The notes under the pieces: model-generated
Told to the model about the DNA's origin: nothing
The model's input: only the letters and a program-made list of their open reading frames with translations
Database searches by the model: none
From: Patescibacteria group bacterium
Lineage (GTDB): Bacteria; Patescibacteriota; Patescibacteriia; UBA1558; GWA2-36-10
DNA: 64,000 nt
Direction: 5' to 3'
Assembly (NCBI GenBank): GCA_041665505.1
Contig: JBAYIR010000003.1
Span: 45,363 to 109,362, forward strand
Shown here: positions 1 through 64,000 of the stretch, one piece after another
How positions within the stretch are numbered: position 1 is the first letter of the stretch
Layout of the letters: every line of letters starts with the position of its first letter
Position numbers and translations under genes: made by a program

Positions 1-710
1 CCATATTAGCCAAGGCATCTACAGCTAATTCGGGTCTAGAGGTCCAAACTCATAATCCTTACCTAATGTTGGCTATTGGTGTAATTGTGTTTTTGGTAGC
101 CACCTATGTGCTTTGGAACATGGGTATAGCTGATAAGATAGCTTCTTATTTAAATAAATGGTATCTAACAAGTAGTACGGGAATATATACTAGATTTTTC
201 TTTGGTATGTTGATGTTGGGAGCTTCTGTCACTGCTCTTTTGGGTTTAGAACCAGTTTTGGGAGCTTTTGGTATCGGAGTAGTACTTTCTAAAGTAGACG
301 ACAAAATCAAACACGAAGCTTGGGAAAAAATTGAGGGCTTTATGCATATTTTCGTCGGTGCTTTTTTGGTCAGTATTGGTACAATGTTACCTCGTGCCTC
401 TTTGGTAAATTTTAAAGTTTGGTTGTGGGCAATATTATTTACGGTTTTAGCTTTTGTTGGTAAATATTTGGTTAAATATTTATTTAAAAATAAGCAAGAT
501 GGTAACTTAGTTGGTTTGGCTATGACTATTCGTGGTGAAGTTGGTTTGGTATTTGTGGCGGTAGCTTTGGCTAATAAGGCCTTAGATGAGACCATGGCTG
601 CTGCTGCACTACTGGCAGTAATTTTGGTGACAGTAGCTGGGGCTATAATTTTTGAAAAAGCAGTGATGAGAGAAACAAAATTGGAGAAAACGCAGAATAT
701 TGAAGCTTAG
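1..710 (+). CDS. Cation:proton antiporter (Na+/H+ exchanger family), C-terminal part. The reading frame is open back to the window edge, so the gene is probably 5'-truncated; first in-frame ATG is at 66.
   Basis: The frame carries no stop from position 3 to 710. The translation is polytopic membrane protein with a GLAMTIRGEVGLVFVAVALA motif typical of the second half of CPA1/CPA2 exchangers. 214 aa is only about half of a normal exchanger. Confidence 0.6.
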   Translation, partial: ILAKASTANSGLEVQTHNPYLMLAIGVIVFLVATYVLWNMGIADKIASYLNKWYLTSSTGIYTRFFFGMLMLGASVTALLGLEPVLGAFGIGVVLSKVDDKIKHEAWEKIEGFMHIFVGAFLVSIGTMLPRASLVNFKVWLWAILFTVLAFVGKYLVKYLFKNKQDGNLVGLAMTIRGEVGLVFVAVALANKALDETMAAAALLAVILVTVAGAIIFEKAVMRETKLEKTQNIEA

Positions 711-737
711 TTTAAAGTGTAAATAAAATTTTAATTC

Positions 738-772
738 TCAGCCCTGAGTCTATTCAAGGGGCTGAGTTTTTT
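738..772 (+). terminator. Rho-independent terminator
   Basis: 8-bp stem ctcagccc/gggctgag with a 13-nt loop, followed by a T-run, directly after the antiporter stop. Confidence 0.6.
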
Positions 773-785
773 ATTTTATGTATTT

Positions 786-1769
786 GTGTTAAAATATGAT
801 TATAATATAAAAATATTTATGCTTACTTATACATTATTTATTGCTGGTTTTTATTTCTTGATTAAGGGTGCTAGCTATTTGGTGGACGGTGCTTCTTCTA
901 TTGCCAAAAAATTTAAAGTTTCTAATCTGATGATTGGATTGACCATTGTGGCTTTTGGCACTTCAGCTCCAGAATTGATTGTTAATTTATTTGCCTCTTT
1001 CAGAGGTAGTAGTGATTTGGCTATTACCAATATTGTTGGCTCAAATATTGCTAATATTTTACTTATTTTAGGTATATCGGCCATTATATTTCCTTTAGCT
1101 GTAAAAAAAGGTACAGTAATTAAGGAAATACCCCTTAGTTTTTTAGCGGTGTTGGTGTTATGGTTTTTGGTCAATGACATGATGATTGATCATTTGAGTT
1201 TTTCAGCTTTAACTAGAATAGATGGGGCTATTTTGATAGCTTTTTTTATAATATTTATATATTATACTTTTGGTTTATCTAAAGCTGAAGGCGATGGGGA
1301 AGATATAAAAGAATATAAAACTTGGCAGTCTATCATTATGGTTATAGCTGGAGTAGTGGCTTTGACTCTAGGTGGTCAGTGGATAGTAGATGGGGCTACT
1401 AAAATTGCTTTAAAATTTGGGATGAGTGAATCACTAATCGGCTTGACTATAGTGGCAGTTGGCACTTCATTACCAGAATTAGCCGCCAGTGCTGTAGCGG
1501 CTTATAAACATAAAGCTGATATCGCTATTGGTAATGTGGTGGGGTCAAATATTTTTAATATATTTTGGATTTTGGGCATTAGTGCTTTGGTTCGTCCTTT
1601 AGTTTTTTCACCTATTTTAAATATCGATATTTATTTTATGGCTTTGGTGACACTAATATTATTTTTGTTTATGTTTATTGGTAAAAAAGGTATTTTACAA
1701 AAATGGCAAGGTATTAGTATGATTAGTATTTATATAATTTATATAGTTTATCTAATTAATAGGGGATAA
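786..1769 (+). CDS. CaCA-family Ca2+/Na+ antiporter (YrbG-like)
   Basis: Two alpha-repeat motifs (GTSAPELIVNLFA and GTSLPELAASAVAA) and a polytopic architecture, 327 aa. Confidence 0.85.
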   Translation: MLKYDYNIKIFMLTYTLFIAGFYFLIKGASYLVDGASSIAKKFKVSNLMIGLTIVAFGTSAPELIVNLFASFRGSSDLAITNIVGSNIANILLILGISAIIFPLAVKKGTVIKEIPLSFLAVLVLWFLVNDMMIDHLSFSALTRIDGAILIAFFIIFIYYTFGLSKAEGDGEDIKEYKTWQSIIMVIAGVVALTLGGQWIVDGATKIALKFGMSESLIGLTIVAVGTSLPELAASAVAAYKHKADIAIGNVVGSNIFNIFWILGISALVRPLVFSPILNIDIYFMALVTLILFLFMFIGKKGILQKWQGISMISIYIIYIVYLINRG

Positions 1770-1773
1770 TATT

Positions 1774-3405
1774 ATGGAAAATTTGGAAAATAATAATCAA
1801 GTCAGTAATACTTCAGAAAGTCAAATTAAGGCAGTTGATCCACAACAAAATATTCCTATACCTCAAGCTTTAGAGGAGAGGATAGCTCAACAAGCCACTA
1901 AAGGCAATCATTCTAGAGCTAGAATATGGTTGCTGGTTTCAGTAGTGGTTTTATTTGTTTTAGTCGGTGTAGGAGGTTTTTGGTATTATGCCCAAGGTCA
2001 AGCTTGGTTATTGCTCAGACAAGCCAAATGGTCTTGGGGTGATAGTACTTTAGAAAATTATCAGCAAGATACTAATTTATCATTGGCTATTAGTACTAGT
2101 GGTAATAGTGATCAACCGGCTGCAGCCAGCACACTCTTAGGTGGTAAAAAATTTGACATAGATATCACTACTCAGCAAAAAAATATAGCCACTAATATGG
2201 AGGCAGATATAAATCTTAAAGCTAAATCAGATAATGTAAATTTTGATATTAAACTTAAGACCAAAAAAATAGATGATAAACTTTATTTATTTATTGATGT
2301 GGGTGATATTAAAGATTTGTTGGGCGGTTTAGTACCAGTACCAGATTTTGGTGACACTTGGTTAGCAACTGATATTAAAAATTCTTATAATATTAGTTTA
2401 GATAAAGCCAAAGAAACTAAAGTCAATACAAAATTTAATGAATTTTTGGATAAATTAATAACGGAGAGAGTTTTTGATATCAAGGACCTTAAAAAAGATC
2501 AAAATGGCTTTAGAAAAATACAATTAAATGTTAAAGCCAATAAAATTGATAATTTTATATTATCGACTATCAACTACGGAGCAGATATTTATGAAATAGT
2601 TTCGGAAGTAGATGAAGTAGATAAAGATTCTTTAACTTACAAGAATTATAGAGAAGAAAATATCAAGAATTTTGAAAAAATGAAAACAGACAAGCCAGCT
2701 GAATGGGAAAAAATGAAAACAGCCTTGGTTAGTATAGATTTTATGATTTTATTGGATGAAGACACCAAAATAATTCATGGTCTAGAGCTATATTTAAATA
2801 ATGTAGTTTTTGATTCAGCTGGTGTTTCCACTACTGTTTTAGGCAATATAAAATATTTGATTAAACCTATTGAGGCTTATCAGATAATCAAGCCTACTAA
2901 TGTCAAAGAGATTGGTGACTGGCAAGAAATTTTTACTCCGACTCTAGTTGAACCAAATGAGACAAGCTATTTTTCTGATGATGTTGACAGTGACCAAGAT
3001 GGTTTGAGTGATTTGGCAGAATCTCTTTATGGTACCCAGATAGATAATTCTGATAGTGATGGTGATGGTTATTTAGACGGTCAAGAAGTGGATAATGGTT
3101 ATAATCCCATGGGGGAGGGCTCTTTGGATAAAGAAAAATTAATTGATAAAAATTATGCCTATCAGCAAGCCACTAAAGCTAGAAATATATGTGAAGAGGA
3201 TGGGGGTTTATGGAAATATGATTTCGATTTTAATACCATAGATAATATTATAGCTATAGATGATAAATGTTATGAGTATAAGGATGCCTTATCTTGCCAA
3301 AGTGATAGTAATTGTGTTTTTAACGGGGGAGAATGTTTTATGAATATTTGCCAGTGCCCAGTTGGTAAAATATTTGATCTGCGTGAACTGAGTGGTTGTA
3401 AATAA
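1774..3405 (+). CDS. Membrane-anchored secreted protein with thrombospondin type-3-like Ca-binding Asp-rich repeats and a Cys-rich C-terminal module
   Basis: Single N-terminal TM (IWLLVSVVVLFVLVGVGGFWYYA). DxDxDG motifs (DSDQDGLSD, DSDGDGYLDGQEVDNGYNP). Nine Cys in the last ~80 aa. Confidence 0.6.
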   Translation: MENLENNNQVSNTSESQIKAVDPQQNIPIPQALEERIAQQATKGNHSRARIWLLVSVVVLFVLVGVGGFWYYAQGQAWLLLRQAKWSWGDSTLENYQQDTNLSLAISTSGNSDQPAAASTLLGGKKFDIDITTQQKNIATNMEADINLKAKSDNVNFDIKLKTKKIDDKLYLFIDVGDIKDLLGGLVPVPDFGDTWLATDIKNSYNISLDKAKETKVNTKFNEFLDKLITERVFDIKDLKKDQNGFRKIQLNVKANKIDNFILSTINYGADIYEIVSEVDEVDKDSLTYKNYREENIKNFEKMKTDKPAEWEKMKTALVSIDFMILLDEDTKIIHGLELYLNNVVFDSAGVSTTVLGNIKYLIKPIEAYQIIKPTNVKEIGDWQEIFTPTLVEPNETSYFSDDVDSDQDGLSDLAESLYGTQIDNSDSDGDGYLDGQEVDNGYNPMGEGSLDKEKLIDKNYAYQQATKARNICEEDGGLWKYDFDFNTIDNIIAIDDKCYEYKDALSCQSDSNCVFNGGECFMNICQCPVGKIFDLRELSGCK

Positions 3406-3422
3406 TATTTAAGATATTTTAA

Positions 3423-3460
3423 TCCATCCAGCCCCTCGCGAAGGGCTGGATGGATTTTTG
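3423..3460. terminator. Bidirectional rho-independent terminator between convergent genes
   Basis: 12-bp GC-rich stem tccatccagccc/gggctggatgga with loop ctcgcgaa, flanked by T-run and A-run. Confidence 0.8.
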
Positions 3461-3488
3461 TTTTAACAATTTTTGTAGAGTTGGAGAA

Positions 3489-4817
3489 TTATTTAATATA
3501 GTTTAGAGGATTTTTCTTTGCTTCATTAACTCGTACTTCAAAGTGAAGATGTGGTCCAGTAGACCGACCAGTTGATCCTACCAAGGCAATAGTTTGACCA
3601 CGCGAAACTGAATCACCAGCTGATACTAATACTTTGCTAGCATGCCCATAAAGAGTTTTCAGGCCATTACCATGATTTATTATTACATAATTTCCATAAC
3701 CACCACTATTCCAGCCAGCTTTTTCTACTTTACCAGCCTCAGCTGCATAGATTGGATTGCCAGTTTTGTCACCAACATCTAAACCAGAATGACCCCAGTG
3801 GTAGTATTGAGTAATTTTATGACTAAGCAAAGGCCAGAGTAGCTTGGTACCAGTATTTACATCATCAGCATCGGGCGGTATGACATTGGAGCTACTGTTG
3901 GAGCTACTATTTGATTTAGGAGGAGTATATGAGGATACTATTTTAGTCGGAGGTACACCATCAGGAATAAATAACATATCACCAATACTAATATCAGATG
4001 AATCAGCTAGTTTATTAGCGGCTACAATTTTTTCTGCTTCAGTTTGATATTTTTTGGCTATAGCCAAAATTGTGTCACCTGATTTTACTTTATGATTAAT
4101 ACCAGAATCTTGTAAGATATTTAATTTTTGACCGGCACGAATAGTGCTATTCCAAGTCAAATCATTTTCCCATAAAATAGTATTGGCTGATACACCAAAT
4201 TTTTCGGCAATACTACCTATGACATCGCCTGCTTGGACAGTATATTCAACTAATTTGGTTCTAGATATTTCATTTGGTGTTTCACTAGAGTCAAGGGTGT
4301 CTTCTGGACTAAGTAGTACCAAGCTAGATGAATCTGGTGACACCCCAGCTCCCAAATCTTCTTCTTCTGCAAAAGGAGTGGCTACCACCAATTGTTGTAA
4401 GGCCCCTTGTTCATCTAGATAATTTACTACTGGAGCTTGATTTATAGCCGGACCAGTTTCTTCTATTAATTCACTCCAAGAAGCTGTTTCATCTTCACTA
4501 GCGGGTATGATATTGGATAAGAGAGTGCGATTGGCGTATTCGTCAGTACTATAATTTTGAGCAAATATATTATTGGTAGTGACTGATATAATGATAATAA
4601 CAATAATGGCACTCGGTAAATATTTTTTAACCAGTATAATATAGTTTATATTGTCAAATTTTATATTTTTGGATTTTATCCTTATTTTTAGGATATTTCT
4701 ATAAACTAGTAGTATACTAGGTAAAAATGTATATTTACCTAGCCAAAGTAAAGATAAACCAAAAAAGGCACCTAATTTTAGCGATTTATTGTATAAATAA
4801 ACCAAGGTGTCGGCCAA
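3489..4817 (-). CDS. M23-family metallopeptidase with two LysM domains (cell-wall hydrolase). The N-terminus or start codon is uncertain.
   Basis: C-terminal M23 signature (GLDVGDKTGNPIYAAEAGKV ... GYGNYVIINHGNGLKTLYGH ... GSTGRSTGPHLHFEV). Two LysM-like segments (YTVQAGDVIGSIAEKFGV and HKVKSGDTILAIAKKY). Hydrophobic signal-like segment SAIIVIIIISV. Confidence 0.85.
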   Translation of the reverse strand: MADTLVYLYNKSLKLGAFFGLSLLWLGKYTFLPSILLVYRNILKIRIKSKNIKFDNINYIILVKKYLPSAIIVIIIISVTTNNIFAQNYSTDEYANRTLLSNIIPASEDETASWSELIEETGPAINQAPVVNYLDEQGALQQLVVATPFAEEEDLGAGVSPDSSSLVLLSPEDTLDSSETPNEISRTKLVEYTVQAGDVIGSIAEKFGVSANTILWENDLTWNSTIRAGQKLNILQDSGINHKVKSGDTILAIAKKYQTEAEKIVAANKLADSSDISIGDMLFIPDGVPPTKIVSSYTPPKSNSSSNSSSNVIPPDADDVNTGTKLLWPLLSHKITQYYHWGHSGLDVGDKTGNPIYAAEAGKVEKAGWNSGGYGNYVIINHGNGLKTLYGHASKVLVSAGDSVSRGQTIALVGSTGRSTGPHLHFEVRVNEAKKNPLNYIK

Positions 4818-5057
4818 GCGGATAGCTAGTTTATTAAATATTTTTTTGATAAAAAGACTAATATAGTTAGCTTAATATTTAAATATTTTCATAGTATAAA
4901 TGATAACATATCAGAACATATTTTAACAGTCAAGCTCTATTTTGTTAGATTAAACATTTTTGTCAGCAGTTGTTTTTAAATTAAAATCCTTGTGGGTTTT
5001 AATTTGATTTTTTAGCTAGCAAATGATAAAATTTGACTACGATTTTGTAAAATCTAT

Positions 5058-7481
5058 ATGAAATATCAACCGAGTAAAATTGAAAAAAAATGGCAAAAGT
5101 ATTGGGAAGATAATAATACTTTTGTCACTAAAGATAATGCCGAGGCGGCCAAATTTTACGCTTTGGTAGAATTTCCTTACCCTTCCGGTGAAGGTTTGCA
5201 CACGGGGCATCTTAGATCTTATACAGCTTTAGATATTATTTGCCGTAAAAAAAGAATGGAAGGCAAAAATACTTTATTTCCCATGGGTATGGATGCTTTT
5301 GGTTTACCAGCCGAAAATTATGCTATCAAGACCAATACTCATCCACAGATTACTACTCGTAAAAATATAGATAATTTTGTTCGTCAGCTCAAGGGCACAG
5401 GTTTGGCTTTTGACTGGTCTCGCTTTATAGAAACTACTGATCCAAAATATTACAAATGGACACAGTGGATTTTTATCCAGATGTTTAAAAAGGGCTTGGC
5501 TTATAAAGCTAGTGAAAATATTAATTGGTGTATTTCTTGTAAGATTGGTTTGGCCAATGAAGAAGTAGTGGGTGGGGTTTGTGAAAGATGTGGGGGAGAG
5601 GTAATCAAAAAACAAAAAGAACAATGGATGCTCAAAATCACAGATTATGCTGATCGTTTACTGGCTGGTTTAGACAAGGTAGATTTTTTGACCACTATCA
5701 AAAAACAACAAAGTGATTGGATTGGACAGAGTCATGGTGCAGAAATAGATTTTCCCATATTAGATAGCGATGAAAAATTAAAAGTTTTTACTACTCGTCC
5801 GGATACTTTATTTGGAGTAACTTTTATGGTTTTGGCTCCTGAACATCCTATACTGCAAAAGTTGGAAAAAAATATTAAAAATATTTCAGAGCTTAAAGAG
5901 TATATAGAGGCCGCTAGTAAAAAAACTGATCTAGAGCGAGCTAGTGAAGATAAAGCTAAAACAGGGATTAAACTACAGGGCCTTAAGGCTATTAATCCAG
6001 TCAATAATGAAGCTTTAGCTATTTTTGTGGCTGATTATGTAATGATGACTTATGGCACTGGAGCCATTATGGCTGTACCAGCCCATGACGAGCGTGATTG
6101 GGATTTTGCTAAAAAGTATAATTTAGAAATAAGGGAAGTCATTAGTGGTGGTGATGTCAGTCAGAGTGCTTATACTAATACACAAACAGGTCAGATGCTA
6201 AATTCTGGTGAATATAATGGTTTGCTGGTTAAAGATTTTCAAACTAAAATAGTAAAATATTTAGAAGATAAAAAATTTGGTCAAGCAGCCACACATTATA
6301 AATTACATGATTGGATTTTTTCTCGTCAGAGATATTGGGGAGAGCCAATTCCAATGGTCTATTGTCAAAACTGCGCTTGGCAGCCGCTGGATGAAAAAGA
6401 TTTGCCGCTGACGCTACCAGAGATAGATAATTTTAAACCTGGTGAAAATGGTGAGTCACCTTTGGCTGGTATAACTGATTGGGTAAATACTACTTGTCCA
6501 AAATGTGGTCAAGCGGCTAAACGTGAAACAGACGTGATGCCAAATTGGGCTGGCTCCAATTGGTATTTTATTCGTTATTTGGATCCACATAATGATACAG
6601 AATTAGTTAGCAGACAAAAAGCTGATTATTGGTTGCCAGTTGATTGGTATAATGGCGGTATGGAACATGTCACTCTTCATTTACTTTATTCTAGATTTGT
6701 TTACAAATTTTTGGCTGATATTGGTATTGTGCCAAAGAATAAAAATATTGGAGACGAGCCTTATACCAAGCGTACTGCTCAGGGCATGATACTAGGTGAA
6801 GGTGGCATCAAGATGTCTAAATCCAAAGGTAATGTCATAAATCCTGATGCTTATTTGGAGAAGTATGGGGCAGATACAGTTAGAACTTATGAAATGTTTA
6901 TGGGGCCTTTTGATCAATCAATAAGTTGGGATGACAAAGGTGTGATGGGTGTTTTTAGATTTTTAAATAAAGTTTGGGATTTACAAAACAAAGTTAGCGA
7001 GCTAGAAATAGATAAAGCCACTCAAATTTTACTTCACAAAAGTATCAAAAAAGTCGGTGAGGATATTGATAGCATGCGCTTTAATACAGCAGTGTCTCAA
7101 ATGATGATTTTGGTTAATTTTCTAGATAAACAAACATCTATAGCTAAAGACGTTTTTGCTGATTTTATACTAATATTAGCTCCTTTTGCTCCACATATGG
7201 CTGAGGAAATGTGGCAGATTCTTGGTCATCAGACCAGTTTAGCTGATTATGCTTGGCCAAAATATGATTCAAAATTGGCTCAAGACGAAAGAGTAATTAT
7301 TGGTATTCAAATCAATGGTAAAGTGCGTGATGAAATAGAATTGGATTTTGATACTGAACCATCAAAAGATTTGGAAAAAGAAATATTAGCTAGAGAAAAA
7401 GTAGCTAGAAATATTTTGGGTAAAGATATAGTAAAGTTTATACACATTAAAAATAAAATAATTAGCATTGTCGTTAAATAA
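5058..7481 (+). CDS. leuS: Leucyl-tRNA synthetase
   Basis: Class I HIGH-type motif (PYPSGEGLHTGHLRSY) and KMSKSKGN motif, with CP1 editing and Zn-knuckle cysteines. 807 aa, typical bacterial LeuS length. Confidence 0.95.
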   Translation: MKYQPSKIEKKWQKYWEDNNTFVTKDNAEAAKFYALVEFPYPSGEGLHTGHLRSYTALDIICRKKRMEGKNTLFPMGMDAFGLPAENYAIKTNTHPQITTRKNIDNFVRQLKGTGLAFDWSRFIETTDPKYYKWTQWIFIQMFKKGLAYKASENINWCISCKIGLANEEVVGGVCERCGGEVIKKQKEQWMLKITDYADRLLAGLDKVDFLTTIKKQQSDWIGQSHGAEIDFPILDSDEKLKVFTTRPDTLFGVTFMVLAPEHPILQKLEKNIKNISELKEYIEAASKKTDLERASEDKAKTGIKLQGLKAINPVNNEALAIFVADYVMMTYGTGAIMAVPAHDERDWDFAKKYNLEIREVISGGDVSQSAYTNTQTGQMLNSGEYNGLLVKDFQTKIVKYLEDKKFGQAATHYKLHDWIFSRQRYWGEPIPMVYCQNCAWQPLDEKDLPLTLPEIDNFKPGENGESPLAGITDWVNTTCPKCGQAAKRETDVMPNWAGSNWYFIRYLDPHNDTELVSRQKADYWLPVDWYNGGMEHVTLHLLYSRFVYKFLADIGIVPKNKNIGDEPYTKRTAQGMILGEGGIKMSKSKGNVINPDAYLEKYGADTVRTYEMFMGPFDQSISWDDKGVMGVFRFLNKVWDLQNKVSELEIDKATQILLHKSIKKVGEDIDSMRFNTAVSQMMILVNFLDKQTSIAKDVFADFILILAPFAPHMAEEMWQILGHQTSLADYAWPKYDSKLAQDERVIIGIQINGKVRDEIELDFDTEPSKDLEKEILAREKVARNILGKDIVKFIHIKNKIISIVVK

Positions 7482-7508
7482 TTATTATTTATGAGTTTAC
7501 TTAAATAG

Positions 7509-8144
7509 TTGCGACGGCTAAGTTTGAATATTATGATAGAGATAAAATTAACTAAAGATAATAAAGCACAAGTTTTACAAACAGCTATTGAAGTTTTAAA
7601 TAAGGGTGGAATAATAATTTATCCCACAGAGACTTCTTATGGTTTGGGTTGTGATTTTTATAATACCAAAGCCAACAATAAGATTTATAAAATAAAAGGA
7701 CGTGGTAAGAAAAAACCATTATCAGTTATTGTACCAGATGTTATAGCCGCTAGTTATCTAATTAATTTTTCTGACCAGTCTAGGCGTCTAGCTTTAGAAT
7801 ATTGGCCAGGACCTTTGACTTTAGTTTTGCCATATAAATATTGTAAATTACAAAACCATTGTGATGATTATTTGGCACTAAGAGTATCAAGTCATCCTTT
7901 TGCTAGCTATTTGTCTATTAATTTTGGTAAGCCGATAGTAGCTACTTCCGCCAATATAAGTGGTCAGTCAGATTGCTATACGCCAGAAGAAATTATGAAT
8001 CAATTTAAAGATTTAGAAACAAAAGCAGATTTATTTATTAATGCTGGCAACTTACCTAGAAAAGCTACTTCTACTATTATAAAATTCGTTGAAGATAGGG
8101 GAGAAATTCTTCGCCAAGGAGATATAAAAATATCTCTTATTTAA
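7509..8144 (+). CDS. tsaC: L-threonylcarbamoyladenylate synthase (YrdC/TsaC family)
   Basis: YrdC signature IIIYPTETSYGLGCD and later SANISG motif; 211 aa. Confidence 0.85.
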   Translation: MRRLSLNIMIEIKLTKDNKAQVLQTAIEVLNKGGIIIYPTETSYGLGCDFYNTKANNKIYKIKGRGKKKPLSVIVPDVIAASYLINFSDQSRRLALEYWPGPLTLVLPYKYCKLQNHCDDYLALRVSSHPFASYLSINFGKPIVATSANISGQSDCYTPEEIMNQFKDLETKADLFINAGNLPRKATSTIIKFVEDRGEILRQGDIKISLI

Positions 8145-8168
8145 ACTAGGCGATTAAAAATAAAAATT

Positions 8169-9344
8169 ATGATGCACTTTATTAGGAGTTTTTTGCCTCA
8201 TCATATGAGGCGTCAAGTTAAAGAGCTATTTATCTTTACTAGCTTGATAGATTTTGCTTTAGCTTTGGTGACAATTTTTGAACCAATTTATCTTTATAAG
8301 ATTGGCTATGGGCTAAGTGAGATAATGTTTTTTTATTTTGTAGTTTATATTTTATATTTTGTTATTGTGCCAGTCGGAGCCAAATTTGCTCATCGTTTTG
8401 GTTATGAATTAGGCATGTTTGTTGGTTCCGGCTTCTTCATCGCTTTTTATCTGTCTTTATTTTTTATAGATAAATACCCTATTTTATTTTTTATTACGCC
8501 TATAATCTTCGCTATTCAAAAAATGTTTTATTGGCCAGCTTATCATGCTAATTTTGCTAGATTTTCTGATAAGGAGGAGCAGGGCAAACAAATTAGCGTG
8601 GTCAATGTAGCCACTTCGGCAATTTTTATTATTGGTCCGGTCTTGGCTGGTTTTATTATTTCTCAGTGGGGTTATGGAGCTTTGTTTATTGTAGCTTCTA
8701 TTATATTTTTGTCTTCCAATATTCCTACTCTACTCACCAAAGAGAGTTTCAAACCCAGTAGTTTTTCTTATCGGAGAGCTTATCAGGATCTTTTTAGTAA
8801 AGAAAATCGTCAGAGTTTTTTGGGCTATGTTGGCTTTGGTGAAGAGCTAATTGCTGTTATCATTTGGCCGGTATTTATTTCTATTGTGATTGTCAATGTT
8901 TTTGATTTAGGTCTAGTAGTTACGCTAGCTACTTTTATTACTACTTTAGTGGTTTTTTATATTGGTAAATTGACGGATTCTAAAAACAAAAGAAAAATTT
9001 TATCTCTCGGTGCTTATATTTATGCGCTGGCTTGGTTTTTTAGAATATTTATTATAAATACTGCGGGAGTATTTTTTGTAGATACTCTTTCTAGATTAGG
9101 TAAAAATATAATTTCTGTGCCTTTGATAGCTTTGACTTATGAAAAAGCCAAAGAGCAAGAAGCTAATAAAGAAAGAGTAATAATGAGTCGAGTACTATTT
9201 TTTGAAATGGCTTTAATTGTTGGTAAACTTCTGGCTATTATAATTATTTTTATTTTGACTTATTTTATAGCTGATGAAGCCCTGGCTTTTAAAATAACTT
9301 TTATACTGGGCGGAGCCATGACTTTACTTTATATGTTGCTTTAA
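8169..9344 (+). CDS. Polytopic membrane transporter, likely MFS family
   Basis: About 12 predicted hydrophobic helices in two halves separated by a charged loop; 391 aa. Confidence 0.55.
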   Translation: MMHFIRSFLPHHMRRQVKELFIFTSLIDFALALVTIFEPIYLYKIGYGLSEIMFFYFVVYILYFVIVPVGAKFAHRFGYELGMFVGSGFFIAFYLSLFFIDKYPILFFITPIIFAIQKMFYWPAYHANFARFSDKEEQGKQISVVNVATSAIFIIGPVLAGFIISQWGYGALFIVASIIFLSSNIPTLLTKESFKPSSFSYRRAYQDLFSKENRQSFLGYVGFGEELIAVIIWPVFISIVIVNVFDLGLVVTLATFITTLVVFYIGKLTDSKNKRKILSLGAYIYALAWFFRIFIINTAGVFFVDTLSRLGKNIISVPLIALTYEKAKEQEANKERVIMSRVLFFEMALIVGKLLAIIIIFILTYFIADEALAFKITFILGGAMTLLYMLL

Positions 9345-9348
9345 TTTT

Positions 9349-10179
9349 ATGACCATAGAGCAATTAGAGTTTTTGTTAAAAACATATCATCTAACGCCCA
9401 ATAAAATACGGGGGCAGAATTTTTTGATTTCCGATGAAGTACTAGATGATATTGTGGCTAGCTCAAAAATTGATAAAGAAACACTAGTGCTAGAGGTAGG
9501 GCCAGGTTTGGGTGCTTTGACGCAAAGACTAATAGCTAGCGCCAAGCAAGTAGTGGCTTTGGAGATTGATCATAATTTTAAAATAGTGCTTGATAAATTG
9601 GTCAAGGTCAATAAAAATTTAGAAATTATTTGGCAAGATATCTTATCTTTAACAGACCAAAAGTGGCAAGCTATTTTGGATAGGTATAATTTTAGGGATT
9701 ATAAAATAGTAGCCAATATTCCATATTATCTGACTGGTAAGTTTATACAAAAATTTGTTTTGGCTGACAAAAAACCGCTTAGTATGACTTTGATGTTACA
9801 GAAAGAAGTAGCTCAAAGGGTGGTAGACAACAAAAAACAAAGCCTCTTGTCACTAGCAGTGGCTTTTTATGCTAAGAGCCAGCTAATTCGGATTGTGACT
9901 AGAAATAATTTTTATCCTCAACCCAAAGTAGATTCAGCTATACTCTATATATATGATATTCATAGTTGGAATTATGATGTGCCTGAGAAAAAAACTTGGC
10001 AGATTGTCAAACGGGGTTTTGCTTTTAAAAGAAAAAAACTTTTCAATAACCTATTGAGTGATCAGAATATAGATAAGGAAAAATTGCAGGCTATATTTAG
10101 CAAAATAGGCCTAGATCTTAATATCAGAGCGGAAAAATTGAGAGTAGATGATTGGTTAAATATAGTAAAATATTTATAA
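9349..10179 (+). CDS. rsmA: 16S rRNA (adenine1518/1519-N6)-dimethyltransferase
   Basis: KsgA/RsmA signature IRGQNFLISDEVLDDIV, SAM motif VLEVGPGLGALT, and NIPYYLT motif. Confidence 0.9.
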   Translation: MTIEQLEFLLKTYHLTPNKIRGQNFLISDEVLDDIVASSKIDKETLVLEVGPGLGALTQRLIASAKQVVALEIDHNFKIVLDKLVKVNKNLEIIWQDILSLTDQKWQAILDRYNFRDYKIVANIPYYLTGKFIQKFVLADKKPLSMTLMLQKEVAQRVVDNKKQSLLSLAVAFYAKSQLIRIVTRNNFYPQPKVDSAILYIYDIHSWNYDVPEKKTWQIVKRGFAFKRKKLFNNLLSDQNIDKEKLQAIFSKIGLDLNIRAEKLRVDDWLNIVKYL

Positions 10180-10239
10180 AAACTTCTGGGGATAAATTGG
10201 CTAGGAGTTTTTTTAAAACCCTTTGGTTATTTTATAATT

Positions 10240-11079
10240 TTGTGTTATAATATACACAAGTTAATAAATTGGATGACTGAAAAATTTGACAAAAATAATA
10301 ATCTGCAATCCCTAGATCAAGAAGCTCTAGTTGGCGACAATTATACCGCTAATTTAGACAAAGATAATCAGGCATTATACCCTACGCAAAAGAGCCATAA
10401 ACATCTAAAGTTTTGGTCTTTTTTAATTTTAGTAATTTTTATAATTTTTCTTAGTGGCTATCGTTTTTATAGTAATATTTTTGATCCTCTGAAGTATGAT
10501 GTACCAGATTGGCTAGCCAATCAAATAAGCTCAGAGGAGCAAGCAGCCAAAACCATTGCTGAGCTCAAAGAAAGTGACACTGATCAAGATGGTTTGACAG
10601 ATTATCAAGAAATTTATCAATACTACACTAGTATGTTTTTGCCAGATACTGATAGTGATGGTTTTACTGATGCCGAAGAGGTTAATCTTGGTCAAGATCC
10701 AGTTTGTCCAATTGGCGAGTCTTGTAATTTATTAAGATTGATTACTCCCAATACTAAATTATCTAGTATTATCCAAGATATTAATTTGGATGCTGATTTG
10801 ACTGTTCAAACAGCAGCGGTAGCAGAGTTTAGGAAATTTTTAGAAGCCAATGGTATGGATAAGGCGGAGTTAGACGCTCTGACAGATGAAGATCTTTTGG
10901 CCATTTTTAGGATAGTAGATGAAAGTAACATTTTAGATGGAGACCAGCTTAGTGCCAGTACTACGCCAGGTCAAATTAGGGAATTTTTATTGTTGTTACC
11001 CGGTGTTGATCCAGTAGAAATCAATGCCATGACTGATGAAGAATTAATAATTATTGCTGAGGATTTGATAGCCAAATAA
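10240..11079 (+). CDS. Membrane-anchored protein with thrombospondin type-3-like Ca-binding repeats and a tandem C-terminal repeat
   Basis: TM segment FWSFLILVIFIIFLSGY. Motifs DTDQDGLTDYQE and DTDSDGFTDAEEVNLGQDP. Repeated LTDEDLLAIF / MTDEELIIIA. Confidence 0.55.
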   Translation: MCYNIHKLINWMTEKFDKNNNLQSLDQEALVGDNYTANLDKDNQALYPTQKSHKHLKFWSFLILVIFIIFLSGYRFYSNIFDPLKYDVPDWLANQISSEEQAAKTIAELKESDTDQDGLTDYQEIYQYYTSMFLPDTDSDGFTDAEEVNLGQDPVCPIGESCNLLRLITPNTKLSSIIQDINLDADLTVQTAAVAEFRKFLEANGMDKAELDALTDEDLLAIFRIVDESNILDGDQLSASTTPGQIREFLLLLPGVDPVEINAMTDEELIIIAEDLIAK

Positions 11080-11099
11080 TAAAACAAGTAACATATAGT

Positions 11100-14000
11100 A
11101 TGAATAATTACAAAAAAATTATTTTAACCCTTTTTCTGGCCGGTTTTACTTTAATGGGAGTAGTCACCCCGCGGCCAGCTGATGCCCAATTTGCCGATGT
11201 TATTGGAGGACCAACCACCATCATCAAATATGTCTGGGAGAAAGTAGAAAAGGCTTATGATTTTGTCCAAGGTATAGTGGGAGCAGAACTTTCCAATAGG
11301 ACAGTGGGTATGTTTTTGGATTCCTTGGCTTATGATGTCGCCACTGAATTGGCTACTGGTGGACCAGGAGGTAAACCCCAATTTAGGACAATCTCTATAG
11401 AAAAAACTTTAGATAATGCTAGCCAAAAAGCCCTAGGAACATTTTTGGGAGAGTTGACCTCCAAGGGTTTTGATGAGTTGGGTCTTAATCTTTGTGATCC
11501 TTCTCTAGAATTAAAGTTAACTTTGACTTTAGGATTATTAGATGAAGATTCTCCTTCACCAAATACGCAACGAGGTTGCGAGTGGAGTAGTTTGCAAAAA
11601 AATTGGGCAGATTTTGGTGATAATGTCCAAGCTGATATTATAAAATTTCAATTAAATCCTGTGCAAAGTGGTGTAACTAGTACCTCACAGTATGCTAAGG
11701 GCATGTATTCTAGTATCTCTAATTTTTTCCGTGGTGTAGCTTCTCAGAAGGGCTCAGATTTAGGTATCGCTTTTGAATTGGATGCAGAATTAAATCAAAG
11801 AAAATTAGAAGCCGAAAAAGCTTTGGAATTATCTATTGAAGAGTGCCAAGGTTTTATTGACAAAAAAACAGCTGTGACTCAAGAGGTCATTACTCATTGT
11901 TCAGTTACTCATAGCATGGCAGAAAATTTGTTTGTCAATGCTACAGAAATAGAAGCAGCTAAACAGCTAGCTAGAAAAGAAGCTGCTTCCAATAAAAAAT
12001 TATCTGATATTTTGAAAGATGCTGGTAATAGATTCCTTAATACCTTTACTTCTAAGTTGATGAAAAACTGGATTAAAAAAGGTATGTGGTCTTTATTTGG
12101 TAATACAGAAAATGACATTTATCAGGATTATAGAAATACTTTGATTGATAGGCTAAGAGGTGGATCAGATGTCAGACAGCCTAGGGGAGCAGATATTTTC
12201 AAAGATATTAAAACAGTCAATATTGAGACATTGGAGTCTTTTGATTATTTAAATGACTTTACTATTTGTCCAAATGAATTTAGAAAACCAGACAATTGTG
12301 TCATGAGTCCAGCTTTTTTGACGGCTATAAATAATAAGATGAGCATCAAACAAGCCATTGAACAAGGCATCATTGATGGTCGAATATCTTTTGTTAGCCC
12401 CAATGATGCTATCAATCACACAGTTGATAAATGTTATCGAGATGGGCTTTGTTATTCTAATCTACTCAAATTAAGAAAGGCCAATATGATTCCAGTTGGT
12501 TGGGAGTTGGCTGCTTTGCGGGCTCCAGTATCATTACAGCAAGCGATTGATTGTTTTGAAGAAAATTCCAAGTGTGGTTTTGATCGTTTACCAGAATATG
12601 CAGTGGATGGTAACCCCCACAATCCATTTTATCATTTAGTAGATCCAAATTGGGTCTTAAAAGCACCTGATGTTCGTTGTGACGCTTATTCTTTTTCGGC
12701 TGTTTTGGAATCTCCGGAAAGTAGTAGTCGTCAACAATATTGTGCTGACCCAAAAATATGTTTGCGTGAAGATGCAGATGGTAATTGTTTAGATGACCAA
12801 TTTAATTATTGTACGCGTACTGAAAATAGCTGGAATTTTCAAGGTGATGCTTGCGGTGCGGGTGGAGTTTATGCTGGTTGTTTGACTTTTGCCAATGCGG
12901 ATTTTGGTAATAATTCTTATATTGAAGATAGTCTTGAATATTGTAATTCCAATCAAGCTGGTTGTCGTCGTTATTCTCAAGAAAAAGATGCTAATGGCAA
13001 TTGGGTTTTAGAGTCTATTAGTTCTGATCCTAATGATTTGTTTTTAAATAATCAAGCCACAGAGTGTATTGAAGAAAATGCTGGCTGTAGCGAATATATT
13101 GCTATGGCGGCTGATACAGGGACCAATTTAGTATCAAACGGTAGTTTTGATAATTTGGACGCTGATGTCAGCGCGGCTTTTCCTGATGGTCGGCCAGATG
13201 GTTGGATAAATGATATAACAACATTTGAGGGTGATGGTTATGATTATGATGGTGATTGGCTAGCCAATGGCTATCCTTGGGGTGGAGGAGCTGTTGGTAC
13301 AGAAGGGATTTATCAATTAGTACCTTTGGTGCCAAACACTAGTTATAGAATTACAGCTTCCGCTGCTCGTTATAATCCAGCTGTAGCTTCAGTCGGTAGA
13401 ATATCAATATTATTGTGTGACATTACAGGGGATTGTGGTAATAGTAGTGAATCTAAACCTTTGGCTTTAACTGGTCCAGGGTATTGTACTATACCAAATC
13501 CAGGTGATAACAATCCTAACCTGAATATTAATCCAACAGATGGAGAGATGCTTAAAGCGAGCTGTACATTTACTACTAATGGGGCAGCGATTGGAGAAGC
13601 TCGTTTACATGTGGTCTCTGACGGTACACATATCAGTTGGTTTGATGATATAAAAGTAGAAATGATAAGTGATGCTAGCCAGCATATAGATGGGCAGTAT
13701 TCTGATTATGGTGATGGTAGTCGTATTTATATGGACAATGCGGCAGTAATGTGTTCAGCTGATGAAGTAGGCTGTCAGGGTTATTTACCAGTAAGTGGCG
13801 ATCCGATGATCCCAGCGGTTATTAGTCAAGGTGATTTGTGTCCAGCTGAATGTCTAGGTTATGACACCTTTACTGAACAGCCAAATACATTTGATGTGAT
13901 AGAACATCCTACTCATAATCCTTTGGTTGAATATTATAATTTTATACCTGATACTACACAGCAGTGCCCTGACCAAGAAGTGGGTTGTGAAGAGTTTACT

Positions 14001-17000
14001 AATCTTGATGTGGTAGCTGAAGGTGGGGAAGGCAGAGAATATTTTACTTATCTAAGACAGTGTGTGGAGGAGAGCTTGGGAGAAATTTATTATACTTGGG
14101 AAGGTACAGAAGTGTCTGGTTATCAAATAAAGACTTGGTATGCTTTACCAAGTAGCATTAGCGATGCTCCTTGTACCAACATGGCTCCCGAAGGTAGTGC
14201 TTGTCAGGATACCGCTGCCAATGTAGCATCTTGTGGTCCGGACACAGCTGATATATCAGATGATCCAGAAAACAATCCAAATTGTCGAATGTTTTTTGAT
14301 GTCAATGACGCGGTGCATTATAGATTACAAGACAGAATTATTTTTGCTACTAGTAATTGTCATGATTATCGTCGAGCATTAACCAATCAAGTTTATAAAG
14401 CAGTGCCAGACGAGAGTATTCATTGTGCGGCCGCCAATAATGGTTGTCGGTCTTATTATGGTAATGATGCCAATAATATCCGTCTAGCCACCTCAGACAA
14501 TTTTGAGCAAGGTACTTATGAACCTTGGTTTGGTGTCGGTGGGGGCAGTCTAGTTGATTTGTCTAATATATCTTTGAATAATAATGGTCATTCTCTGAAA
14601 GCAGAAACAGGTGATGTTTTTGCTCGTGATATGAGAGAAGCATCTATACAAGATAATAAAGAGTATGTATTTTCTTGGTGGATGAAAAGTGATGCCTTGA
14701 TAGAAAATCTTTATATGCACATGCAAGGCAACGATAGCGGAGGAGGAGTTTATAATCAAGAATTTATAAATCCAGCCACCGATAGTAATTTTCAAAATAT
14801 TGAAGCCGGACGTTGGCATTATTATGTGACTTCAGTTTATATAGATAATTTGGATGCTTTGGATATGGATTTGATACAAGAACTTGAACTTCAAATCAGG
14901 ACAGAAAGTCCTTTAGCTAATTTGGGCTTGTATATAGATAATTTTATAATCAAAGAAGTAGCTAATAATTTCTCGGTAGTGAGAAATTCTTGGGAGACTC
15001 CAAGATCTTGTGATGATCCTTATAATGGCTATCATTTGGGTTGTCAGGCCTATACAGATCTTAATGGACGAAACTTTAATTTAAAATCATTTGATCATTT
15101 GTGTCGAGAAGAGGCTATTGGTTGTATGCCGGTTATTGGTACAAATAATTCTACTTATCCTTTTACAGAAACTTTCCATAGTGGTGATTATTCACAAATT
15201 ACTGTCGCTACCGATAATATGGCTTACTTGGTGCCAAATCCAAATAACTACTGCCCGCAAGAGTTCAAGGGCTGTACTGAACTTGGTACACCAGATAGAT
15301 TGGATGAGACAAAATTCTCAACAATTTATAAGATAAATGATCCAGATAAATATGCTTCTATATTATGTAGTGCAGAGGGTTTAAATTGTGCAGAGTATGA
15401 TACAGCCAAAGGCATGCTTTATTTTAAAGATCCAGGAGCCAATACCTGTACTTACCAACAAAATACTCTAATTGATAATAGTTTATTATCTGGGTGGTTT
15501 AAAACTAGTAGTTTAGGAGAAGTTGTGCCACTAGGTTGTGCTGATACCGACAATAATACCGATACCAATGGTGATGGTTTCTATGATGTGGAAGAATTGA
15601 TATTACCTAAAGATTATTGTAGCGTTTCAGCTAGCAATCCGACTCAATTACCTTTTTTCACTAGGGACGATTGTGAAAATAATAGTGGTTATTGGAATAA
15701 TTATTTAGCGGCTGCCCAGTGTCCAACTAATGAAAATCTATGTACTTCCTTTAGAGATCCAGCTGATCCCATAAATTGTGATGTTAAAGGTAAAAATTTA
15801 GACGTTGGCGATACTTGTAGCTCTAATTTGTATGATGATAGTGCATCTTGTACGGCAGCTGGTTTTGTCTGGACTATGGAAAGCCGAGATGGTTATTGCT
15901 ATGACGATGACTATAATGATAACGATAGCTATAATAATGAGAGAGACTGTCTAGCCGCTGGCCGTGTTTGGACACCATATTGTCGAGATTACTATTATTA
16001 TGATAATGAAGCTATAGATGAGAGCTCTTGTAATGGTTTAGCAGACAGAAATAATGGTTGTGTATTATTTTTTGATGCTAATAATTGGACAGGCGAACAC
16101 AATCAAGTGCGCACTATATATGATACCAATGAGACTTATGAAGATGTAGAAGTCTCCAATAGACCAGCCAGTCCAGTAGTTTGTGATCCTAGTTTTGACC
16201 CAGCTTGTAAATTGACGGCTAATAAATTAATCAAAGTAGTCAAAGACAGGCAATGTTCAGAATGGCTAGCTTGTAAATCTTCTACTGCTTCTTATGATTC
16301 AAAAACTGATGAGTATAAGATTATTTGTGATGAGTTGGATACTTGTCTAGAATTTCAATATGATCCAGATAGTAATACTACCAAGTGTAAAAAATGGGGT
16401 AGCTATGATGAAGATGTTGAGGCTTTGACTTTTGAGAAATATCAGTCTCGTAATACTGGTCTAAGAGACCATGTTTCCTGGAGTGATAAAGAATATACTG
16501 GATATTCAATACCAAATATGTTGCCAGTTAGTGAATTATCTGTTTATGATTTTGGTCAAGCTACAAACAAAACTACTCGTTTAGTTTACAATGTATCTGA
16601 TAGCGCTGATGCCGAGGGTGTATATTATTCAGGCTGTGTAGATGCAGCTGGAGATGCTATAGATGGGCAAGCTTGCACCGCCGTAATCAACACTGACGGA
16701 GTCTATAATTTTAGAGGTGAATGCCAACAGCGTATTTGTTGGGTCAGTCCAAAAGTCAATGATAATGCCACTACTACCTATGCTATAGAGTCTAGAGCTT
16801 ATGCTATTACTGATGCGCCATTCCCAGCCGCTATTGAATCCAATGGAGTAGATAGATTATCCAAGTACAAGATGGCTAATATTTGTAGTAATAATGCCAC
16901 TAGTCCAAATTCTTGTGAATTATCTTTCAAGCGAGTAACTTTTGGTTTTGGTGGACAAATATTTTATTATCCAGAAGAACTTTCTAGTGGAGAAATACCA

Positions 17001-19769
17001 ACTGGTATTTGTACAGCTGGTGTCACCACTGAGGGAGTAGAAAGAACCACCAAAACTTGTGTAAAAAATTCTGAATGTGATTCTAAAAATGATGATGGCA
17101 GCTCAAGAGGGGACGGTTCTTGTGCTTTGAGGACAGAGGAAATAGTCTTTAGAAATTGGCCAGGTATTTGTTTGGAATATGATTTAGATAATCCAGTGAC
17201 CAAAGATATAGCCAATTCATATTATTGTAATCAATGGTACCCAGCACAAAAAATAAAAGGTACGGCTAGTCTTTTTGATAATTATCGGGATGCTGGCTAT
17301 TATGATGTTTATGGACGGGATGCTTTATTTTGTGCCGTAGCTGAACCTTATGTCACCACTGAAGATAGATTTTATTGTGGTTACTTTACTACTTCTGGTG
17401 AAGCTGGACAGTGTAATGTTTTGATGAAGATACCAGCTGGTTCAAAGATTAATCTAGAAATGGCTTCTCAGTATATTGAATTGTTAGATGAAGGCTCTTG
17501 GTTAGAAGAGGGAGCTGGTTTTTCTATCTGGGCCGCGGCTAACAATAATGTACATAGAGATATTATTTTGCCACCAGGGGGAGGATTTGGAAATAAATTT
17601 AATAGGTTTGAGCATTTTGGTAATGTTTTACCAAACGTTACTGATTTTATGGGTATTATTAATCAGATGTTTGATGCTACCGAAGTTTATGTAATTCCTG
17701 GTAATGTTGCCTCAGGTCGGGTTAATGTGCATCGTTTTTATTATGATGATGATGTTACAGCTGGCGGTTCCACAAGCTACTCTTCATATTTGAATATTTC
17801 TGGAGCTACTACTTATCAGCAATCAGATCAGTGTCAAGATTGTCCAGCTCCAGCTTCTTGTGGTGCAAATGGTCATTTAGTTTATAATACTTGTTGGAAA
17901 AATACTCATTGCGGTTGGCATATGTGGCGTCATACTGGTACTTGGTGTAATCCTTATACTTATAATTATTATGTTGATTTAAATACTAGTGCTAGTGGCC
18001 CCATAGTACCAGAAGTACCAGCACCGGTATATGAAGGTAGTTGTTCGCCAGATTGTAAATTTATCAATAATACTATATTAGATTCCAATCATGGTCGAGG
18101 ATGCTTGCAAGCACCAGCTAATACCTTAGCTTATGAGCCAATGTTAGTAGCTTATGCTAGTTCTACTTTGCCAGGTGATTTTGATTTGGCCGCTTGCTTA
18201 GCTAACGCCACAACAGATCCAGAAGACTGTAATTTTATTAGTTGTGTGCAAAATTTAAATATTGCCAATCAAAATAATAGCCATCTTTGTGCTGATTACG
18301 GCCTTTGTTTGCAAAATACTATGGAAGCAAATGCCCCCTATACTTCTACAACTAGTGCTTGGATGCAGGAAGATATAAATAGATGTTTTTATACTGCTAA
18401 TGGTACTGAATTAGGGCCTTTATCAATGTATGATCCAGCTGAAGAGGAAATTTGTTTAGCACAAAATGAACGTGATTTTACCGACCGTTGGTCAGGCGAA
18501 TTAGATGAGGAGGGTTTAAATGCTTATTGTTCTAAGTGTGTCTATGTCCCTGCCCCAGTGACGCATTCTACTTTAGCTAGCGGAGTTAACTGCGCTTTTG
18601 ATGGTTTAGATTATGATCCTTTAAGATGTTATCAGCAGTGTCGTATAGTCACTCAATTGGATAGTGAAGGACTTTTGTCAGCAGTGCGAACTGATATTTG
18701 GTGGAGAAGTGATAAGACAAATACTAGAGTGCGACCAGCTTTTCCTTGGATCTCTTATTATTGGGCTCCCGGTAGAGGCTATGTGACCAATACACCAGCT
18801 ACTGTTGGTGATGACGAAGTGCTATTTCACAATATTGCTACTTTTCCAGCTCCAGAGGGAGATTATCCAAATAATTTTTCTCATTTTGGAGCCGGTTTAG
18901 ATGTGTTTGATATGGATAGAATAGTGTCTACCAGAGTGCCATATTATAGAGCTAGCCCAGACAATATTACGGCGGCTACTTTCTTTAGTAATTTAGAGGC
19001 ACCGCTGACTTTAGAGCAAGCTTTAGATAGAGCTAAATTGGAAATGCAAGATATATTTTTTAGAGTTTACAATTTGGATTGGGTAGCGGCTAGTAGCTCT
19101 TATGAACATTATGCGGAAGCTGATGTAAATACCAAATTATCTGGTGGCAATCATAGTAATACTTTTGCTGGCCCAGATTATGTGCCACGTATTTTTACTA
19201 CTTGTGGTGATAGACTTTGTGAAACATTGGACGTCGATGGTAATGTCATAGCAGTACAAGAAGGTGTTACAGTCAATGGTGTAACTGGTGGTACTTTGTT
19301 TGGTCAAAATTCTTCTTTATTCACTAGCGCTAAATTTTTCTATCATGCTCATCCAGATCACATGCCAGTTTATAGTATTGATGTAGATTGGGGAGATGGA
19401 GTGGTCAATAATTTTGCACTGAGCCCAGGTAAATATAAGAATTCATTACCAGCTGATTATTGTAATCCAGATTTGGATGTCCCCGGTGATGCCAACCCAG
19501 CTACCGCGGCTAGAGAACCTCAAAAACTTGGTTTTGGTGGGGAAGATGCCACTTGTCAGCCTGGCTATAAGATATTTTATCATGACTATATCTACGATGA
19601 GACTAGAGCCCATGATTGTAATGGTAGTGCTGGTGGTGCGGCTGGTACACCTCCTAAACCAATAATACTAAATGCTTCATGTTATCAACCTCGTGTCAGG
19701 GTGATGGACAATTGGGAATGGTTTAGTATGGAGCCTTTCAATGGTTGGTTGGTTGTTTATGATAGTTAA
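11100..19769 (+). CDS. Giant (2889 aa) secreted cysteine-rich surface protein; possible adhesin or T4SS-associated protein
   Basis: Uninterrupted 8.67-kb ORF. N-terminal signal peptide (MNNYKKIILTLFLAGFTLMGVVTPRPADAQ). Well over 100 Cys in recurring C..C modules. An internal TSP3-like DTDNNTDTNGDGFYD motif. Host-like composition. Confidence 0.8.
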   Translation: MNNYKKIILTLFLAGFTLMGVVTPRPADAQFADVIGGPTTIIKYVWEKVEKAYDFVQGIVGAELSNRTVGMFLDSLAYDVATELATGGPGGKPQFRTISIEKTLDNASQKALGTFLGELTSKGFDELGLNLCDPSLELKLTLTLGLLDEDSPSPNTQRGCEWSSLQKNWADFGDNVQADIIKFQLNPVQSGVTSTSQYAKGMYSSISNFFRGVASQKGSDLGIAFELDAELNQRKLEAEKALELSIEECQGFIDKKTAVTQEVITHCSVTHSMAENLFVNATEIEAAKQLARKEAASNKKLSDILKDAGNRFLNTFTSKLMKNWIKKGMWSLFGNTENDIYQDYRNTLIDRLRGGSDVRQPRGADIFKDIKTVNIETLESFDYLNDFTICPNEFRKPDNCVMSPAFLTAINNKMSIKQAIEQGIIDGRISFVSPNDAINHTVDKCYRDGLCYSNLLKLRKANMIPVGWELAALRAPVSLQQAIDCFEENSKCGFDRLPEYAVDGNPHNPFYHLVDPNWVLKAPDVRCDAYSFSAVLESPESSSRQQYCADPKICLREDADGNCLDDQFNYCTRTENSWNFQGDACGAGGVYAGCLTFANADFGNNSYIEDSLEYCNSNQAGCRRYSQEKDANGNWVLESISSDPNDLFLNNQATECIEENAGCSEYIAMAADTGTNLVSNGSFDNLDADVSAAFPDGRPDGWINDITTFEGDGYDYDGDWLANGYPWGGGAVGTEGIYQLVPLVPNTSYRITASAARYNPAVASVGRISILLCDITGDCGNSSESKPLALTGPGYCTIPNPGDNNPNLNINPTDGEMLKASCTFTTNGAAIGEARLHVVSDGTHISWFDDIKVEMISDASQHIDGQYSDYGDGSRIYMDNAAVMCSADEVGCQGYLPVSGDPMIPAVISQGDLCPAECLGYDTFTEQPNTFDVIEHPTHNPLVEYYNFIPDTTQQCPDQEVGCEEFTNLDVVAEGGEGREYFTYLRQCVEESLGEIYYTWEGTEVSGYQIKTWYALPSSISDAPCTNMAPEGSACQDTAANVASCGPDTADISDDPENNPNCRMFFDVNDAVHYRLQDRIIFATSNCHDYRRALTNQVYKAVPDESIHCAAANNGCRSYYGNDANNIRLATSDNFEQGTYEPWFGVGGGSLVDLSNISLNNNGHSLKAETGDVFARDMREASIQDNKEYVFSWWMKSDALIENLYMHMQGNDSGGGVYNQEFINPATDSNFQNIEAGRWHYYVTSVYIDNLDALDMDLIQELELQIRTESPLANLGLYIDNFIIKEVANNFSVVRNSWETPRSCDDPYNGYHLGCQAYTDLNGRNFNLKSFDHLCREEAIGCMPVIGTNNSTYPFTETFHSGDYSQITVATDNMAYLVPNPNNYCPQEFKGCTELGTPDRLDETKFSTIYKINDPDKYASILCSAEGLNCAEYDTAKGMLYFKDPGANTCTYQQNTLIDNSLLSGWFKTSSLGEVVPLGCADTDNNTDTNGDGFYDVEELILPKDYCSVSASNPTQLPFFTRDDCENNSGYWNNYLAAAQCPTNENLCTSFRDPADPINCDVKGKNLDVGDTCSSNLYDDSASCTAAGFVWTMESRDGYCYDDDYNDNDSYNNERDCLAAGRVWTPYCRDYYYYDNEAIDESSCNGLADRNNGCVLFFDANNWTGEHNQVRTIYDTNETYEDVEVSNRPASPVVCDPSFDPACKLTANKLIKVVKDRQCSEWLACKSSTASYDSKTDEYKIICDELDTCLEFQYDPDSNTTKCKKWGSYDEDVEALTFEKYQSRNTGLRDHVSWSDKEYTGYSIPNMLPVSELSVYDFGQATNKTTRLVYNVSDSADAEGVYYSGCVDAAGDAIDGQACTAVINTDGVYNFRGECQQRICWVSPKVNDNATTTYAIESRAYAITDAPFPAAIESNGVDRLSKYKMANICSNNATSPNSCELSFKRVTFGFGGQIFYYPEELSSGEIPTGICTAGVTTEGVERTTKTCVKNSECDSKNDDGSSRGDGSCALRTEEIVFRNWPGICLEYDLDNPVTKDIANSYYCNQWYPAQKIKGTASLFDNYRDAGYYDVYGRDALFCAVAEPYVTTEDRFYCGYFTTSGEAGQCNVLMKIPAGSKINLEMASQYIELLDEGSWLEEGAGFSIWAAANNNVHRDIILPPGGGFGNKFNRFEHFGNVLPNVTDFMGIINQMFDATEVYVIPGNVASGRVNVHRFYYDDDVTAGGSTSYSSYLNISGATTYQQSDQCQDCPAPASCGANGHLVYNTCWKNTHCGWHMWRHTGTWCNPYTYNYYVDLNTSASGPIVPEVPAPVYEGSCSPDCKFINNTILDSNHGRGCLQAPANTLAYEPMLVAYASSTLPGDFDLAACLANATTDPEDCNFISCVQNLNIANQNNSHLCADYGLCLQNTMEANAPYTSTTSAWMQEDINRCFYTANGTELGPLSMYDPAEEEICLAQNERDFTDRWSGELDEEGLNAYCSKCVYVPAPVTHSTLASGVNCAFDGLDYDPLRCYQQCRIVTQLDSEGLLSAVRTDIWWRSDKTNTRVRPAFPWISYYWAPGRGYVTNTPATVGDDEVLFHNIATFPAPEGDYPNNFSHFGAGLDVFDMDRIVSTRVPYYRASPDNITAATFFSNLEAPLTLEQALDRAKLEMQDIFFRVYNLDWVAASSSYEHYAEADVNTKLSGGNHSNTFAGPDYVPRIFTTCGDRLCETLDVDGNVIAVQEGVTVNGVTGGTLFGQNSSLFTSAKFFYHAHPDHMPVYSIDVDWGDGVVNNFALSPGKYKNSLPADYCNPDLDVPGDANPATAAREPQKLGFGGEDATCQPGYKIFYHDYIYDETRAHDCNGSAGGAAGTPPKPIILNASCYQPRVRVMDNWEWFSMEPFNGWLVVYDS

Positions 19770-19797
19770 TTTATAGATTAATTTTCAGTAAATATAT

Positions 19798-22700
19798 ATG
19801 AAGTTTAAAAATTATAAACTAGTGAGCAAATGGCCATATTTGGCAACAATTTTTGCTTTAATTGTTGTTGTACCAATGAAAATTTCAGCCATATCTCCCT
19901 TGGTCAAACTCTTGGTTCAACCAATTTGGAATTTCTTTGTCTGGCCACTGACTTGGACCATTCAATTGGAGATGGAGCTTTTGCGTTTGGTAGCTAGGTA
20001 TAATAATTTTACTAACGAAGGAGGAGTAATGCTTGGTTGGATAGCACTTAGAGATTTATCCAATATGTTTTTTATTCTGATATTACTAGTTATTGCTTTT
20101 GCTACCATACTGAGAATTTCCAATTATGGTTACCAACAACTTTTGAAGAAAACTTTTATTATTGCTATTTTGATAAATTTTTCCAAGACCATTGTCGGTT
20201 TTATGATTGATGTGGTTCAAGTAGTGATGTTGACTTTTATCTCAGCTATAGATGAAGTGATGGCTGGGGGAGTAGTAGTAGCTATTGGTTTACATAAATT
20301 AACTCAAATTCAATTACCGGGAGACGGTGTACCGATGGAGGATTATGTTTTAGCTTTGGTTATGGGGGCAGTTTTTTTGGCTATTTTGGTGGTAGTGATG
20401 GGAGTGATGGTGATGATGCTAATGATGAGGATTGTGGCTTTGTGGGTAGCCATTGTTTTGGCTCCCTTGGCTTTTGTGGCTAGCATTTTTCCAGCTACCA
20501 AGTCTTTTTATTCTAGATGGATAAAAGAACTAGGCACCAATTTGGTAACTGGTCCGATGTTGGCGTTTTTTATGTGGCTGACTTTTACTATTGTCGGAAA
20601 TGGTGAGGCCTATCGTACTTTTTTAAATGATAATCCATCCATGCCAGGGCCAACAGAATTTTTGGGTACAGCCAATATGGTCAATTATGTAGTGGCTATT
20701 TCTTTGCTACTAATGGGTATCAAGATGGCTTCGGCTTCTGGAGCAGCAGGAGCTAGTTTTGCCGCCAAAGGCATGGGTATGATCAATAATACGGCTAGTA
20801 AATTGGCTAGGCGTTATCCAATGGCTGTTGGTAAGAGATTAGCTAACTGGGCTGCCGGCGGGGTGGTAGATAAAGATGGCAAGGCTAGGCCTTTATTACA
20901 GATGGGTGCAAATAGAATTATTAATAGTCGTTTGGGTAAAAGAATGAATTTAACTGAACGTGCTACAGATTTTAGTGAACGAGCGGATAGTTTACGGGCT
21001 TCAAATAATATATTGGCTCAGGCAGCTGGTAGAACTATGACTGGAGCAAGGGATTTCCAATGGAATAGAATTCCATTTTATGGTGGCAGAGTTCAACGTG
21101 GAGCTATGAAGGCTCAAGGTAAATATAGTGCTATGGTTGATGAATTTCAAGCTGAAGATGAGAAATTTATTAATCCAAAACAAAGAGAACAATTTGAAGC
21201 ATCTCAAGATAATGTTAAAGGCGGACCAAAATTTTTGTCCAGAGTGCCAATATTAAATCGGTCCAGACGTTTACGAGAGCTAGGTTTGGGTGATGCGGCT
21301 GGCAATGTTACTTCTTTAGGTGGAAATGCTGATAGGCGGGTGATGCAATCTAAAACTAAATTAGATAGAGGTGATATAGCAGATCAGGCAGAGGCAGATT
21401 TTGTTGCTGAAAATTTAGAAAGAGTTAATGATCAGTCAAGACTTGATAAATTGCATAAACAATGGGGTAGTACTTATAGGGATAAGGCAGATGTTGATAA
21501 GGATATAAATCAAGATGGTATTCAATCATTACTACGTGATCAAAAAGCTGATGCAGCTATTGATCCAGAGACTGGCTTGCCATATGAAGGAAGTAGATTA
21601 TTAATAGAAGGAGCTTTTCGTGATACTGACTCCGTAGGTTTGGATATTGGTAAAGCAATTTTATCAAAATTTAAAACAGCTAGAGTAGCCTGGTCAAAAG
21701 CTTTGGCACATGTTGCTCAAACTATGGGACACACCATGGAGCGAACAGAAGAGAATTTAAAAAATTATGGCACAGTGGCTGCTACAGAAATAAACCCAGC
21801 TACTGGCATGAGGGAAATTGGTTTTAATAATAAAAGTGTAGTAGAATTAAATGCTTATCATCCTATGGTTAAAGCTGTAGGATCAACTACTCAAGTTTAT
21901 CCTCAACAGGCAGTCAATCCATATAATGAGGCTATGGACCATCTAGAGCAAGGGGTAATTGATGGTTTTTATAATTTTGATGCCGCGTCTATAAATTATT
22001 TAAAACAAAGGTCTAAAGAGCCTGATAAGGATTTTGAAGTTAGAAAAAAAGCGGCTACAGATTCTTGGGAGCAAAATACAGCTTCTTTTGAGGCTGGGCA
22101 TATTACTGCAGAAGAGATGTATAAACACAGACGTCAAACCCTTGGTGTTTATACACCAGAGGAGATAGAAACTGAAGCTGCACCAATTAGAGCTAGAATG
22201 CAAAATTTAGAGGCCGGTCGAGCTAGTGGTAGTATTAGTGAAGAGCAATATAATGATGATTTAGAAATAGAGAAAAAAGCTTTGAAAGACTTATATGATT
22301 CTCCTATAGCACGTATAGCTGGAAATTCAGATGATATTGAATTAGCTATGCAAATTAGTAGCCGTTTGCCAGATAAACCAATTAGAGGCACAGCTCAATT
22401 AGAAAAGGTTGAAGATGCAGAAATTGAAGAAAAGACTAAGAAAAAGGTATCAGAAATATCCGAAACAGAGATAACTAAGAGAGTGAAAGCTAGCGGACAA
22501 ACATTCACTGATCCTGTAAATGAGAAACAGGCCAGAGCACGAGTCCGTCAGGATATGGAAGAAGAGATAAGAGGAAAAACACGTGATAGTTTGGTTCAAG
22601 AAAAAGGCACTAAGAGAGATGAAGAGCAAAAAAAGATAGATGATAAATATAATAAAGATTTAGCTAATTATAATACTGAAAGAGATGCTCTGAGACGCAC

Positions 22701-23274
22701 GATTGGAGAAGCTTTAACTAGTATAGCCAAAGATAAAGATGCTACTAGATTAGGTAATATACAAGTAGAAATTGATGGGGCTAGAAGTAGTAATGATACT
22801 GACAGATTGGCTAAATTATTAGCTGAACAAAATACCTTAACTAGATTACAAAATACTAAACGTCGAGAAGCTTTAGGTTTGGCTACGCCTAATACTAAAA
22901 ATATTTTTTCTCGAGCTTTATTAAAAGATGCTACAGACGGGGCAGATTATTCTAGGCTACAGGAGATGGATATTAATGTTGAATCGGAAAGACATTTATT
23001 TATAGAGTTAGCCAAAGTAGCTACTCCAGATCAACAAAGGCAGTTATTTCAAGAGGCTAACCCGGATCAACTTAAACTATTTGCTGAAGTTTTAGCTAGC
23101 ACCGGGCAAAAGTTGAATAAAGTTATTGTCGATAATTTAACTCCAGCGGTGAAGAAGGAGATATTTAGAATGATGCATACAATTAAGCTTACACAAGAAG
23201 GAGTTATGTCAGCGATAGAGATTAAGGAGTTTGTAGCTAAGATGACAGATGAACAATTAGCTAAGATCAAATAA
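19798..23274 (+). CDS. VirB6/TrbL-like polytopic membrane protein with a ~800-aa charged, coiled-coil-like C-terminal tail
   Basis: N-terminal ~330 aa contain 7 or more hydrophobic helices, including a Met/Val-rich helix (GVMVMMLMMRIVALWVAIVLAPLAF) reminiscent of VirB6/TrbL/PrgH. The remainder is K/E/R/D/Q-rich and low in hydrophobics. Confidence 0.5.
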   Translation: MKFKNYKLVSKWPYLATIFALIVVVPMKISAISPLVKLLVQPIWNFFVWPLTWTIQLEMELLRLVARYNNFTNEGGVMLGWIALRDLSNMFFILILLVIAFATILRISNYGYQQLLKKTFIIAILINFSKTIVGFMIDVVQVVMLTFISAIDEVMAGGVVVAIGLHKLTQIQLPGDGVPMEDYVLALVMGAVFLAILVVVMGVMVMMLMMRIVALWVAIVLAPLAFVASIFPATKSFYSRWIKELGTNLVTGPMLAFFMWLTFTIVGNGEAYRTFLNDNPSMPGPTEFLGTANMVNYVVAISLLLMGIKMASASGAAGASFAAKGMGMINNTASKLARRYPMAVGKRLANWAAGGVVDKDGKARPLLQMGANRIINSRLGKRMNLTERATDFSERADSLRASNNILAQAAGRTMTGARDFQWNRIPFYGGRVQRGAMKAQGKYSAMVDEFQAEDEKFINPKQREQFEASQDNVKGGPKFLSRVPILNRSRRLRELGLGDAAGNVTSLGGNADRRVMQSKTKLDRGDIADQAEADFVAENLERVNDQSRLDKLHKQWGSTYRDKADVDKDINQDGIQSLLRDQKADAAIDPETGLPYEGSRLLIEGAFRDTDSVGLDIGKAILSKFKTARVAWSKALAHVAQTMGHTMERTEENLKNYGTVAATEINPATGMREIGFNNKSVVELNAYHPMVKAVGSTTQVYPQQAVNPYNEAMDHLEQGVIDGFYNFDAASINYLKQRSKEPDKDFEVRKKAATDSWEQNTASFEAGHITAEEMYKHRRQTLGVYTPEEIETEAAPIRARMQNLEAGRASGSISEEQYNDDLEIEKKALKDLYDSPIARIAGNSDDIELAMQISSRLPDKPIRGTAQLEKVEDAEIEEKTKKKVSEISETEITKRVKASGQTFTDPVNEKQARARVRQDMEEEIRGKTRDSLVQEKGTKRDEEQKKIDDKYNKDLANYNTERDALRRTIGEALTSIAKDKDATRLGNIQVEIDGARSSNDTDRLAKLLAEQNTLTRLQNTKRREALGLATPNTKNIFSRALLKDATDGADYSRLQEMDINVESERHLFIELAKVATPDQQRQLFQEANPDQLKLFAEVLASTGQKLNKVIVDNLTPAVKKEIFRMMHTIKLTQEGVMSAIEIKEFVAKMTDEQLAKIK

Positions 23275-23284
23275 TTTATTTTAA

Positions 23285-24544
23285 ATGTTAATCAATGATT
23301 TAAAAACTCTACCCGAAGAAGTACAGGATTTTATTTGGGAAACTATGTCAGATGTAAATTATACTATATTTGATAAGTTTTCTTTTGATTTTGCGCAATT
23401 TGAATTTTTTAATAAATTGGAAGATGATATTTTATTGAAGAAAAAAAATATCATTGATTTGCCCAAAGATTTAGAAAAAATGCCTGGTCAGTTCAAAGGG
23501 GACTTTAGGGAGCTGGCTTTACAAATGGCTACAGAAATATTTTGGCCCTTACAGGAATATCTAGGCGGAGTAGATCGTCTCATTTTACGCTTAGGTGCCA
23601 AAGTGCCTAGGGCAGTTTTTTTGAAGAAAAAAAATACTACGGTAGTTGATAATCAACTACCAGAAGTTTTTCAAGGTAGGGTCAAAGACTTAATGGAAAA
23701 GTATGAAGAATTTAAAGACCTGCGTTTAACACCCAATAAATTGGTCAATGAAAAAGGCCTAATGGTCAATGCTAGCGTGCAAAATTGGATTAATGATTAT
23801 ATTCATTTTTTGGGAGCTGGTCAGCATAATTCTTTAGAAAGAGCAGTTTATCTTTCTAAAAGTCCAAATGTTTTGGAGTTGACTGATAAATATAGAGATA
23901 GTTTGCGTTATTTATTATTATCTTATGATGAGGGAGTAGAACTTTATTTTAATTATTCACAGGGCTTTTTGTTTATAGAGGAACAGCCAACCAAAAAATC
24001 CACAGATAAAGAAGCTATTTCCAATAAAATGGATTTCGATAAATTTTTAGGAGCTTTTAAAAATAAATTAACAACTTTTCAAAAACAACTTTTGCCTAGT
24101 GACATGATAATATCTGAATCCCAAGGAGATATTAATAAAGTTAGAGATATTCTTTGGCAGGCGATTGGTATTTCTGACAAAGACAAAGCAATTAGTTGTT
24201 TAAAACTCTTGGTGGAGAGGAAAACTCTTGATTTGATGATTAAAGAGGATAATAGGTTTAAAAATACTTTAAAGAGGTTTATTGGTATTAAATATGGTCA
24301 AAACATGGAAAGGTCTTTGGCTGAAAATATAGACCAATTGATAATTAGGCGTCTTTTTTTGGAAATGATTTTGTCTGATAAGTTGAGATTATCTGAAGAA
24401 GAACTTTATGTCACTGTTTTTTATCTGACTAATATTTTGCCAAATTCAGGACAGCTAATATATCTAGATGAAAAAGATCAAAAATTCAAATGGCGAGCTG
24501 TTCAAGTCAGTGGTAATAAATTTGCTTGGGTAGATAAAATATAA
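23285..24544 (+). CDS. Hypothetical protein (419 aa), co-oriented with the giant protein and VirB6-like genes
   Basis: Long ORF with host-like composition, 10-nt gap from the upstream gene; no motif recognised. Confidence 0.55.
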   Translation: MLINDLKTLPEEVQDFIWETMSDVNYTIFDKFSFDFAQFEFFNKLEDDILLKKKNIIDLPKDLEKMPGQFKGDFRELALQMATEIFWPLQEYLGGVDRLILRLGAKVPRAVFLKKKNTTVVDNQLPEVFQGRVKDLMEKYEEFKDLRLTPNKLVNEKGLMVNASVQNWINDYIHFLGAGQHNSLERAVYLSKSPNVLELTDKYRDSLRYLLLSYDEGVELYFNYSQGFLFIEEQPTKKSTDKEAISNKMDFDKFLGAFKNKLTTFQKQLLPSDMIISESQGDINKVRDILWQAIGISDKDKAISCLKLLVERKTLDLMIKEDNRFKNTLKRFIGIKYGQNMERSLAENIDQLIIRRLFLEMILSDKLRLSEEELYVTVFYLTNILPNSGQLIYLDEKDQKFKWRAVQVSGNKFAWVDKI

Positions 24545-24555
24545 TTTATTTTTTA

Positions 24556-24588
24556 ATATCCCGCGGCCTATGGCCGCGGGATATTTTA
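24556..24588. terminator. Bidirectional terminator between convergent genes
   Basis: Perfect 12-13-bp GC-rich palindrome atatcccgcggcc-tatg-gccgcgggatat followed by a T-run. Confidence 0.8.
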
Positions 24589-25761
24589 GTTGACTGCTTT
24601 TATTTTCCAGAGAGTGATTTGTCTTTTTACTTTTTGCTCCGGACGGCTATAGATTATATCTTTGTCTAGCAGATATTCAAAACCTAGTTGGGAGATTATT
24701 TTTTTATCTAGGGTATAAATATCGCTATTATCCAGATGAAAAATTGGAAAAACAAAAATTACCAAGCCTTCTGGGCTTAATATTTTTTTAAATTGGCTAA
24801 AAGCGGCTAGATATAACTCTTGCAATTCATTTTTTATCTCAGTGATGTCACTAGCTTTATTTTGTCTGGCAATTAGACGGGCATCACCCATAAATGGCTC
24901 AGTCACTATAGTATTTATACTATTTTTTTCAAAATATTTGTCTAGATTTTTTATATCAGCTTGGTTTATTTTTATATCAGCTTGAATTTTAAAATTTTTA
25001 GCCAGCCAAGCTAGATTAGCTTTGCTTTCTTCAACTGCTTTATCACTAAGATCACTGCCATATATTTTTTGCCATCCCAAAAGCATTGCTTCTTGCAAAA
25101 CAGTGCCAGAGCCACAAAAAGGGTCTAAAATATTTTTATCTTTATTAGAGCCACTTAAGTTGACTAACATTTGGGCTACTTTGGGTGGGAGCATACCGCT
25201 TTTGTTGTCACGATGAGGACGCTCTATATCTCTAAAGCCATAACTGACAAAATCTTGTACAGCTTTAGTCAGACCCAGTAAATATTTTTCTTGGTGTTTT
25301 ATTATTAAGAGTTCATTACCTAACAATTTATTTTTGGCGACTATGACAGAGGATAGCTCTGCCTCTTGGCCAGTGACTAAACGGCTTTTATATTTATATT
25401 CTTTTAGTAATTTTTTTAATCCCAAAGCCACTCTTTTTATAGTGTCATAATTTTTGGCGTCACCATGATACAGGCTAAAGCCAAAATTATTTTTAGATTC
25501 AGTTTGTAGCTTGGTTTTTAGTAGTTCATACCAAGTATCAACATCCAAATCACTGAGTTTATCAATAGTTTTGATATAACTAGCGATTTTGATTGTGCCA
25601 CCCAAAATATTGATCAAATCAGCTGCTTCTTTGTCAGTATTAGCTAATACAAAATCAGGACCTAAGAGTTCTAATTGGTCATTTTTGTCGCTTAAAACTG
25701 TTTTTAATTCTGCTTGGGCTAAGTCCGGAGATTGTCCAAGCATAAATAAGTATTTATTCAT
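24586..25761 (-). CDS. Putative SAM-dependent RNA (guanine-N2) methyltransferase, UPF0020/Trm11/RlmL-like
   Basis: Motif I LDPFCGSGTVLQEA and motif IV-like TEPFMGD, with an N-terminal THUMP-like region; 391 aa. Confidence 0.55.
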   Translation of the reverse strand: MNKYLFMLGQSPDLAQAELKTVLSDKNDQLELLGPDFVLANTDKEAADLINILGGTIKIASYIKTIDKLSDLDVDTWYELLKTKLQTESKNNFGFSLYHGDAKNYDTIKRVALGLKKLLKEYKYKSRLVTGQEAELSSVIVAKNKLLGNELLIIKHQEKYLLGLTKAVQDFVSYGFRDIERPHRDNKSGMLPPKVAQMLVNLSGSNKDKNILDPFCGSGTVLQEAMLLGWQKIYGSDLSDKAVEESKANLAWLAKNFKIQADIKINQADIKNLDKYFEKNSINTIVTEPFMGDARLIARQNKASDITEIKNELQELYLAAFSQFKKILSPEGLVIFVFPIFHLDNSDIYTLDKKIISQLGFEYLLDKDIIYSRPEQKVKRQITLWKIKAVN

Positions 25762-25807
25762 TACTATATAATAGTTTAAATAATATTTTTACGCAATATA
25801 TTAAGTA

Positions 25808-25836
25808 TTGACTTATGCCTATGATTATGGTAAATT
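25808..25836 (+). promoter_or_regulatory. Candidate sigma70-type promoter for the rpsF-ssb-rpsR-efp cluster
   Basis: TTGACT, 17-nt spacer, TAAATT, about 90 nt upstream of rpsF. The leader beyond it contains small inverted repeats. Confidence 0.3.
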
Positions 25837-25924
25837 GCGTGCAGTTAATATATCTTAATTAACCACGCCTCTGTATTAACTGTAGGGGCCCTTGGTGTAA
25901 AAATCAAGGTAATTAGATAGAAAA

Positions 25925-26428
25925 ATGAAATACGAACTATCTTTTATTATTAGTCCAGCTATTCCTGAAACAGATCATTTATCTGTTAATCAGCAAGTTT
26001 TGGACTATCTCAAAGGCATCGAAGCTAATGTTACTCGAGCGCCTTACTTTATGGGCCGTAGAAAATTGGCTTATCCAATTGCCAAACAAAAACACGGTTT
26101 TTATGTTTGTCTAGAATTTACTACAGAGGATAAGGCTTCTCTGAAGGAATTAGACATTAAATTGAAGCACAACAATAGTTTGCTTCGTCATTTGATTATC
26201 AAATTGGAAAACCGTTCAGAGAGTGCAGCAGTTGATTTTTCTAAAATGGAAGAAAGAGATACTGATAAAGCCAAGGGTCGTCCGGTCAGAAAAGCTAGAG
26301 TGTCAGCCCCAAAAAGTTTTTCTAAAAAATCAGAACCTAGAAGTCGACAGGAAAGTAAAGTCAAAGTAAATTTAGATGATATTGATAAACAGCTAGATAG
26401 AATTTTGGATGAGCCAAAAGTTGATTAA
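25925..26428 (+). CDS. rpsF: 30S ribosomal protein S6 (with C-terminal extension)
   Basis: N-terminal MKYELSFIISP ... YFMGRRKLAYPI matches S6. Classic rpsF-ssb-rpsR synteny. Confidence 0.9.
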   Translation: MKYELSFIISPAIPETDHLSVNQQVLDYLKGIEANVTRAPYFMGRRKLAYPIAKQKHGFYVCLEFTTEDKASLKELDIKLKHNNSLLRHLIIKLENRSESAAVDFSKMEERDTDKAKGRPVRKARVSAPKSFSKKSEPRSRQESKVKVNLDDIDKQLDRILDEPKVD

Positions 26429-26446
26429 TTTTCTTAACATAATTAT

Positions 26447-26929
26447 ATGAATCTAAACAAAGCTATGATCATTGGTAATATAGTGCGCGATCCAGAAATG
26501 CGTACTACTCCCAGTGGTCAAAATGTCACTTCTTTTTCCATAGCTACCAATCGTGTTTGGAACGACACCAACGGTCAAAAGCAGGAAAGAGCCGAGTTTC
26601 ACAATATTGTCGCTTGGCGTAGATTAGCTGAAATTGCTAGTCAATATCTCAAAAAAGGAGCTAAAGTGTATATTGAAGGCAGACTACAAACCAGATCTTG
26701 GGATGATCCAAATGGTGTTAAAAGATATCGTACAGAAATTATTGCTGAAAATATGATCATGCTCGATAGGGCTGGTAATATGCCCAGCGGTGGTGGCGGT
26801 GGAGATTACAATACCGAGCAACCATCAATGGATCAAACTCCCACAGTAGATGTTAATCGCTCCAGCTCTTCAAATATTCCATCAAATGATGGAGAAGAAG
26901 AAATTAGCATTGAAGATATTCCATTTTAA
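26447..26929 (+). CDS. ssb: Single-stranded DNA-binding protein
   Basis: OB-fold signature (MIIGNIVRDPEMRTTPSGQNVTSFSIATNR ... FHNIVAWRRLAEI ... VYIEGRLQTRSWDD) and Gly-rich tail ending in the acidic DIPF. Confidence 0.95.
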   Translation: MNLNKAMIIGNIVRDPEMRTTPSGQNVTSFSIATNRVWNDTNGQKQERAEFHNIVAWRRLAEIASQYLKKGAKVYIEGRLQTRSWDDPNGVKRYRTEIIAENMIMLDRAGNMPSGGGGGDYNTEQPSMDQTPTVDVNRSSSSNIPSNDGEEEISIEDIPF

Positions 26930-26954
26930 AGATTAATTAAATTCAAATTTTAAT

Positions 26955-27173
26955 ATGCATACCAAACAAACTAGTAAATATTGCCACTTTTGTGTAAACA
27001 ATATGTCAGATATTGATTATAAGAATTGGCAACAATTAAAACGCTTTACTTCTTCTTATGGCAAGATTGTGCCAAAAAGAAGAAGTGGTGCTTGTTCCAA
27101 ACACCAAAGAAGCTTAGCCCAGGCTATCAAACGTGCTCGTTTTATGGCTTTACTTCCTTATGTAGCCAAATAA
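26955..27173 (+). CDS. rpsR: 30S ribosomal protein S18
   Basis: CHFC ... [51 protein letters not shown] is the S18 signature. Confidence 0.95.
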
Positions 27174-27177
27174 AATT

Positions 27178-27735
27178 ATGTTGTCACTCAGCGATTTAAA
27201 ATTGGGTAAAGTCATATCGGTTAATGACGAACCATATCAGATTGTGTTTAATCAACACATCAAAGTAGCTAGAGGTGGAGCAGTGGTAAAAACCAAGCTC
27301 AAGAATTTGATTTCTGGAAATACTTTAGAAAAAACATTTTCTGGTTCAGATAGTATAGCCGAAGCAGATATTACTCGTCGTAAAGCGAATTTTCTTTACC
27401 AGCAAGAAGAGGATTTTCATTTTATGGACAATGAAAGTTTTGAACAATTTCAATTTCCTAAAAATGATTTAGGAGATTTAGTAAAATATCTTATTGATGG
27501 TCAAGAGGTTGATGTCTTGGTTTTCAACGATGTGCCAGTGTCAATTGCTTTGCCTACCAAAATTACCCTAGAAGTCAAATCAGCTCCAGAAGGAGTAAAA
27601 GGTAATAGTGCTGGGGCTATTACTAAGACAGTAATTTTAGAAAACGATTTAGAAGTGAGAACTCCTTTATTTATTAAGTCAGGTGAAAAGATAGTTATCA
27701 ATACAGAAACAGGGGAATATGTAGGTCGGGCTTAA
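27178..27735 (+). CDS. efp: Elongation factor P
   Basis: LSDLKLGKVISVNDEPYQIV ... KVARGGAVVKTKLKNLISGN (KOW-like N-domain) plus two OB domains; 185 aa. Confidence 0.9.
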   Translation: MLSLSDLKLGKVISVNDEPYQIVFNQHIKVARGGAVVKTKLKNLISGNTLEKTFSGSDSIAEADITRRKANFLYQQEEDFHFMDNESFEQFQFPKNDLGDLVKYLIDGQEVDVLVFNDVPVSIALPTKITLEVKSAPEGVKGNSAGAITKTVILENDLEVRTPLFIKSGEKIVINTETGEYVGRA

Positions 27736-27756
27736 TTTTTTATTATATTTTTTAAA

Positions 27757-27789
27757 ATTACCTCTCAGTTTATCTGGGGGTAATTTTTT
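27757..27789 (+). terminator. Possible terminator after efp
   Basis: Imperfect hairpin (tacc...ggta, cag/ctg) followed by a T-run. Confidence 0.35.
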
Positions 27790-27801
27790 GTTTAATTATG
27801 G

Positions 27802-27836
27802 TTGGCTATATACATATAAATATGTTATAATATAAT
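27802..27836 (+). promoter_or_regulatory. Candidate promoter of the T4SS-like operon
   Basis: TTGGCT, 18 nt, TATAAT (twice, overlapping), about 55 nt upstream of the 27888 start. Confidence 0.3.
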
Positions 27837-27887
27837 TAAATATTTACCCTTTGGTAGCTAAGAAATAAACATAGACATAAATAATTC

Positions 27888-29294
27888 ATGGATTCTTCAA
27901 ATAATAAAGTAAATGATATTTTAGACACTGCTAATTGGTCTGATGCTCTTTTAGTTAAAGATGCCAAAGGCAATTTAGGGTCTTTAAAACTGGTTCTAAA
28001 AGATAATTCTCCTAAAATTTCACCCTCAATTAATGCTGTTTCTGAAGGTAGTTTGGCTCCTAAAGACGCTAGTTTCGCTCCTTCACAAAATATTATTGGT
28101 AATTCTCAGACTAAATCAGAGCTGGTTTTTCACCCAGATGATAAAGAAGAACTAGATTTTTTTGCTCAAAATATAGTCAAAGATGATAGTAAAAAATATA
28201 GTGTTGAGAAAATAGTAGACCGTATTATTGCCAAACAATCTTTGGATTTGGATGAGAAAAATAAAAAGATTTTCGTTAATATTTTGTACAATTTTTTTAG
28301 AAATAGAAAAAGTACAATTATTACCAGAGAGCTTTTGACAAATAGTGTCTTGATAAAAAACAAAAAAATAGATACTGAAGTAATTGATATCATTTTGTCT
28401 GTTATCAAAGGTATTAAAAATAAAATTGATGCTGTTGGTGGTTTGGTGGTCAATCAAACTGAGCTAAAAATTGAGCAAAATTTATCAAGCGCCAAAGAAA
28501 AAAAACATCTTTTACAGACTCCACCAGTTTTAGTCAAGCCGTTTAGCCAAGAAGAAAAGATTTTAGATTTGGAAGATTCAAAAGACAGCTCATTATCAGC
28601 TCAAGATGAAGTCAAAATGGCGCTCGGTCAGTTACAGCCAACAGTAGTAAAGGAAAGCAAGGTAGAAACCAAAGCGCCAGTTGTCAAAGCGCCAGCCGCT
28701 GGATTTTCTATTCCGGCTCCTCTTGAAAAGTTATCTAAACCAGATAAACCTGAGCTAAAAGAAGAAATTATAAAACCAGTTGCTCAGCCAGAAATTAAAG
28801 CTAGCTTAGTAGTGCAACAAGATGAGCCAGAGCTAGCCAAAGTGGAAACATCGCTACCAAAAGTATTAAGATCAAACCTAAATCAAACGCCCAAAAAACC
28901 AATTAGCGACGTAGTCAGCCCCATCAAAGAAGTCAAAAAACCAAACATCCCAGTAGGAGCAAAAAATGTTTTAATGGGGGCAGTACAAGAATTACAATCA
29001 TTTGATTTAGTTGGTTTTCGTCGTTTGGGTAGTACAGCCAATGAGCGTGTTCAGAAAATATTTGATAAAATAAATTTATTAGAACAAGAATCATATACTA
29101 AAAAAGCTCAAGGTATTGCTGCTTGGAGAGATAGTGAAGTCTATAAATTATATTTACAATTAGGCACGGAGAGTATGATAGCTGGCCAAGAAGTAGCCAA
29201 TTTTATACTGGAGCGCCAAAGTAAAAATCAAAATACACTTAGTATAGAAGAGTTTTCAGCTATCTCGGATTTAAACAAACAATTAAGATTTTAG
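27888..29294 (+). CDS. Hypothetical soluble protein with Lys/Pro-rich low-complexity central region; first gene of the T4SS-like operon
   Basis: 468-aa ORF, no TM. Central PKVLRSNLNQTPKKP / KEVKKPNIP region. A 3-nt gap to the next gene suggests co-transcription. Confidence 0.6.
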   Translation: MDSSNNKVNDILDTANWSDALLVKDAKGNLGSLKLVLKDNSPKISPSINAVSEGSLAPKDASFAPSQNIIGNSQTKSELVFHPDDKEELDFFAQNIVKDDSKKYSVEKIVDRIIAKQSLDLDEKNKKIFVNILYNFFRNRKSTIITRELLTNSVLIKNKKIDTEVIDIILSVIKGIKNKIDAVGGLVVNQTELKIEQNLSSAKEKKHLLQTPPVLVKPFSQEEKILDLEDSKDSSLSAQDEVKMALGQLQPTVVKESKVETKAPVVKAPAAGFSIPAPLEKLSKPDKPELKEEIIKPVAQPEIKASLVVQQDEPELAKVETSLPKVLRSNLNQTPKKPISDVVSPIKEVKKPNIPVGAKNVLMGAVQELQSFDLVGFRRLGSTANERVQKIFDKINLLEQESYTKKAQGIAAWRDSEVYKLYLQLGTESMIAGQEVANFILERQSKNQNTLSIEEFSAISDLNKQLRF

Positions 29295-29297
29295 TTT

Positions 29298-29774
29298 ATG
29301 CCAGAAAGGTTTATAGTGCCACAATTTATAGATGCCGAAGATAAAATCTGGGGACCAATTACTGTTCGTCAATTTGTGATTATATTGGTTGGTTTACTTT
29401 TTGGATTTATTGCTTATAAACTTTCAGATTTAACTTTGTTTATTTTCTGGATGGTGATCATTGTGATTTTTGTAGTGTTATTTGCTTTTTATAAAATCAA
29501 TGGAGCACCTTTCCATATTTTTGCTATCAATTTTATTGAAACCACTTTTAAGAAACCGGCTCTTCGTGTTTGGCATAAACAATATGTTAAAGTAGAAAAA
29601 GTTAAATCAAAAGATGAAATGCAAGTCAAAGAAGGTCCAGTGGCCCCCAAAAAGATTGCCTCTAGTCGGAAATTATCAGAGCTTTCTTTGATTATTGATA
29701 CCGGAGGGGTATATAAAGGAGAAAGACGAGCTAATGAAGAAAATAACGTTAGTTTTTCAGATAAAAATATTTGA
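29298..29774 (+). CDS. PrgI/VirB3-like small two-TM T4SS protein
   Basis: N-terminus FIVPQFIDAEDKIWGPITVRQFVIILVGLLFGFIAY matches the PrgI-family pattern (..P.d.d..edki.g.lt.RQ..yl). Two adjacent TM helices. It sits immediately upstream of VirB4, as in Gram-positive T4SS. Confidence 0.6.
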   Translation: MPERFIVPQFIDAEDKIWGPITVRQFVIILVGLLFGFIAYKLSDLTLFIFWMVIIVIFVVLFAFYKINGAPFHIFAINFIETTFKKPALRVWHKQYVKVEKVKSKDEMQVKEGPVAPKKIASSRKLSELSLIIDTGGVYKGERRANEENNVSFSDKNI

Positions 29775-29809
29775 TATTTTAGTGAACTCAATATAAATTA
29801 TAAATTACT

Positions 29810-30490
29810 ATGAAAAGTAAAAAATTAACTGGTAACCAAGCAGCTACAGCCACTCAAAAATATTTAGATATTGCTGAGATTAGAGATGATTTGGTAGTTT
29901 TAAATGACGGCACAGTCCGAGGAGTTTTATTGGTGGCCTCTATAAATTTTGATTTGAAATCAGAAGATGAACAAAGGGCTATTATTGGTAATTATGTTAA
30001 TTTTTTAAACACCCTAGATTATCCATTGCAAGTTATTATACAATCTCGCCCTTTAAATATTGATGACTATCTTGTTAGATTAAAAAAGATGGAAAGGGAG
30101 CAAACTAATGAATTATTGCGCATGCAGACCGCTGATTATAGAGGTTTTGTGGAAGAACTACTAACTTTAGAAAAGATAATGAGTAAGAAATTTTATGTAG
30201 TAGTCCCTTATAGTGCGCTCAGTGATAAAAGAATAAACTTTAAAAGTCGTTTTGCCTCTGTTTTTTCTCCTGCTAAAATAGTTAGTTTGAGTCGCAAACG
30301 TTTGGAAGAATTTAGTGATCAATTAGAAAAGAGATGCAATTTTATTGGAGCGGGTTTGGGTAGTTTGGGCTTAAGGAGCCAGCGTCTTAGCACTCAAGCT
30401 TTGATTGAGCTATATTATAATAGTTATAATCCAGAGTTATTTCAAAAACAACCAATGGATGATATAAATAAATTAACCATCGAAACATAA
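29810..30490 (+). CDS. VirB4/TraC-family N-terminal domain encoded as a separate ORF (split VirB4, part 1)
   Basis: LVVLNDGTVRGVLLVASINFDLKSEDEQRAIIGNYVNFLNTLDYPLQVIIQSRPLNIDDY is the conserved VirB4/PrgJ/TcpF N-terminal block. Its stop TAA overlaps the next ATG (TAATG at 30488-30492). Confidence 0.7.
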   Translation: MKSKKLTGNQAATATQKYLDIAEIRDDLVVLNDGTVRGVLLVASINFDLKSEDEQRAIIGNYVNFLNTLDYPLQVIIQSRPLNIDDYLVRLKKMEREQTNELLRMQTADYRGFVEELLTLEKIMSKKFYVVVPYSALSDKRINFKSRFASVFSPAKIVSLSRKRLEEFSDQLEKRCNFIGAGLGSLGLRSQRLSTQALIELYYNSYNPELFQKQPMDDINKLTIET

Positions 30491-32415
30491 TGTTTGGTTT
30501 TAACAAAATAAAACAAGCGCAAAAAGTTTCCAAAATTGACAAAGACTTAGAAAGATTGTCAGGTAATTCTCGACCGCAGATATCTCCTCAGGAACAAGTC
30601 ACTAAAGAAAAGAAACTGATTGAAGCGGAAAGAGTCTTTAGAGAGGGGATTGTCTCAGTTAGAGATATTGTGGCTCCAGCCGCTTTAAAGATTGATCCAC
30701 AATATTTGCAACTAAATAATCTTTTTGTCCGGACTTTATTTGTCATGACTTATCCACGTTATGTAACTATTGGTTGGTTTGCTCCGATTATCAACGAAAG
30801 TTTGACTTTGGATATTTCTATGTTTTTTTATCCTTTGGATATCCAAATGGTCCTTAAACAATTGAAAAATAAAGTCGGTACTATGGAAGCTCAGATTATA
30901 TCTGATCATGAAAAAGGAGCACCTCGTGATCCTATTTCGGAGACCGCTTTGCAAGATATAGAAGGTTTACGAGACGGCCTGAGTCAGGGGACGGAAAAGT
31001 TTTTTCAATTTGCTCTTTATGTCACTATTTATGCTAAAGATAAAAATGAACTTGATTTAGCTAGCGACAGAATAGAAAATCTTTTGGGTATGCAGTTGAT
31101 TTATTCTCGTCGGGCCTTATTTCAAGCCGAGCAAGGTTTTAATTCTACTTTACCTTTAGGTAATGATGAATTGGGCATTGCTACCAATATGAATAGTTCT
31201 CCTATTGCTTCATCATTTCCTTTTGTTTCCTCTGAGCTGACTTCTGATGATGGTATTTTATATGGTATTAATCGACACAATAACAGTTTGATATTATTTG
31301 ATAGATTTTCTTTACAAAATGCCAATATGGTGGTTTTTGCTACTTCTGGGGCTGGTAAAAGTTATGCTATCAAATTGGAAGTTTTACGTTCTATGATGCT
31401 GGGATCGGATGTTATTATTATTGACCCAGAAAATGAGTATCAGCATCTTTCTGAAGCGGTTGGTGGCGCTTATATCAATGTATCTTTAAATTCGGAAAGC
31501 AAACTAAATCCTTTTGATCTGCCTAGAGGTGTAGGAGGGGACAGTAAGCCAGAAGACATCATTAGAAGTGCTATTATTACCCTTAAGGGCTTAATACGTC
31601 TAATGATTGGTGATATTACCAATGGTGAAGATTCACTCTTGGATAGGGCTATACTAGAAACTTATGCCAAAAAAGATATTACGCCGGCTAGTGATTTGGC
31701 CAATATCGAAGCACCTATTATGTCTGATTTGGAAGAAATATTACTTAGTATGGAGGGTGGTGAAGATATGGCTCTACGTATTAAAAAATATACCGAAGGT
31801 ACTTTTTCCGGCTTGTTTAATAGTCCAACCAATATCAAAGTAGATAATCAATTGGTAGTATTTTGTATTAGAGATTTAGAAGATGAGCTTCGTCCGATAG
31901 CTATGTATATGATTATGACTCACATCTGGAATATTATCAGGAGTGAGCTCAAGCGTAGAATGTTGGTAGTAGATGAAGCTTGGATCATGATGAGGCATGA
32001 AGATAGTGCCAAATTTATGTATGCTTTGGTCAAACGCTGTCGTAAATATTATTTGGGAGTGACGACTATTACCCAAGATGTCAACGACTTTTTGACTTCT
32101 ACTTATGGTAACGCCATTGTTAATAACTGTGCTCTGCAGTTACTGCTCAAACAAACTCCAGCCGCAGTCAATTTGGTTCAACAAACCTTTATGTTGACCG
32201 AAGGAGAAAAATATCTTTTACTAGAAGCTGGCTTGGGAGAGGGTATATTTTTTGCTGGGGCCAAACACGCTGCTATAAAAATTCAAGCTTCCTATGCTGA
32301 ACACCAAATCATTACTTCTGATCCAAGACAGCTGATAGAGATAGAAGAAGCAAAAAAGGAATTTGAAGAGCAGATGATGGCCGAAGCAGAAGAGAATCCC
32401 AATCAAAAAAAATAG
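30490..32415 (+). CDS. VirB4/TraC-family T4SS ATPase, C-terminal ATPase domain (split VirB4, part 2)
   Basis: Walker A FATSGAGKSYAIK, Walker B MLVVDEAW, and later ITQDVNDF motif; 641 aa. Confidence 0.85.
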   Translation: MFGFNKIKQAQKVSKIDKDLERLSGNSRPQISPQEQVTKEKKLIEAERVFREGIVSVRDIVAPAALKIDPQYLQLNNLFVRTLFVMTYPRYVTIGWFAPIINESLTLDISMFFYPLDIQMVLKQLKNKVGTMEAQIISDHEKGAPRDPISETALQDIEGLRDGLSQGTEKFFQFALYVTIYAKDKNELDLASDRIENLLGMQLIYSRRALFQAEQGFNSTLPLGNDELGIATNMNSSPIASSFPFVSSELTSDDGILYGINRHNNSLILFDRFSLQNANMVVFATSGAGKSYAIKLEVLRSMMLGSDVIIIDPENEYQHLSEAVGGAYINVSLNSESKLNPFDLPRGVGGDSKPEDIIRSAIITLKGLIRLMIGDITNGEDSLLDRAILETYAKKDITPASDLANIEAPIMSDLEEILLSMEGGEDMALRIKKYTEGTFSGLFNSPTNIKVDNQLVVFCIRDLEDELRPIAMYMIMTHIWNIIRSELKRRMLVVDEAWIMMRHEDSAKFMYALVKRCRKYYLGVTTITQDVNDFLTSTYGNAIVNNCALQLLLKQTPAAVNLVQQTFMLTEGEKYLLLEAGLGEGIFFAGAKHAAIKIQASYAEHQIITSDPRQLIEIEEAKKEFEEQMMAEAEENPNQKK

Positions 32416-32471
32416 ATTTAATATTATTTATATAAATTATATTTTATTCCAGCATAAATTAATAAAAAAAT

Positions 32472-33023
32472 ATGGATAAAGACAAAAGAAAAAAAATATT
32501 ATGGGCCGTAGCAATTGTGATATTACTTTTGGCTCTTTTACTTTGGGTACTGAGAACCTCAGATAAAAATCCTAATGTTAATGAAAATAATAATACACCA
32601 CCAGTTTTTGTCCCACCTAGCACCAATATAGAGTATGATCCTTTGGCAGTACCAAAACAAAATTCTACAGAATTTTCGGCTATCAATTTAGCTAAATCTT
32701 ATATTGCTAGATTTGGTTCTTGGTCTACTGATAATCAAGGAGCCAATCTTAAGGAATTATTGCCTCTAAGTAGCCCCAAAATGCAGGAATATTTGGCTAG
32801 TATTGAATTGAATTTTGCCAAACAGGAGTTTAGCGGCAATACTACGAAGAGTCTGAGTGCTAAGATTATTAATATTAATGATAATGAGGCGGAAATATTG
32901 GTTAATACTCAAAAAATTAATACTAAGGCCAATTTAGAGCAGGAAGTTTATTATCAAGAAGCTTTAGTCAAATTAATTAAATCAGGAGAAACGTGGTTAG
33001 TAGATCAAGTTGAGTGGAAATAA
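32472..33023 (+). CDS. VirB8/PrgL-like bitopic protein (N-terminal TM plus NTF2-like domain)
   Basis: TM helix ILWAVAIVILLLALLLWVL, then a ~150-aa domain with NTF2-like features (AKSYIARFGSWSTDN ... ETWLVDQVEWK). Confidence 0.4.
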   Translation: MDKDKRKKILWAVAIVILLLALLLWVLRTSDKNPNVNENNNTPPVFVPPSTNIEYDPLAVPKQNSTEFSAINLAKSYIARFGSWSTDNQGANLKELLPLSSPKMQEYLASIELNFAKQEFSGNTTKSLSAKIININDNEAEILVNTQKINTKANLEQEVYYQEALVKLIKSGETWLVDQVEWK

Positions 33024-33036
33024 TTTTATTTAATTT

Positions 33037-33522
33037 ATGCCAGGAGGTTTTGATACGCCATTTGAACAGACCAGAGTCCAATTGCAGTTAGATGAGGAGG
33101 AACAAGCTCAAAATCCTGCCACCAAAGCTACGCAGGAAGCTTTTAGAAGGCGCTTGTTAGCCGAAAAAAAAGCTTTGAAAGAAAAAGCCACTGATGCAAT
33201 TAAAAAGAAATTAGCTCAGAAAGTAGGCACGCGTTTAGTTTTGCGGGTAGTAGGGGCAGCTTGTGCATCTTCCATAATATTTCTTATTGTTACTTGGCTT
33301 ATTTGGACAGTTCAAGCTTTGGCTGGTAATTTGATGGGTTCCAAGTGGATACCAGAATTGGAATGGTGGGAAATTATCCTTTGGGGCATATTGACCATTA
33401 TAATATTAGCCATTGTAATAATACTAATAACATTATCGTCAATAGCTATAGTATTTTCCAATCCACTTTTGGCTATTAGTATCTTGGGAACAATAATTTT
33501 TGAGGCGGTCACAGGTTCATAA
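33037..33522 (+). CDS. Small membrane protein (hydrophilic N-terminus plus 3 TM) in the T4SS-like operon
   Basis: 161 aa with a charged coiled N-terminus, then three hydrophobic helices. Confidence 0.5.
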   Translation: MPGGFDTPFEQTRVQLQLDEEEQAQNPATKATQEAFRRRLLAEKKALKEKATDAIKKKLAQKVGTRLVLRVVGAACASSIIFLIVTWLIWTVQALAGNLMGSKWIPELEWWEIILWGILTIIILAIVIILITLSSIAIVFSNPLLAISILGTIIFEAVTGS

Positions 33523-33537
33523 AATAAATTAAGCGTT

Positions 33538-34758
33538 ATGGATAAGAAAAAAATTTTAATGGTAGTGGCTTTTATTCTCCTAGTGTTGGGCTTAAGCTTT
33601 GCTTTGTATTGGGTATTTTTTAGATCCACTCCACCAGTGACACCTCCAGACGATTTTAATGCTGGTAATTTACCAGGTATTGGTGATGGTAATGTTACTA
33701 TTGTCAATCAAAATACCAATACTAATAATAATGGTTTACCTTGGCAAATATATGTTCCAGATAAAGTTTCAGATGTGGCTAGTGGAGGACTAACCAAAGT
33801 TGATGAATTGGTAAACAATGAAGTGAAAGGTTTGACTACTAGCCCCAATGGCTTACAATATTATGATACCAATACTCAAAAATTTTATCGTATCAATGAA
33901 AATGGACAGATTGAAGAATTGAGTAATAAGGCATTCTATAAAGTAGATACTGTGACTTGGGCTGGTAATGGTGATAAGGCTATTTTGGAGTACCCAGATG
34001 GGTCAAATATTTTATATAATTTTAGCACTGGTAAACAAGTAACTTTACCAGCCGAAATGGAAGATTTTTCTTTTGATGCTTCTAATAGCAAAATTGCTGC
34101 CAAATGGATTGGTCCTAGTGAAGATGACAATTGGCTAGTAGTCTCCAATGATGATGGTTCAGGTATGGCTTTGATTGAGCCTTTAGGAGATCAAACACAC
34201 ACTACTTTTGTTGGCTTTTCTCCTGATAATCAAGTAGCGGTGATGCATAGTAAATATGTTGATGCCCAAAGGCAAGAGGTCTATCCGCTTGGCTTAAATG
34301 GCGAATCATTTAAGTCTTTTATAGTCAATGGAGCTGGTTTTGATTATGATTGGTCTCCAGAAGGTAATAGTATGATTTATAGTGTTTATAATGGAGACAC
34401 AAACTATAATCCTAATCTTTGGGTGACCAACGGTCAGACCAGTGAATTGGGTGACATCAAAGTATCTCTCAATATAGCTACTTGGCCAGACAAATGCACT
34501 TTTGCTGGAGAGGACGCTATGTATTGTGCAGTACCACAAGGGCTACCTCGCGGAGCAGGACTCTATCCAGAAATAGCTGATCGTTATCCAGATAATTTTT
34601 ATTATATAAATTTGAATTCCGGCACCAAAAATTTGATTGCCTCTCCAATAGGAGCTAGCGGTAGTTATACTGCCCATAATCTTTTTAGATCACCAGATGG
34701 ATCCTTATTATATTTTACTGATGGCAGTGGAAATTTACAAAGTATTAGATTAAAATAA
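33538..34758 (+). CDS. Membrane-anchored beta-propeller (TolB/PD40-like) protein
   Basis: N-terminal TM, then repeated WSPEGNSMIYSV / FSPDNQVAVMHS / WAGNGDKAILEY blades typical of PD40/TolB propellers. Confidence 0.5.
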   Translation: MDKKKILMVVAFILLVLGLSFALYWVFFRSTPPVTPPDDFNAGNLPGIGDGNVTIVNQNTNTNNNGLPWQIYVPDKVSDVASGGLTKVDELVNNEVKGLTTSPNGLQYYDTNTQKFYRINENGQIEELSNKAFYKVDTVTWAGNGDKAILEYPDGSNILYNFSTGKQVTLPAEMEDFSFDASNSKIAAKWIGPSEDDNWLVVSNDDGSGMALIEPLGDQTHTTFVGFSPDNQVAVMHSKYVDAQRQEVYPLGLNGESFKSFIVNGAGFDYDWSPEGNSMIYSVYNGDTNYNPNLWVTNGQTSELGDIKVSLNIATWPDKCTFAGEDAMYCAVPQGLPRGAGLYPEIADRYPDNFYYINLNSGTKNLIASPIGASGSYTAHNLFRSPDGSLLYFTDGSGNLQSIRLK

Positions 34759-34761
34759 ATT

Positions 34762-35553
34762 ATGTTTATGAAAAACAAAAATTTAATTATTTTAGGATTT
34801 CTGATAGTTTCTTTCTCAATATTCTTATCTAGCATCAATGTTCAAGCAGCTGGATCGGCCACAGATTTGACCTATAGACCCAATGTGCCATTACCTATTA
34901 CTATTGGGGGCATCAATTTTGCCGGCACCAATGTGATCACTGGCGGAGATTTTTTAGCCAAATATATTGTGGCTATTTATAGCTATGGAGCAGGCTTTGC
35001 CGGAATTATAGCGATGTTTATGCTAGTTATTGCTGGTTGGAAATGGCTAATGGCTGCTGGTAATGCTCAAAAAATCAGCGGCGCCAAGGATATTATAAAT
35101 GGCGTGCTAATTGGTTTGGCTTTACTTTTCGGTGGACAATTACTACTAAGACAAATTAGTCAAAATTTTAGTTCCGTGCAGAGCTTGAGTGTCAAATTAC
35201 CAGAAGCAGCTCTAAGAGCTATCTCAGCTAACCAGGCCACTGTAGACTGGTGTCAGGAAAAGAAAGGAGCTGATGGAGATGGTGGTGAGTGCTCTGATTA
35301 TGTCACGGAAGCAAATTGTGCAAATGATGTTTGTGTTTTTTTAGAAAATCCAAGAGATTTTGATAATCGTTGTATACCAGATTTTGATAGAGCTGGGATT
35401 TTTGAAAGATGTAGTGATTGTCCTAATCGCTGTGATTGTGAGGATAATTATTCCTCGATTTTTTATAGGAATATAGATGCTTGTGATTGTGATGAGGATG
35501 GTTTATGGCCAGACACAAATGGCTGTGATGGCATTGTAGAAATACCTACTTAG
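34762..35553 (+). CDS. VirB2/TrbC-like pilin with a Cys-rich C-terminal extension
   Basis: Signal peptide ending VQAAGS. Two hydrophobic helices separated by a short polar loop (YIVAIYSYGAGFAGIIAMFMLVIAGWKWLMAAGNAQKISGAKDIINGVLIGLALLFGG), which is VirB2 topology. A ~110-aa tail follows with 14 Cys and a DGDGGEC motif. Confidence 0.5.
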   Translation: MFMKNKNLIILGFLIVSFSIFLSSINVQAAGSATDLTYRPNVPLPITIGGINFAGTNVITGGDFLAKYIVAIYSYGAGFAGIIAMFMLVIAGWKWLMAAGNAQKISGAKDIINGVLIGLALLFGGQLLLRQISQNFSSVQSLSVKLPEAALRAISANQATVDWCQEKKGADGDGGECSDYVTEANCANDVCVFLENPRDFDNRCIPDFDRAGIFERCSDCPNRCDCEDNYSSIFYRNIDACDCDEDGLWPDTNGCDGIVEIPT

Positions 35554-37632
35554 TTATTCCAAATGAGTTTCGGTTTTTAGAGTATTGATAGTTTTTTGGA
35601 GATCTTGTCGCTCTATATATTTTTGATCAGTCAATATTTCCTGAGCCCATAATTGGGCTTTTTTGATTAGGTTGACATCTGATAATTTGGCTATTTTTAG
35701 CTTGATTAAGCCCGTTTGTTTATTACCGAATATTTCACCACTACCGCGCAGTTCTAGGTCCAAATCAGCCAATTTAAAGCCATCATTGCTTTGACACAGT
35801 GCCTTAAGCCTCTTGGTATTTAGTTGAGAATGATCGCTAGTAAATAGCATACAAAAACTGGCCAAGTTATTCCTGCCAATACGACCTCGGAATTGGTGTA
35901 ATTGGCTCAGTCCAAATCTTTCAGCACTTTCAATAATCATAATAGTAGCTCCAGGAATGTCTACCCCTACTTCAATTACCGAAGTAGCTACCAAAATGGG
36001 AAATTTATTATTTTTAAAATCTTCCATTATTTTTTCTTTGGTTTCAGATGGTAATTTACCATGTAGCATCCGGATATCTAAGTTCGGGAAAATTTCTTGA
36101 CTGAGCTTTTGGTATTCAGCTGTGACTGATTTGACACCCAATTTGTCGCTGTCATCTATCAAAGGACAAATAACAAAAACTTGTTCTTGTTTTTGTATTT
36201 TTTCCAATATAAATTTATAAGCGTCAGACCGTTTACTATCAGGCACCAAAAAAGTTTTTATATCTTGCCGACCGGCTGGTTTTTCTTGAATCAGGGATAT
36301 GTCCAAATCTCCATAAAGAGTCAGAGCTAGAGTGCGAGGAATAGGAGTGGCCGTCATAGATAAAAGGTGTGGTGCTTTATTATCTATATTTTTATCTTTG
36401 AGAGCTTTTCTTTGTCTGACACCAAAGCGGTGTTGCTCATCTATAATGACTAGGGCCAGGTGCTTAAAATTTACTTTTTCTTGAATCAAACTGTGCGTGC
36501 CAACGACAAATTTTATACTAGCTTGGGCTATTTTTTGACTTAGTATCTTTTTGCTGATTTCTTTATCATCACCCAATTTTTGGCTGCTGCTAGTCAGTAG
36601 TGCTAAGTGGGGGAGATATTGATTTGGTAATAGTTTTTTGATACTAGTAAAATGCTGTTTGGCTAGTATTTCAGTGGGAGCCATTAGAGCTACTTGCAGT
36701 CCGCTAGCTATGACACTTAAAGCGGCCAAAATAGCTACTATAGTCTTACCAGAGCCAACATCTCCTTCTACTAGTCTATTCATTGGTACGGCCTTGTTTA
36801 AATCAGCCAAGATATCATAGAGGCTTTTTTGCTGATCCAAGGTCAATTGCCAAGGCAAATCTTTTATGATTTGGTTGGTCAATTTATTGTCTAGTGGTAT
36901 TTGGTAAGTAGCTTGTGATTGATAATTTTTCTTGGCCAATTGGTATTTTATTTGTAAATAAAATAATTCTTGGAATTTTAATCTATTGCTAGCTTTATTT
37001 AGAGCCTTTTGGTCAAGAGGGAAATGAATCGTCTTAAGGGATTCTTCTAGCCAAGGGTATTTTTCTTTGTTTAATATTTCTACTGGCAGAGGATCATCTA
37101 AACTAGGTAGTTCTTTGATAGCTTTGTTTATCAAAAAACGTAGTTGTTTTTGGGTGATTTTGCCACTCAAATGATAAATTGGCACCAAGCGGCCGCTATG
37201 GATAGGGTCTATTTTTGTTTTTTCATAATTGGGGCTGACAAATTGCCAAAGAGATTTTTTGGCTTTTACTTTACCACTCAAATAGACCTCATCACCTACT
37301 TTTAGTATTTGAGAAATAAATTTTTGTCTAAACCAAATAGCTTCCACTTGACCGCTGGCGTCTTCAGCCAATATTTCTGTTATCATCATTTTGGCTCGCC
37401 AAGCACGATAAGTTTTTATTTTTATTATTTTGACAAAGACACTATTTACTTCTTCTGGATCAATGTCTTTGATTTGTTTTATTTCAGAGAGGTCAGCATA
37501 GCGGTAGGGGAAATACCAAAGAAGATCGCCGATAGTGTGGATGTCCATTTTTTTTAAATCACTAGCAAGATTGGCTGCTATAGCATGCAGATTTTTTATA
37601 TCCAAGTTCCAATTTAAAATCGCCTTGCTCAT
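35554..37632 (-). CDS. recG: ATP-dependent DNA helicase RecG
   Basis: N-terminal wedge/OB region. Helicase motif I VEGDVGSGKTIVAILAAL, DEQHRFG (motif II), and C-terminal helicase motifs; 692 aa. Confidence 0.9.
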   Translation of the reverse strand: MSKAILNWNLDIKNLHAIAANLASDLKKMDIHTIGDLLWYFPYRYADLSEIKQIKDIDPEEVNSVFVKIIKIKTYRAWRAKMMITEILAEDASGQVEAIWFRQKFISQILKVGDEVYLSGKVKAKKSLWQFVSPNYEKTKIDPIHSGRLVPIYHLSGKITQKQLRFLINKAIKELPSLDDPLPVEILNKEKYPWLEESLKTIHFPLDQKALNKASNRLKFQELFYLQIKYQLAKKNYQSQATYQIPLDNKLTNQIIKDLPWQLTLDQQKSLYDILADLNKAVPMNRLVEGDVGSGKTIVAILAALSVIASGLQVALMAPTEILAKQHFTSIKKLLPNQYLPHLALLTSSSQKLGDDKEISKKILSQKIAQASIKFVVGTHSLIQEKVNFKHLALVIIDEQHRFGVRQRKALKDKNIDNKAPHLLSMTATPIPRTLALTLYGDLDISLIQEKPAGRQDIKTFLVPDSKRSDAYKFILEKIQKQEQVFVICPLIDDSDKLGVKSVTAEYQKLSQEIFPNLDIRMLHGKLPSETKEKIMEDFKNNKFPILVATSVIEVGVDIPGATIMIIESAERFGLSQLHQFRGRIGRNNLASFCMLFTSDHSQLNTKRLKALCQSNDGFKLADLDLELRGSGEIFGNKQTGLIKLKIAKLSDVNLIKKAQLWAQEILTDQKYIERQDLQKTINTLKTETHLE

Positions 37633-37693
37633 TTGTGATGTTTTAATAAGCTGGACATGTATTGCCCAGCTTAGTTTTTTGCTTTTTTATATT

Positions 37694-38263
37694 TTATAAT
37701 TTTAGGATTTTTGTAATGCTTTCGCTAGTCGGAATTTCTTCTTTTTTTGTGTCTTCCTCTAGATACTGGAGTAGTATTTGGCGGATATAGACTGGGTTTT
37801 CATTTTCCAAAGGAATTACTATTCTTTGTTTGAAGAAACTTTTTGTTTCTAGATATAGATTTTTTATTTCTGGGGGGTAATATATTATGTAGAAAGCACG
37901 AAAATCTTCATAAGGGATAAATTTACTGCCAATAAATATACCGTCTTCGGTGATTGCTGTTTCTACAGTGACGGGCTCAGCTTTAGCTGAGCTTAGGTAA
38001 ATTATAGCAAAGATAGCCAGGATAATAGCAAAGAGTAGATTATTAGAAAAATAAGAATAAATTAATAGAGCTAAAAATATAACAATAAAACCTATATACC
38101 ATAATTTACTTCTTTCATATTTTATGAATTCAGGAAAATCCCAAAGGGCCAAAATTCTTCCATAGTCACTTTCTAGAGGGTCTAAAGTTTCTGCTTCTTC
38201 AATTTTTTCCTCTATTTTTGGCTCTTGGCTAGTGTTTTTTTTAGCTTTAGTACTTTTTGGCAT
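37694..38263 (-). CDS. Hypothetical membrane protein. The start is likely the internal MPKSTKAKK rather than the 38335 ATG.
   Basis: Two TM helices and a charged N-terminus. Bounded by recG and the tRNA cluster. Confidence 0.45.
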   Translation of the reverse strand: MPKSTKAKKNTSQEPKIEEKIEEAETLDPLESDYGRILALWDFPEFIKYERSKLWYIGFIVIFLALLIYSYFSNNLLFAIILAIFAIIYLSSAKAEPVTVETAITEDGIFIGSKFIPYEDFRAFYIIYYPPEIKNLYLETKSFFKQRIVIPLENENPVYIRQILLQYLEEDTKKEEIPTSESITKILKL

Positions 38264-38387
38264 ATTTTTTATTATATATATAAGTTTATTATAACATATT
38301 CGTTGCATTTCTACCATTGTTGTAGCTCTTGTCAAAAATGATATAATATACTATTATATACCAGTCTTTTATCTTATGGAGAGTTGG

Positions 38388-38444
38388 CAGATCCCGCAGG
38401 GCGGGACCCCGCTACGCGGGGGCGGCTTAAAAAGTTCTTGAGTC
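38388..38444 (+). repeat. Miniature copy of the tRNA-Ser-targeting element: a 14-nt duplicate of the tRNA-Ser(TGA) 5' end plus a 43-nt GC-rich double hairpin
   Basis: ggagagttggcaga is identical to nt 1-14 of the downstream tRNA. It is followed by tcccgc-agg-gcggga and ccccgc-tac-gcgggg hairpins. About 90% identical to the copy at 38847-38903. Confidence 0.6.
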
Positions 38445-38470
38445 TTTGGAAAGAATAATTTATTTTATAT

Positions 38471-38558
38471 GGAGAGTTGGCAGAGCGGTCGAATGCGGCG
38501 GTCTTGAAAACCGTTGAGCCGAAAGGTTCCGAGGGTTCGAATCCTTCACTCTCCGCCA
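38471..38558 (+). tRNA. tRNA-Ser (anticodon TGA), long variable arm, encoded CCA
   Basis: Manual cloverleaf: 7-bp acceptor GGAGAGT/ACTCTCC, anticodon loop CTTGAAA, long extra arm, T-arm GAGGG-TTCGAAT-CCTTC. Confidence 0.9.
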
Positions 38559-38692
38559 TTCGATTCCGTCGCGTATGACGCGACTTCACTCATGGCCTTC
38601 GGCCACTTATTTGGTATATAAAGTGATAAGTTGTCGAATGTCCTGAGCGATCCCGAGCATAGCGAGGGAGAGTCGAAGGGCAGGAGTATATT
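38553..38692 (+). repeat. Repeat R1 copy 1 (~95-nt well-conserved core within a ~140-nt span), immediately 3' of tRNA-Ser(TGA); second copy at 62189-62320
   Basis: About 93% identity over attccgtcgcgtatgacgcga ... ggccttcggccacttatttggtatataaagtgataagtt.tcgaatgtcctgagcga. Contains a gtcgcgt-atg-acgcgac hairpin and a ggcc-ttc-ggcc hairpin. Confidence 0.7.
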
Positions 38693-38727
38693 ACCGATAG
38701 GCAGTAGTTACTTTGTTTTTTTATCAT

Positions 38728-38803
38728 GTCCTCGTAGCTCAATGGATAGAGCGTTTGGTTGCGGTCCAAAAGGCTGCAGGTTCGATTCCTGCCGGGGACA
38801 CCA
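38728..38803 (+). tRNA. tRNA-Arg (anticodon reads GCG), encoded CCA
   Basis: Manual cloverleaf: acceptor GTCCTCG/CGGGGAC, D-stem GCTC/GAGC, anticodon stem TTTGG/CCAAA with loop TTGCGGT, T-arm GCAGG-TTCGATT-CCTGC. Confidence 0.8.
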
Positions 38804-38846
38804 CACTTCGCTAAAGTAAGGTTGTTTATTAAAATTTATTTATTTA

Positions 38847-39186
38847 GGAGAGGTGGCAGATCCCGCAAGGCGGGACCCCGCTACGCGGGGGTGGCTTAAA
38901 AAGCTTACTGTTATGTATAAAGTTTATATTTTACAAAGTATTAAATATAAAATATATTATATAGGGCATACTAAAGATATAAATGATAGAATGAGCAGAC
39001 ATAATAGTGGGGGATCGTCTTATTCAAAAAAATTTATGCCTTGGAAATTGATTTATACTGAATTTTATAATACTAAATCGGAAGCTTATAAAAGAGAGTT
39101 AGAAATTAAAAGTTATAAAGGTGGTATAAAATTTAAAAAGTTGATAGGAGTTTGGGAAAAATAGTTTATTAAAATTTATTTATCAT
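38847..39186 (+). mobile_element. GIY-YIG nuclease cassette inserted into the 5' region of tRNA-Ser(GCT), duplicating ~35 nt of target
   Basis: attaaaatttatttat plus ggagaggtggcaga occurs both at 38825-38860 and at 39168-39200 (the true tRNA start). Between the two copies lie the conserved GC-rich double hairpin and an 83-aa GIY-YIG ORF. Confidence 0.45.
38913..39164 (+). CDS. Small GIY-YIG (URI-domain) nuclease, UPF0213/COG2827-like
   Basis: YKVYILQSIKYKIYYIGHTKDINDRMSRHN ... YKRELEIKSYKGG shows the GIY-(x10)-YIG and R..HN motifs. The upstream in-frame ATG at 38853 lies in the GC hairpin, so it is unlikely to be the start. Confidence 0.75.
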   Translation: MYKVYILQSIKYKIYYIGHTKDINDRMSRHNSGGSSYSKKFMPWKLIYTEFYNTKSEAYKRELEIKSYKGGIKFKKLIGVWEK

Positions 39187-39276
39187 GGAGAGGTGGCAGA
39201 GTGGTCGAATGCGGCACCCTGCTAAGGTGTTATCCGGGAAACCGGATCGAGGGTTCGAATCCCTCCCTCTCCGCCA
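39187..39276 (+). tRNA. tRNA-Ser (anticodon GCT), long variable arm, encoded CCA
   Basis: Manual cloverleaf: acceptor GGAGAGG/CCTCTCC, anticodon stem GCACC/GGTGT with loop CTGCTAA, long extra arm, T-arm GAGGG-TTCGAAT-CCCTC. Confidence 0.9.
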
Positions 39277-39365
39277 CATCGAGCTAGCACGAGGATCTAG
39301 AGAGACTCGAGCGCTCGAGGATGTAAAAAACAACTTCTTTATGAAGCTGTTTTTTTGTTTAATAA
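39277..39365 (+). repeat. att-like segment plus terminator directly 3' of tRNA-Ser(GCT); related copies at 41860-41975 and 62315-62375
   Basis: Shared agctagcacgagga core and a conserved aaaaaacaacttctt..gaag..gttttttgtt hairpin/T-run terminator module. Confidence 0.55.
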
Positions 39366-39369
39366 ATTA

Positions 39370-40044
39370 TTAAGTATTTTCTGGTTTTATCACACCATCT
39401 TTAAGCCAAATGACTCTGTCTACGTGTTTTCTATCATCTAATTCATGAGTGACCATGATGATAGTCTGACCAATTTCTTTATTAAGTTTTTTGAATAATT
39501 TTAAAATTGTTTCTGATGATTCACTATCCAGATTTGCTGTCGGTTCATCGGCAAATAAAATAGCCGGATCGTTTACTAAGGCCCTGGCAATAGCTACTCT
39601 TTGTTGTTCTCCACCAGACATTTCTTTTGGCAGATGATATATACGTTCACCAAGCCCAACTTTTTCTAACATTTCAGTGGCTTTCTTAATGTATTGGCTC
39701 TTGGATGCACCAGTGAGCATAAGTGGTAAATAGACTGACTCAAGAGCGTTTAATTCTGGTAATAAAGCATAAGACTGAAAAACGTAGCCTAATTTTTTTA
39801 AACGAAATTCACTTTTTTGCTTTTCCGTAAATGATACTATATTTGTACCATCAATAATAATCTGACCTGCCGTAGGAGAATCCAAAAGACCAAGTTGGTG
39901 AAGAAGTGTAGATTTACCAGAACCACTTCGTCCCATAAGAGCAATAAATTCACCTTTTTTTACGCCAAAACTGACCTCTTTAAGTGCATAAGTTGGAACT
40001 TTTCCTTCGTATGTTTTTTTTAATTTTTTTACTTCAATAATCAT
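39370..40044 (-). CDS. ABC transporter ATP-binding protein (MacB/FtsE/LolD-like). The start is taken at the internal MIIEVKKLKK; the 40128 ATG would overlap the permease.
   Basis: Walker A GRSGSGKST, Q-loop, signature LSGGEQQRVAIARAL, Walker B ILFADEPT, and H-loop. Confidence 0.85.
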   Translation of the reverse strand: MIIEVKKLKKTYEGKVPTYALKEVSFGVKKGEFIALMGRSGSGKSTLLHQLGLLDSPTAGQIIIDGTNIVSFTEKQKSEFRLKKLGYVFQSYALLPELNALESVYLPLMLTGASKSQYIKKATEMLEKVGLGERIYHLPKEMSGGEQQRVAIARALVNDPAILFADEPTANLDSESSETILKLFKKLNKEIGQTIIMVTHELDDRKHVDRVIWLKDGVIKPENT

Positions 40045-40063
40045 TTGTGTTTTATTATTAGGT

Positions 40064-41278
40064 TTAGCCCCATATTGAATCAAGGATACTTTCTTTTGTA
40101 CCTCGAAATGCTGGTATAAAACCACCAATTAAAGCTGCTACCATAAGACTAATATTACTTATTCTAATTATATTAAAGGTGATTTTTAGTGATACCCAAC
40201 CGACTGGAAAATCCAAAGGATTATCTATAAAAAATGGCCGAACAAGAAATAATATTATACTGACACCAAGAATAATTCCAATAATGGCATAAAATATAGC
40301 TTGCATAACAAAAGATAAAATTATAGTATTTTCTTTCATTCCGATAGCTTTTAGTATTCCAATTTGTCGTCTTTTGTTTACAATACTAACAAAAATAATA
40401 ATAAATATGGTAATTCCTGCCACAACAGTACCAATTGCTCCTAAGATAATACTAATCATAGTAAAGCTCTTGCTGGCGCTAGAAGTAAAGCCAGTTAGTT
40501 GTTTCCAAGTCTTTATATCTTCATCGTGTAAGCCTGCTTGTCTTATTTGTTCTATATATTTTTCTTCTTGCCCTTTTTCGTCAATTTTTACTATTATTTC
40601 TGAAGCTAAATTATAGACATGGAGAACTGACTCCATTTCTTTTGTAGTAATAAAAGCCATTTGATCTGCTTGGCTATTTTTTGTAGAAAAAATACCTTTG
40701 ATAGTATAAGTTCTTTTTATACCATTGCTAAATTTAACATCAATTTGATCACCAACATACACACCTCCTAAGCTAAGATAATCTAGATCTCCACCATGGC
40801 TGCCAGCAATTTCTTTTCCGATAACTATCTTATCTCTATCGTTGTCTTCTAAATATTCACCCTCAATTATAGAATCACTAATTTTGGTTACCTGTGTTTC
40901 ATCGGCTACATCCACTGATTTTATGAGCCATTTTCCTTGCTGAACATCACGACCATCATGATTTTCATCATAGCTAATAGCAGTATTATTTATATAGTGA
41001 GCAGAACTAGCGACTATTCCAGGTATTGTGTCTATAGAATTCATAGCATCTTTATTTTCTATATAAATTTCATCATCAGCTGGAGCTATTACAATGTTAC
41101 TATATAGATTATTTATTGATTGTTCATTAATAGCTTCAACAATTCCACCAAAGACAGATGAAATAAAAATTAAATTAACATAAGCCAAGGTCATGATAAG
41201 TATGGTCATAGCTAGAGTACCTTTGTTGCCCCGAATAATTGATGTTCGAGCTAGAAAAAAAGAAGCTTTAATATTCAT
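40064..41278 (-). CDS. ABC transporter permease, FtsX/MacB-like
   Basis: N-terminal TM, a large extracytoplasmic domain, and three C-terminal TMs (FtsX-fold topology). Immediately upstream of the ATPase. Confidence 0.75.
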   Translation of the reverse strand: MNIKASFFLARTSIIRGNKGTLAMTILIMTLAYVNLIFISSVFGGIVEAINEQSINNLYSNIVIAPADDEIYIENKDAMNSIDTIPGIVASSAHYINNTAISYDENHDGRDVQQGKWLIKSVDVADETQVTKISDSIIEGEYLEDNDRDKIVIGKEIAGSHGGDLDYLSLGGVYVGDQIDVKFSNGIKRTYTIKGIFSTKNSQADQMAFITTKEMESVLHVYNLASEIIVKIDEKGQEEKYIEQIRQAGLHDEDIKTWKQLTGFTSSASKSFTMISIILGAIGTVVAGITIFIIIFVSIVNKRRQIGILKAIGMKENTIILSFVMQAIFYAIIGIILGVSIILFLVRPFFIDNPLDFPVGWVSLKITFNIIRISNISLMVAALIGGFIPAFRGTKESILDSIWG

Positions 41279-41280
41279 TA

Positions 41281-41700
41281 TTATTTGTTATTAACCAATA
41301 AAGATAGTTTTTTTAAGATTAATATAAAATCTCGACGTTCTTTGGCTGATAAAAGAGACAACCTCTTATGTAAATGTTTTTTTGATTTCGCAAAACCTGC
41401 CTGTAATTCCTTTTTACCTTTATTACTAATACCCAAACGAACTATTCGTTTATCATCAGCATCATAAACACGCTTAACTAGCCCTAATTTTATTAGGTTG
41501 TTTACCAAGAAGGTAGCAGATGGTGGAGTGATATTTAGATACTCAGCGACATTTTTCATTATTGGATTTTTTTGATGTAAAATAAAAGACAAGGCTTGTA
41601 ATTGAATATAAGATGGGGAACCCTTTTCATGTTCCATACCTTCTTTGGTTAATCTATTCATTGTAAATACCAAGTCAATTAGTTCGTCTATGTCGGGCAT
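41281..41700 (-). CDS. MarR-family transcriptional regulator
   Basis: Winged-helix region LSFILHQKNPIMKNVAEYLNITPPSATFLVNNLIKLGLVKRVYDADDKRIVRLGIS; 139 aa. Confidence 0.8.
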   Translation of the reverse strand: MPDIDELIDLVFTMNRLTKEGMEHEKGSPSYIQLQALSFILHQKNPIMKNVAEYLNITPPSATFLVNNLIKLGLVKRVYDADDKRIVRLGISNKGKKELQAGFAKSKKHLHKRLSLLSAKERRDFILILKKLSLLVNNK

Positions 41701-41859
41701 GTTTATTAAATAATAATTGTTAGATAATCTAAGTATATATTATTATATTTATAATATCAAGTATATTGATAACTTTATTGATTTTTTAAAGTTTGTGTAT
41801 TGTTAGTATAATATTAATAGTAAGAGCACTAATATTAGCCACGTAGGTGGTTAAAAACA

Positions 41860-41975
41860 TTAACATCTTAGAGCTAGCACGAGGATGTTCGAATCCCTTT
41901 GTGTCCGCCACTTCGTGCTAGCACGAGGGACTTAAAAAACAACTTCTTGAAGAAGGTGTTTTTTGTTTTAACTTA
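41860..41975 (+). repeat. Degenerate tRNA-Ser 3' fragment with att-like core and terminator module (island junction)
   Basis: gaggatgttcgaatccctttgtgtccgcca resembles the T-arm and acceptor 3' end of tRNA-Ser(GCT), flanked by agctagcacgagga / cttcgtgctagcacgaggg repeats and the conserved terminator hairpin. Confidence 0.55.
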
Positions 41976-42032
41976 GCTTGATTTTAGTAGTTTGTAGGTG
42001 TAAAGTGTAAATATTATTAACTCTTATGTAAT

Positions 42033-42818
42033 ATGATAGAGTTGTTATATAAATGGCAAACATTAATTGGGTCTTTTTTGGGTCCTTTTTTGGCAGTAGC
42101 ATTTTCAGTTATTGGTTATTTCTTTATAGAGTCTCGGAAGAGAAAAGAATCCATGAGGATAATTGAAGTTTCTTTAACACAAACTCTAAATGATTTGTTT
42201 GTAGCCAGAAAGACAGCAGAACAATTTTTAAAAAGAGTGGAGATAATAATGGAGGAAATACAAACTGATATGGATAAAGATAAATATGTTTTAACAGAAA
42301 CTAACTTACCGCCGATTAATATTTATTTAGATGAAGAATTACCAAAAATAAAAACTAAATCTTATTATGTACATAATAAACTTTTAATAATAACTGGGAC
42401 CTTAAAAAATATAAATACAAATTTGAAAGAATTAAAAAATAATTTTAGTAGTCTAGCTAAAAAAAATGAATTTTTAATTCATGTTGAAGCCACACATAAA
42501 GAACAAAAACAAACATATTTAGCAAATTTAAAAGATTTTTATCGTATTGTAGAAGAAGATTTAATTAAAAAAAATTTAAATAGAGGAACTGAAGTACTTG
42601 TACAAACAAAAATTTACAATCAAAAATTAATGAAAAGGTGGAGTTTTATTATAAAATGGAAATATGAAGGAGTGTCTTTTAAATATTTTAAAAATAATGG
42701 TGGTATATTAAAAGATAATAGACATATGAGCGCTCTTGACAGAATAGATGAAATGTTAAAACAAGAGGTTGAATGTCAAATAAAAGAAGCTGAAGACAGA
42801 CAAAAACAGTTCAATTAA
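42033..42818 (+). CDS. Hypothetical N-terminally membrane-anchored, coiled-coil-rich protein (partner of the DUF4238 gene)
   Basis: 261 aa with TM segment LIGSFLGPFLAVAFSVIGYFFI and a K/E-rich helical remainder. 7-nt gap to the next gene. Confidence 0.55.
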   Translation: MIELLYKWQTLIGSFLGPFLAVAFSVIGYFFIESRKRKESMRIIEVSLTQTLNDLFVARKTAEQFLKRVEIIMEEIQTDMDKDKYVLTETNLPPINIYLDEELPKIKTKSYYVHNKLLIITGTLKNINTNLKELKNNFSSLAKKNEFLIHVEATHKEQKQTYLANLKDFYRIVEEDLIKKNLNRGTEVLVQTKIYNQKLMKRWSFIIKWKYEGVSFKYFKNNGGILKDNRHMSALDRIDEMLKQEVECQIKEAEDRQKQFN

Positions 42819-42825
42819 TATAATT

Positions 42826-43827
42826 ATGTCTATAAAAACTGCAACACATCATTATGTGCCCAGGTGTTACCTAGAGAATTTTTTATGTGAAAAATCTAAT
42901 AATCAAATTTACGGGTATAAAAAGAGTGGTGAAATAATTAAATCAAATATAAAAAATATAGCTGCAAAGAATAATTTATATACATTTACTGATAAAACAA
43001 CAGGTAAAAAAACTAATATTGTTGAGAAAATGTTTGGAATAATAGAGTCAGCAGCCTGTCCGGTTATAAAAAATGTTATAGTTAATAAAGATATAAATTT
43101 AACAGATGCAGATAGAGGTGCTATAGCACAGTTTACAGCTTTTTTAGTAACTAGAAATTTATATTATGATACTCAGCAGAAGCACATGACTGCTGAACTT
43201 ATTAAACAAATGTCGATTGAAAGAGCCAAACATAAAGAATCTTTCAAGCATAGTTTTAAAGATGCTGGAATTACATTTGACAGCGATAAAGAATTTGAAG
43301 ATTTAAGAGATGCAGTATTAGATTTTGACAATCATTTTAAAGTTGATATAAGTGGGGGCGAGGGACATTTTATGAAAGTGGCAACTGACATAGCCATGGA
43401 ATTAACCAATATATTATATTTTAAAGAGTGGCACTTACTTATTAACGATGGTTCTCGTGTTTTTATCACCTCGGATAATCCTGTTACTCTCTGGGGTTTG
43501 AAAAGTACACCTAAGCAATTTAGATTGGGGTTTGCATTTGCATCTATTCTTTTAACTCTATCACCAGATGTATTACTTTTAATGCGTGATAGATTACTTA
43601 GTAAAACAATAATTAAATTAAATAGGGAAAAAATAGATTATGTAAATAAATCAATTATGAAAGGATCTGATAAATTTATTTATTCAAATTTAAAGTCTAA
43701 AGATTTATATAATAAATATTCGGAGTTATCTCAACACTCAAATCAAGTAAAAGTTCATAATATAAAATGGGCACCATATATTATTACACAGCAACCTGAA
43801 GCAGATATTGAGCCATCATTAGTCTAA
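42826..43827 (+). CDS. DUF4238-family protein (a family reported as a stand-alone anti-phage defence gene)
   Basis: N-terminal HHYVPRCYLENF matches the hallmark HhYvPqfYLrnF start of DUF4238; 333 aa. Confidence 0.65.
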   Translation: MSIKTATHHYVPRCYLENFLCEKSNNQIYGYKKSGEIIKSNIKNIAAKNNLYTFTDKTTGKKTNIVEKMFGIIESAACPVIKNVIVNKDINLTDADRGAIAQFTAFLVTRNLYYDTQQKHMTAELIKQMSIERAKHKESFKHSFKDAGITFDSDKEFEDLRDAVLDFDNHFKVDISGGEGHFMKVATDIAMELTNILYFKEWHLLINDGSRVFITSDNPVTLWGLKSTPKQFRLGFAFASILLTLSPDVLLLMRDRLLSKTIIKLNREKIDYVNKSIMKGSDKFIYSNLKSKDLYNKYSELSQHSNQVKVHNIKWAPYIITQQPEADIEPSLV

Positions 43828-43892
43828 AATAAAAAAAACAGTTCTTGCAGACTGTTTTTTTATTAAAATTTAAATTATATAGGTGCCTTTCT

Positions 43893-44615
43893 CTATAGTT
43901 TCTTTTGTATATGTCTTTCTATTATCTTATTTACATATTTATTTTTTAACCTGAAAGCCCTAATTTCAGCTGGTTGATTACTAAATGGTTGAACTGTTTT
44001 TGATTTATTACAATTTGGATCTTTAAATTTACCATTATGCTTGGGGCAGATAGTTAAATATTCATGCTGACCCTGATGTATATCGTGAGCCCGGCCCTCT
44101 TTTATTTTGGAAATAATTAAATTATAATCAGGCCGAAGTTCATTTAAAACTTTATTATCCATTTCCCATAAAAAAACATATTTTATAGTATATTCTGACC
44201 TAGACTTACTTTTCAAGTGTATATAAAAAATAAACAATATCTTTTTATTTTTTTTATAAAGTTCTGATTCCGTAATATCATTACATAAAGCTTCTTTACT
44301 ATAATTTATTATATTAAGCGATAATGGCTCTTTCACTCTTAAGGTCTTGTTATCAGATAAATATTTAAGCGGACATGTTTTTATTTCTATCCCCAGATGA
44401 TTTATATCTGGTAAAGCAGAGCTGTTCATATTTATTCCAAAGAAACCTTTTTCTATTAAGTAGCCAACATTGCCTTTAGTTGTGACCCTTGATTCTTCAT
44501 CTGATGTTTTTATAGATTTATGAATCTGATTCAAAGTTTTGCCTTCTAGCCACTTTGCTTCTTTTAATAAGGCTTCTTCGTTTGGTATGTCTTCAATTTT
44601 TTTATAGTTTATCAT
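43893..44615 (-). CDS. MutH/Sau3AI-family GATC-type endonuclease (restriction component)
   Basis: TKGNVGYLIEKGFFGINMNSSALPDINHLGIEIKTCPL aligns with the MutH block KGWIGVLLEIWLG ... PEQDFAALGVELKTIPV. Divergently paired with a C5-MTase. Confidence 0.75.
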   Translation of the reverse strand: MINYKKIEDIPNEEALLKEAKWLEGKTLNQIHKSIKTSDEESRVTTKGNVGYLIEKGFFGINMNSSALPDINHLGIEIKTCPLKYLSDNKTLRVKEPLSLNIINYSKEALCNDITESELYKKNKKILFIFYIHLKSKSRSEYTIKYVFLWEMDNKVLNELRPDYNLIISKIKEGRAHDIHQGQHEYLTICPKHNGKFKDPNCNKSKTVQPFSNQPAEIRAFRLKNKYVNKIIERHIQKKL

Positions 44616-44707
44616 ATTTTGTTAATATATTTTATGTAAAATAATGAAATTTGATCAATTTTAATCTTTATGTTATAATAGCAATAAATATATAAGTCAG
44701 CAAACTT

Positions 44708-45982
44708 ATGCCAAATAATAAAAAGAAAAAAACAATTAAAGTTATAGACCTTTTTGCCGGTGTCGGAGGCTTTCGTGTTGGGTTAGATAGAGCAAGTAAT
44801 ACAAAATATGGCTCTTTTGAGACCATCTGGAGCAATCAATGGGAGCCAGCTACCAAGAAACAACATGCTTCCGAAGTATATGTAGCTCGTTTTGGTAATA
44901 AAAACCACTCTAATGAAGATATAGCTAAAGAAGTGCAAAAGAATAACGTACCTGACCACGATCTTTTGGTTGGTGGTTTTCCCTGCCAAGATTATTCTGT
45001 AGCTAGGACTCTTAGCCAATCTGCTGGCATTGAAGGAAAAAAAGGAGTGTTGTGGTGGGAAATATATAAGATATTAAAAAACAAAGGAGCTAAGGCACCA
45101 AAATATTTATTTCTTGAAAATGTTGATAGATTATTAAAATCACCAGCCAACCAAAGAGGAAGAGATTTCGCAATTATACTAGGTTGTCTGGCAGAGCTTG
45201 GTTATGCTGTTGAGTGGCGTGTTATAAATGCTGCTGAGTATGGTTTTGCTCAAAGAAGAAGACGAGTCTATATATTAGGCTTTAAAAAAGGAACTAAGCA
45301 CTATAAAAAAATTGAAACTTTGCATAAAGAAAATAAGATACTAGATATAATAGAAAAAACTGGAATATTTGCCAAAGCTTTCCCTATAGAAAAAAATGAT
45401 ACTCCCATACCAGACATTAAACTTGATAAAAATATCAAAAAAATATCTGATAATTTTAATAAAGAGAAAGCTGGCTCCCGTAGCCTATTCAATAATTCTG
45501 GCGTCATGTTTAATAATGAAATATTTACATTACAAGTAAAAGAAGATTACACTGGCCCAAAGAAAACCATAGGTGACATAATATTACCTCTCAATAAAAT
45601 ACCAAAAGAATTTTTCATAGATAAAAATAGTTTAAAGAAATGGAAATATTTAAAAGGTGCAAAAAAAGAGCCTAGAAAAGGAAAGGATGGTCATGAGTTT
45701 TTCTATACTGAAGGTGGTATGGTTTTCCCTGATGCACTTGATAAACCATCCAGGACTATTATAACTGGTGAGGGTGGAGCATCTCCATCTAGATTTAAAC
45801 ACGTAATTGAACAAGATGGACAACTAAGAAGACTAACTCCTCTAGAGTTAGAACGTTTATGTGGTTTTGATGACCACCATACAGAAGGAGCAGCTGATGT
45901 AAAAAGAGCCTTCTTTATGGGTAATGCTCTCGTGGTTGGTGTTATAGAAAAAATAGGTAGAGAACTAATTAAGCGTGTTTAA
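44708..45982 (+). CDS. DNA (cytosine-5) methyltransferase
   Basis: Motif I IDLFAGVGGFRVGL, motif IV GGFPCQDYSVA, motif VI LFLENV, and C-terminal motifs; 424 aa. Confidence 0.9.
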   Translation: MPNNKKKKTIKVIDLFAGVGGFRVGLDRASNTKYGSFETIWSNQWEPATKKQHASEVYVARFGNKNHSNEDIAKEVQKNNVPDHDLLVGGFPCQDYSVARTLSQSAGIEGKKGVLWWEIYKILKNKGAKAPKYLFLENVDRLLKSPANQRGRDFAIILGCLAELGYAVEWRVINAAEYGFAQRRRRVYILGFKKGTKHYKKIETLHKENKILDIIEKTGIFAKAFPIEKNDTPIPDIKLDKNIKKISDNFNKEKAGSRSLFNNSGVMFNNEIFTLQVKEDYTGPKKTIGDIILPLNKIPKEFFIDKNSLKKWKYLKGAKKEPRKGKDGHEFFYTEGGMVFPDALDKPSRTIITGEGGASPSRFKHVIEQDGQLRRLTPLELERLCGFDDHHTEGAADVKRAFFMGNALVVGVIEKIGRELIKRV

Positions 45983-46011
45983 TTTAATATAATCTTACTT
46001 TCAAAATAAAA

Positions 46012-46039
46012 AGACCGAGAAATATTTACGGTCTTTTTG
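46012..46039. terminator. Bidirectional terminator between methylase and recombinase
   Basis: agaccg-agaaatattta-cggtct hairpin with an A-run upstream and a T-run downstream. Confidence 0.6.
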
Positions 46040-46076
46040 TTATTCAAGGAAATATTTTGTTTTTCAGGTATAATTA

Positions 46077-47387
46077 CTATACCAGCTTAATTTTTTTATT
46101 CATATAAATTAACTTGCTTTCTAGATTAGTTAGTAATTCTCTTTTTTCTAAAATTGAACCTTCTTTGAGTAAATATTTAGTATAATTTTTAATATCGATG
46201 TCGTCTACGTTAATGTCTTTAGTTTCTCCAGTTACCATACTTTGGAATTCTTTAAATCGTTTAATTTCATATTTTAATTTATTTTGTATAGGTAACTTTT
46301 TAATATCCAGCTTATCTACCAACTTTTGTAATTGTTTAATCAAATCTACTTCATTTATATACCCACACTTACAATGTTTATCTTTTGCTTTAGTACACCC
46401 ATAATAAATATGTTTGTTAGTATCTCCATTTTTTAATTTCTTGAATTTTTCAGTTGCAGATATACCAGAACCACAAAGTCCACATTTCATTATTTTAGTA
46501 AAAGCAAATTCAATATTTTCTTTTCTAACAAGTTGTGAATTTTTCATCTGATCTTGAACCATATCAAATAATTCTTTTGTTATTATCGGTTCATGCTTAC
46601 CTTGATACCAATTACCACTACCCCGTGGATATTCAAAAGGGCCATAGTAGAAAGTATTTTCAAGTAAGCGATAAATATTACCAAGACTCAAATGTTTTTT
46701 GCCCAAATGTGTTCTGAAGTTTAAATCAAATTTAAGCCAGTGATATATTTTTCTGCCCGACCATTTCTCATAAGCAACTTTTTCAAACATTTGTTTTATA
46801 ATATGGCCTCTATCTGGATCAACTAGACATTCTCCTTTGTGATCTATTCGTTTTTCTTTGAAATATCCAGTTGGCGGACAAGTTGGCCACAAACCCATTT
46901 CACATCTTGTCCTTAAACCACGTTTAACATTTATGCCTCTGTTATCATTTTCCAGTTTAGCTTGAGAACATAGAATCATTAATAAGAATTTTTCGTTTGG
47001 TGAATTACTAAACGTTTGTCCGTAGGTACGAATACCAAGAAGTTTTTTAGCATCCATCAGATCCACCAAAGACCCCAGATCTCCTGCGTTTCTAGATAGT
47101 CTATCTGGCGCCCAAGTTAAGATAGCATTAAATCTTTCTTCTGATATATCATGAATTAATTCTTTAAACACAGGACGATTACCAGAATCTTTAGCTGATT
47201 TGGATTCTCTTCTGATATCAATAATTTCAAGGTTTTCACGTTCTGCAATTTGAAGCATTTCTTTAACTTGAGAATCAATTGATAGAGCTTGTCGTTCATC
47301 TGATTCAGTACTTTTTCGGGCGTATAGGCAATACTTCAATTTAATGTCTGGGGTTAGCCCAAATTTGGTTTGTTGTGATATATTCAT
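46077..47387 (-). CDS. Large serine recombinase (resolvase N-domain, recombinase domain, zinc ribbon)
   Basis: N-terminal YARKSTESDERQALSIDSQ (catalytic Ser region), R..G motif, recombinase domain, and a C-terminal Cys cluster (CGLCGS ... YYGCTKAKDKHCKCG); 436 aa. Confidence 0.85.
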   Translation of the reverse strand: MNISQQTKFGLTPDIKLKYCLYARKSTESDERQALSIDSQVKEMLQIAERENLEIIDIRRESKSAKDSGNRPVFKELIHDISEERFNAILTWAPDRLSRNAGDLGSLVDLMDAKKLLGIRTYGQTFSNSPNEKFLLMILCSQAKLENDNRGINVKRGLRTRCEMGLWPTCPPTGYFKEKRIDHKGECLVDPDRGHIIKQMFEKVAYEKWSGRKIYHWLKFDLNFRTHLGKKHLSLGNIYRLLENTFYYGPFEYPRGSGNWYQGKHEPIITKELFDMVQDQMKNSQLVRKENIEFAFTKIMKCGLCGSGISATEKFKKLKNGDTNKHIYYGCTKAKDKHCKCGYINEVDLIKQLQKLVDKLDIKKLPIQNKLKYEIKRFKEFQSMVTGETKDINVDDIDIKNYTKYLLKEGSILEKRELLTNLESKLIYMNKKIKLV

Positions 47388-47401
47388 ACCCCATTAATGA
47401 C

Positions 47402-47466
47402 ACATTTTATAGCTTTTGCTAAGCTTTTAGCTGTCGACAACTTGTTGGCAAGTTTCCTTAGCAAAA
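47402..47466 (+). repeat. Direct repeat A (~65 nt, internal 10-bp dyad ttttgctaag/cttagcaaaa); partner B at 52165-52230
   Basis: acattttatagcttttgctaagc ... tgtcgacaacttgttggcaa.tttccttagcaaaa is shared by both copies (~88% identity) with a divergent 7-nt central block. Confidence 0.7.
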
Positions 47467-47684
47467 TCGTCAAAAAGCTTTATAATATGGACCTATATGT
47501 CATTTGCTAATATTAGCTATAAATTTGACATTACATCAGTTTAGTAGTATAAATTTATTGCTTGTCAGAGTTGGTACTTTGACAAATTTCGCTTTAAAAC
47601 GTAGAGTGTTATTGATAAAGCTTATTTATTGGTCATTTATCAATAATTTGATATACTTTATTAGTAAATAATTAATTTAAAACA

Positions 47685-48320
47685 ATGAAAAAACAAGGAG
47701 TAATAATTGTAGTGTTTATAATCCTAATAGTATTAGGTGGTTTGGCTTATTGGCAATCTGGCCAAAAACCAGTGGTTAATAATGAAAATAATAATCAAAA
47801 TACTACTAATCAAAATACGAACATTGACAACTCAAATGGGCAAAACACAGAAGAAGTAGACATGGGTGATTGGCTTATTTATACGAATGATGAATACAGG
47901 TTTAGTTTTAGATATCCTAAGGATTGGACTATTTATAATCAAAGTGATAAATACGTATCTTTTAACTACAGCCAAACTTATCTTTCTACAGAGTTGACTC
48001 TTTTTGTATTTCAAAACCCAAATAAAGAGTCTATTCATGATTTCTACAATAATATAGATGAAAATAAAAAAATAGCAGGTAATGATAGCCTAATGTATAA
48101 TTGGTATGCATCAACTGAAGACTATGGATCTCAAAAAAATATTGTAGTTGATGGCATTGAAGCAGTTAATTTTGTATCTCCTATGGGTATAATGGAAAAT
48201 ACTACTGTTTCCATACCAAAAGATAGTTTAATAGTAGAAATCCAAATTAGAGGTGTTGAAGAAATTTTGAAGGATAGTGAATATGAGGCAATTTTGAATA
48301 GTTTTGAATTTACAAATTAA
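47685..48320 (+). CDS. Hypothetical N-anchored secreted protein with an Asn/Gln-rich linker
   Basis: TM or signal anchor VIIVVFIILIVLGGLAYW, NNENNNQNTTNQNTN linker, and a ~150-aa globular part. AT-rich, host-like. Confidence 0.55.
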   Translation: MKKQGVIIVVFIILIVLGGLAYWQSGQKPVVNNENNNQNTTNQNTNIDNSNGQNTEEVDMGDWLIYTNDEYRFSFRYPKDWTIYNQSDKYVSFNYSQTYLSTELTLFVFQNPNKESIHDFYNNIDENKKIAGNDSLMYNWYASTEDYGSQKNIVVDGIEAVNFVSPMGIMENTTVSIPKDSLIVEIQIRGVEEILKDSEYEAILNSFEFTN

Positions 48321-48552
48321 ATAAAGTTTTATAAGAAAAGCGAAATTGAGAGTCACTTACAATGGTTAGTCTTTTTGTATCTAGAAAATAATAAATTATT
48401 ATAGTTTATTATTTTCTGGCTATAATAGTGTAGCCAGAAATAGTTCATTACAACTTAAAACAACAAAACGAGAGGAGTAAAAACAGATTAATTTACTAAT
48501 CCAATGCGGGATTAGTAGACCAGTCATAAAGAATTCTGAAAGAAGGTTCACC

Positions 48553-51500
48553 ATGAGAAAGAGTCTGCTCTTCGCAATGGCAATTGTGATGCTTATGGCA
48601 TCGTCAATTGCCTACGGACAAGGTCCAATCAGCGGGTTTTATTACCCTGCAGACGAGATGCTCAACAGTTGGCAATACTACAATAACCGAAGCTTTTATA
48701 TTTATAATGGTACTTATAACAACCATCTTGGAGCTGATATTGATCTAGCCGAAGGCACGGCCATAAAGGCCATAGCCAAAGGCAAGATAGTAGAGTACAG
48801 CTCACTATATGATGGCTATGGTGAATTGGTAGTAGCGATTGAGCATGAGTTGCCAGAGGATATCACTTTTTTGAATGCTGATGGCAATCCACAAACAACT
48901 AGATATATCCTGTCAATCTATGGCCACCTGCGCAAGAGCCAAGAAAGAGGTGGCACAGCATTGACTTGGTCTATCGGTCAGACCGTTCAGCAAGGGAGTG
49001 TTATTGGCTACATAAACAACAGTAGCCATCCAGATGGTGGTAGCCCAGACCCAAATGGTGATGGACTTGAGCATTTGCACCTAGGGATTCGCTTGTCGAA
49101 CGAAGCAACCGCTAAAGCTCAAGATGGTGGCTTTTGGCTACGCGGATATAATAGTGGATCGGGCATGCAAATTCACTTTGCAAATCCGATGCCCCTTATA
49201 GCCGGACTGGCGCAATTTGCCCAGTCACCTTCCTGGAGGACTGCCAATGGTGTATCATCAGCTTTTATGAACAGGTATAATGATTTCGCCACAAATGGTC
49301 ATCGCCTTGGCTTTCCCTGGCAAAACACTCAGTACGGTTCTACTTATGTCCACGAAGTCAACGGCATGTTGATCCAGGATTTCAAAGATCGCCGCGATGA
49401 TGAGGGGCCTAGTAATGGGTATTATCATCCTTATACAACCGTTATTTACTATAATGATCCTTGGATGAGTAGAGAACCTCATCTCGTCAAGGAGGGATTT
49501 TGGGATGAGTATATGACTCGTTTTGGCTGGCTCAAGTTTGGTGCACCAGTCACTGATGAGTATCCAAATAGTAGTGAAGTGTGGCAGAGTTTTAACCTTT
49601 TTGGTTCAAACTATGCCACCAATCCAAATGATTATGAGCGTTTTTATTTCACTTGGGATGAAGGTTCTCAAACTCTGGAGGTACTTGATAGTAATTATCA
49701 AGTAGTGCCTCGTGCCAATTTGACAGTAACCAACGGAGGAACAAACAAAGCCAACAAAGCGCTCACTGACGGTGTCTATCATTCTGGACTCAAGGTGTCA
49801 AACTTTGACCAGGCCTTTGAACTGATAGATGGAAATAATTATCAGAATTTCTATGCCTCCATTAATGGAGTGGAGATCCTCATGGATCCATTTGTCATGA
49901 ATGGTGATATGACTATAGTTGTTAGTGATGTGGATGTGCCAGTTGCCAACTTCAGTGCAACTCCAATGTCTGGAAATACCCCGCTTACCGTGCAGTTTAC
50001 CGACCTTTCAAGTGGTAACACCACTTCTTGGTTGTGGAACTTCGGTGATGGGGGTACTTCAACCAATCAGAACCCCAACCACACGTATACTACCCCTGGT
50101 AGTTATACTGTCAGCCTAACTGCTACCAATAGTGGTGGGAGTGACACGGTTGTTGGTGGCAGTCCAATTGTCGTTAACAACGTTGCTGCTCCTGTGGCAA
50201 ATTTCAGTGCAACTCCAATGTCTGGATATGCACCACTTACCGTTCAATTCACCGACCTTTCAAGTGGAGGTGCCACTTCTTGGTTGTGGGACTTTGGTGA
50301 CGGTAGTACGTCTACTAGCCAGAATCCTAGTCACACTTACAACATTGTGGGTAGCTACACAGTTTCTCTTACTGCCAGTAATAATGGCGGTAGTGATACT
50401 GTGCTTGGAGGTGCTCCTGTTATAGTAGGTAACCCACCAGCTCCAATAGCTGGTTATACTGTTTCGCCGACTTCTGGCGTTGTCCCTTTGACGGTGCAAT
50501 GTACAGATACATCGGTTGGGACAGTAACCTCGTGGTTGTGGGACTTCGGTGACGGTAGTACGTCTACTAGCCAGAACCCTAGTCACATTTACAACGTTGT
50601 GGGTGTCTACACTATCACCTTGACGGTGTCCAATGCCGGAGGCTGGGACTCTTTACAGTTTATTGACGGTATAACCACTACCAGTGTGTCTAATCTGGCA
50701 CCATGTGTTGTAAGTGACCTAAGCGTAGATAACGTCACAGTTATCTTCGTCTCTGGTAACTACGCCTACGTGGCAGATGGTAGTGCTGGTCTGAAGATCA
50801 TCGACGTTTCTGTTCCTGCAACGCCGACCATAGTTGGTTCGGCTAGTATGGATCACGTCATGGATGTGTTTGTTTCCGGGGACTACGCCTACGTGGCAGA
50901 TGGTAGTGATGGATTGAAGGTGGTCAACATCTCCAATCCGGCGACGCCAGTCATCGTTGGATCGGTAGTCACTGAAGGTGCTGAAGGCCTCTTCGTCTCT
51001 GGTAACTACGCCTACGTAGCTGATCTCTGGACACTAAAGGTCATCAACATCTCCAATCCTGCAACTCCGACAGTAGTTGGTTCGTTGAGCATGGATTGGG
51101 TTGTGGATGTGTTTGTTTCCGGTGACTACGCCTACGTGGCTGATAATGATGTAGGCTTGAAGGTGGTCAACATCTCCAATCCTGCGACGCCAGTCATCGT
51201 TGGATCGGTAGTCACGGACAGTGCTAGGGATGTCTGGATTTCTGGTGACTACGCCTACGTGGCTGATGGTAGTACTGGCTTGAAGGTGGTCAACATCTCC
51301 AATCCTGCGACGCCAGTCATCGTTGGTTCGGTAGTTACGAATGGAGCTATTGGCGTTTCTGTTTCCGGTGACTATGCCTATGTGGCAGACGTTAGCGCTG
51401 GCTTGAAGATCATTGATGTTTCTGATTCTACAACACCAACCATTGTTGGTGCGGTAGAGGCAGGTGGTTATATTAAAGACGTCTTCGTACTAGGAGACTA

Positions 51501-52080
51501 TATTTATTTGACAGAGTTCCATGAAGCAATGAAAATAGTCCAAAAAGATTGTGGGCTATTCCTGTCTGCAGACTTCACCGCTAACCCAACCAGCGTCTAT
51601 ACTGGTAACCCTGTTCAGTTCACTGACCAATCAACTGGAAACCCTAGTTCTTGGTCATGGAATTTCGGTAACGGCGTTACCTCAACTGCACAAAATCCGA
51701 TCTACGCTTACCCAGTTCACGGCACCTACACGGTGTCATTGACAGTAGGGGATGGAGTTACTTCAGACACTTTGGTGCGTACTGGCTACATTACGTCGTC
51801 AAGACCACCTATTGGTGAAGATCCTCCTTATCCCTACTGTGAACCCAACCCCTCTAACCCTGTTTCTGTCATCAAGTTCAAGGTCAATCAACCTGGCTAT
51901 GTCAACCTGTCCATTTTTGATGTACAGGGTCGACGCGTTCAGGTTTTGGTTGATCAGGTTCTTGATACTGGTGTGCATCAAGCGACTTTTAATGGCGAAA
52001 GTTTTGCCTCCGGCATCTACTTCTACATGATACGTAGTGCCGAGGGGACTGACGTCCGAAAGATCACACTGGTGAAGTAG
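48553..52080 (+). CDS. Secreted multidomain protein of foreign origin: M23 peptidase-like domain, four PKD domains, LVIVD beta-propeller repeats, a further PKD domain and a T9SS (Por) C-terminal sorting domain
   Basis: Signal peptide MRKSLLFAMAIVMLMASSIAYGQG. M23-like HLGADIDLAEGTAIKAIAKGKIV ... EHLHLGIR. PKD consensus repeated (FSATPMSG.TPLTVQFTDLS ... W.FGDG.TST.QNP.HTY ... GSYTVSLTA.N). Seven GDYAYVADG.GLKVVNISNPATP LVIVD units. C-terminal VNLSIFDVQGRRV ... GIYFYMIRS Por-tail. GC about 48% against ~31% for the flanks, and no SD upstream. Confidence 0.85.
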   Translation: MRKSLLFAMAIVMLMASSIAYGQGPISGFYYPADEMLNSWQYYNNRSFYIYNGTYNNHLGADIDLAEGTAIKAIAKGKIVEYSSLYDGYGELVVAIEHELPEDITFLNADGNPQTTRYILSIYGHLRKSQERGGTALTWSIGQTVQQGSVIGYINNSSHPDGGSPDPNGDGLEHLHLGIRLSNEATAKAQDGGFWLRGYNSGSGMQIHFANPMPLIAGLAQFAQSPSWRTANGVSSAFMNRYNDFATNGHRLGFPWQNTQYGSTYVHEVNGMLIQDFKDRRDDEGPSNGYYHPYTTVIYYNDPWMSREPHLVKEGFWDEYMTRFGWLKFGAPVTDEYPNSSEVWQSFNLFGSNYATNPNDYERFYFTWDEGSQTLEVLDSNYQVVPRANLTVTNGGTNKANKALTDGVYHSGLKVSNFDQAFELIDGNNYQNFYASINGVEILMDPFVMNGDMTIVVSDVDVPVANFSATPMSGNTPLTVQFTDLSSGNTTSWLWNFGDGGTSTNQNPNHTYTTPGSYTVSLTATNSGGSDTVVGGSPIVVNNVAAPVANFSATPMSGYAPLTVQFTDLSSGGATSWLWDFGDGSTSTSQNPSHTYNIVGSYTVSLTASNNGGSDTVLGGAPVIVGNPPAPIAGYTVSPTSGVVPLTVQCTDTSVGTVTSWLWDFGDGSTSTSQNPSHIYNVVGVYTITLTVSNAGGWDSLQFIDGITTTSVSNLAPCVVSDLSVDNVTVIFVSGNYAYVADGSAGLKIIDVSVPATPTIVGSASMDHVMDVFVSGDYAYVADGSDGLKVVNISNPATPVIVGSVVTEGAEGLFVSGNYAYVADLWTLKVINISNPATPTVVGSLSMDWVVDVFVSGDYAYVADNDVGLKVVNISNPATPVIVGSVVTDSARDVWISGDYAYVADGSTGLKVVNISNPATPVIVGSVVTNGAIGVSVSGDYAYVADVSAGLKIIDVSDSTTPTIVGAVEAGGYIKDVFVLGDYIYLTEFHEAMKIVQKDCGLFLSADFTANPTSVYTGNPVQFTDQSTGNPSSWSWNFGNGVTSTAQNPIYAYPVHGTYTVSLTVGDGVTSDTLVRTGYITSSRPPIGEDPPYPYCEPNPSNPVSVIKFKVNQPGYVNLSIFDVQGRRVQVLVDQVLDTGVHQATFNGESFASGIYFYMIRSAEGTDVRKITLVK

Positions 52081-52109
52081 CTCCGTTTGTTGTTTTGAAA
52101 CCCTAACCG

Positions 52110-52155
52110 AGCCCTACTTGTTGCACGCAGTGCAGCGGGTAGGGCTTATTTTTTT
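52110..52155 (+). terminator. Rho-independent terminator after the foreign gene
   Basis: agccctac ... gtagggct stem with an internal GC-rich hairpin, followed by TTTTTTT. Confidence 0.65.
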
Positions 52156-52164
52156 ATATAAATA

Positions 52165-52230
52165 ACATTTATATAGCTTTTGCTAAGCCTCGCTATGTCG
52201 ACAACTTGTTGGCAACTTTCCTTAGCAAAA
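52165..52230 (+). repeat. Direct repeat B (partner of A at 47402-47466)
   Basis: See repeat A; the same orientation on the + strand. Confidence 0.7.
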
Positions 52231-52488
52231 CTATAAAATTGCGTTATGATAATATAGACATTTGGCTAGTTTTGAGCTAAAATGTTATTGACAATTAGGT
52301 GTAAAAACCGATGCCTAAACCCTAGAAATTCTAGGGCATGGTATAAAAAACTCGTTGAAAATATTGAACTCCGCGTTCAGTGACTTTTCAACGAGTCATA
52401 TCGGGAAACTGGTATGGGGCCGTAAGGCCTAGCTGGCGCGGGGTTTTATGTTTGCGTCAGCTGATAATTAATAAGTAAGTAAAATATT

Positions 52489-52989
52489 ATGAAAAAAGCA
52501 CTATTTTTACTTTTGATGACCGTAGTAGTTACAACTGGTTGTACAACCCAGTCAAATACTATCCAATCATCTACAGATTCATCAAGCCAGAAAAGCGTGA
52601 GTACTAATGTACAAAAACTAAATTTAACAGACAAGGTCGATGTTAAATTAATAGATAAAGGTTTTCAGGCAGCTGATATCTACAAAGGTACTTATCAAGA
52701 TTATATTACTATGAAGTTTGAATTAACCAATAAGACTGATAAGGATGTCAAAGGTGTCCAAGGAAATACTATTTTCTATGATATATTTGATAATCAAATA
52801 TATCAGTCTACCTTCAGTTATGATCAAGGAATATTAGCTAGTGGCACAGCCACTTGGGACGCCACTATAGAATATAATGAATTTATGGATGATCATCAGA
52901 AGTTGAAAACTACTAATCTAGAAAATATAAGATTAGAATGGGTGCCAGAGGTTATTATCTATAGCGATGGTACTAAAGAACAAGTCTAA
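52489..52989 (+). CDS. Lipoprotein (166 aa)
   Basis: Signal peptide with lipobox LMTVVVTTGC, a Ser/Thr-rich linker, and a small beta-rich domain. Confidence 0.6.
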   Translation: MKKALFLLLMTVVVTTGCTTQSNTIQSSTDSSSQKSVSTNVQKLNLTDKVDVKLIDKGFQAADIYKGTYQDYITMKFELTNKTDKDVKGVQGNTIFYDIFDNQIYQSTFSYDQGILASGTATWDATIEYNEFMDDHQKLKTTNLENIRLEWVPEVIIYSDGTKEQV

Positions 52990-53009
52990 TTATTATTAAA
53001 TAAATATTT

Positions 53010-53435
53010 ATGAAAAAGTACAGAGCTTTAAAAATTCTCTTAACACTTTTGCCAGCTTTGGTGTTTACTCAAAACTGGGCTTGGATGAGTGCTAACAAAA
53101 TACTAGGTATTGCTTTTATAGTAATATGGGCACTTATGATTTGGTCAGTTTGGAAAATAGACAATAAGTACAAAATATTACAAAAAATATTTAGAGCCAC
53201 AGAAATAGGTTTTTTCCTATTACCTATTTCAGCTATAATTCTTACCTTTGTCATAGGTGCCCAAGCAGTTAACTCAACTAACGATGAATTTGCTCAGGCT
53301 GGCGCCGCTATAGGTACAGCTATTGGTGGCACCTTTATTGTAGTCTTAGCTTTTATCTTTGGATTATCAGGAGGCATAATCTTGCACTTGATAGCCAACA
53401 AGTATGAGAAAAAGGCAGAGCAAAATAGTAAATAG
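53010..53435 (+). CDS. Small integral membrane protein (4 TM)
   Basis: 141 aa with four hydrophobic helices. Confidence 0.5.
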   Translation: MKKYRALKILLTLLPALVFTQNWAWMSANKILGIAFIVIWALMIWSVWKIDNKYKILQKIFRATEIGFFLLPISAIILTFVIGAQAVNSTNDEFAQAGAAIGTAIGGTFIVVLAFIFGLSGGIILHLIANKYEKKAEQNSK

Positions 53436-53438
53436 AAA

Positions 53439-54902
53439 TTAAGCAAAATAAATTCTATAAGTTTTTGGTCTATGTTCTGATAAGCTATGGACCAGATTGG
53501 CAAAGGCATCAGCTAAGTCGTCATGTTTTTCTACCCCAAAATGAATAATCTGTTGTATCAATTGTTCAGCTCCTTGTTTAGGAAATAGTATCTGTCCATT
53601 TTTGATCATGTTAGCTGTCAGGACAAGGCGACTACGCTTGTCCTGATTACCTGGCCTTGTTGTCATGACGTTCAAAATACCCTCACTTTCTAATTGTTGC
53701 GGCAAAGCTTTTTGATAAGCTACATCTTCAATAACAAAGGTAGGATGAATTTCGTCCTTTTCGTAGCTTTTGTCCAATATTTTGCAGGTATCAACGGTTT
53801 CCGGAAAGCTCAAACGTTTATTTATTATCTTTGGCAAAATATAAATCTGATAACCAGTTTTGGTTTCATATAGAAGTCCGGGAACCATAGCCGTATAATC
53901 AGCCACATTACTTTTTGAAATAGCTGGATCTATACCTATTCTTATTTCAATATGAGAAGAATAAGCACTGTCTATTTTTATAGGAGCTGGTATCTCATCA
54001 TAGTATTGAATCCATTCTGGATATATAACTTGATCTTCATCTGGAACTATATTAAGCATATATTCTCGTTGCCAAGCAATTTCATTGCCTGTTTTTTTTC
54101 GTTCTGTTTGTACGTCTTGCTCTGTAGGATATTTACCAGGCCAGAGACATTTTCCTTTACTATCAATAATTGGAAAATAAAGAAATTTTCCATCAATAAA
54201 ATCATTATCAATTTCACTTTTAAGTCGCATGAGAAGTGAATCTTCGTGTAATAAATTACCAACTATAACTAACCGTGTATTTTTATCTCCTGCTGGGATT
54301 AATTCTCCTTTTAACCATTGATAAGTCTTATTTCTTCCTTCTCTTGTTTTTGTAGAAGCAATATTTTCAACATCGTCACAGATTATCAAATCTGGTCTAT
54401 GCTCATGATGTCTTAAACCGCGAATACTTTGTTCTGAAGAAGCTACTGTAATACGAGCGTCTGTATTAGAAAATACCAATGACTGTGAACCCCACTCATC
54501 GCTATCTTCACGAAATGGGCCGAGGTCTTTTTTAAGTAATTCGTTGTCCTCAAGTTCACGGCGTAAATTCATCATATGCTGTTTGGCCTGGGCTTGTGTC
54601 TGACAAAATATAACGACGAATCTCTTTTGCTGTTTACCTAAAATAGCCCAAATAGGATAGGCGGTTGTAACCATTGTCGATTTTCCACTTCCCCTGAAGG
54701 CGACCACAAATAGATTGTCTCGGTCACTTATTTCTATTAAATGGATAATCTCTTTTTGGAAATCAGCTGTAGCGTATTTTACATAGTGAGCGTAATAAAA
54801 ATGGAAAAAATATGAAAAACTTTCTTTAGTTATTGTCGTCCTTACTTTCCTGTCCTTGGTCATCTGGTCTACCAGATCCTGTGGTATCATTTTGTTTGTC
54901 AT
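53439..54902 (-). CDS. Phage terminase large subunit
   Basis: N-terminal ATPase Walker A VAFRGSGKSTMVT and Walker B LIICDDVEN. C-terminal RNaseH-like nuclease region with acidic residues; 487 aa. Confidence 0.75.
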   Translation of the reverse strand: MTNKMIPQDLVDQMTKDRKVRTTITKESFSYFFHFYYAHYVKYATADFQKEIIHLIEISDRDNLFVVAFRGSGKSTMVTTAYPIWAILGKQQKRFVVIFCQTQAQAKQHMMNLRRELEDNELLKKDLGPFREDSDEWGSQSLVFSNTDARITVASSEQSIRGLRHHEHRPDLIICDDVENIASTKTREGRNKTYQWLKGELIPAGDKNTRLVIVGNLLHEDSLLMRLKSEIDNDFIDGKFLYFPIIDSKGKCLWPGKYPTEQDVQTERKKTGNEIAWQREYMLNIVPDEDQVIYPEWIQYYDEIPAPIKIDSAYSSHIEIRIGIDPAISKSNVADYTAMVPGLLYETKTGYQIYILPKIINKRLSFPETVDTCKILDKSYEKDEIHPTFVIEDVAYQKALPQQLESEGILNVMTTRPGNQDKRSRLVLTANMIKNGQILFPKQGAEQLIQQIIHFGVEKHDDLADAFANLVHSLSEHRPKTYRIYFA

Positions 54903-55296
54903 CTGATTTATTATTTAATGGTAAAATCTCCGCCAGTTGCAAAGCTTTGCGTACAATCTCTGCTTGTGACGGTGTAAGTTCTCCTGAGTCTTCAAATTTA
55001 GAAGTAACTTCCACTTTATCTCTAAATTTTGGATTTCTATGATTAAGCCAAAATCTTATAGCCGAAAAGTTTTTTTCTTTTATAAGGGTAAGTAATTGGC
55101 TTTCACTCATATCATTGACCAATGCCTCACCTTCGGTTAATGCCTCATCCATAGCTTTAGAGAAATTTTTATCATCTCGTTTCCAACGATAGATACTATT
55201 TCTTGAGATACCTGTTTTTTCACAGGCTATCTGTACGATTGGAATTTTCTTTAGTTCCTCTAGGAATATATTTTTGATTTTATTTTTCTTAGACAT
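54826..55296 (-). CDS. HTH DNA-binding protein, probable phage terminase small subunit
   Basis: IVQIACEKTGISRNSIYRWKRDD helix-turn-helix, acidic C-terminal tail, positioned immediately upstream of and overlapping the large terminase. Confidence 0.5.
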   Translation of the reverse strand: MSKKNKIKNIFLEELKKIPIVQIACEKTGISRNSIYRWKRDDKNFSKAMDEALTEGEALVNDMSESQLLTLIKEKNFSAIRFWLNHRNPKFRDKVEVTSKFEDSGELTPSQAEIVRKALQLAEILPLNNKSDDKQNDTTGSGRPDDQGQESKDDNN

Positions 55297-56563
55297 GATC
55301 CACCTTTGCCTTTCTGCCAGTTAACTTCTCATATCTTCTAATTGTTAGGTCACAAAATATAGGCTCTAACTCAAGGGCATATACTTTTCGTTTTAATTGT
55401 TCCCCAGCTGAAATGGTGCTACCTAACCCAGAGAAGGAATCTAAAATGATGTCGCCAGGCTTAGTACAACGGCGAATAGCCTTCTCGTGTAGCTTTGGTG
55501 GTTTGCTGGTCGCGTGTTCGTATTTTTGACCAGATAAGCGTTTTACCAACCATATATCAAGCTCATCAGAAGCTTCACTAAGTAGATTATTGCCAGTTGT
55601 TATTTCTTTATTCAATACCTCATTTAAGTTTTGAATTGATGGTGCAATATATGGTTTTCCTATAACCCCATATACTGTTGGCTCATAACATTTATTAAAA
55701 GCCACTTTTGGTGTCGGGTTTTGAGAGTTTTTGAGCCATAGGCAAACTCGCTTGTTTACTATGCCAAGCTCTCGATATAATTCTTGAATTAATCCTATGT
55801 AGGTTTGGTCACACCAGTAGAAAATATGGCAATTTGATTTAGTAATTGATAGTGCTACCACCAGAGTTTCTTTTATGAAGTTTCTATATTCCTCATAGGT
55901 ACGGCTATCATTTACATTACCGCCGTAGTCATTTTTACCTCCAATACCTTTTGAGTAATTAAGATTGATGTTATATGGGGGATCGGAATAAATCATTGAA
56001 GCTTTTTCATTCCCAAACAATCTTTTTAGATTTTTCGTATCGCTAGAGCTACCACATAACAACTTATGTGGTCCCAGATGAATTAAATCACCTAGTTTAG
56101 TTTTAGGCTCTTTAATCTTTTTAATTTCTTCATCAACGTCAAAGTCTTCATCTTTAACCTCTAGATTATTATCCCATAGGTGTGATAGATCAACTTGATC
56201 GAATCCTATGTCGACCAATAGGTCTAAATCAAAAGATTTGAGTTTTTCGAAATCCCATTCACCACCTAGAGCGTTGCTGGCTATAAGGTAGCTATCTGAT
56301 TCCTTTTTGGTTAAAGGTCTGTTGGGGATGCGGATATCAATTAACTCTTCTCCTCGACCTAGTAGCTGAAGAGCTTTAATTCTTTGATGTCCTGCGAGTA
56401 TCTTGCCGTCTAGGTCAATTGCTGGTATCTCTACCAAATTGTATCTTTTCAGGCTTTTTTTGAGATCCGACATTTGCTTGTCGGAAATAGTTCGTGGGTT
56501 AATATCTTGGGGGACAAGATCATTAACCCGTTTCGGCACGGTGTGCCATTTTAATTTTTCCAT
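55289..56563 (-). CDS. Phage-type DNA methyltransferase with an N-terminal ParB-like nuclease domain (N6-adenine or N4-cytosine class)
   Basis: ParB-N-like VEIPAIDLDGKILAGHQRIKAL, motif IV SDPPY, and a SAM-binding region FSGLGSTISAGE; 424 aa. Confidence 0.8.
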   Translation of the reverse strand: MEKLKWHTVPKRVNDLVPQDINPRTISDKQMSDLKKSLKRYNLVEIPAIDLDGKILAGHQRIKALQLLGRGEELIDIRIPNRPLTKKESDSYLIASNALGGEWDFEKLKSFDLDLLVDIGFDQVDLSHLWDNNLEVKDEDFDVDEEIKKIKEPKTKLGDLIHLGPHKLLCGSSSDTKNLKRLFGNEKASMIYSDPPYNINLNYSKGIGGKNDYGGNVNDSRTYEEYRNFIKETLVVALSITKSNCHIFYWCDQTYIGLIQELYRELGIVNKRVCLWLKNSQNPTPKVAFNKCYEPTVYGVIGKPYIAPSIQNLNEVLNKEITTGNNLLSEASDELDIWLVKRLSGQKYEHATSKPPKLHEKAIRRCTKPGDIILDSFSGLGSTISAGEQLKRKVYALELEPIFCDLTIRRYEKLTGRKAKVDHV

Positions 56564-56734
56564 AACATTTTATGGTTAGTTGGTTAAAAAATGTATGGAT
56601 AAGAAAAAACCTATTCCACACACGAAATAGATGAAGTCCTAAAACCTCAAAGCTATTTCTTGCGCGGAACAGGCATGGCTTTTTCAGCGATACGCTATTC
56701 TACTTTTTACTACGCATTAAATTGTACTTATATT

Positions 56735-57142
56735 TTAATCCACATTTTTATTTTTTGCAAGTTTGCGGATAATCCTTTGACCATTTTTACTTTTTATAAA
56801 ATTTTCGGTATCTTTGCCTATGGCTATTGGCAGGCCATCTTTGGGTATGGAAATTAGCACTTTGTAGCCTTTTTTCTCTTCTTTTTGTAATAATTTAATA
56901 AAAGAGGGATCTTTATACAGATTTTCCAAAAACCAATCAGCACTAGGAGTATGACCATTGTTTATAATAGGACCATAAACTCGGTCTGGCCTGTTTTGGT
57001 CAAAAGCATGTTTTACTTTCTTACCTATATATTTCGTCGGCTGTTTGTCACTGGTATGCAGAGCAAAATCAGTCAATTGAATAACCTTGTATTTGACCCC
57101 ATCTTGCCTTTTAAATGGTTTTACCTCTAGTTTGTAGTCCAT
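56735..57142 (-). CDS. Hypothetical protein (135 aa)
   Basis: ORF with host-like composition in the phage-derived module; no motif recognised. Confidence 0.4.
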   Translation of the reverse strand: MDYKLEVKPFKRQDGVKYKVIQLTDFALHTSDKQPTKYIGKKVKHAFDQNRPDRVYGPIINNGHTPSADWFLENLYKDPSFIKLLQKEEKKGYKVLISIPKDGLPIAIGKDTENFIKSKNGQRIIRKLAKNKNVD

Positions 57143-57151
57143 AGTTATTTT

Positions 57152-57397
57152 TTAGCCTTTAGATTTAGTTGGATCAGCGCTCTTGGGATAGGTTCGTTCT
57201 TCTTCATAGGTTCCATCCATTTTTTTAATTTTTACAGATCCGCCTTCATTACCTACGGCTTTTCTTAAAATTCCGCCAGCTGTGGCCTCTTCTTTAGTTT
57301 CGAAAGTTTTAACGATTTTATCTGTTTTGTCATTTTCTAGTTCCCAACGATCTTTTTTTGCGTTGTAATCGAGGGTAAATTTTGGTAATTTTGCCAT
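57152..57397 (-). CDS. DUF2188-like small protein
   Basis: W.L ... KTFETKEEATAGG ... GSVKIKKMDGTYEEERTY fits the DUF2188 pattern common on phages and mobile elements. Confidence 0.45.
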   Translation of the reverse strand: MAKLPKFTLDYNAKKDRWELENDKTDKIVKTFETKEEATAGGILRKAVGNEGGSVKIKKMDGTYEEERTYPKSADPTKSKG

Positions 57398-57416
57398 AAA
57401 TTTGTAGTTTATTTAA

Positions 57417-57689
57417 TTATAAGTTATTTTTAATCCAGGTACTTACATTTACCCCCAAATTTTTCCAGGCAGCGGCTCTATCCGTAACATCAATGATCAA
57501 TATTTTGTCATTGGCATCAAGATATTGTTGTACTGTATTTCTTAGCTGTTCTGCTGTGAGTGACGACTTAATTAACCATAACGATTCTAGGGGTTTTGCC
57601 CAGTTACTGTAGCTTTTTAAATGATGGTGCAAGGTAGAGTAATCCTTGCCAGGCCTAATAAGGTCATAAGATACTAAAAATGTGTTCAT
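57417..57689 (-). CDS. Hypothetical small alpha/beta protein (90 aa)
   Basis: ORF. The pattern V.YDL ... hydrophobic beta strand ... DKILIIDVTD loosely recalls the Cas2/VapD fold, but no array or cas genes are nearby. Confidence 0.4.
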   Translation of the reverse strand: MNTFLVSYDLIRPGKDYSTLHHHLKSYSNWAKPLESLWLIKSSLTAEQLRNTVQQYLDANDKILIIDVTDRAAAWKNLGVNVSTWIKNNL

Positions 57690-57784
57690 TTGATTATAAA
57701 TTAATTATTTTTCAATTCGGCAAAGTAAGTTTAACAAAATGATGAAGACTTGTCAAATCGTATTGAAAAGTCTATACTATCAGT

Positions 57785-58123
57785 ATGATAAATAAACAAA
57801 CCCCAGAACAATTTATTGGTTCCCGTATTAAAGCGGCGCGTGAAAAAAAACGATTTTCTCAGCTAGATTTGGCGAAGCTTCTTGGTTTTCAGTCAGCCAC
57901 CGCTATTTCATTAATAGAAGCTGGTGAAAGAGGTGTCCCAGCTATAATTTTAGAGAAGCTCGGTAAAGTGTTAGATCGTGATATTATGTATTTTTTAGGT
58001 AAAGAAAATACTACTCCAGATATCAAAGTAGCTTTAAGAGCCGACAAAGATCTGTCCGACGAAGACAAGGATGCTTTAAATTTATTTATTGACCTAGCTA
58101 AAAACAGAAAGAAACGTAAATGA
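57785..58123 (+). CDS. XRE-family HTH transcriptional regulator
   Basis: FSQLDLAKLLGFQSATAISLIEAGERGVP is a canonical XRE helix-turn-helix. Confidence 0.85.
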   Translation: MINKQTPEQFIGSRIKAAREKKRFSQLDLAKLLGFQSATAISLIEAGERGVPAIILEKLGKVLDRDIMYFLGKENTTPDIKVALRADKDLSDEDKDALNLFIDLAKNRKKRK

Positions 58124-58620
58124 ATGGAGAAATCACGGATTTAGGTCCACGTAAAAAAAGTGCAAAAATTATTGCCCAAAAACTTATAAAAGAAGCCGGA
58201 GTAAAAGCTGCTCCGGTTTCTTTACAATGTATTATAGAGCATCTTCAGTTAACACATGATCTTGAGGTTCGTCGAATTTTTACTAGTAAAAAGGTTTCTG
58301 GATTGCTTGTAGTCTGCAGTGAAATGGACAAAGAGTATTCAACTATAGGATTCAATGCTAATGATTCTTGGTATCGTAGGAGATTTACAATAGCACATGA
58401 AATTGGTCATCTTCTTTTTGGTCACGCCTGTACTAAGGGCCAAGGTAATGGTTCGCACAACGAAAGAGAGGCCGATGTTTTTGCTGCAGAATTACTTATA
58501 CCCACAAAACTTATAAAGATGGATTTTAAACAATTACCCAATTTACAGCAACTTTCTAATCTTTATAGAGTAAGCCAGCAAGCACTTACTATAAAGTTAA
58601 TAGAATGTCGGTTGGTGTGA
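58120..58620 (+). CDS. ImmA/IrrE-family metallopeptidase
   Basis: HEIGHLLFGH (HEXXH) preceded by RRRFTIA. A 4-nt overlap with the XRE gene, the classic XRE/ImmA pair. Confidence 0.8.
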   Translation: MNGEITDLGPRKKSAKIIAQKLIKEAGVKAAPVSLQCIIEHLQLTHDLEVRRIFTSKKVSGLLVVCSEMDKEYSTIGFNANDSWYRRRFTIAHEIGHLLFGHACTKGQGNGSHNEREADVFAAELLIPTKLIKMDFKQLPNLQQLSNLYRVSQQALTIKLIECRLV

Positions 58621-58647
58621 AGTTAAAAAATTAAAGTTTTTAATATA

Positions 58648-59313
58648 ATGGGTTTGTCTCAGGATAGAATTAAAGAATTTAAAGAACTTCTTGAAAAAAA
58701 GACAAAAAAAGAGGTTTCTTGGGCTGAAGCAGAAGAAGGGGCTAATAATTTAGCTAATTTTTTCAAACTTCTTTATGATCAGGAAGTAATAGAGAAAAAA
58801 CGTCAAATAAGGCTAGAAAAGGAGCCAAAAGGCTTTCATTTAGAGGGTAAAGGTTACACTTGTGCTATTTGTAAAAGGCCTATATCAGACGAAGAAACTT
58901 GGTATGATAAATGGGGTATTAAATGCCCAATATGCCAAAAAGCTATAAATAAAAGGATTATCCCTGGATCTGTGGCTAAAAATGATAATAGTTGGTACTC
59001 AAAATATGATTTAGAAAGTCGTTTTAATATAGATAGATATGCTATAAAACGATTTATTAAAGAGGGTGTTTTAAAACCTCGAATTGTCCCTAGCACATCA
59101 GGAAGACCACATGTATATCTATTTTTGATTAAGGACAACAAAGAAGTGCTACCACCTAAAAAATTAACAGAATCTCAACTAGTAAAAGAAATTAAAGAGG
59201 ATGGTAAAGAATGGCTTCGCTTAGAGCCGTGGTATAGGTTTGTTGATCCTTTTAAACATTTAGAGGGGTATAAAATTATGGAGTATTTAAAGTTTACAAA
59301 AGATAAGGCATGA
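58648..59313 (+). CDS. Hypothetical zinc-ribbon protein
   Basis: CAICKRP ... CPICQK pairs (CxxC ... CxxC); 221 aa; overlaps the next gene by 4 nt. Confidence 0.5.
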   Translation: MGLSQDRIKEFKELLEKKTKKEVSWAEAEEGANNLANFFKLLYDQEVIEKKRQIRLEKEPKGFHLEGKGYTCAICKRPISDEETWYDKWGIKCPICQKAINKRIIPGSVAKNDNSWYSKYDLESRFNIDRYAIKRFIKEGVLKPRIVPSTSGRPHVYLFLIKDNKEVLPPKKLTESQLVKEIKEDGKEWLRLEPWYRFVDPFKHLEGYKIMEYLKFTKDKA

Positions 59314-62015
59314 ATAAAATTGATACTAAAATTTTAGATATTGATAAAGTAATATGTAAAAATATTGATAGATTTGATGACTCTGAAAGAGGTTTACTAT
59401 CTCAAAATATCTTATCTCAACTTAGAAATTTTGTTGAGCATATTTCGTTAAAAGTACACAGTAATGGGAAAGATATTGAAAATACATATGAAAATATTCA
59501 GATAGCTAATGCTTATGTAAGAACAAGGGGTGAATTAAAATTTTTAAGTAAATTTCATAAACTTCTACAAATCACAGCCTCTCATTACACACTTGATACA
59601 GAAAACTCTGAAAGACTGATGTTAAAATATTATGAATACTTGCTTAAAATAAAGTTATATCTCAAGGATAATCACAATTTGGAGGTTCTGAAAAACATTG
59701 ATTCTTTTCCCATCAACACAGATACTGTGTTGCAAGAATACTATAAAAAAATAGTTGAAAAGATTAATCAATCAAAATCAACAAAGGCAGAAAATGATTA
59801 TGATAGATATTATATTCAGAAAATAAAACCATTTTTTGTTGAGTATAAAGTATATTATGAAGTTACTTTTACAGCAGCTAATGATAAGGCAAGTAAATTC
59901 GATAGAGTTATCGCATTCACGAAATTTGATATTTCACACAACTATGCTGTAAAACTTTCTGTAAGTAATGATACTATACAAATTTTAGATAAAAATATGC
60001 CCATTCAAATTATTGATGATTGGGAGGTGTCAATTCGTCCATGCGAGCTAAATAATTTTGCCAGCATATTTTTAGGAAATCGTTCAGGCATACAAAGCAA
60101 CTACAGTGAATACCGTAATCTAATGACATTTTTAACTAAAACGGGGTTAAATCTAGTTGAATTTATTGACTCCGCAGACGATTATTATAAAAAAATAAGA
60201 AGTCTTATAATTAAGGAAGCTAAAGCCGTTTATTTGTTTAATATTTTGGATAAGTGTCGCGAGTTAACACAAAGCAATAAATCAGGAAACAATGTTATTA
60301 GGTATTTATTATATAATTTGAATAATAAAATAATAAAACAACAACATAAATTTGGAGGTTGCCACCTATTATCAGATTTACATCTTGAATATGGATGTAT
60401 ACCTTTTGATAAAATGCCATTTAACACTTCCTTAATAGAACATAATCCAAAAATTTCTGATTTATTCGATTGTCTAGATTCAAGTAATAGAGAACATGAG
60501 ATATTTGCTAGGTTTATAAAAAATAATACTGAAACAAAGGGGCAGTTGTATACTCCTAAAAAAAATATCACTAGCTTTGAAAATATAGACAATCTTATGC
60601 AGTTATATAATGATAGTCTATATTATAAACATGCCCATCGTAAACTCGAAGAATATAAAAATCATATTTATATAAAGGGTTATGAAGAAGGCGCCTTCCA
60701 TATTATTAAAAATTTAAAAGACCTATCTTCTACGGGGATCAAAAATTATAAAAATTCTGTAAATTCTTGGTTAAAAACATCTGCATATGAAATTGATTGT
60801 GACGATAAAAAAGAAGCCTTAAGAAACATGTTTGAAAAATCAAGAGTAGCTTTAATATATGGTCCTGCTGGAACAGGAAAATCAACTATGATAAATCACG
60901 TATCTAACTTTCTCAATAATTACAGAAAACTATATTTGGCTAATACTAACCCGGCAGTCGAAAATCTAAAAAGAAGAGTTAACGCTTCTAACAGCACTAT
61001 TAAAACTATTACTAAATTTTTATCTGCTAGAAATGAAGATGTTGAATTTGATGTATTAATAATTGATGAATGTAGTACGGTTAGCAATTCTGATATGCAT
61101 AAAATTTTGGATAAAGCATCATTCGAATTATTAGTCTTAGTAGGAGATGTTTTTCAAATAGAGTCTATACTTTTCGGAAATTGGTTTAATATAGTACAGT
61201 CTTTCGTTCCAGAAACTTCAATATTTGAATTAACTAAACCATATCGTAGCAAAAATCCTAAGTTACTTAATCTATGGGATAAAGTCAGAAATATAGATGA
61301 TGATATAGATGAACAAATTACAAAACATAATTATTCAGCTACTTTAAATGAATCTTTTTTTACTAGTTCTGATGAAGATGAGATAATCCTGTGTCTTAAC
61401 TATGATGGACTTTATGGCATAAATAATATAAATAAATTTTTACAAAGTGATAATAAGAATAAACCAATAAATTGGGGTGTTCATACATATAAAGTTAATG
61501 ATCCTATATTATTTAATGAGTCAGAAAGATTTACACCTTTGATTTATAATAACTTAAAAGGAAAAATAGTCGGCATAAAAAAATTTAGTGACAAAATACA
61601 ATTTGATATTGAGATAGATAAGGCCATAAACCAGTTTGAAGCCGATAGATATGATTTTGAATTAATTGGTGATTCTAATAATGGTAACTCAATAATCCGT
61701 TTTTTTGTTAATAAGCATGGAAGTACGGATGAAGATGATGATTCATATTCAAATACTATAGTCCCTTTTCAAGTCGCTTATGCCGTATCAATACATAAAG
61801 CTCAAGGTTTAGAGTACAATTCAGTTAAAATTGTTATTATAGACGAAACGGAAGAAATGATTACCCATAATATTTTTTATACTGCTATAACAAGAGCTAG
61901 GGAAAAGTTAAAAATATACTGGACACCGGAAACTGGGCAAAAGATATTAAGCAATCTTGAGAGGAGAAATAACGGGAAAGATGCTAAATTATTAGCATTA
62001 AAATTTAATCTTTAA
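59310..62015 (+). CDS. SF1 DNA helicase (RecD/Pif1-like AAA_30 plus UvrD_C_2) with an uncharacterised ~480-aa N-terminal domain
   Basis: Walker A ALIYGPAGTGKST, Walker B VLIIDECSTVS, and C-terminal AYAVSIHKAQGLEYNSVKIV ... YTAITRAREKL typical of RecD/TraA-like SF1 helicases. Confidence 0.75.
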   Translation: MNKIDTKILDIDKVICKNIDRFDDSERGLLSQNILSQLRNFVEHISLKVHSNGKDIENTYENIQIANAYVRTRGELKFLSKFHKLLQITASHYTLDTENSERLMLKYYEYLLKIKLYLKDNHNLEVLKNIDSFPINTDTVLQEYYKKIVEKINQSKSTKAENDYDRYYIQKIKPFFVEYKVYYEVTFTAANDKASKFDRVIAFTKFDISHNYAVKLSVSNDTIQILDKNMPIQIIDDWEVSIRPCELNNFASIFLGNRSGIQSNYSEYRNLMTFLTKTGLNLVEFIDSADDYYKKIRSLIIKEAKAVYLFNILDKCRELTQSNKSGNNVIRYLLYNLNNKIIKQQHKFGGCHLLSDLHLEYGCIPFDKMPFNTSLIEHNPKISDLFDCLDSSNREHEIFARFIKNNTETKGQLYTPKKNITSFENIDNLMQLYNDSLYYKHAHRKLEEYKNHIYIKGYEEGAFHIIKNLKDLSSTGIKNYKNSVNSWLKTSAYEIDCDDKKEALRNMFEKSRVALIYGPAGTGKSTMINHVSNFLNNYRKLYLANTNPAVENLKRRVNASNSTIKTITKFLSARNEDVEFDVLIIDECSTVSNSDMHKILDKASFELLVLVGDVFQIESILFGNWFNIVQSFVPETSIFELTKPYRSKNPKLLNLWDKVRNIDDDIDEQITKHNYSATLNESFFTSSDEDEIILCLNYDGLYGINNINKFLQSDNKNKPINWGVHTYKVNDPILFNESERFTPLIYNNLKGKIVGIKKFSDKIQFDIEIDKAINQFEADRYDFELIGDSNNGNSIIRFFVNKHGSTDEDDDSYSNTIVPFQVAYAVSIHKAQGLEYNSVKIVIIDETEEMITHNIFYTAITRAREKLKIYWTPETGQKILSNLERRNNGKDAKLLALKFNL

Positions 62016-62188
62016 GCCCTATATTTATAAAAATTACAGCTAAATGTAACTTTATACTGGCTTGCCGTGTCACTTTTGTCACTTTTTTATAAAAATAAGG
62101 CGCACGAGGATCTATTGATTTGTAAAATTATAATATAGTAAAATAACCTTACTGGGCTTATTCGGAATACGGTTCCAGCCCGAAGTAG

Positions 62189-62320
62189 CCCGCCATTCAA
62201 TTCCGTCGCGTATGACGCGATTCCACTCATGGCCTTCGGCCACTTATTTGGTATATAAAGTGATAAGTTATCGAATGTCCTGAGCGAGTGAACAAAGTGA
62301 ACGAGTCGAAGGGCACTCGT
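62189..62320 (+). repeat. Repeat R1 copy 2, preceded by a degenerate tRNA-Ser(TGA)-like 3' half; right junction of the accessory region
   Basis: 62150-62197 cggaatacggttccagcccgaagtagcccgcca resembles the variable/T/acceptor 3' part of tRNA-Ser. A 95-nt segment ~93% identical to 38556-38650 follows, then the att/terminator module (62315-62375). Confidence 0.6.
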
Positions 62321-62404
62321 GCTAACACGAAGTACTTAAGAAAACAGCTTCTCAGGTAAGCCGTTTTTTGTTATTATAAAGATAATTAATATTTAGATTA
62401 TTGT

Positions 62405-63004
62405 ATGTCAGATATCCCAATAAAATTAGATTTTTTTAGAAAATTAGAGCTATTTCAACAATTGATAGTTCTAAATAGAAGATCTAAAAATGGTAATGAT
62501 TATGTTAAAAAAAATTGGAGAATGGAGAAGAAAATTCTCAGATGGGCTAGTAAAAATTCTCATATATTGTCAATACCATTTGATATGGATCATATTTATT
62601 TTGAATTTTATCAAGAAGAATATGATGACACTAAGACACGCTTACTTAGAAAATTTGTTAATGAGAATAAGCTGGATTCTTATGATATTACAGAAGAACA
62701 TGAACAAATAATAGAAAAGCAAACTAAAAATTATTTTGAAGAAAAGTATGGTGAGTTTAAATATATTTTTGGTAATCTGGTACATAGGGGTTTTGCAGAA
62801 TATTCCTCTAAAAAATTTAATAATTATGAAATATTTATAACACAAACAGGTCTTTTGATGGGCAACGTAATAGATGATTATGAAGGTTCTATTTTCTGGT
62901 TAAAATATCCCTTGTTTATAATAATAGTTTGGATTTTTGTTATATCAGTGATTATTATAACCATATCACAAGCAATTAGTGTTTTTTTGTTTGATCTTAG
63001 ATAA
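62405..63004 (+). CDS. Hypothetical protein with a C-terminal TM helix
   Basis: 199-aa ORF with C-terminal LFIIIVWIFVISVIIITISQAISVFLF. Confidence 0.45.
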   Translation: MSDIPIKLDFFRKLELFQQLIVLNRRSKNGNDYVKKNWRMEKKILRWASKNSHILSIPFDMDHIYFEFYQEEYDDTKTRLLRKFVNENKLDSYDITEEHEQIIEKQTKNYFEEKYGEFKYIFGNLVHRGFAEYSSKKFNNYEIFITQTGLLMGNVIDDYEGSIFWLKYPLFIIIVWIFVISVIIITISQAISVFLFDLR

Positions 63005-63028
63005 AAATAAATGAATATTTAACTATTA

Positions 63029-63057
63029 TTGACAAAATCATTACAAAATAATATACT
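63029..63057 (+). promoter_or_regulatory. Near-consensus sigma70 promoter
   Basis: TTGACA, 17-nt spacer, TATACT, followed by a tctgg..ccaga hairpin and a GGGAGA RBS 7 nt before the ATG at 63118. Confidence 0.5.
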
Positions 63058-63117
63058 GTTTTGATTCTGGTAATCCTGCCAGAATGTTTGTACACACTCG
63101 TGATAGGGAGATCCATC

Positions 63118-63351
63118 ATGGACGACCAAGCACCAGATACCACCCCGGGCACCACCACTCCTGGAACTCCGCCCACGGACAGTGAGAACAGCACCTACCT
63201 TCGGGACCTCCTGGACGATCCCGAGCACTTCAAGCTGACGGCTCAGGTGACCAGGCGTCACTACGAGGCGCTCTGCGAGGTCGGCTTCACGCCGGATCAG
63301 GCCGTCAAGATCGTGTCTCACAACATGATGATGTTGCCCTGTTCCTGTTGA
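63118..63351 (+). CDS. Small (77 aa) protein encoded in a ~60% GC segment; function unknown
   Basis: ATG with a good RBS. GC-rich third codon positions (gac/acc/ccg/ggc ...). Thr/Pro-rich N-terminus then HYEALCEVGFTPDQAVKIV. Followed by a 13-bp GC hairpin (ccggaccgccaac ... gttggcggtccgg) and an AT-rich terminator at 63404-63433. Confidence 0.45.
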   Translation: MDDQAPDTTPGTTTPGTPPTDSENSTYLRDLLDDPEHFKLTAQVTRRHYEALCEVGFTPDQAVKIVSHNMMMLPCSC

Positions 63352-63403
63352 TCGACGTGCGTACCCGGACCGCCAACATAGTTAGTTGGCGGTCCGGGGC
63401 ACT

Positions 63404-63433
63404 TTACACAGCCAATACTGTTTTTAACAGTAT
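63404..63433 (+). terminator. Rho-independent terminator
   Basis: aatactgtt-ttt-aacagtatt 9-bp stem followed by a T-run. Confidence 0.55.
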
Positions 63434-63545
63434 TTTTTGTTTTTATTTTAGCTTGATTTAATGTATAATTAAGCTTAATATATACTAAGATACATCAGAA
63501 TAGCTTATCTATTATACTACTAAAATTTGAAACAAAAATATTGTT

Positions 63546-64000
63546 ATGAGAATTGGTTTTTTTACGGAGATATATCTACCACATCTTAATGGAATTACCA
63601 TTAGTTTAATTTTTGCTAAAAAAGAATTAGAAAAAAGAGGCCATCAAGTATATATTTTTACTCCAAAAATAGCTGGTTATAAAGATAAAGAAAATAATAT
63701 CATCCGCCTACGTTCTATAGCCATCCTTAATCCAGAACTAGAACTAAAACTTCCTATATCAGCCATTGATGTTCGTAAAATTCTTAAACTAAAATTAGAT
63801 GTTGTCCATGGTCATGGCTGTGGGCTAGTGAGTATCCTTGGTTATGAGTTAGCTCTGACCAAAGGATATCCTTATGTTTTTACTTATCACACCTATTTAG
63901 AAAAATATACCCACTACTTTTTTTTAAAAAATAAAAAAATAACTAATAAAATAGCCAAAAATAGCAGCCGTTTTATCTGTAATGTCAGCGATCTAGTAAT
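63546..64000 (+). CDS. Glycosyltransferase family 4 (N-terminal part; gene continues beyond the window)
   Basis: MRIGFFTEIYLPHLNGITISLIFAKKELEKRGHQVYIFTPK is the typical GT4 N-terminal domain. The frame is open to the window end. Confidence 0.7.
   Translation, partial: MRIGFFTEIYLPHLNGITISLIFAKKELEKRGHQVYIFTPKIAGYKDKENNIIRLRSIAILNPELELKLPISAIDVRKILKLKLDVVHGHGCGLVSILGYELALTKGYPYVFTYHTYLEKYTHYFFLKNKKITNKIAKNSSRFICNVSDLV

Follow-up and report, generated by a model that had tools for sequence, protein, structure and literature searches.

The window, that is, the whole 64,000-nucleotide stretch of DNA analysed, contains a gene for a giant cysteine-rich protein that lies between a gene for a small membrane protein with TSP3 repeats and the genes for a VirB6-type protein (ORF2) and a soluble protein (ORF3). 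Genes of a type IV secretion system (T4SS) follow on the same strand (Table 1). The gaps are 28 nt between the giant gene and ORF2 and 10 nt between ORF2 and ORF3. The spacer between ORF3 and the VirB4 operon consists of a methyltransferase gene on the minus strand followed by rpsF, ssb, rpsR and efp, as a preliminary description of the sequence had noted.

Table 1. Features of the giant–VirB6 locus and of the downstream T4SS genes (positions in the window).
Feature	Position	Strand	Remarks
TSP3 small bitopic membrane protein	10240-11079	+	279 aa as listed
Giant gene	11100-19769	+	2,889 aa; secreted Cys-rich protein
Giant, signal peptide, aa 1-29	11100-11186	+	sole hydrophobic segment aa 4-25
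Giant, conserved N-terminal domain, aa 30-385	11187-12254	+	conservation profile; only 4 Cys
Giant, Cys-rich module I, aa 386-690	12255-13169	+	among the protein's most conserved parts
Giant, variable beta-sandwich domain I, aa 691-870	13170-13709	+	CBM4/9-like
Giant, Cys-rich module II, aa 871-1125	13710-14474	+	C-x5-GC-x2-[YF] hairpin motifs
Giant, CBM_4_9 carbohydrate-binding-type domain, aa 1126-1295	14475-14984	+	Pfam PF02018
Giant, Cys-rich module III, aa 1296-1500	14985-15599	+	invariant Cys pairs
Giant, further Cys-rich region, aa 1501-2120	15600-17459	+	without Pfam match
Giant, most variable region, aa 2121-2520	17460-18659	+	Cys-rich; family alignment
Giant, conserved C-terminal region, aa 2521-2889	18660-19769	+	VDWGDG motif
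ORF2 (VirB6)	19798-23274	+	1,158 aa; starts 28 nt past giant gene
ORF2, VirB6/TrbL-type polytopic membrane domain, aa 1-320	19798-20757	+	
ORF2, basic linker, aa 321-510	20758-21327	+	net charge +16; lower model confidence
ORF2, all-helical C-terminal tail, aa 511-1158	21328-23274	+	probably cytoplasmic
ORF3, 419-aa soluble protein	23285-24544	+	10 nt past ORF2; kept downstream of VirB6 gene
Rest of T4SS locus	27888-35553	+	order conserved in relatives
468-aa soluble protein	27888-29294	+	
PrgI/VirB3	29298-29774	+	Pfam PrgI 43.7 bits
TrsD/TraC-like	29810-30490	+	NCBIfam TrsD E 1.7e-8
VirB4 ATPase	30490-32415	+	Pfam P-loop_TraG 100 bits
Three membrane or exported proteins	32472-34758	+	
VirB2-type pilin-like protein, Cys-rich C-terminus	34762-35553	+	weak matches (E 0.033, 0.0015)

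The giant was initially described as the product of a single 8.7-kb open reading frame, carrying a signal peptide and well over 100 cysteines in recurring spacing, and all of these properties were recovered. The protein contains 110 cysteines (3.8%), successive cysteines being most often 7 or 6 residues apart (C-x6-C and C-x5-C). The motif C-x5-GC-x2-[YF] occurs repeatedly. The hydrophobic segment is followed by an A-D-A motif at aa 27-29, as is usual in Sec signal peptides, and cleavage probably occurs after this motif; residue A29 is nearly invariant in the family alignments. Beyond this segment, hydropathy analysis found no transmembrane (TM) segment, including at the C-terminus. Full-length and collinear homologues (n = 55) are 23-71% identical to the giant, and approximately 55 of the cysteines are invariant or nearly so across this set. 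We infer that a stop-free frame of this length in DNA of 35-38% G+C is not explicable by chance. The possibility, raised in the preliminary description, that the frame is an assembly artefact of collapsed repeats, or else an annotation artefact of fused genes, is ruled out for practical purposes by the homologue set, as the 55 homologues come from independent assemblies, at least 579 species genomes contain relatives, no DNA tandem repeats were found in positions 10000-25000 and invariant residues occur along the entire protein. Thus, the giant is a real, exported protein of the extracellular type.

Motif searches of the giant for Walker A, HExxH and LPXTG were negative; its sole LPxxG is internal, at aa 896, and the C-terminus has no hydrophobic segment. 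No relative was found in the PDB with phmmer or profile searches, and a tiled Pfam scan (E<=1) returned only CBM_4_9. When 17 diverse homologues were scanned against Pfam, one Big_9 and one CBM58 match were obtained beyond CBM_4_9. A catalytic domain was detected in neither the giant nor these homologues.

The overall architecture comprises a helical N-terminal domain, three related Cys-hairpin modules, two CBM4/9-like beta-sandwiches and variable regions. The N-terminal domain is predicted to be helical, serves as the signature of the family and is a candidate docking module. Its profile matched 1,474 representative clusters at 50% identity, and among the best 150 of these almost all proteins were 2,400-3,700 aa long with the domain at the N-terminus. 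The domain has no Pfam match (E<=1), a profile of 20 such domains retrieved nothing from the PDB (E<=10), and the giant N-terminus retrieved nothing from PHROGs. An AlphaFold2 (AF2) model of aa 1-690, built with 27 sequences, had a mean pLDDT of 50; aa 30-385 were helical with values of approximately 35-66, and most of aa ~401-520 reached 78-89. Foldseek returned no match above a probability of 0.10 with this low-confidence model, a result that carries no information.

The cysteine-rich modules are related to each other, module I to module II with an hhalign probability of 82.6% and module III to module II with one of 65%. Module I includes the invariant residues R459, G467-W468-E469 and W518. 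The match to PF02018 at aa 1130-1243 scored 29.2 bits with the whole protein and 31.7 bits with the tile, above the gathering cutoff of 25.9 bits, and CBM_4_9 was found in 11 of the 17 diverse homologues. The poorly conserved aa 691-870 resemble the CBM_4_9-bearing domain (hhalign probability 84%). Further downstream, aa 1481-1640 are variable and aa 1641-2120 are conserved, and the lowest conservation and occupancy of the family alignment are found in aa 2121-2520, a candidate for the specificity-determining part. The VDWGDG motif is reminiscent of PKD/Ig-like domains, a likeness read from the motif only, since aa 2521-2889 have no Pfam match.

For ORF2, the hydropathy analysis placed all hydrophobic segments within aa 7-316. 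This agrees with the multi-TM N-terminal part assumed in the preliminary description and indicates at least five helices. The membrane domain begins with a signal or anchor segment, to which approximately five TM helices are added (AF2 pLDDT ~75-94), and is common to all 120 homologues listed. ORF2 itself showed no TrbL/VirB6 match in Pfam (TrbL, E<=0.1) or NCBIfam and no match in PHROGs. The family profile retrieved no VirB6 chain from the PDB sequences; what it did retrieve were coiled-coil-type proteins such as dynactin, all aligned with the tail, and the TM domain alone retrieved nothing relevant. Sub-threshold matches to T7_gp14 (18.6 bits, cutoff 27) and GvpG were treated as noise. Five homologues (P0031, P0045, P0046, P0050 and P0074) pass Pfam TrbL (PF04610) with 27.7-33.0 bits at a cutoff of 25.9 bits. 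P0045 (32.6 bits) is 35% identical to ORF2 aa 12-438 (E 3e-75); this alignment spans the TM domain and reaches past it. By sequence, membership in the VirB6/TrbL family is thus transitive only. Foldseek with the ORF2 model gave probabilities of 0.91-1.00 solely for chains of the R388 stalk complex, which shows a likeness in fold to an experimentally solved VirB6, and the genes for PrgI and VirB4 begin 6-7 kb past the ORF2 stop. We conclude that ORF2 is the VirB6 membrane subunit of the T4SS, of the extended type, with approximately 840 hydrophilic residues beyond the last TM segment.

The tail of ORF2, earlier taken to be approximately 800 aa of charged, coiled-coil-like sequence, is indeed hydrophilic and charged (K+R+E+D+Q = 38% in aa 511-1158), but it is not disordered or a simple coiled coil: its approximately 650 residues were modelled as an ordered, all-helical region with pLDDT 90-98, not as low-complexity sequence. 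The whole model has a mean pLDDT of 85.8 and a pTM of 0.63, and high pLDDT on long helices is no proof of a compact fold. The tail is predicted to be cytoplasmic from its charge distribution. Column conservation is 0.1-0.25 even inside the family, and Foldseek shows only a weak resemblance to alpha-solenoids.

Translation of the TSP3 protein probably begins with the ATG at 10273. A single TM segment (aa 53-81) precedes the external C-terminal part, in which Pfam detects Ca2+-binding repeats of the bacterial TSP3 type (TSP3_bac 32.9 bits, cutoff 25). A homologue lies directly 5' of the giant gene in nearly all of 78 related loci, and the protein could serve the giant as a membrane tether or partner. 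Its weak Pfam TrbL match (E 0.058) was disregarded because the match sits on the single TM segment. PHROGs returned nothing for this protein or for the 468-aa protein. ORF3 had no TM segment by hydropathy and no match in Pfam, NCBIfam, PHROG or PDB; its 94 homologues, of approximately 410-420 aa, are all hypothetical proteins, and every named one is from Patescibacteria.

The Patescibacteria T4SS core of VirB4, TrsD, PrgI/VirB3 and VirB6 is encoded in the window, the match to the pilin being weak. In 27888-35553 no T4SS-DNA_transf or relaxase family passed, and a coupling protein was not recognizable. The genes around the giant had been interpreted as a second T4SS-related module. However, no other VirB6-like gene was found in the window, including the VirB4 operon, and the order RsmA, TSP3, giant, VirB6, 419-aa protein, followed later by PrgI, TrsD and VirB4, is conserved. 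The gene order is identical in L001-L003, the rpsF-efp block is absent between VirB6 and PrgI-TrsD-VirB4 in seven other loci (L051, L055, L059, L060, L066, L070 and L074), and giant, VirB6, PrgI, TrsD and VirB4 are contiguous in more distant lineages. This corrects the reading of the locus: 10240-24544 is the upstream half of the single chromosomal T4SS of an ABY1/Komeilibacteria-like Patescibacterium, an ultra-small bacterium that depends on a host. In this lineage, only the methyltransferase gene and rpsF-ssb-rpsR-efp split the locus.

The linkage was quantified in 32 loci, each representing a species, in which the giant gene is complete and followed by no less than 9 kb of sequence. A VirB6 gene lies downstream of the giant gene on the same strand in 29 of these, within 500 nt in 18, and PrgI, TrsD or VirB4 is encoded within 10 kb in 22. 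Based on this linkage and on the architecture of the protein, the best joint explanation, to which we give somewhat better than even weight, is that the giant is a host-contact or mating-pair-stabilizing surface element of the T4SS. It is a promising though unproven candidate for the component that touches the host cell, and the role of surface adhesin, also proposed initially, or of structural component is plausible on the same grounds.

A serious though unlikely alternative is that the giant is a general envelope or surface protein (an adhesin, an S-layer-associated or a matrix protein) that functions independently of the T4SS and adjoins virB6 through conserved gene order. Linkage to the giant gene is at least as constant for rsmA and the TSP3 gene as for virB6, in several lineages other genes fill an interval of 2-9 kb between giant and virB6, and 3 of the 32 loci have no virB6 within approximately 10 kb. 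Since rsmA/ksgA is a housekeeping gene and is equally linked, part of the synteny may be mere genome collinearity. In addition, the T4SS of Southlakia, a cultured Saccharibacterium, is essential yet has no such giant (PMC10633639 Table S2), and the giant is thus not a universal component. Against an independent function, the linkage of giant and virB6 persists through rearrangements in which the rpsF-efp block is inverted or lost, it is kept in L004, where no VirB4-type gene occurs within 10 kb downstream, and the genes in the window and its closer relatives are spaced 10-40 nt apart on one strand in an operon-like manner.

As a surface element of the T4SS, the giant would be exported by Sec, acquire disulfides and be retained at the cell surface. 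Families of disulfide-forming MdbA-like and VKOR proteins are reported to be enriched in CPR bacteria (bioRxiv 10.1101/335083). The conserved N-terminal domain could hold the giant to the VirB6 platform and/or the TSP3 membrane protein, the conserved Cys-rich scaffold may display the variable carbohydrate-binding-type domains to the host envelope, and the T4SS could thereby engage the host cell. The tail of ORF2, if cytoplasmic, could dock the VirB4/TrsD ATPase, the 419-aa and 468-aa proteins, or cargo. In a phylum-wide survey, Patescibacteria T4SSs yielded no PrgB-type adhesin (PMC12102498), which leaves the role of adhesin vacant.

In canonical virB operons, virB5 is located immediately upstream of virB6, and the position of the giant gene immediately 5' of virB6 would match this order. 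Together with Sec export, the lack of an anchor and the conserved helical N-terminal domain, this would fit an extracellular conduit or cap in which the N-terminal domain is mounted on VirB6 as VirB5 is on TrwI or IcmX on DotA; the closest structural relatives of ORF2 are VirB6-type subunits solved with such partners (7o3v, 9ngy). We consider it improbable, as neither sequence nor profile comparison relates the N-terminal domain to any Pfam or PDB entry, its AF2 model is too poor for fold comparison, and a subunit of 2,889 aa would be unprecedentedly large for a pentameric cap. The broader proposal, in which the giant family supplies the missing extracellular part of the Patescibacteria T4SS, is only slightly less doubtful. 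In it, the N-terminal domain would cap the VirB6 oligomer in place of VirB5/IcmX, and the disulfide-locked body with its variable lectin-like domains would form a host-specific contact or conduit by which these auxotrophic epibionts exchange macromolecules with the host; if correct, it would establish a class of monoderm T4SS with a new architecture, and host range could be predicted from the variable domains.

The giant had also been suggested to be a substrate of the apparatus, and a toxin or hydrolase delivered to the host would be consistent with a gene that adjoins T4SS genes and with carbohydrate-binding-type domains, which are frequent companions of wall-degrading enzymes. This is very improbable, given that a classical Sec signal peptide predicts Sec export rather than passage through a VirB4-driven channel, that no effector or enzyme domain was detected, and that the conserved pairing among its more than 100 cysteines points to a stable extracellular scaffold held by disulfide bonds.

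The T4SS of Patescibacteria is widespread, is essential in the single species tested and has a function described as "completely unknown" (PMC11665869; PMC10633639). The system and its extended VirB6 were already known, whereas our search of the literature on giant or Cys-rich proteins in CPR T4SS loci returned nothing on the giant family, and no description of its linkage to VirB6 was found. A large family of exported, disulfide-rich giants of 2,500-3,800 aa that is genetically coupled to VirB6 provides a concrete candidate for how these T4SSs meet the host cell, with the variable domains as candidates for host specificity.

The locus shares with the MPF-FATA-related T4SS of Patescibacteria (Quinonero-Coronel et al. 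2025, PMC12102498; Wang et al. 2023, PMC10633639) the core of PrgI/VirB3, TrsD, VirB4, VirB6 and a VirB2-like pilin, the lack of a recognizable relaxase or coupling protein, and a chromosomal location beside ksgA/rsmA and recG, the position described for class ABY1. It differs in that housekeeping genes part the VirB6 half from the VirB4 half. These surveys report no adhesin, and no mention of the giant, TSP3 and 419-aa proteins as locus members was found in them. The VirB6-like proteins of Southlakia (~1,000-1,090 aa; SEML1_0013 and SEML1_0011) resemble ORF2 in having a polytopic VirB6 domain followed by a large hydrophilic extension, which is classed as ARM-repeat-like in an essential gene (PMC10633639 Table S2) and is only weakly paralleled by the alpha-solenoid likeness of the ORF2 tail; such tails have diverged too far to be compared by sequence.

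The closest structural relatives of ORF2, in the R388 TrwI/VirB6-TrwJ/VirB5 stalk (7o3v) and the Legionella DotA-IcmX protochannel (9ngy), are just 10-15% identical to it in sequence. As a partner of VirB6, the giant would be Cys-rich and approximately 10 times larger than VirB5, and no VirB5/IcmX likeness was found. PrgB-type adhesins are, like the giant, large exported surface proteins in monoderm T4SS loci, but the giant has no C-terminal LPXTG and shares no Pfam domains with them. Extended VirB6 proteins also include the RvhB6 paralogues of Rickettsiales and TraG of the F plasmid, whose C-terminal domain is periplasmic, whereas the ORF2 tail is predicted to be cytoplasmic. The F-type TraN, likewise Cys-rich and exposed at the surface, combines a conserved scaffold with a variable part for recognition and, together with TraG, stabilizes contact between cells. 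Pfam TraN gave no match in the tiled scan of the giant (E<=1), and TraN is an outer-membrane protein of diderms of approximately 600-1,000 aa, compared to 2,889 aa for the giant of a monoderm. The resemblance is one of analogy, not of membership: like TraN, the giant would be a Cys-rich surface protein paired with an extended protein of the VirB6 family.

Among the genes of the window is one for a VirB6 channel subunit that carries a large helical tail. The giant gene, ORF2 and ORF3 were found exactly where the preliminary description placed them, and the 28-nt spacing between the first two was confirmed. ORF2, the protein called VirB6-like in that description, gave no Pfam TrbL match itself, and a sequence search of the PDB with its family profile retrieved no VirB6 chain. 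The TrbL similarity was recovered through its homologues, several of which (among 434) scored above the gathering score, with 27.7–33.0 bits vs 25.9. One homologue that passes, P0045, shares 35% identity with ORF2 across aa 12–438, a stretch that includes the whole transmembrane domain (E 3e-75). The AlphaFold model of ORF2, built from 82 sequences, was good (mean pLDDT 85.8). Together, the TrbL-passing homologues and the model establish ORF2 as a VirB6-family protein.

As proposed, the membrane part of ORF2 is N-terminal, with all hydrophobic segments located within aa 7–316 and a hydrophilic remainder. Basic loops by the positive-inside rule are 105–118, 229–247 and 314–360, and the predicted topology is N-out with approximately five transmembrane helices and C-in, which would place the tail in the cytoplasm. 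Agrobacterium VirB6 has the same reported topology. A hydrophilic extension of 450–900 aa was present in 120 of the 120 ORF2 homologues listed; the tail sequence of ORF2 is poorly conserved. VirB6-like proteins with a large C-terminal extension are also encoded in the T4SS cluster of the cultured Saccharibacterium Southlakia epibionticum, where SEML1_0013 (1,088 aa) is essential, its structure-based annotation being TrbL/VirB6-like with ARM repeats at the C-terminus, and SEML1_0011 (998 aa) resembles it (PMC10633639 Table S2). The ORF2 tail agrees with this annotation, and ORF2 is therefore a member of the known "extended VirB6" kind (PMC12857230).

The giant and VirB6 genes had been taken for a second T4SS-related module. 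Our analysis points instead to one T4SS, since the VirB4 operon lacks VirB6 (no candidate was found within 27888–35553) and the genes form a single cluster in distant lineages. The methyltransferase (minus strand) and rpsF-ssb-rpsR-efp do separate the VirB6 block from the VirB4 operon, as described, and the same order occurs in relatives. The kept order is MFS, RsmA, TSP3 protein, giant, VirB6 and a protein of approximately 415 aa, followed by the methyltransferase (minus strand), rpsF-ssb-rpsR-efp, a protein of approximately 450 aa, PrgI, TrsD and VirB4. This full MFS-to-VirB4 order was identical in relatives with a VirB6 approximately 32–35% identical overall and 39–51% over the transmembrane domain. 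The rpsF-efp block is inverted in the more distant loci L019, L022, L024, L026 and L078 and absent in L051, L055, L059, L060, L066, L070 and L074; in loci without the block, giant, VirB6, PrgI, TrsD and VirB4 constitute one cluster.

Synteny was counted in 32 loci, all from species representatives, in which the giant gene is complete and followed by 9 kb or more of sequence. The virB6 gene was located downstream of the giant gene on the same strand in 29 loci (500 nt away or less in 18), and PrgI, TrsD or VirB4 was encoded within 10 kb in 22 of the 32. The giant and VirB6 genes are tightly linked to the rest of the T4SS. Part of this synteny is plain collinearity, because rsmA is linked to the giant gene as constantly as virB6 and the presence of KsgA and RecG near virB4 has already been noted in the literature. 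That collinearity keeps an otherwise independent surface protein near virB6 is a possible reading of the giant, albeit one that we consider unlikely.

Two ORFs share the VirB4 function, a TrsD/TraC-like one of 226 aa and an ATPase ORF of 641 aa (29810–32415, plus strand, one-base overlap). The best NCBIfam matches of the former fall in the N-terminal parts of VirB4-family models, and the split is kept in relatives, in agreement with the TrsD component described in PMC12102498. The pilin-like VirB2-type protein at the end of the operon (34762–35553, plus strand) has a C-terminal extension of approximately 110 aa with many cysteines; exported Cys-rich parts are therefore not limited to the giant. 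Further Cys-rich ORFs are located between the giant gene and virB6 in some distant relatives. In L061, the one examined, they are an ORF of 763 aa with 39 cysteines (L061:23902–26193) and a 573-aa minus-strand frame with 75 cysteines (L061:20342–22063), the latter perhaps spurious. These ORFs hint at additional Cys-rich components or paralogues.

The TSP3-repeat protein, the gene of which directly precedes that of the giant at almost every locus, has a single transmembrane segment plus external repeats of Ca-binding type; it may tether the giant. A second TSP3-like repeat stretch, at approximately nt 2968–3111, was matched by the TSP3 protein in tblastn (E 6e-5) within a 543-aa ORF (1774–3405, plus strand) for which no Pfam family was found at E<=1e-5. 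ORF3, the gene of which follows virB6 in many lineages, is soluble and has 94 homologues of constant length, all named ones being from Patescibacteria; no family was detectable for ORF3, and none of the homologues is annotated.

The giant is exported, carries no anchor and is rich in cysteine; its multiple domains include lectin-type and variable ones. The claimed signal peptide corresponds to a single N-terminal hydrophobic segment (aa 4–25) with A-D-A behind it; the rest of the protein has no membrane segment. We counted 110 cysteines (3.8%), consistent with the earlier figure of well over 100, and their recurring spacing was also evident, 7 and 6 residues being the commonest distances between successive cysteines; a C-x5-GC-x2-[YF] motif recurs at least seven times. 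The layout was derived from conservation along the alignment and from profile-profile comparison of segments, which showed that the three Cys-rich modules are mutually related, as are the two beta-sandwiches (aa 691–870 and 1126–1295).

Main features of the locus and segments of the giant protein
Feature	Position	Strand	Remarks
Small TSP3 ORF	10240–11079	+	ends 20 nt upstream of giant
Giant ORF	11100–19769	+	2889 aa
ORF2	19798–23274	+	1158 aa; gap to giant 28 nt
ORF3	23285–24544	+	419 aa; gap to ORF2 10 nt
T4SS operon	27888–35553	+	468-aa soluble protein, PrgI/VirB3, TrsD/TraC-like, VirB4, three membrane or exported proteins, pilin-like protein with Cys-rich C-terminus
Signal peptide	giant aa 1–29		
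Conserved N-terminal domain	giant aa 30–385		few Cys, predicted helical
Cys-rich module I	giant aa 386–690		among most conserved parts
Variable beta-sandwich	giant aa 691–870		
Cys-rich module II	giant aa 871–1125		
CBM_4_9 domain	giant aa 1126–1295		Pfam 29–32 bits, cutoff 25.9
Cys-rich module III	giant aa 1296–1500		
Further Cys-rich sequence	giant, module III to ~aa 2120		
Poorly conserved region	giant aa 2121–2520		
Conserved C-terminal region	giant, after aa 2520		VDWGDG motif

No PDB relatives of the giant were found by sequence. The AlphaFold model of aa 1–690 was poor (mean pLDDT 50, confident at aa ~385–520 only), and a fold search with it returned nothing informative. A VirB5/IcmX-like cap or conduit, which is a sharper version of a role in host contact, is a rather improbable identity for the protein. 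Searches of the giant and of 17 diverse homologues for a catalytic domain, a Walker motif, HExxH or an LPXTG signal were negative. Both the lack of a catalytic domain and the Sec signal peptide argue against a T4SS substrate or effector, and we regard this reading as very doubtful.

Protein searches identified 55 homologues of the giant (1,666–3,778 aa, 23–71% identity), mostly full-length and collinear, and every named one belonged to a Patescibacteria or Parcubacteria genome. Approximately 55 cysteines were invariant or nearly so in an alignment of 49 sequences, often in pairs at a distance of six or seven residues. When one genome per species was scanned, at least 579 genomes contained relatives, the named ones including Komeili-, Uhr-, Falkow- and Nomurabacteria. 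With the N-terminal 385 residues as profile, a search of 1.84 billion representatives retrieved 1,474 clusters (50% identity); of the top 150, almost all were 2,400–3,700 aa long, with the domain at the very N-terminus. The homologue set, the occurrence in these species and the absence of DNA tandem repeats around the ORF exclude an assembly artefact, to which we assign practically no probability.

Elsewhere in the window, a 1,175-aa ORF (48553–52080, plus strand) is located in a stretch of 40–48% G+C, vs approximately 34% elsewhere. It contains Peptidase_M23, four PKD domains, six LVIVD repeats and Por_Secre_tail, a T9SS C-terminal sorting domain that is typical of Bacteroidota and odd in a monoderm Patescibacterium. 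Just upstream (44708–47387) are genes for a serine recombinase and a C5 DNA methylase, and the whole resembles an island gained by horizontal transfer or a chimeric join. Just 3' of the high-GC ORF is a full-length match to LOOT RNA (Rfam RF03000; 52312–52430, plus strand; 89.4 bits vs a gathering score of 46.4). A 901-aa protein (59310–62015, plus strand) combines an unassigned N-terminal half of 500 aa with a RecD/TraA-like helicase as C-terminal half (AAA_30, Viral_helicase1, UvrD_C_2).

The T4SS of Patescibacteria, its VirB6 and the extended form are already published; no description of the giant Cys-rich family or its virB6 linkage was found in the searchable literature. The phylum-wide survey detected no adhesins for this T4SS and left genes without profile hits grey in its figures (PMC12102498). 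The giant is a concrete candidate for the host-contact part of this machine, which is essential in the one species tested and the function of which published work describes as unknown. As such, it would fold oxidatively outside the cell; MdbA-like/VKOR disulfide machinery is reported to be enriched in CPR genomes (bioRxiv 10.1101/335083). VirB6 and/or the TSP3 protein may hold on to its conserved N-terminal domain and so keep it at the machine. The rigid disulfide scaffold would turn the variable binding domains towards the host envelope, and such binding could steady the contact that the T4SS needs for its work. The presumably cytoplasmic VirB6 tail, ORF3 and the 468-aa protein may organize the side of the ATPase or the cargo, no coupling protein being recognizable in this system. 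Among analogies, none of them a demonstrated homologue of the giant, F-type TraN with TraG and the VirB5-VirB6 and IcmX-DotA pairs are functionally closest to the giant and VirB6; the VirB6-type subunits of the latter two pairs are the best structural matches of ORF2.

Follow-up and report, generated by a model that had tools for sequence, protein, structure and literature searches.

Among described machineries, the closest to the locus analysed here are the T4SSs of Patescibacteria, which a recent survey describes as chromosomal, with TrsD, PrgI and VirB2-like pilins, usually without a relaxase, and in many Patescibacteria with T4CP homologues distal to the T4SS (Quinonero-Coronel 2025, PMC12102498). 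In ABY1 the system sits near recG, radA and comF, and VirB2-like pilin genes adjoin virB4 in more than 1100 Patescibacteria assemblies (PMC12102498). The T4SS is essential in S. epibionticum (Wang 2023, PMC10633639; PMC12857230), and tubes, possibly T4SS pili, have been observed at a parasite-host interface (bioRxiv 10.64898/2026.06.21.733656).

The window, the whole 64-kb stretch of DNA that we analysed, carries an operon that resembles the published systems (the survey and Southlakia epibionticum SEML1_0006-0019) in being patescibacterial and chromosomal, in its MPF-FATA/CD1110 VirB4 with an adjacent TrsD, in its PrgI/VirB3 protein, in a VirB2-like pilin beside virB4, in having no relaxase or T4CP nearby and in its ABY1-type recG neighbourhood. 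It differs in having one pilin gene, where S. epibionticum has a six-gene array, and in lacking a recognizable VirB6 and VirB1-like hydrolase. A VirB8/PrgL-like protein is clear here, whereas such proteins are rare and almost confined to ABY1 in the survey (PMC12102498), and none was found by structure in S. epibionticum. A sequence-only reading had taken the system to be unusual; as Patescibacteria T4SSs were published in 2023 (PMC10633639) and 2025 (PMC12102498), its core interpretation is right but not new. Those two papers make no mention of the propeller, of the genes called g1 and g6 below, or of Cys-rich or VanY pilin tails.

An eight-gene operon between efp and recG

The operon comprises eight co-oriented genes at 27888-35553, between efp and recG, and is preceded by two candidate signals:

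27762-27780, + strand: terminator-like hairpin, 3' of efp; consensus match only
27802-27836, + strand: sigma-70-like promoter candidate upstream of g1; 10/12 consensus match
27888-29294, + strand: g1, soluble protein, 468 aa; no TM segment
29298-29774, + strand: g2, PrgI/VirB3-like, 158 aa; PF12666, two TM helices
29810-30490, + strand: g3, TrsD/TraD (TraC-like), 226 aa; NCBIfam TrsD, E 1.7e-8
30490-32415, + strand: g4, VirB4-family ATPase without N-terminal domain, 641 aa; CD1110 / MPF-FATA type
32472-33023, + strand: g5, VirB8/PrgL-like bitopic protein, 183 aa; N-terminal TM, linker, extracytoplasmic NTF2-like domain
33037-33522, + strand: g6, small membrane protein, 161 aa; 2-3 TM segments
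33538-34758, + strand: g7, membrane-anchored extracytoplasmic 7-bladed beta-propeller, 406 aa
34762-35553, + strand: g8, VirB2-type (PF18895 family) pilin-like protein, 263 aa

The ORF table contains all eight same-strand genes proposed earlier, and the eight-gene T4SS operon is confirmed. From g1 to g8 the intergenic gaps are 3, 35, -1, 56, 13, 15 and 3 nt (-1 being the overlap of the g3 stop with the g4 start), so the earlier figure of 3-50 nt was nearly right against a measured range of -1 to 56 nt. The hairpin and promoter candidate (27762-27836) probably mark the operon start, the evidence for a promoter there being weak since the region holds 41 promoter-like sites against 32 expected by shuffling.

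All eight genes have same-order orthologues in Komeilibacteria and other Patescibacteria contigs and are therefore not chance ORFs. Komeilibacteria-type contigs share the order rpsF-ssb-rpsR-efp-g1..g8-recG unchanged, and such relatives keep the efp and recG flanks down to a propeller identity of about 57%. The proposed co-occurrence check found the same genes, arranged alike, in Komeilibacteria/ABY1-type relatives; the names these carry (Ca. Komeilibacteria, Patescibacteria) bear out the CPR-like origin that had been suggested. Orthologue identity is highest for g4 (about 91%), followed by g3 (86%), g7 (77%), g2 (73%), g5 (61-69%), g1 (54-61%), g8 (52-60%) and g6 (40-53%), a pattern suggesting that purifying selection weakens toward the surface parts.

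The translocon genes and their conjugative relatives

Four genes resemble known translocon components, each as the sequence-only reading had it. PF12666 recognizes g2 (43.7 bits, cut-off 27, E 4.2e-11), whose hydrophobic segments lie within residues 17-74. VirB4 is indeed split, and the split is kept in all relatives. The g3 product aligns to two VirB4 models, over positions 92-235 of 894 in VirB4_plasma (2.2e-9) and over 18-122 of 752 in CD1110, and its orthologues carry PF26593 TraC-like; it corresponds to the N-terminal domain of VirB4, detached from the ATPase. The g4 product covers positions 141-729 of 752 in NF045971 (CD1110 VirB4; E 1.6e-103, 347 bits, cut-off 325), matches PF19044 (E 1.3e-28) and, read off the translation, has Walker A (GAGKS) and Walker B (VVDEAW) motifs. 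For g5, an AF2 model (pLDDT 85.3) supports the VirB8-like NTF2 fold: the top Foldseek matches in the PDB are TcpC (3ub1, 5.6e-5), PrgL (7aed, 5.9e-5, 20% identity) and R388 TrwG/VirB8, the best PDB match of the family profile is PrgL (E 0.0056), and hhalign against pCF10 PrgL gives a probability of 70% (E 3.9e-5).

This core invites comparison with Gram-positive conjugative systems. The VirB3-(TrsD)-VirB4-VirB8-like order is collinear with pGO1/pIP501 (TrsC-TrsD-TrsE) and pCF10 (PrgH-PrgI-PrgJ-PrgK-PrgL); pCF10 PrgJ, like g4, passes the CD1110 cut-off, and the likeness of g5 to PrgL holds for both profile and fold. Within PLSDB, the closest VirB4 is encoded in a megaplasmid cluster of Pontibacillus sp. 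ALD_SL1 (NZ_CP062975, 351-361 kb); it is 37% identical to g4, also lacks the N-terminal domain and, as here, follows a PrgI-like protein and a TrsD-like one, the latter 31% identical to g3. Our pilin-core HMM also matches two pilin-like genes that lie in tandem there (5e-12 and 2e-8), but their products, of 145-151 aa, have their Cys in the N-terminal part and lack a C-terminal tail. The Pontibacillus cluster also differs in encoding a polytopic VirB6-like protein of 779 aa and an M23 peptidase of 1050 aa, and in having no propeller or homologues of g1 or g6.

These likenesses could mean that a conjugative or ICE-borne Gram-positive T4SS (MPF-FATA) sits in the chromosome and exports DNA to recipients: g4 exceeds an equivalog cut-off, the gene order is that of conjugative operons, the nearest plasmid relative is a Bacillota megaplasmid, and an integrase-bearing mobile region (46077-47387) lies about 10 kb downstream. 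We nevertheless consider this highly improbable. Profile searches found no VirD4, VirB11 or relaxase domain in any long-enough ORF of the window, in agreement with the earlier remark on VirD4 and VirB11, and no integrase, relaxase, T4CP or VirB11 adjoins the operon; a T4CP or relaxase may still lie outside these 64 kb, as distal T4CP homologues do in many Patescibacteria (PMC12102498). Gram-positive conjugative T4SSs lie on mobile elements, whereas this operon is chromosomal and syntenic across its lineage; it lacks their relaxase, T4CP, PrgK-type hydrolase (no cell-wall hydrolase occurs within it), PrgH/VirB6 and LPXTG adhesins, nor was a VirB1 found in or beside it, and it has a VirB2-type pilin-like gene. 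Its GC (0.33-0.38) lies inside the range of the neighbouring chromosome, its housekeeping flanks recur in relatives, and recG, a DUF5673 gene, three tRNAs and an ABC transporter separate it from the mobile region.

Conserved partners, propeller and pilin-like protein

Two conserved partners have no known family. The first, g1, had rightly been described as Lys/Pro-rich and soluble: a Lys/Pro/Glu-rich linker (about 191-360) joins a conserved N-terminal domain to one of about 110 aa at the C-terminus, likewise conserved and ending in LNKQLRF, and neither Pfam, NCBIfam nor the PDB returned a match. It immediately precedes PrgI in each locus with a T4SS context and matches 2048 representative clusters at E<=1e-3, mostly via the C-terminal domain, which in those clusters is always at the protein C-terminus. 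The second, g6, opens with a charged stretch of about 60 aa on the cytoplasmic side, followed by hydrophobic segments (65-99 and 108-161); it is a membrane protein as proposed, with two to three hydrophobic segments in place of a definite three. A motif in its TM part is conserved (AT.VGLIVTY...Q...GN), and it keeps its position in at least 23 loci, with N-terminal regions of differing length. It found no match in Pfam or the PDB and no similarity to pCF10 PrgH/VirB6. As the operon contains no VirB6 homologue that we could find, a translocon model rests on the family-less g6, which by position only is a candidate stand-in for VirB6.

The propeller protein g7 consists of a TM helix (3-27), a disordered linker (39-71) and the propeller (about 85-405), with invariant cysteines at Cys320 and Cys330. 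Its best structural matches are oligogalacturonate lyase, an S9 peptidase propeller and WD40 proteins. As in TolB/PD40 propellers, an all-beta propeller stands outside the cytoplasmic membrane, and PD40-like motifs are present, though weak and under the PD40 cut-off. The TolB propeller has six blades. With seven, no TolB N-terminal domain and an anchor in its own TM helix, g7 is a membrane-anchored propeller, as had been read, but not a TolB-like one. In 24 of the 29 assessable loci of more distant orthologues, the propeller gene neighbours a divergent type IV pilus operon, with no VirB4 within the available sequence (up to 10 kb each side), which rules out a T4SS-specific accessory; usually comF or dsbA is also adjacent. 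We infer a general envelope role for the propeller, as a partner common to the type IV pilus/competence neighbourhood, and part of the 'operon' may thus not be functionally T4SS.

The pilin-like g8 has a signal peptide (about 1-29) and a TM hairpin (about 68-133) whose loop is Lys-rich; a linker then leads to an acidic, 100-aa tail (164-263) predicted to be extracytoplasmic and disulfide-rich. The DGDGGEC motif reported earlier is present (171-177), but 12 Cys were counted rather than 14, all within 164-255. Alone, g8 falls under the PF18895 threshold (E 0.033, 14.7 bits against 26.6) and matches the Mbov_0395 pilin-like model weakly (E 0.0015); in its family, 29 of 37 members match PF18895 (best 1.2e-7) and two match TrbC/VirB2, which supports the VirB2-like call. 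Identity is 71-97% in the core and 12-59% in the tail, where the 12 Cys are conserved. Tails of 93-323 aa occur on all 45 distinct pilin-core ORFs of related loci, 42 of which have an even number of Cys. Pilin-VanY/M15 peptidase fusions fill the g8 slot in syntenic loci, and many relatives have tandem pilin paralogues.

A canonical VirB2 helix may not easily accommodate such bulky tails, which every pilin of the clade bears, and these proteins could instead serve for display from a membrane anchor without ever polymerising. Together with the propeller loci that lack a nearby VirB4, the tails would suit a separate envelope module of g7 and g8 with DsbA, in which the g8 hairpin is only a membrane anchor and neither protein a T4SS part; DsbA adjoins propeller and pilin genes in related loci, and a propeller-DsbA-pilin-RadA block is kept beside a type IV pilus operon in two (L067, L068). 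We think this quite unlikely, because the pilin core is PF18895/TrbC-related and of the kind that adjoins virB4 across the surveyed assemblies (PMC12102498), the Pontibacillus VirB4 cluster likewise holds pilin-core genes, and in S. epibionticum the pilin array, which lies inside the T4SS cluster, is essential (PMC10633639). Here, gaps of 3-15 nt, together with g6/g7 and g7/g8 junctions free of terminator-like sites, point to co-transcription.

Possible roles in host contact, display or uptake

The H. pylori ComB system works with VirB2-, B3-, B4- and B8-like parts and without VirD4, VirB11 or relaxase. The operon shares this minimal set (compared by component list) and could by that precedent (PMC11665869) be a DNA or nucleic-acid uptake machine, importing with its type IV pilus/ComF/RadA/RecG neighbourhood and exporting nothing. 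CPR bacteria lack nucleotide synthesis, and T4SS-mediated import has been proposed for them (PMC11665869); recG is immediately downstream, radA and comF are near in relatives, in agreement with the ABY1 literature (PMC12102498), and in sister lineages the propeller-DsbA-pilin block has type IV pilus operons and comF as neighbours. We hold uptake to be possible but unlikely. ComB is a diderm system having VirB6, B7, B9 and B10. In a monoderm there is no outer membrane to be crossed by a step of the ComB type. ComEA, ComEC, ComF and RadA are all absent from the window, recG is convergent and so not co-transcribed with the operon, and the upstream ssb has no weight because the rpsF-ssb-rpsR arrangement is universal. 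In S. epibionticum, comEC deletion abolishes competence and is viable while the T4SS is essential (PMC12857230); its essential role there is therefore not transformation.

We consider it likely that the locus is a chromosomal, vertically inherited T4SS operon of an ultra-small, Komeilibacteria-like (ABY1-type) Patescibacterium, of the kind on which Saccharibacteria depend for epibiotic growth, and most likely a host-contact filament or display apparatus. In this mechanism g2, g3, g4, g5 and perhaps g6 would form a monoderm-type membrane translocon, in which g4 would pull signal-peptidase-processed g8 out of the membrane and either polymerise it into a VirB2-like filament or present it at the surface. 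To our knowledge, a filament has been shown for none of the ABY1 organisms, which counts against the filament reading. Both termini of the pilin face outward in conjugative pili, so the g8 C-terminal tail would be displayed outside. The tail, acidic, fast-evolving and with six predicted disulfides, would probably be a host-surface recognition or adhesion module, and the apparatus would contact the host cell and move macromolecules rather than serve as a conjugation machine.

What is new lies in the details: the large, fast-diverging pilin tails, the VanY fusions in the same slot and a propeller shared beyond the T4SS. With a VanY/M15 module in the g8 slot of sister lineages, the pilin core looks like a scaffold on which extracellular modules can be exchanged.

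A chromosomal Patescibacteria-type operon

The genes between efp and recG form a real T4SS locus of the Patescibacteria type, derived from MPF-FATA and located on the chromosome of a Patescibacterium. The sequence-only reading had described eight co-oriented plus-strand ORFs, and an ORF listing recovered all of them at the same coordinates, with spacers of 3, 35, −1, 56, 13, 15 and 3 nt; they are listed here with two consensus matches, both of little weight, from the gap between efp and g1.

27762-27780: terminator-like hairpin, between efp and g1
27802-27836: promoter-like site (10/12), between efp and g1
27888-29294, +: g1, 468 aa
29298-29774, +: g2, 158 aa, PrgI/VirB3
29810-30490, +: g3, 226 aa, TrsD/TraD family
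30490-32415, +: g4, 641 aa, VirB4 ATPase, CD1110 family
32472-33023, +: g5, 183 aa, predicted VirB8/PrgL-like
33037-33522, +: g6, 161 aa
33538-34758, +: g7, 406 aa, anchored 7-bladed propeller
34762-35553, +: g8, 263 aa, VirB2-type pilin core with a Cys-rich tail

The flanks are housekeeping genes named by eye: rpsF, ssb, rpsR and efp (25925-27735) on the 5′ side and, convergent on the 3′ side, a 692-aa RecG-like helicase. Orthologues of the former in two syntenic loci, L092 and L093, match the corresponding Pfam families, and those of the latter carry RecG_wedge, DEAD and Helicase_C domains. The complete gene order, rpsF-ssb-rpsR-efp-g1-PrgI-TrsD-VirB4-g5-g6-propeller-pilin(1-2)-recG, is seen again in Ca. 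Komeilibacteria metagenome-assembled genomes, where the efp/recG-type flanks are also kept, and in many metagenome contigs. The cluster is thus co-conserved across related genomes, and the suggestion that it came from a CPR bacterium was right. Among close relatives, identity runs from about 91% for the ATPase to 52-60% for the pilin and 40-53% for g6. Loci whose propellers are 43-45% identical to g7 contain all eight families, with the pilin before the propeller and DsbA and RadA after it.

We rejected the alternative that these genes belong to a conjugative element or ICE on the strength of this synteny, of base composition (the operon has a GC content of 0.33-0.38, inside the range of the adjacent chromosome) and of missing partners. 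A scan of window ORFs found no relaxase, type IV coupling protein or oriT tied to the MPF genes, and no relaxase domain was detected in an SF1 helicase at 59310-62015 (AAA_30, UvrD_C). Domain searches of the window found no VirD4 or VirB11, as had been noted from the sequence, and no relaxase, VirB1, PilB/C/M, ComF, DsbA or RadA.

Several other features of the window deserve mention. Three consecutive large plus-strand genes with next to no annotation occupy 11100-24544 (2889 aa, with CBM_4_9 only; 1158 aa; 419 aa), and TSP3-repeat proteins are encoded nearby at 1774-3405 and 10240-11079; all of them are probably giant proteins of the cell surface, encoded about 3 kb 5′ of the T4SS operon. The region from about 40000 to 63000, partly of low GC (0.27-0.31), is probably an integrated mobile element or what is left of a prophage, lying beside a tRNA cluster in which a small ORF between the tRNA genes (38853-39164) looks by eye like a GIY-YIG nuclease.

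38471-39276: three tRNA genes (Ser-tga, Arg-gcg, Ser-gct)
42826-43827: DUF4238 protein
44708-45982: C5 DNA methylase
46077-47387, −: large serine recombinase
53439-54902, −: DEAD/terminase-like protein
55289-56563, −: N6/N4 methylase
59310-62015: SF1 helicase with AAA_30 and UvrD_C

At 48553-52080 (+), a stretch with a GC content of 0.40-0.48 against about 0.33 elsewhere encodes a 1175-aa protein with a Peptidase_M23 domain, four PKD domains, six LVIVD repeats and a Por_Secre_tail, the last being a C-terminal sorting domain for the T9SS of a kind typical of Bacteroidota; this gene looks like a horizontal transfer or an assembly chimera. Just 3′ of it and 5′ of two small ORFs is a LOOT RNA (RF03000; 52312-52430, +; 89 bits, gathering score 46).

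The translocon core and its companions

The earlier component calls are for the most part correct. The PrgI/VirB3 call for g2 is borne out by PF12666 (43.7 bits, cut-off 27). TrsD is encoded by g3 (E 1.7e-8), whose alignment falls in the N-terminal portion of VirB4 models, and g4 matches the CD1110 VirB4 model NF045971 (347 bits, cut-off 325, model positions 141-729 of 752) and PF19044 (E 1.3e-28); g2 and g3 lie directly 5′ of g4. The split VirB4 proposed from the sequence is therefore real, g3 and g4 jointly tiling one VirB4, and because all relatives examined keep the two genes separate, with 2 to about 225 nt between them, the split is not a frameshift. It matches the pairing of TrsD with VirB4, the commonest T4SS feature of Patescibacteria (PMC12102498).

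At the sequence level, g4 is 66% identical to other Patescibacteria VirB4 proteins versus 37% to the best plasmid VirB4 in PLSDB, an N-terminally truncated protein from the megaplasmid of Pontibacillus sp. ALD_SL1 (NZ_CP062975). The Pontibacillus cluster (L091, locus 4486-10800) has PrgI-like and TrsD-like genes, as in the window, and two tandem short pilin-like genes that match our HMM of the window's pilin core at 5e-12 and 2e-8, but has a 779-aa VirB6-like protein and an M23 peptidase of its own. This combination of pilin, PrgI, TrsD and VirB4 shows that the module is not confined to Patescibacteria, and the pilin-core genes that VirB2-like pilins are not limited to them among monoderm T4SSs.

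The fifth gene, read earlier as a VirB8-like NTF2-fold protein, is probably just that. Its AF2 model (pLDDT 85) has an N-terminal transmembrane (TM) helix (3-30) and an alpha+beta NTF2-like domain (65-182), giving the predicted bitopic topology of VirB8 with an extracytoplasmic domain. Foldseek ranks TcpC, PrgL and R388 TrwG/VirB8 first, and generic NTF2 folds (CaMKII hub) score about 10-fold worse; as this is still near, fold, topology and gene position jointly carry the assignment. A Pfam scan of g5 returned no VirB8 or other match. When a profile of 40 homologues was searched against the PDB, the best sequence was pCF10 PrgL (E 0.0056), and hhalign of g5 with PrgL gave a probability of 70% (E 3.9e-5).

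Two further genes resisted annotation. Hydropathy gives the membrane protein g6 two to three TM segments, where the sequence-only reading had three. We rejected g6 as VirB6, given that it has two to three TM segments against the at least five of VirB6/PrgH/TrbL, that searches with Pfam, NCBIfam and PDB profiles found no match, and that hhalign with pCF10 PrgH gave a probability of 0.2%. The soluble protein g1 had no match in Pfam (17 orthologues), NCBIfam or a PDB profile search; a match to Mg296 (E 0.29) is noise. Its family is large: 2048 representative clusters match at E<=1e-3, and 1388 still do at E<=1e-10. Conservation lies chiefly in a ~110-aa domain (proteins P0217-P0366) that no Pfam model covers and that always forms the very C-terminal end of its proteins, which are about 120-680 aa long.

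Pilin tails and the two contexts of the propeller

The pilin-like protein g8, encoded 2.3 kb 3′ of g4, has a signal peptide, a hairpin with the basic loop AAGNAQKISGAKD and a second helix, in a strongly conserved core. Its hydropathy segments (5-31, 68-100 and 105-133) fit the signal peptide and two-helix hairpin of VirB2/TrbC pilins. Alone it is weakly pilin-like (PF18895, E 0.033, below threshold; Mbov_0395 pilin-like, E 0.0015); across the family, 29/37 homologues match PF18895 and 2/37 TrbC/VirB2. No similarity to the pCF10 small membrane proteins PrgF/PrgG was found by hhalign, and we rejected that relationship. Canonical conjugative pilins are small when mature, about 70-120 aa, with little beyond the hairpin. 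Mature g8 has about 230 aa, of which about 130 aa (a linker and the Cys-rich tail) lie past the hairpin.

That tail is acidic (D+E 21%, K+R 8%) and contains all 12 Cys of g8, at 164-255, rather than the 14 first counted. Identity to the nearest homologues is 71-97% in the hairpin core and 12-59% in the tail, and the 12 tail Cys are fixed across the nine closest homologues. Conserved Cys in so divergent a tail are what one expects of a disulfide scaffold whose surface evolves fast. Tails of 93-323 aa occur in all 45 distinct pilin-core ORFs of the fetched loci, 42 of which have an even number of Cys. In place of g8, two syntenic loci (L092 and L093) encode a fusion of a pilin with a VanY/M15 peptidase domain, followed in L092 by a second Cys-rich pilin and in L093 by another ORF; a search of the whole window found no second pilin-core gene.

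The membrane-anchored propeller g7 had been likened to TolB/PD40, an identity that we rejected: its fold has seven blades, TolB is not among the top structural matches, and a profile search against the PDB found nothing significant. Nor does g7 have the six-bladed PD40 fold, the TolB N-terminal domain or a PD40 score above the Pfam cut-off. As a single-sequence scan of a genome collection with g7 yielded only four relatives, we used an alignment to scan metagenomes.

Upstream context of propeller genes (non-redundant loci only)
At least 55% identical to g7: 23 assessable loci; T4SS genes upstream in 23; divergent type IV pilus operon upstream in 0
Less than 55% identical to g7: 29 assessable loci; T4SS genes upstream in 5; divergent type IV pilus operon (PilM...PilB-PilC) in 24

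The propeller is thus not bound to T4SSs and has a dual T4SS and type IV pilus context. In the less similar group, ComF comes next downstream of the propeller in 17 loci and DsbA does so in 11, and in two loci (L067 and L068) a propeller-DsbA-pilin-RadA block stands beside the type IV pilus operon. In different lineages, a pilin/propeller/DsbA block is common to the T4SS locus and the type IV pilus/comF locus; on the tentative reading given below, this would be a hint that both filament systems work together in a single apparatus for host contact and uptake.

Individual loci illustrate these arrangements. The propeller gene (about 10001-11240) is divergent from a complete PilM...PilB-PilC-pilin operon and is followed by a ComF-like gene in L006, L047, L054-L056, L061-L066, L073-L075 and others. 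A DsbA/thioredoxin-family gene lies directly after it, near Cys-rich pilins, in L007/L008 (11254-11910), L042-L046, L049, L050 and others; the window itself has no DsbA gene.

Relation to known systems and possible mechanism

The system has already been described, and this locus adds no new one. The Saccharibacterium S. epibionticum depends for its epibiotic growth on an unusual Gram-positive-like T4SS, whose pilin array is essential and which has no recognisable coupling protein or relaxase (PMC10633639). A survey of thousands of genomes (PMC12102498) found a Patescibacteria VirB4 clade related to MPF-FATA, with TrsD, PrgI and VirB2-like pilins near virB4 and a relaxase usually absent; VirB8 homologues were rare and almost confined to ABY1, VirB6 was scarce in some classes, and ABY1 loci lay near comF, recG and radA. 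Neither paper contains the word 'propeller', and TolB, WD40 and Cys-rich pilin tails are all absent from PMC12102498. In reviews the function is 'completely unknown', with effector delivery or nucleotide import raised as speculation (PMC12857230, PMC11665869), and a 2026 preprint describes tubes, maybe T4SS pili, at a parasite-host interface (bioRxiv 10.64898/2026.06.21.733656). The Pam pili of the preprint 'Novel Pilus System in CPR' are unrelated, being an Ig-fold donor-strand pilus.

With the component identities in place, we infer how such a machine might work. PrgI, TrsD, VirB4 and the VirB8-like protein would form a monoderm translocon, perhaps with g6 in the place of VirB6, and g4 would pull processed g8 from the membrane so that it polymerises or is presented at the surface. 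In conjugative pili such as F and T, the pilin termini point outward; the g8 tail would therefore be displayed outside, where disulfides could form. Its fast divergence suggests host recognition, and the cell-wall peptidase that sister loci have in its place suggests attack on the host wall as an alternative role. Rivals to this picture, both of which we hold unlikely, are an uptake role like that of ComB and a separate envelope module made up of g7 and g8. Going further, we entertain only tentatively, and think rather doubtful, the idea that the ABY1-type VirB2-like pilin core is a modular display scaffold, each copy bearing an interchangeable extracytoplasmic module, either a fast-evolving disulfide-rich knot or a VanY/M15 cell-wall peptidase, with DsbA and the propeller as maturation factors or partners and with the T4SS and type IV pilus cooperating. 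We know of no described conjugative-type pilus with adhesin or enzyme domains along its length.

The new value of the locus is modest and has four parts. First, it provides structural support for VirB8, in the form of a confidently modelled VirB8/PrgL-like subunit of a kind that the 2025 survey (PMC12102498) rarely detected. Second, it draws attention to tail-bearing pilins with module swapping: the pilin-like subunits of this clade all have disulfide-rich or enzymatic tails, and these tails are obvious candidate determinants of host specificity. Third, the dual context of the propeller counsels caution: more evidence is needed before the propeller is treated as a subunit of the T4SS. Finally, g1 and the propeller represent two large unannotated families that travel with these loci. 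Patescibacteria are very abundant and mostly uncultured, and their T4SS is one of the few machines that have proved essential to an epibiotic way of life; this locus is a compact, well-conserved example of the ABY1 type.

Follow-up and report, generated by a model that had tools for sequence, protein, structure and literature searches.

A TrsD-family gene adjoining a VirB4 ATPase gene that lacks the first N-terminal sub-module in a chromosomal type IV secretion locus of Patescibacteria

The 64,000-nucleotide stretch of Patescibacteria group bacterium DNA analyzed here (the window) carries a chromosomal type IV secretion system (T4SS) locus typical of Patescibacteria (Komeilibacteria-like lineage), located amid the housekeeping genes S6, SSB, S18, EF-P and RecG. 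The T4SS motor is most probably encoded by a trio of genes, coding for a PrgI/VirB3-like protein, a 226-aa TrsD-family protein (ORF1) and a 641-aa VirB4 ATPase (ORF2), in which TrsD would be the first sub-module of the VirB4 N-terminal domain (roughly its initial 140–200 residues) in detached form and would complete an ATPase whose own gene retains just the P-loop domain and the second N-domain sub-module. The TrsD plus VirB4 arrangement is already known from Patescibacteria and from conjugative plasmids of Gram-positive bacteria, and the present analysis is an incremental refinement and not a discovery; its relevance lies in the reported essentiality of the T4SS for the epibiotic lifestyle of Patescibacteria.

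The stop codon of ORF1 and the start codon of ORF2 share a single base (junction sequence aacaTAATGttt), and the coordinates of the two genes (Table 1) agree with the pair of ORFs and the 1-nt TAATG overlap described in an earlier, sequence-only reading of this DNA; the peptide blocks quoted there are present in the ORF1 translation. Exact copies of the two proteins are in the public records as MFA6466739.1 (ORF1; hypothetical protein) and MFA6466740.1 (ORF2; DUF87 domain-containing protein), consecutive entries of a 129 kb Patescibacteria contig, and identical copies are also recorded on other contigs in the Logan collection.

Table 1. Coordinates of the predicted T4SS genes and sequence features, numbered from the first base of the window.
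Feature	Coordinates	Strand	Description
PrgI family (VirB3-like) membrane protein	29298..29774	+	158 aa; Pfam PF12666 PrgI, E 4.2e-11, 43.7 bits vs cut-off 27
ORF1	29810..30490	+	226 aa, ATG start, TAA stop 30488-30490; TrsD-family, soluble
TAATG junction	30488..30492	+	One base common to ORF1 TAA stop and ORF2 ATG
ORF2	30490..32415	+	641 aa, ATG 30490-30492; VirB4-type ATPase without first N-terminal sub-module
Walker A GAGKS	31348..31362	+	ORF2 aa 287-291; invariant in ORF2 homologue alignment
Walker B LVVDEAW	31963..31983	+	ORF2 aa 492-498; D495, E496, A497 and W498 invariant in alignment
Four co-oriented downstream genes	32472..35553	+	183, 161, 406 and 263 aa; hydrophobic segments in all four, N-terminal or internal

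The ORF1 product has no hydrophobic segment, and in profile searches it matches the first ~120–140 positions of full-length VirB4 proteins, to which it appears equivalent (CD1110 VirB4 positions 18–122, VirB4_plasma 92–235 and PRK13853 12–140, some of these matches being weak, with E values of 0.0048 and 0.027). It is seemingly a distant relative of the TrsD/TraD family described by NCBIfam model NF041427 (E 1.7e-8), lying outside that narrow subfamily with 34.5 bits against a curated cut-off of 200, and hhalign aligns it with residues 27–158 of pSK41 TrsD (probability 88.6%, E 2.6e-6). The precomputed Pfam assignment PF26593.2 is present on the identical protein (P0001) and on all 120 homologues listed; the local Pfam copy gave no match for ORF1, and a literature search for 'PF26593' returned nothing. 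A search of the ORF1 sequence against PDB chains gave no meaningful match, and an hhalign comparison of the ORF1 alignment with R388 VirB4 (TrwK) alone fell short of significance (probability 1.7%), with the aligned position (TrwK 93–139) being consistent. TrwK is the best structural match of the predicted ORF1 model, which is of moderate confidence (pLDDT 69, pTM 0.55; Foldseek E weak, about 1e-2); the fold searches give no TrwK coordinates, and the N-terminal placement of ORF1 follows from the sequence profiles and the colinear fusions described below. Together, the profile matches, the BLASTP alignment to a fused protein and the TrwK fold match bear out the proposal that ORF1 contains the VirB4 N-terminal block. 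When hhalign was used to ask whether the second N-domain sub-module of ORF2 is a sequence duplicate of ORF1, it detected no similarity.

ORF2 codes for a predicted VirB4 family ATPase with Walker A and B motifs, and is laid out as a variable linker (aa 1–~50), a second N-domain sub-module (aa ~55–225) and a P-loop ATPase domain (aa ~250–610). It scores above the cut-off of the NCBIfam CD1110 VirB4 family (347.4 bits vs 325; profile positions 141–729 of 752), and it also matches VirB4_plasma (profile positions 276–893), TIGR00929 VirB4_CagE (237–736 of 792) and Pfam P-loop_TraG (E 1.3e-28), with matches under the Pfam curated cut-offs to CagE_TrbE_VirB (120–196 of 204) and TraC_F_IV (274–373 of 375). 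Residues 250–609 match the VirB4 C-terminal domain structure (PDB 4AG5, E 7.7e-48), and hhalign pairs residues 59–607 with pSK41 TrsE residues 36–626 (probability 99.9%); the ORF2 AF2 model is poor (pLDDT 50.5) and was left out of the fold searches. A complete VirB4 N-terminal domain, about 400 aa in R388 TrwK, is absent from ORF2, the three VirB4 family profile matches starting at positions 141, 276 and 237 and only ~55 poorly conserved residues preceding the second sub-module; the missing portion would be supplied by ORF1. The sequence-only reading had ORF2 as the ATPase domain and the junction as the border between the N-terminal and ATPase domains. The Walker motifs uphold the former in part, residues ~55–225 being the second half of the N-terminal domain, but the HMM matches that it had proposed as a check on the domain boundary put the cut within the N-terminal domain, around VirB4 position 140–240.

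ORF1 and ORF2 are, as judged by these coordinates, complementary and colinear on full-length VirB4 profiles. Single-chain VirB4 proteins such as R388 TrwK (823 aa), the CD1110 family of Clostridia ICEs and the mycoplasma ICE protein have profiles that ORF1 plus ORF2 cover colinearly, and their ATPase domain is clearly homologous to that of ORF2; the difference is that the N-terminal domain is here distributed over two polypeptides, and that the tail of ORF1 and the variable N-terminus of ORF2 add roughly 60–130 residues around the cut relative to fused forms. Natural fusions in the expected order occur in two lineages. One is P0351 (898 aa), with a TrsD part (2–223), a distinct Pro/Ala-rich linker of ~95 aa and a VirB4 part (322–890), whose size accords with the earlier suggestion that 226 and 641 aa sum to one VirB4; it is the only fusion among the best 150 cluster representatives at 50% identity. 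The other is a PrgI–TrsD–VirB4 triple fusion in Vescimonas (WP_212822118.1, 942 aa), where ORF1 17–141 aligns by BLASTP to 131–254 (E 4e-10) and ORF2 55–610 to 333–925. VirB3–VirB4 fusions are known as well, and the Vescimonas protein has the same three modules in the same order as here, in the opposite gene architecture of one polypeptide instead of three. Two N-terminally extended TrsD homologues, P0242 and P0275, were considered as PrgI–TrsD fusions and rejected, the extensions being low-complexity, Q/P/S-rich and without a Pfam match.

The abutment of the two frames at a single base, and two lengths that sum to one VirB4, could suggest that one virB4 gene has been split by a single-base error of sequencing or assembly, or has recently become a pseudogene, as the sequence-only reading had allowed. 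The orthologous loci, whose comparison that reading had called for, make this exceedingly improbable: a stop codon separates the TrsD and VirB4 genes in all 76 species-representative related loci that have VirB4 downstream, with no fused ORF crossing the junction in any of them (0/76). The junctions vary in spacing (–8 in 17 loci, –1 in 14, –4 in three, +1 in nine, +4 in six, and gaps up to +225 nt), all three relative frames are used, VirB4 has its own ATG in each, and in 22 loci the alignment to ORF2 begins at the Met itself. Homologues of each half are themselves half-size: ORF1 has 1698, of which the 120 listed are 197–234 aa (nearly all 221–234) with identity down to 58%, and the best 120 homologues of ORF2 are all 563–682 aa with identity down to 69%. 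There are 42 invariant columns in an alignment of 61 ORF1 sequences, and the same split is present in the finished plasmids pSK41 and Bacillus thuringiensis pP05_2-e; the identical Logan copies likewise speak against an error. The split is real and ancient, and the proposed genuine two-polypeptide VirB4 stands; its description as unusual does not, the arrangement being the norm within this clade of Patescibacteria, found also in pSK41/pGO1-type and Bacillus plasmids, and in the literature as TrsD plus VirB4 (PMC12102498).

Programmed ribosomal frameshifting or stop bypass at the TAATG, giving a fused full-length VirB4 beside or instead of the two proteins, would be compatible with the overlapping frames and with the existence of the fused P0351. 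The chance of this is minimal, since the relatives (–8 to +225 nt) have neither a conserved slippery sequence nor a fixed frame relation, and in P0351 the Pro/Ala-rich linker is coded in frame in the ordinary way; this reading and the frameshift or pseudogene reading are both rejected on the comparative junction data. Translational coupling of ORF1 and ORF2 is plausible, with no specific support beyond proximity because tight spacing and the absence of Shine-Dalgarno sequences hold window-wide: a spacing of a few bases is frequent between same-strand neighbors across the whole window, and a Shine-Dalgarno motif was found at 0 of 46 window ORFs and is hence uninformative as a coupling test at the junction. 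The 1-nt overlap, earlier taken to favor coupling, is weak evidence for it given this spacing and the varied junction geometry of the relatives.

Upstream of the pair, the PrgI-family protein has two hydrophobic segments (aa 17–49 and 51–74), and 76 of 80 related loci have a PrgI homologue immediately upstream of TrsD, so that a small soluble protein encoded between PrgI and VirB4 genes is a layout shared by ORF1, these loci and pSK41. The four downstream genes, by their position, probably encode additional envelope proteins of this locus; the 263-aa product has a weak match to VirB2-type pilins (Pfam T4SS_pilin, E 0.033, under the cut-off). Among the ORFs annotated in the 5–38 kb part of the window, neither a relaxase nor a type IV coupling protein was seen. 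A neighboring VirB4 may not be the partner of TrsD in every case, because three related loci have no VirB4 within 4 kb of the TrsD homologue and unlinked TrsD is reported in Gracilibacteria (2025 survey, PMC12102498).

These features correspond closely to those of surveyed Patescibacteria T4SS (PMC12102498, PMC10633639), which have a Patescibacteria-specific VirB4 clade, adjoining TrsD and PrgI/VirB3 homologues, possible VirB2-like pilin genes, a chromosomal location and no relaxase nearby; nothing substantive differs. According to Quinonero-Coronel et al. 2025 (PMC12102498), no T4SS component is more abundant near virB4 in Patescibacteria than TrsD, which is a remote homologue of the VirB4 N-terminus; we take this homology statement from that paper, 'TrsD' not occurring in the Guglielmini et al. 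2014 main text. Coupling-protein genes are usually far from virB4 in Patescibacteria, and relaxases are mostly absent (PMC12102498). The survey text consulted assigns TrsD no function and does not spell out that Patescibacteria VirB4 lacks a TrsD-equivalent portion (PMC12102498); this lack is shown here by complementary profile coordinates. The T4SS of the cultivated relative Southlakia epibionticum is reportedly essential for epibiotic growth (Wang et al. 2023, PMC10633639), and a TrsD homologue is listed as essential in this organism with other T4SS genes (PMC12102498).

The profile complementarity and the rare fusions provide a testable prediction for TrsD, namely completion of the VirB4 N-terminal domain, through which VirB4 contacts VirB3/PrgI. 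In R388, VirB3 wraps this domain (residues 15–400), which also mediates dimerisation (PMC9259494). TrsD would bind a VirB4 subunit and PrgI non-covalently, rebuilding the membrane-proximal N-terminal domain, and the joint supply of both parts may be aided by the adjacency of their genes within a single operon, here with a base common to stop and start; the ATPase would then power assembly and transport in a system with no relaxase or coupling protein seen nearby. TrsD could instead be an independent accessory factor descended from a VirB4 N-terminal fragment, such as an assembly chaperone, a regulator, or an adaptor for PrgI or substrates, and not a stoichiometric part of the ATPase. We regard this as unlikely, as the TrsD-matched region is absent from ORF2 and present in full-length VirB4, the two lineages of fusions keep the expected order, the tight PrgI–TrsD–VirB4 order is conserved, and the reported essentiality extends to the TrsD homologue.

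A further, decidedly speculative suggestion about the detached sub-module is that its detachment is functional and not neutral, with free TrsD being an exchangeable adaptor that governs the timing and site of VirB4 hexamer docking onto membrane-bound PrgI. If so, the essential non-conjugative T4SS of Patescibacteria would have an assembly checkpoint absent from single-chain VirB4 systems, and orphan TrsD copies and variants with long extensions would be alternative adaptors. For annotation, MFA6466739.1 can be named a TrsD-family protein, the putative detached VirB4 N-terminal module, and the gene pair treated as not frameshifted.

Among known systems, the TrsC–TrsD–TrsE genes of pSK41/pGO1 (Staphylococcus aureus; MPF_FATA class, pGO1 subclass) have the gene order and sizes seen here: trsC codes for 135 aa (158 aa for the membrane protein here), trsD for 227 aa (226 aa) and trsE for 672 aa (641 aa), and TrsE, like ORF2, is a VirB4-type ATPase without the first N-module. 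Sequence identity is low, the pSK41 junction is a 14-nt gap whereas the genes here overlap, and pSK41, a conjugative plasmid, carries both a relaxase and a coupling protein, whereas the locus here is chromosomal with neither seen nearby. TraD of the pELF plasmid paper is unrelated to the TrsD/TraD discussed here. The same order recurs in B. thuringiensis pP05_2-e as PrgI-family, 227-aa and 630-aa genes, and in a Pontibacillus plasmid 274-aa and 621-aa genes follow a 116-aa ORF that is unannotated.

Housekeeping genes of the chromosome (those for LeuRS, KsgA, ribosomal protein S6, SSB, S18 and EF-P, and for RecG on the opposite strand) surround the pair in a window of 34.7% G+C, with a PrgI-family gene directly 5' of ORF1. 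The ORF1/ORF2 junction reads aacaTAATGttt, in which the stop codon TAA and the start codon ATG have one base in common; coordinates and junction agree with the sequence-only reading of two overlapping ORFs (226 + 641 aa) sharing a base at TAATG. Both proteins, with exactly these sequences, have consecutive public entries in a Patescibacteria MAG, MFA6466739.1 ('hypothetical protein') and MFA6466740.1 ('DUF87 domain-containing protein'), and identical copies are recorded in other contigs from the Logan collection.

Coordinates of the ORF pair and of other genes discussed
Feature	Coordinates	Strand	Basis or description
ORF1, 226 aa	29810..30490	+	ORF call
ORF2, 641 aa	30490..32415	+	ORF call
PrgI-family (VirB3-like) protein, 158 aa, two hydrophobic segments	29298..29774	as ORF1	Pfam PF12666, E 4.2e-11
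Possible VirB2-like pilin, 263 aa, locus end	34762-35553		three hydrophobic segments, Cys-rich C-terminus
1158-aa protein	19798-23274		N-terminal part (aa 7-306) with about seven hydrophobic segments, then large hydrophilic region
Giant protein, 2889 aa	11100-19769		adjoins 1158-aa protein; sole match a CBM_4_9 carbohydrate-binding domain

Profile matches identify ORF2 as a VirB4-type ATPase. Against the CD1110 model of the VirB4 family, where the cut-off is 325, it reaches 347.4 bits and covers positions 141-729 of the 752 in the profile; further matches are to Pfam P-loop_TraG (E 1.3e-28) and to 4AG5, a solved structure of the VirB4 C-terminal domain (E 7.7e-48). Two motifs are invariant in relatives, GAGKS of Walker A at aa 287-291 and DEAW of Walker B. 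Its assigned order is a variable leader of ~50 residues, a second N-sub-module (aa ~55-225) and the ATPase domain; the second N-sub-module region has matches to Pfam CagE_TrbE_VirB (120-196) and TraC_F_IV (274-373), both under the Pfam cut-off.

ORF1 matches the TrsD/TraD family model (E 1.7e-8) and, with some weak matches, the N-terminal positions of full-length VirB4 profiles: it aligns at CD1110 18-122, whereas ORF2 aligns at 141-729; at VirB4_plasma 92-235, against 276-893 for ORF2; and at 12-140 of the Agrobacterium-type PRK13853, with ORF2 at TIGR00929 237-736. Fold searches report matches without aligned ranges. Two natural fusions confirm, by alignment, the order TrsD then VirB4. A 942-aa Vescimonas protein has all three modules fused (131-254 aligning to ORF1 17-141, and 333-925 to ORF2 55-610), and P0351 (898 aa, from a relative), the sole TrsD-VirB4 fusion in the 150 cluster representatives that best match the ORF1 profile, consists of a TrsD part (2-223), a Pro/Ala-rich linker of ~95 aa that is probably disordered, and a VirB4 part (322-890) with 51% identity to ORF2. 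Complementary profile positions and colinear fusions together identify ORF1 with the first of the sub-modules in the N-terminal domain of VirB4, in keeping with the N-terminal block recognized in the sequence-only reading. The cut had been expected at the border between N-domain and ATPase; it falls instead within the N-terminal domain, which in TrwK, the VirB4 of R388, spans residues 15-400 (PMC9259494), and ORF2 keeps the second sub-module.

In ORF1 the predicted secondary-structure elements run three strands, helix, strand, two helices, strand, helices, strand, helix, an order very close to that in the second N-module of ORF2 (30650-31135, aa ~60-215); a profile comparison of the two found no sequence similarity. 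There is a hint that the VirB4 N-terminal domain could be an ancient tandem duplication, the predicted ORF2 structure being of low confidence (pLDDT 50.5), too low for use. We also note numerous longer TrsD homologues (280-445 aa; P0242, P0275, P0254, P0260 and others), some with Q/P/S-rich low-complexity N-terminal extensions and others with C-terminal extensions of 100-200 aa without a Pfam match.

A one-base assembly frameshift or a pseudogene had been offered as alternatives to a genuine two-polypeptide VirB4, and the relatives decide for the latter. At E <= 1e-3 the homologues of ORF1 number 1698; those listed, 120 with identity down to 58%, are 197-234 aa long (nearly all 221-234). The best 120 ORF2 homologues are 563-682 aa. 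The proposed comparison of orthologous loci drew on 80 loci from species-representative genomes (48-87% identity; labelled Komeili-, Falkow-, Magasanik-, Buchanan-, Kuenen- and Nomurabacteria), and a stop codon separates the TrsD and VirB4 genes in all 76 with VirB4 downstream. Junction spacings in these 76 vary (-8 nt, n=17; -1, n=14; -4, n=3; +1, n=9; +4, n=6; otherwise small gaps, to a maximum of +225 nt), and all three relative frames occur. Taken together, these observations rule out an assembly indel, a recent pseudogene and a conserved programmed frameshift.

The sequence-only reading took the 1-nt overlap as a sign of translational coupling. Coupling is plausible, with no specific support: the TAATG overlap is not a conserved feature of the 76 loci, and few-base spacing is common among same-strand neighbours across the window. 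None of the 46 long ORFs of the window, whose leaders are A/T-rich, has a Shine-Dalgarno-like motif (AGGA, GGAG, GAGG) within 18 nt upstream, so its absence at the junction is uninformative on coupling; the organism apparently starts translation without SD motifs.

The arrangement, described as unusual in the sequence-only reading, has counterparts. Plasmid pSK41 carries, in the same order, trsC (135 aa), trsD (annotated 'TrsD/TraD family conjugative transfer protein', 227 aa) and the gene for TrsE, a DUF87 ATPase of 672 aa; TrsD aligns with ORF1 (hhalign probability 88.6%, E 2.6e-6) and TrsE with ORF2 nearly end to end (99.9%; TrsE 36-626 to ORF2 59-607). A Bacillus thuringiensis plasmid has PrgI-family, 227-aa and 630-aa genes so ordered, and in a Pontibacillus plasmid genes of 274 and 621 aa follow a 116-aa ORF that has no annotation. 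Of the T4SS components found in Patescibacteria, TrsD is reported as the most abundant (2,272 homologues, 1,664 virB4-associated), with remote homology to the VirB4 N-terminal portion, no assigned function, and a homologue listed as essential in S. epibionticum ML1 (Quinonero-Coronel et al. 2025, PMC12102498); the S. epibionticum T4SS is described as essential and Gram-positive-like, without recognisable relaxase or coupling protein (Wang et al. 2023, PMC10633639). The TrsD plus VirB4 arrangement is thus already published and ordinary for the clade, and the present analysis adds the explicit complementarity of ORF1 and ORF2, the cut position and the junction statistics.

TrsD and VirB4 are thus shown to be encoded separately and to complement each other in colinear order, and natural fusions exist. 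In R388, VirB3 wraps the VirB4 N-terminal domain, which also mediates VirB4 dimer contacts (PMC9259494). By analogy, the most likely role of TrsD is to bind PrgI as well as the truncated VirB4, which would give the ATPase hexamer a rebuilt, complete N-terminal domain close to the membrane.

A PrgI homologue lies immediately 5' of TrsD in 76 of the 80 loci. Three TrsD homologues of ~55% identity (L059, L068, L077) lack a VirB4 homologue in the 4 kb downstream of them, and L059 and L068 also lack an upstream PrgI; these may be orphan or second copies. In L060 (Candidatus Magasanikbacteria, JACROI010000003.1, 4768-8610) the ORF of the VirB4 homologue is 1280 aa long and has an insertion of ~630 aa near the P-loop; judged by its Intein_splicing and LAGLIDADG_3 domains, the insertion appears to be a homing-endonuclease intein within the region of the ATPase motif. 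Many of the 80 loci (e.g. L011, L012, L015-L017) come from records titled 'uncultured Gammaproteobacteria bacterium', yet their PrgI-TrsD-VirB4 genes have 50-78% identity to those of the window; these TPA MAG records seem to be taxonomically mislabelled.

Elsewhere in the window, the 263-aa protein is possibly a VirB2-like pilin, as reported for Patescibacteria T4SS, its T4SS_pilin match being weak (E 0.033, under cut-off). The 1158-aa protein, with no match in a Pfam search, resembles 'extended VirB6' proteins in layout and may have a link to the T4SS.
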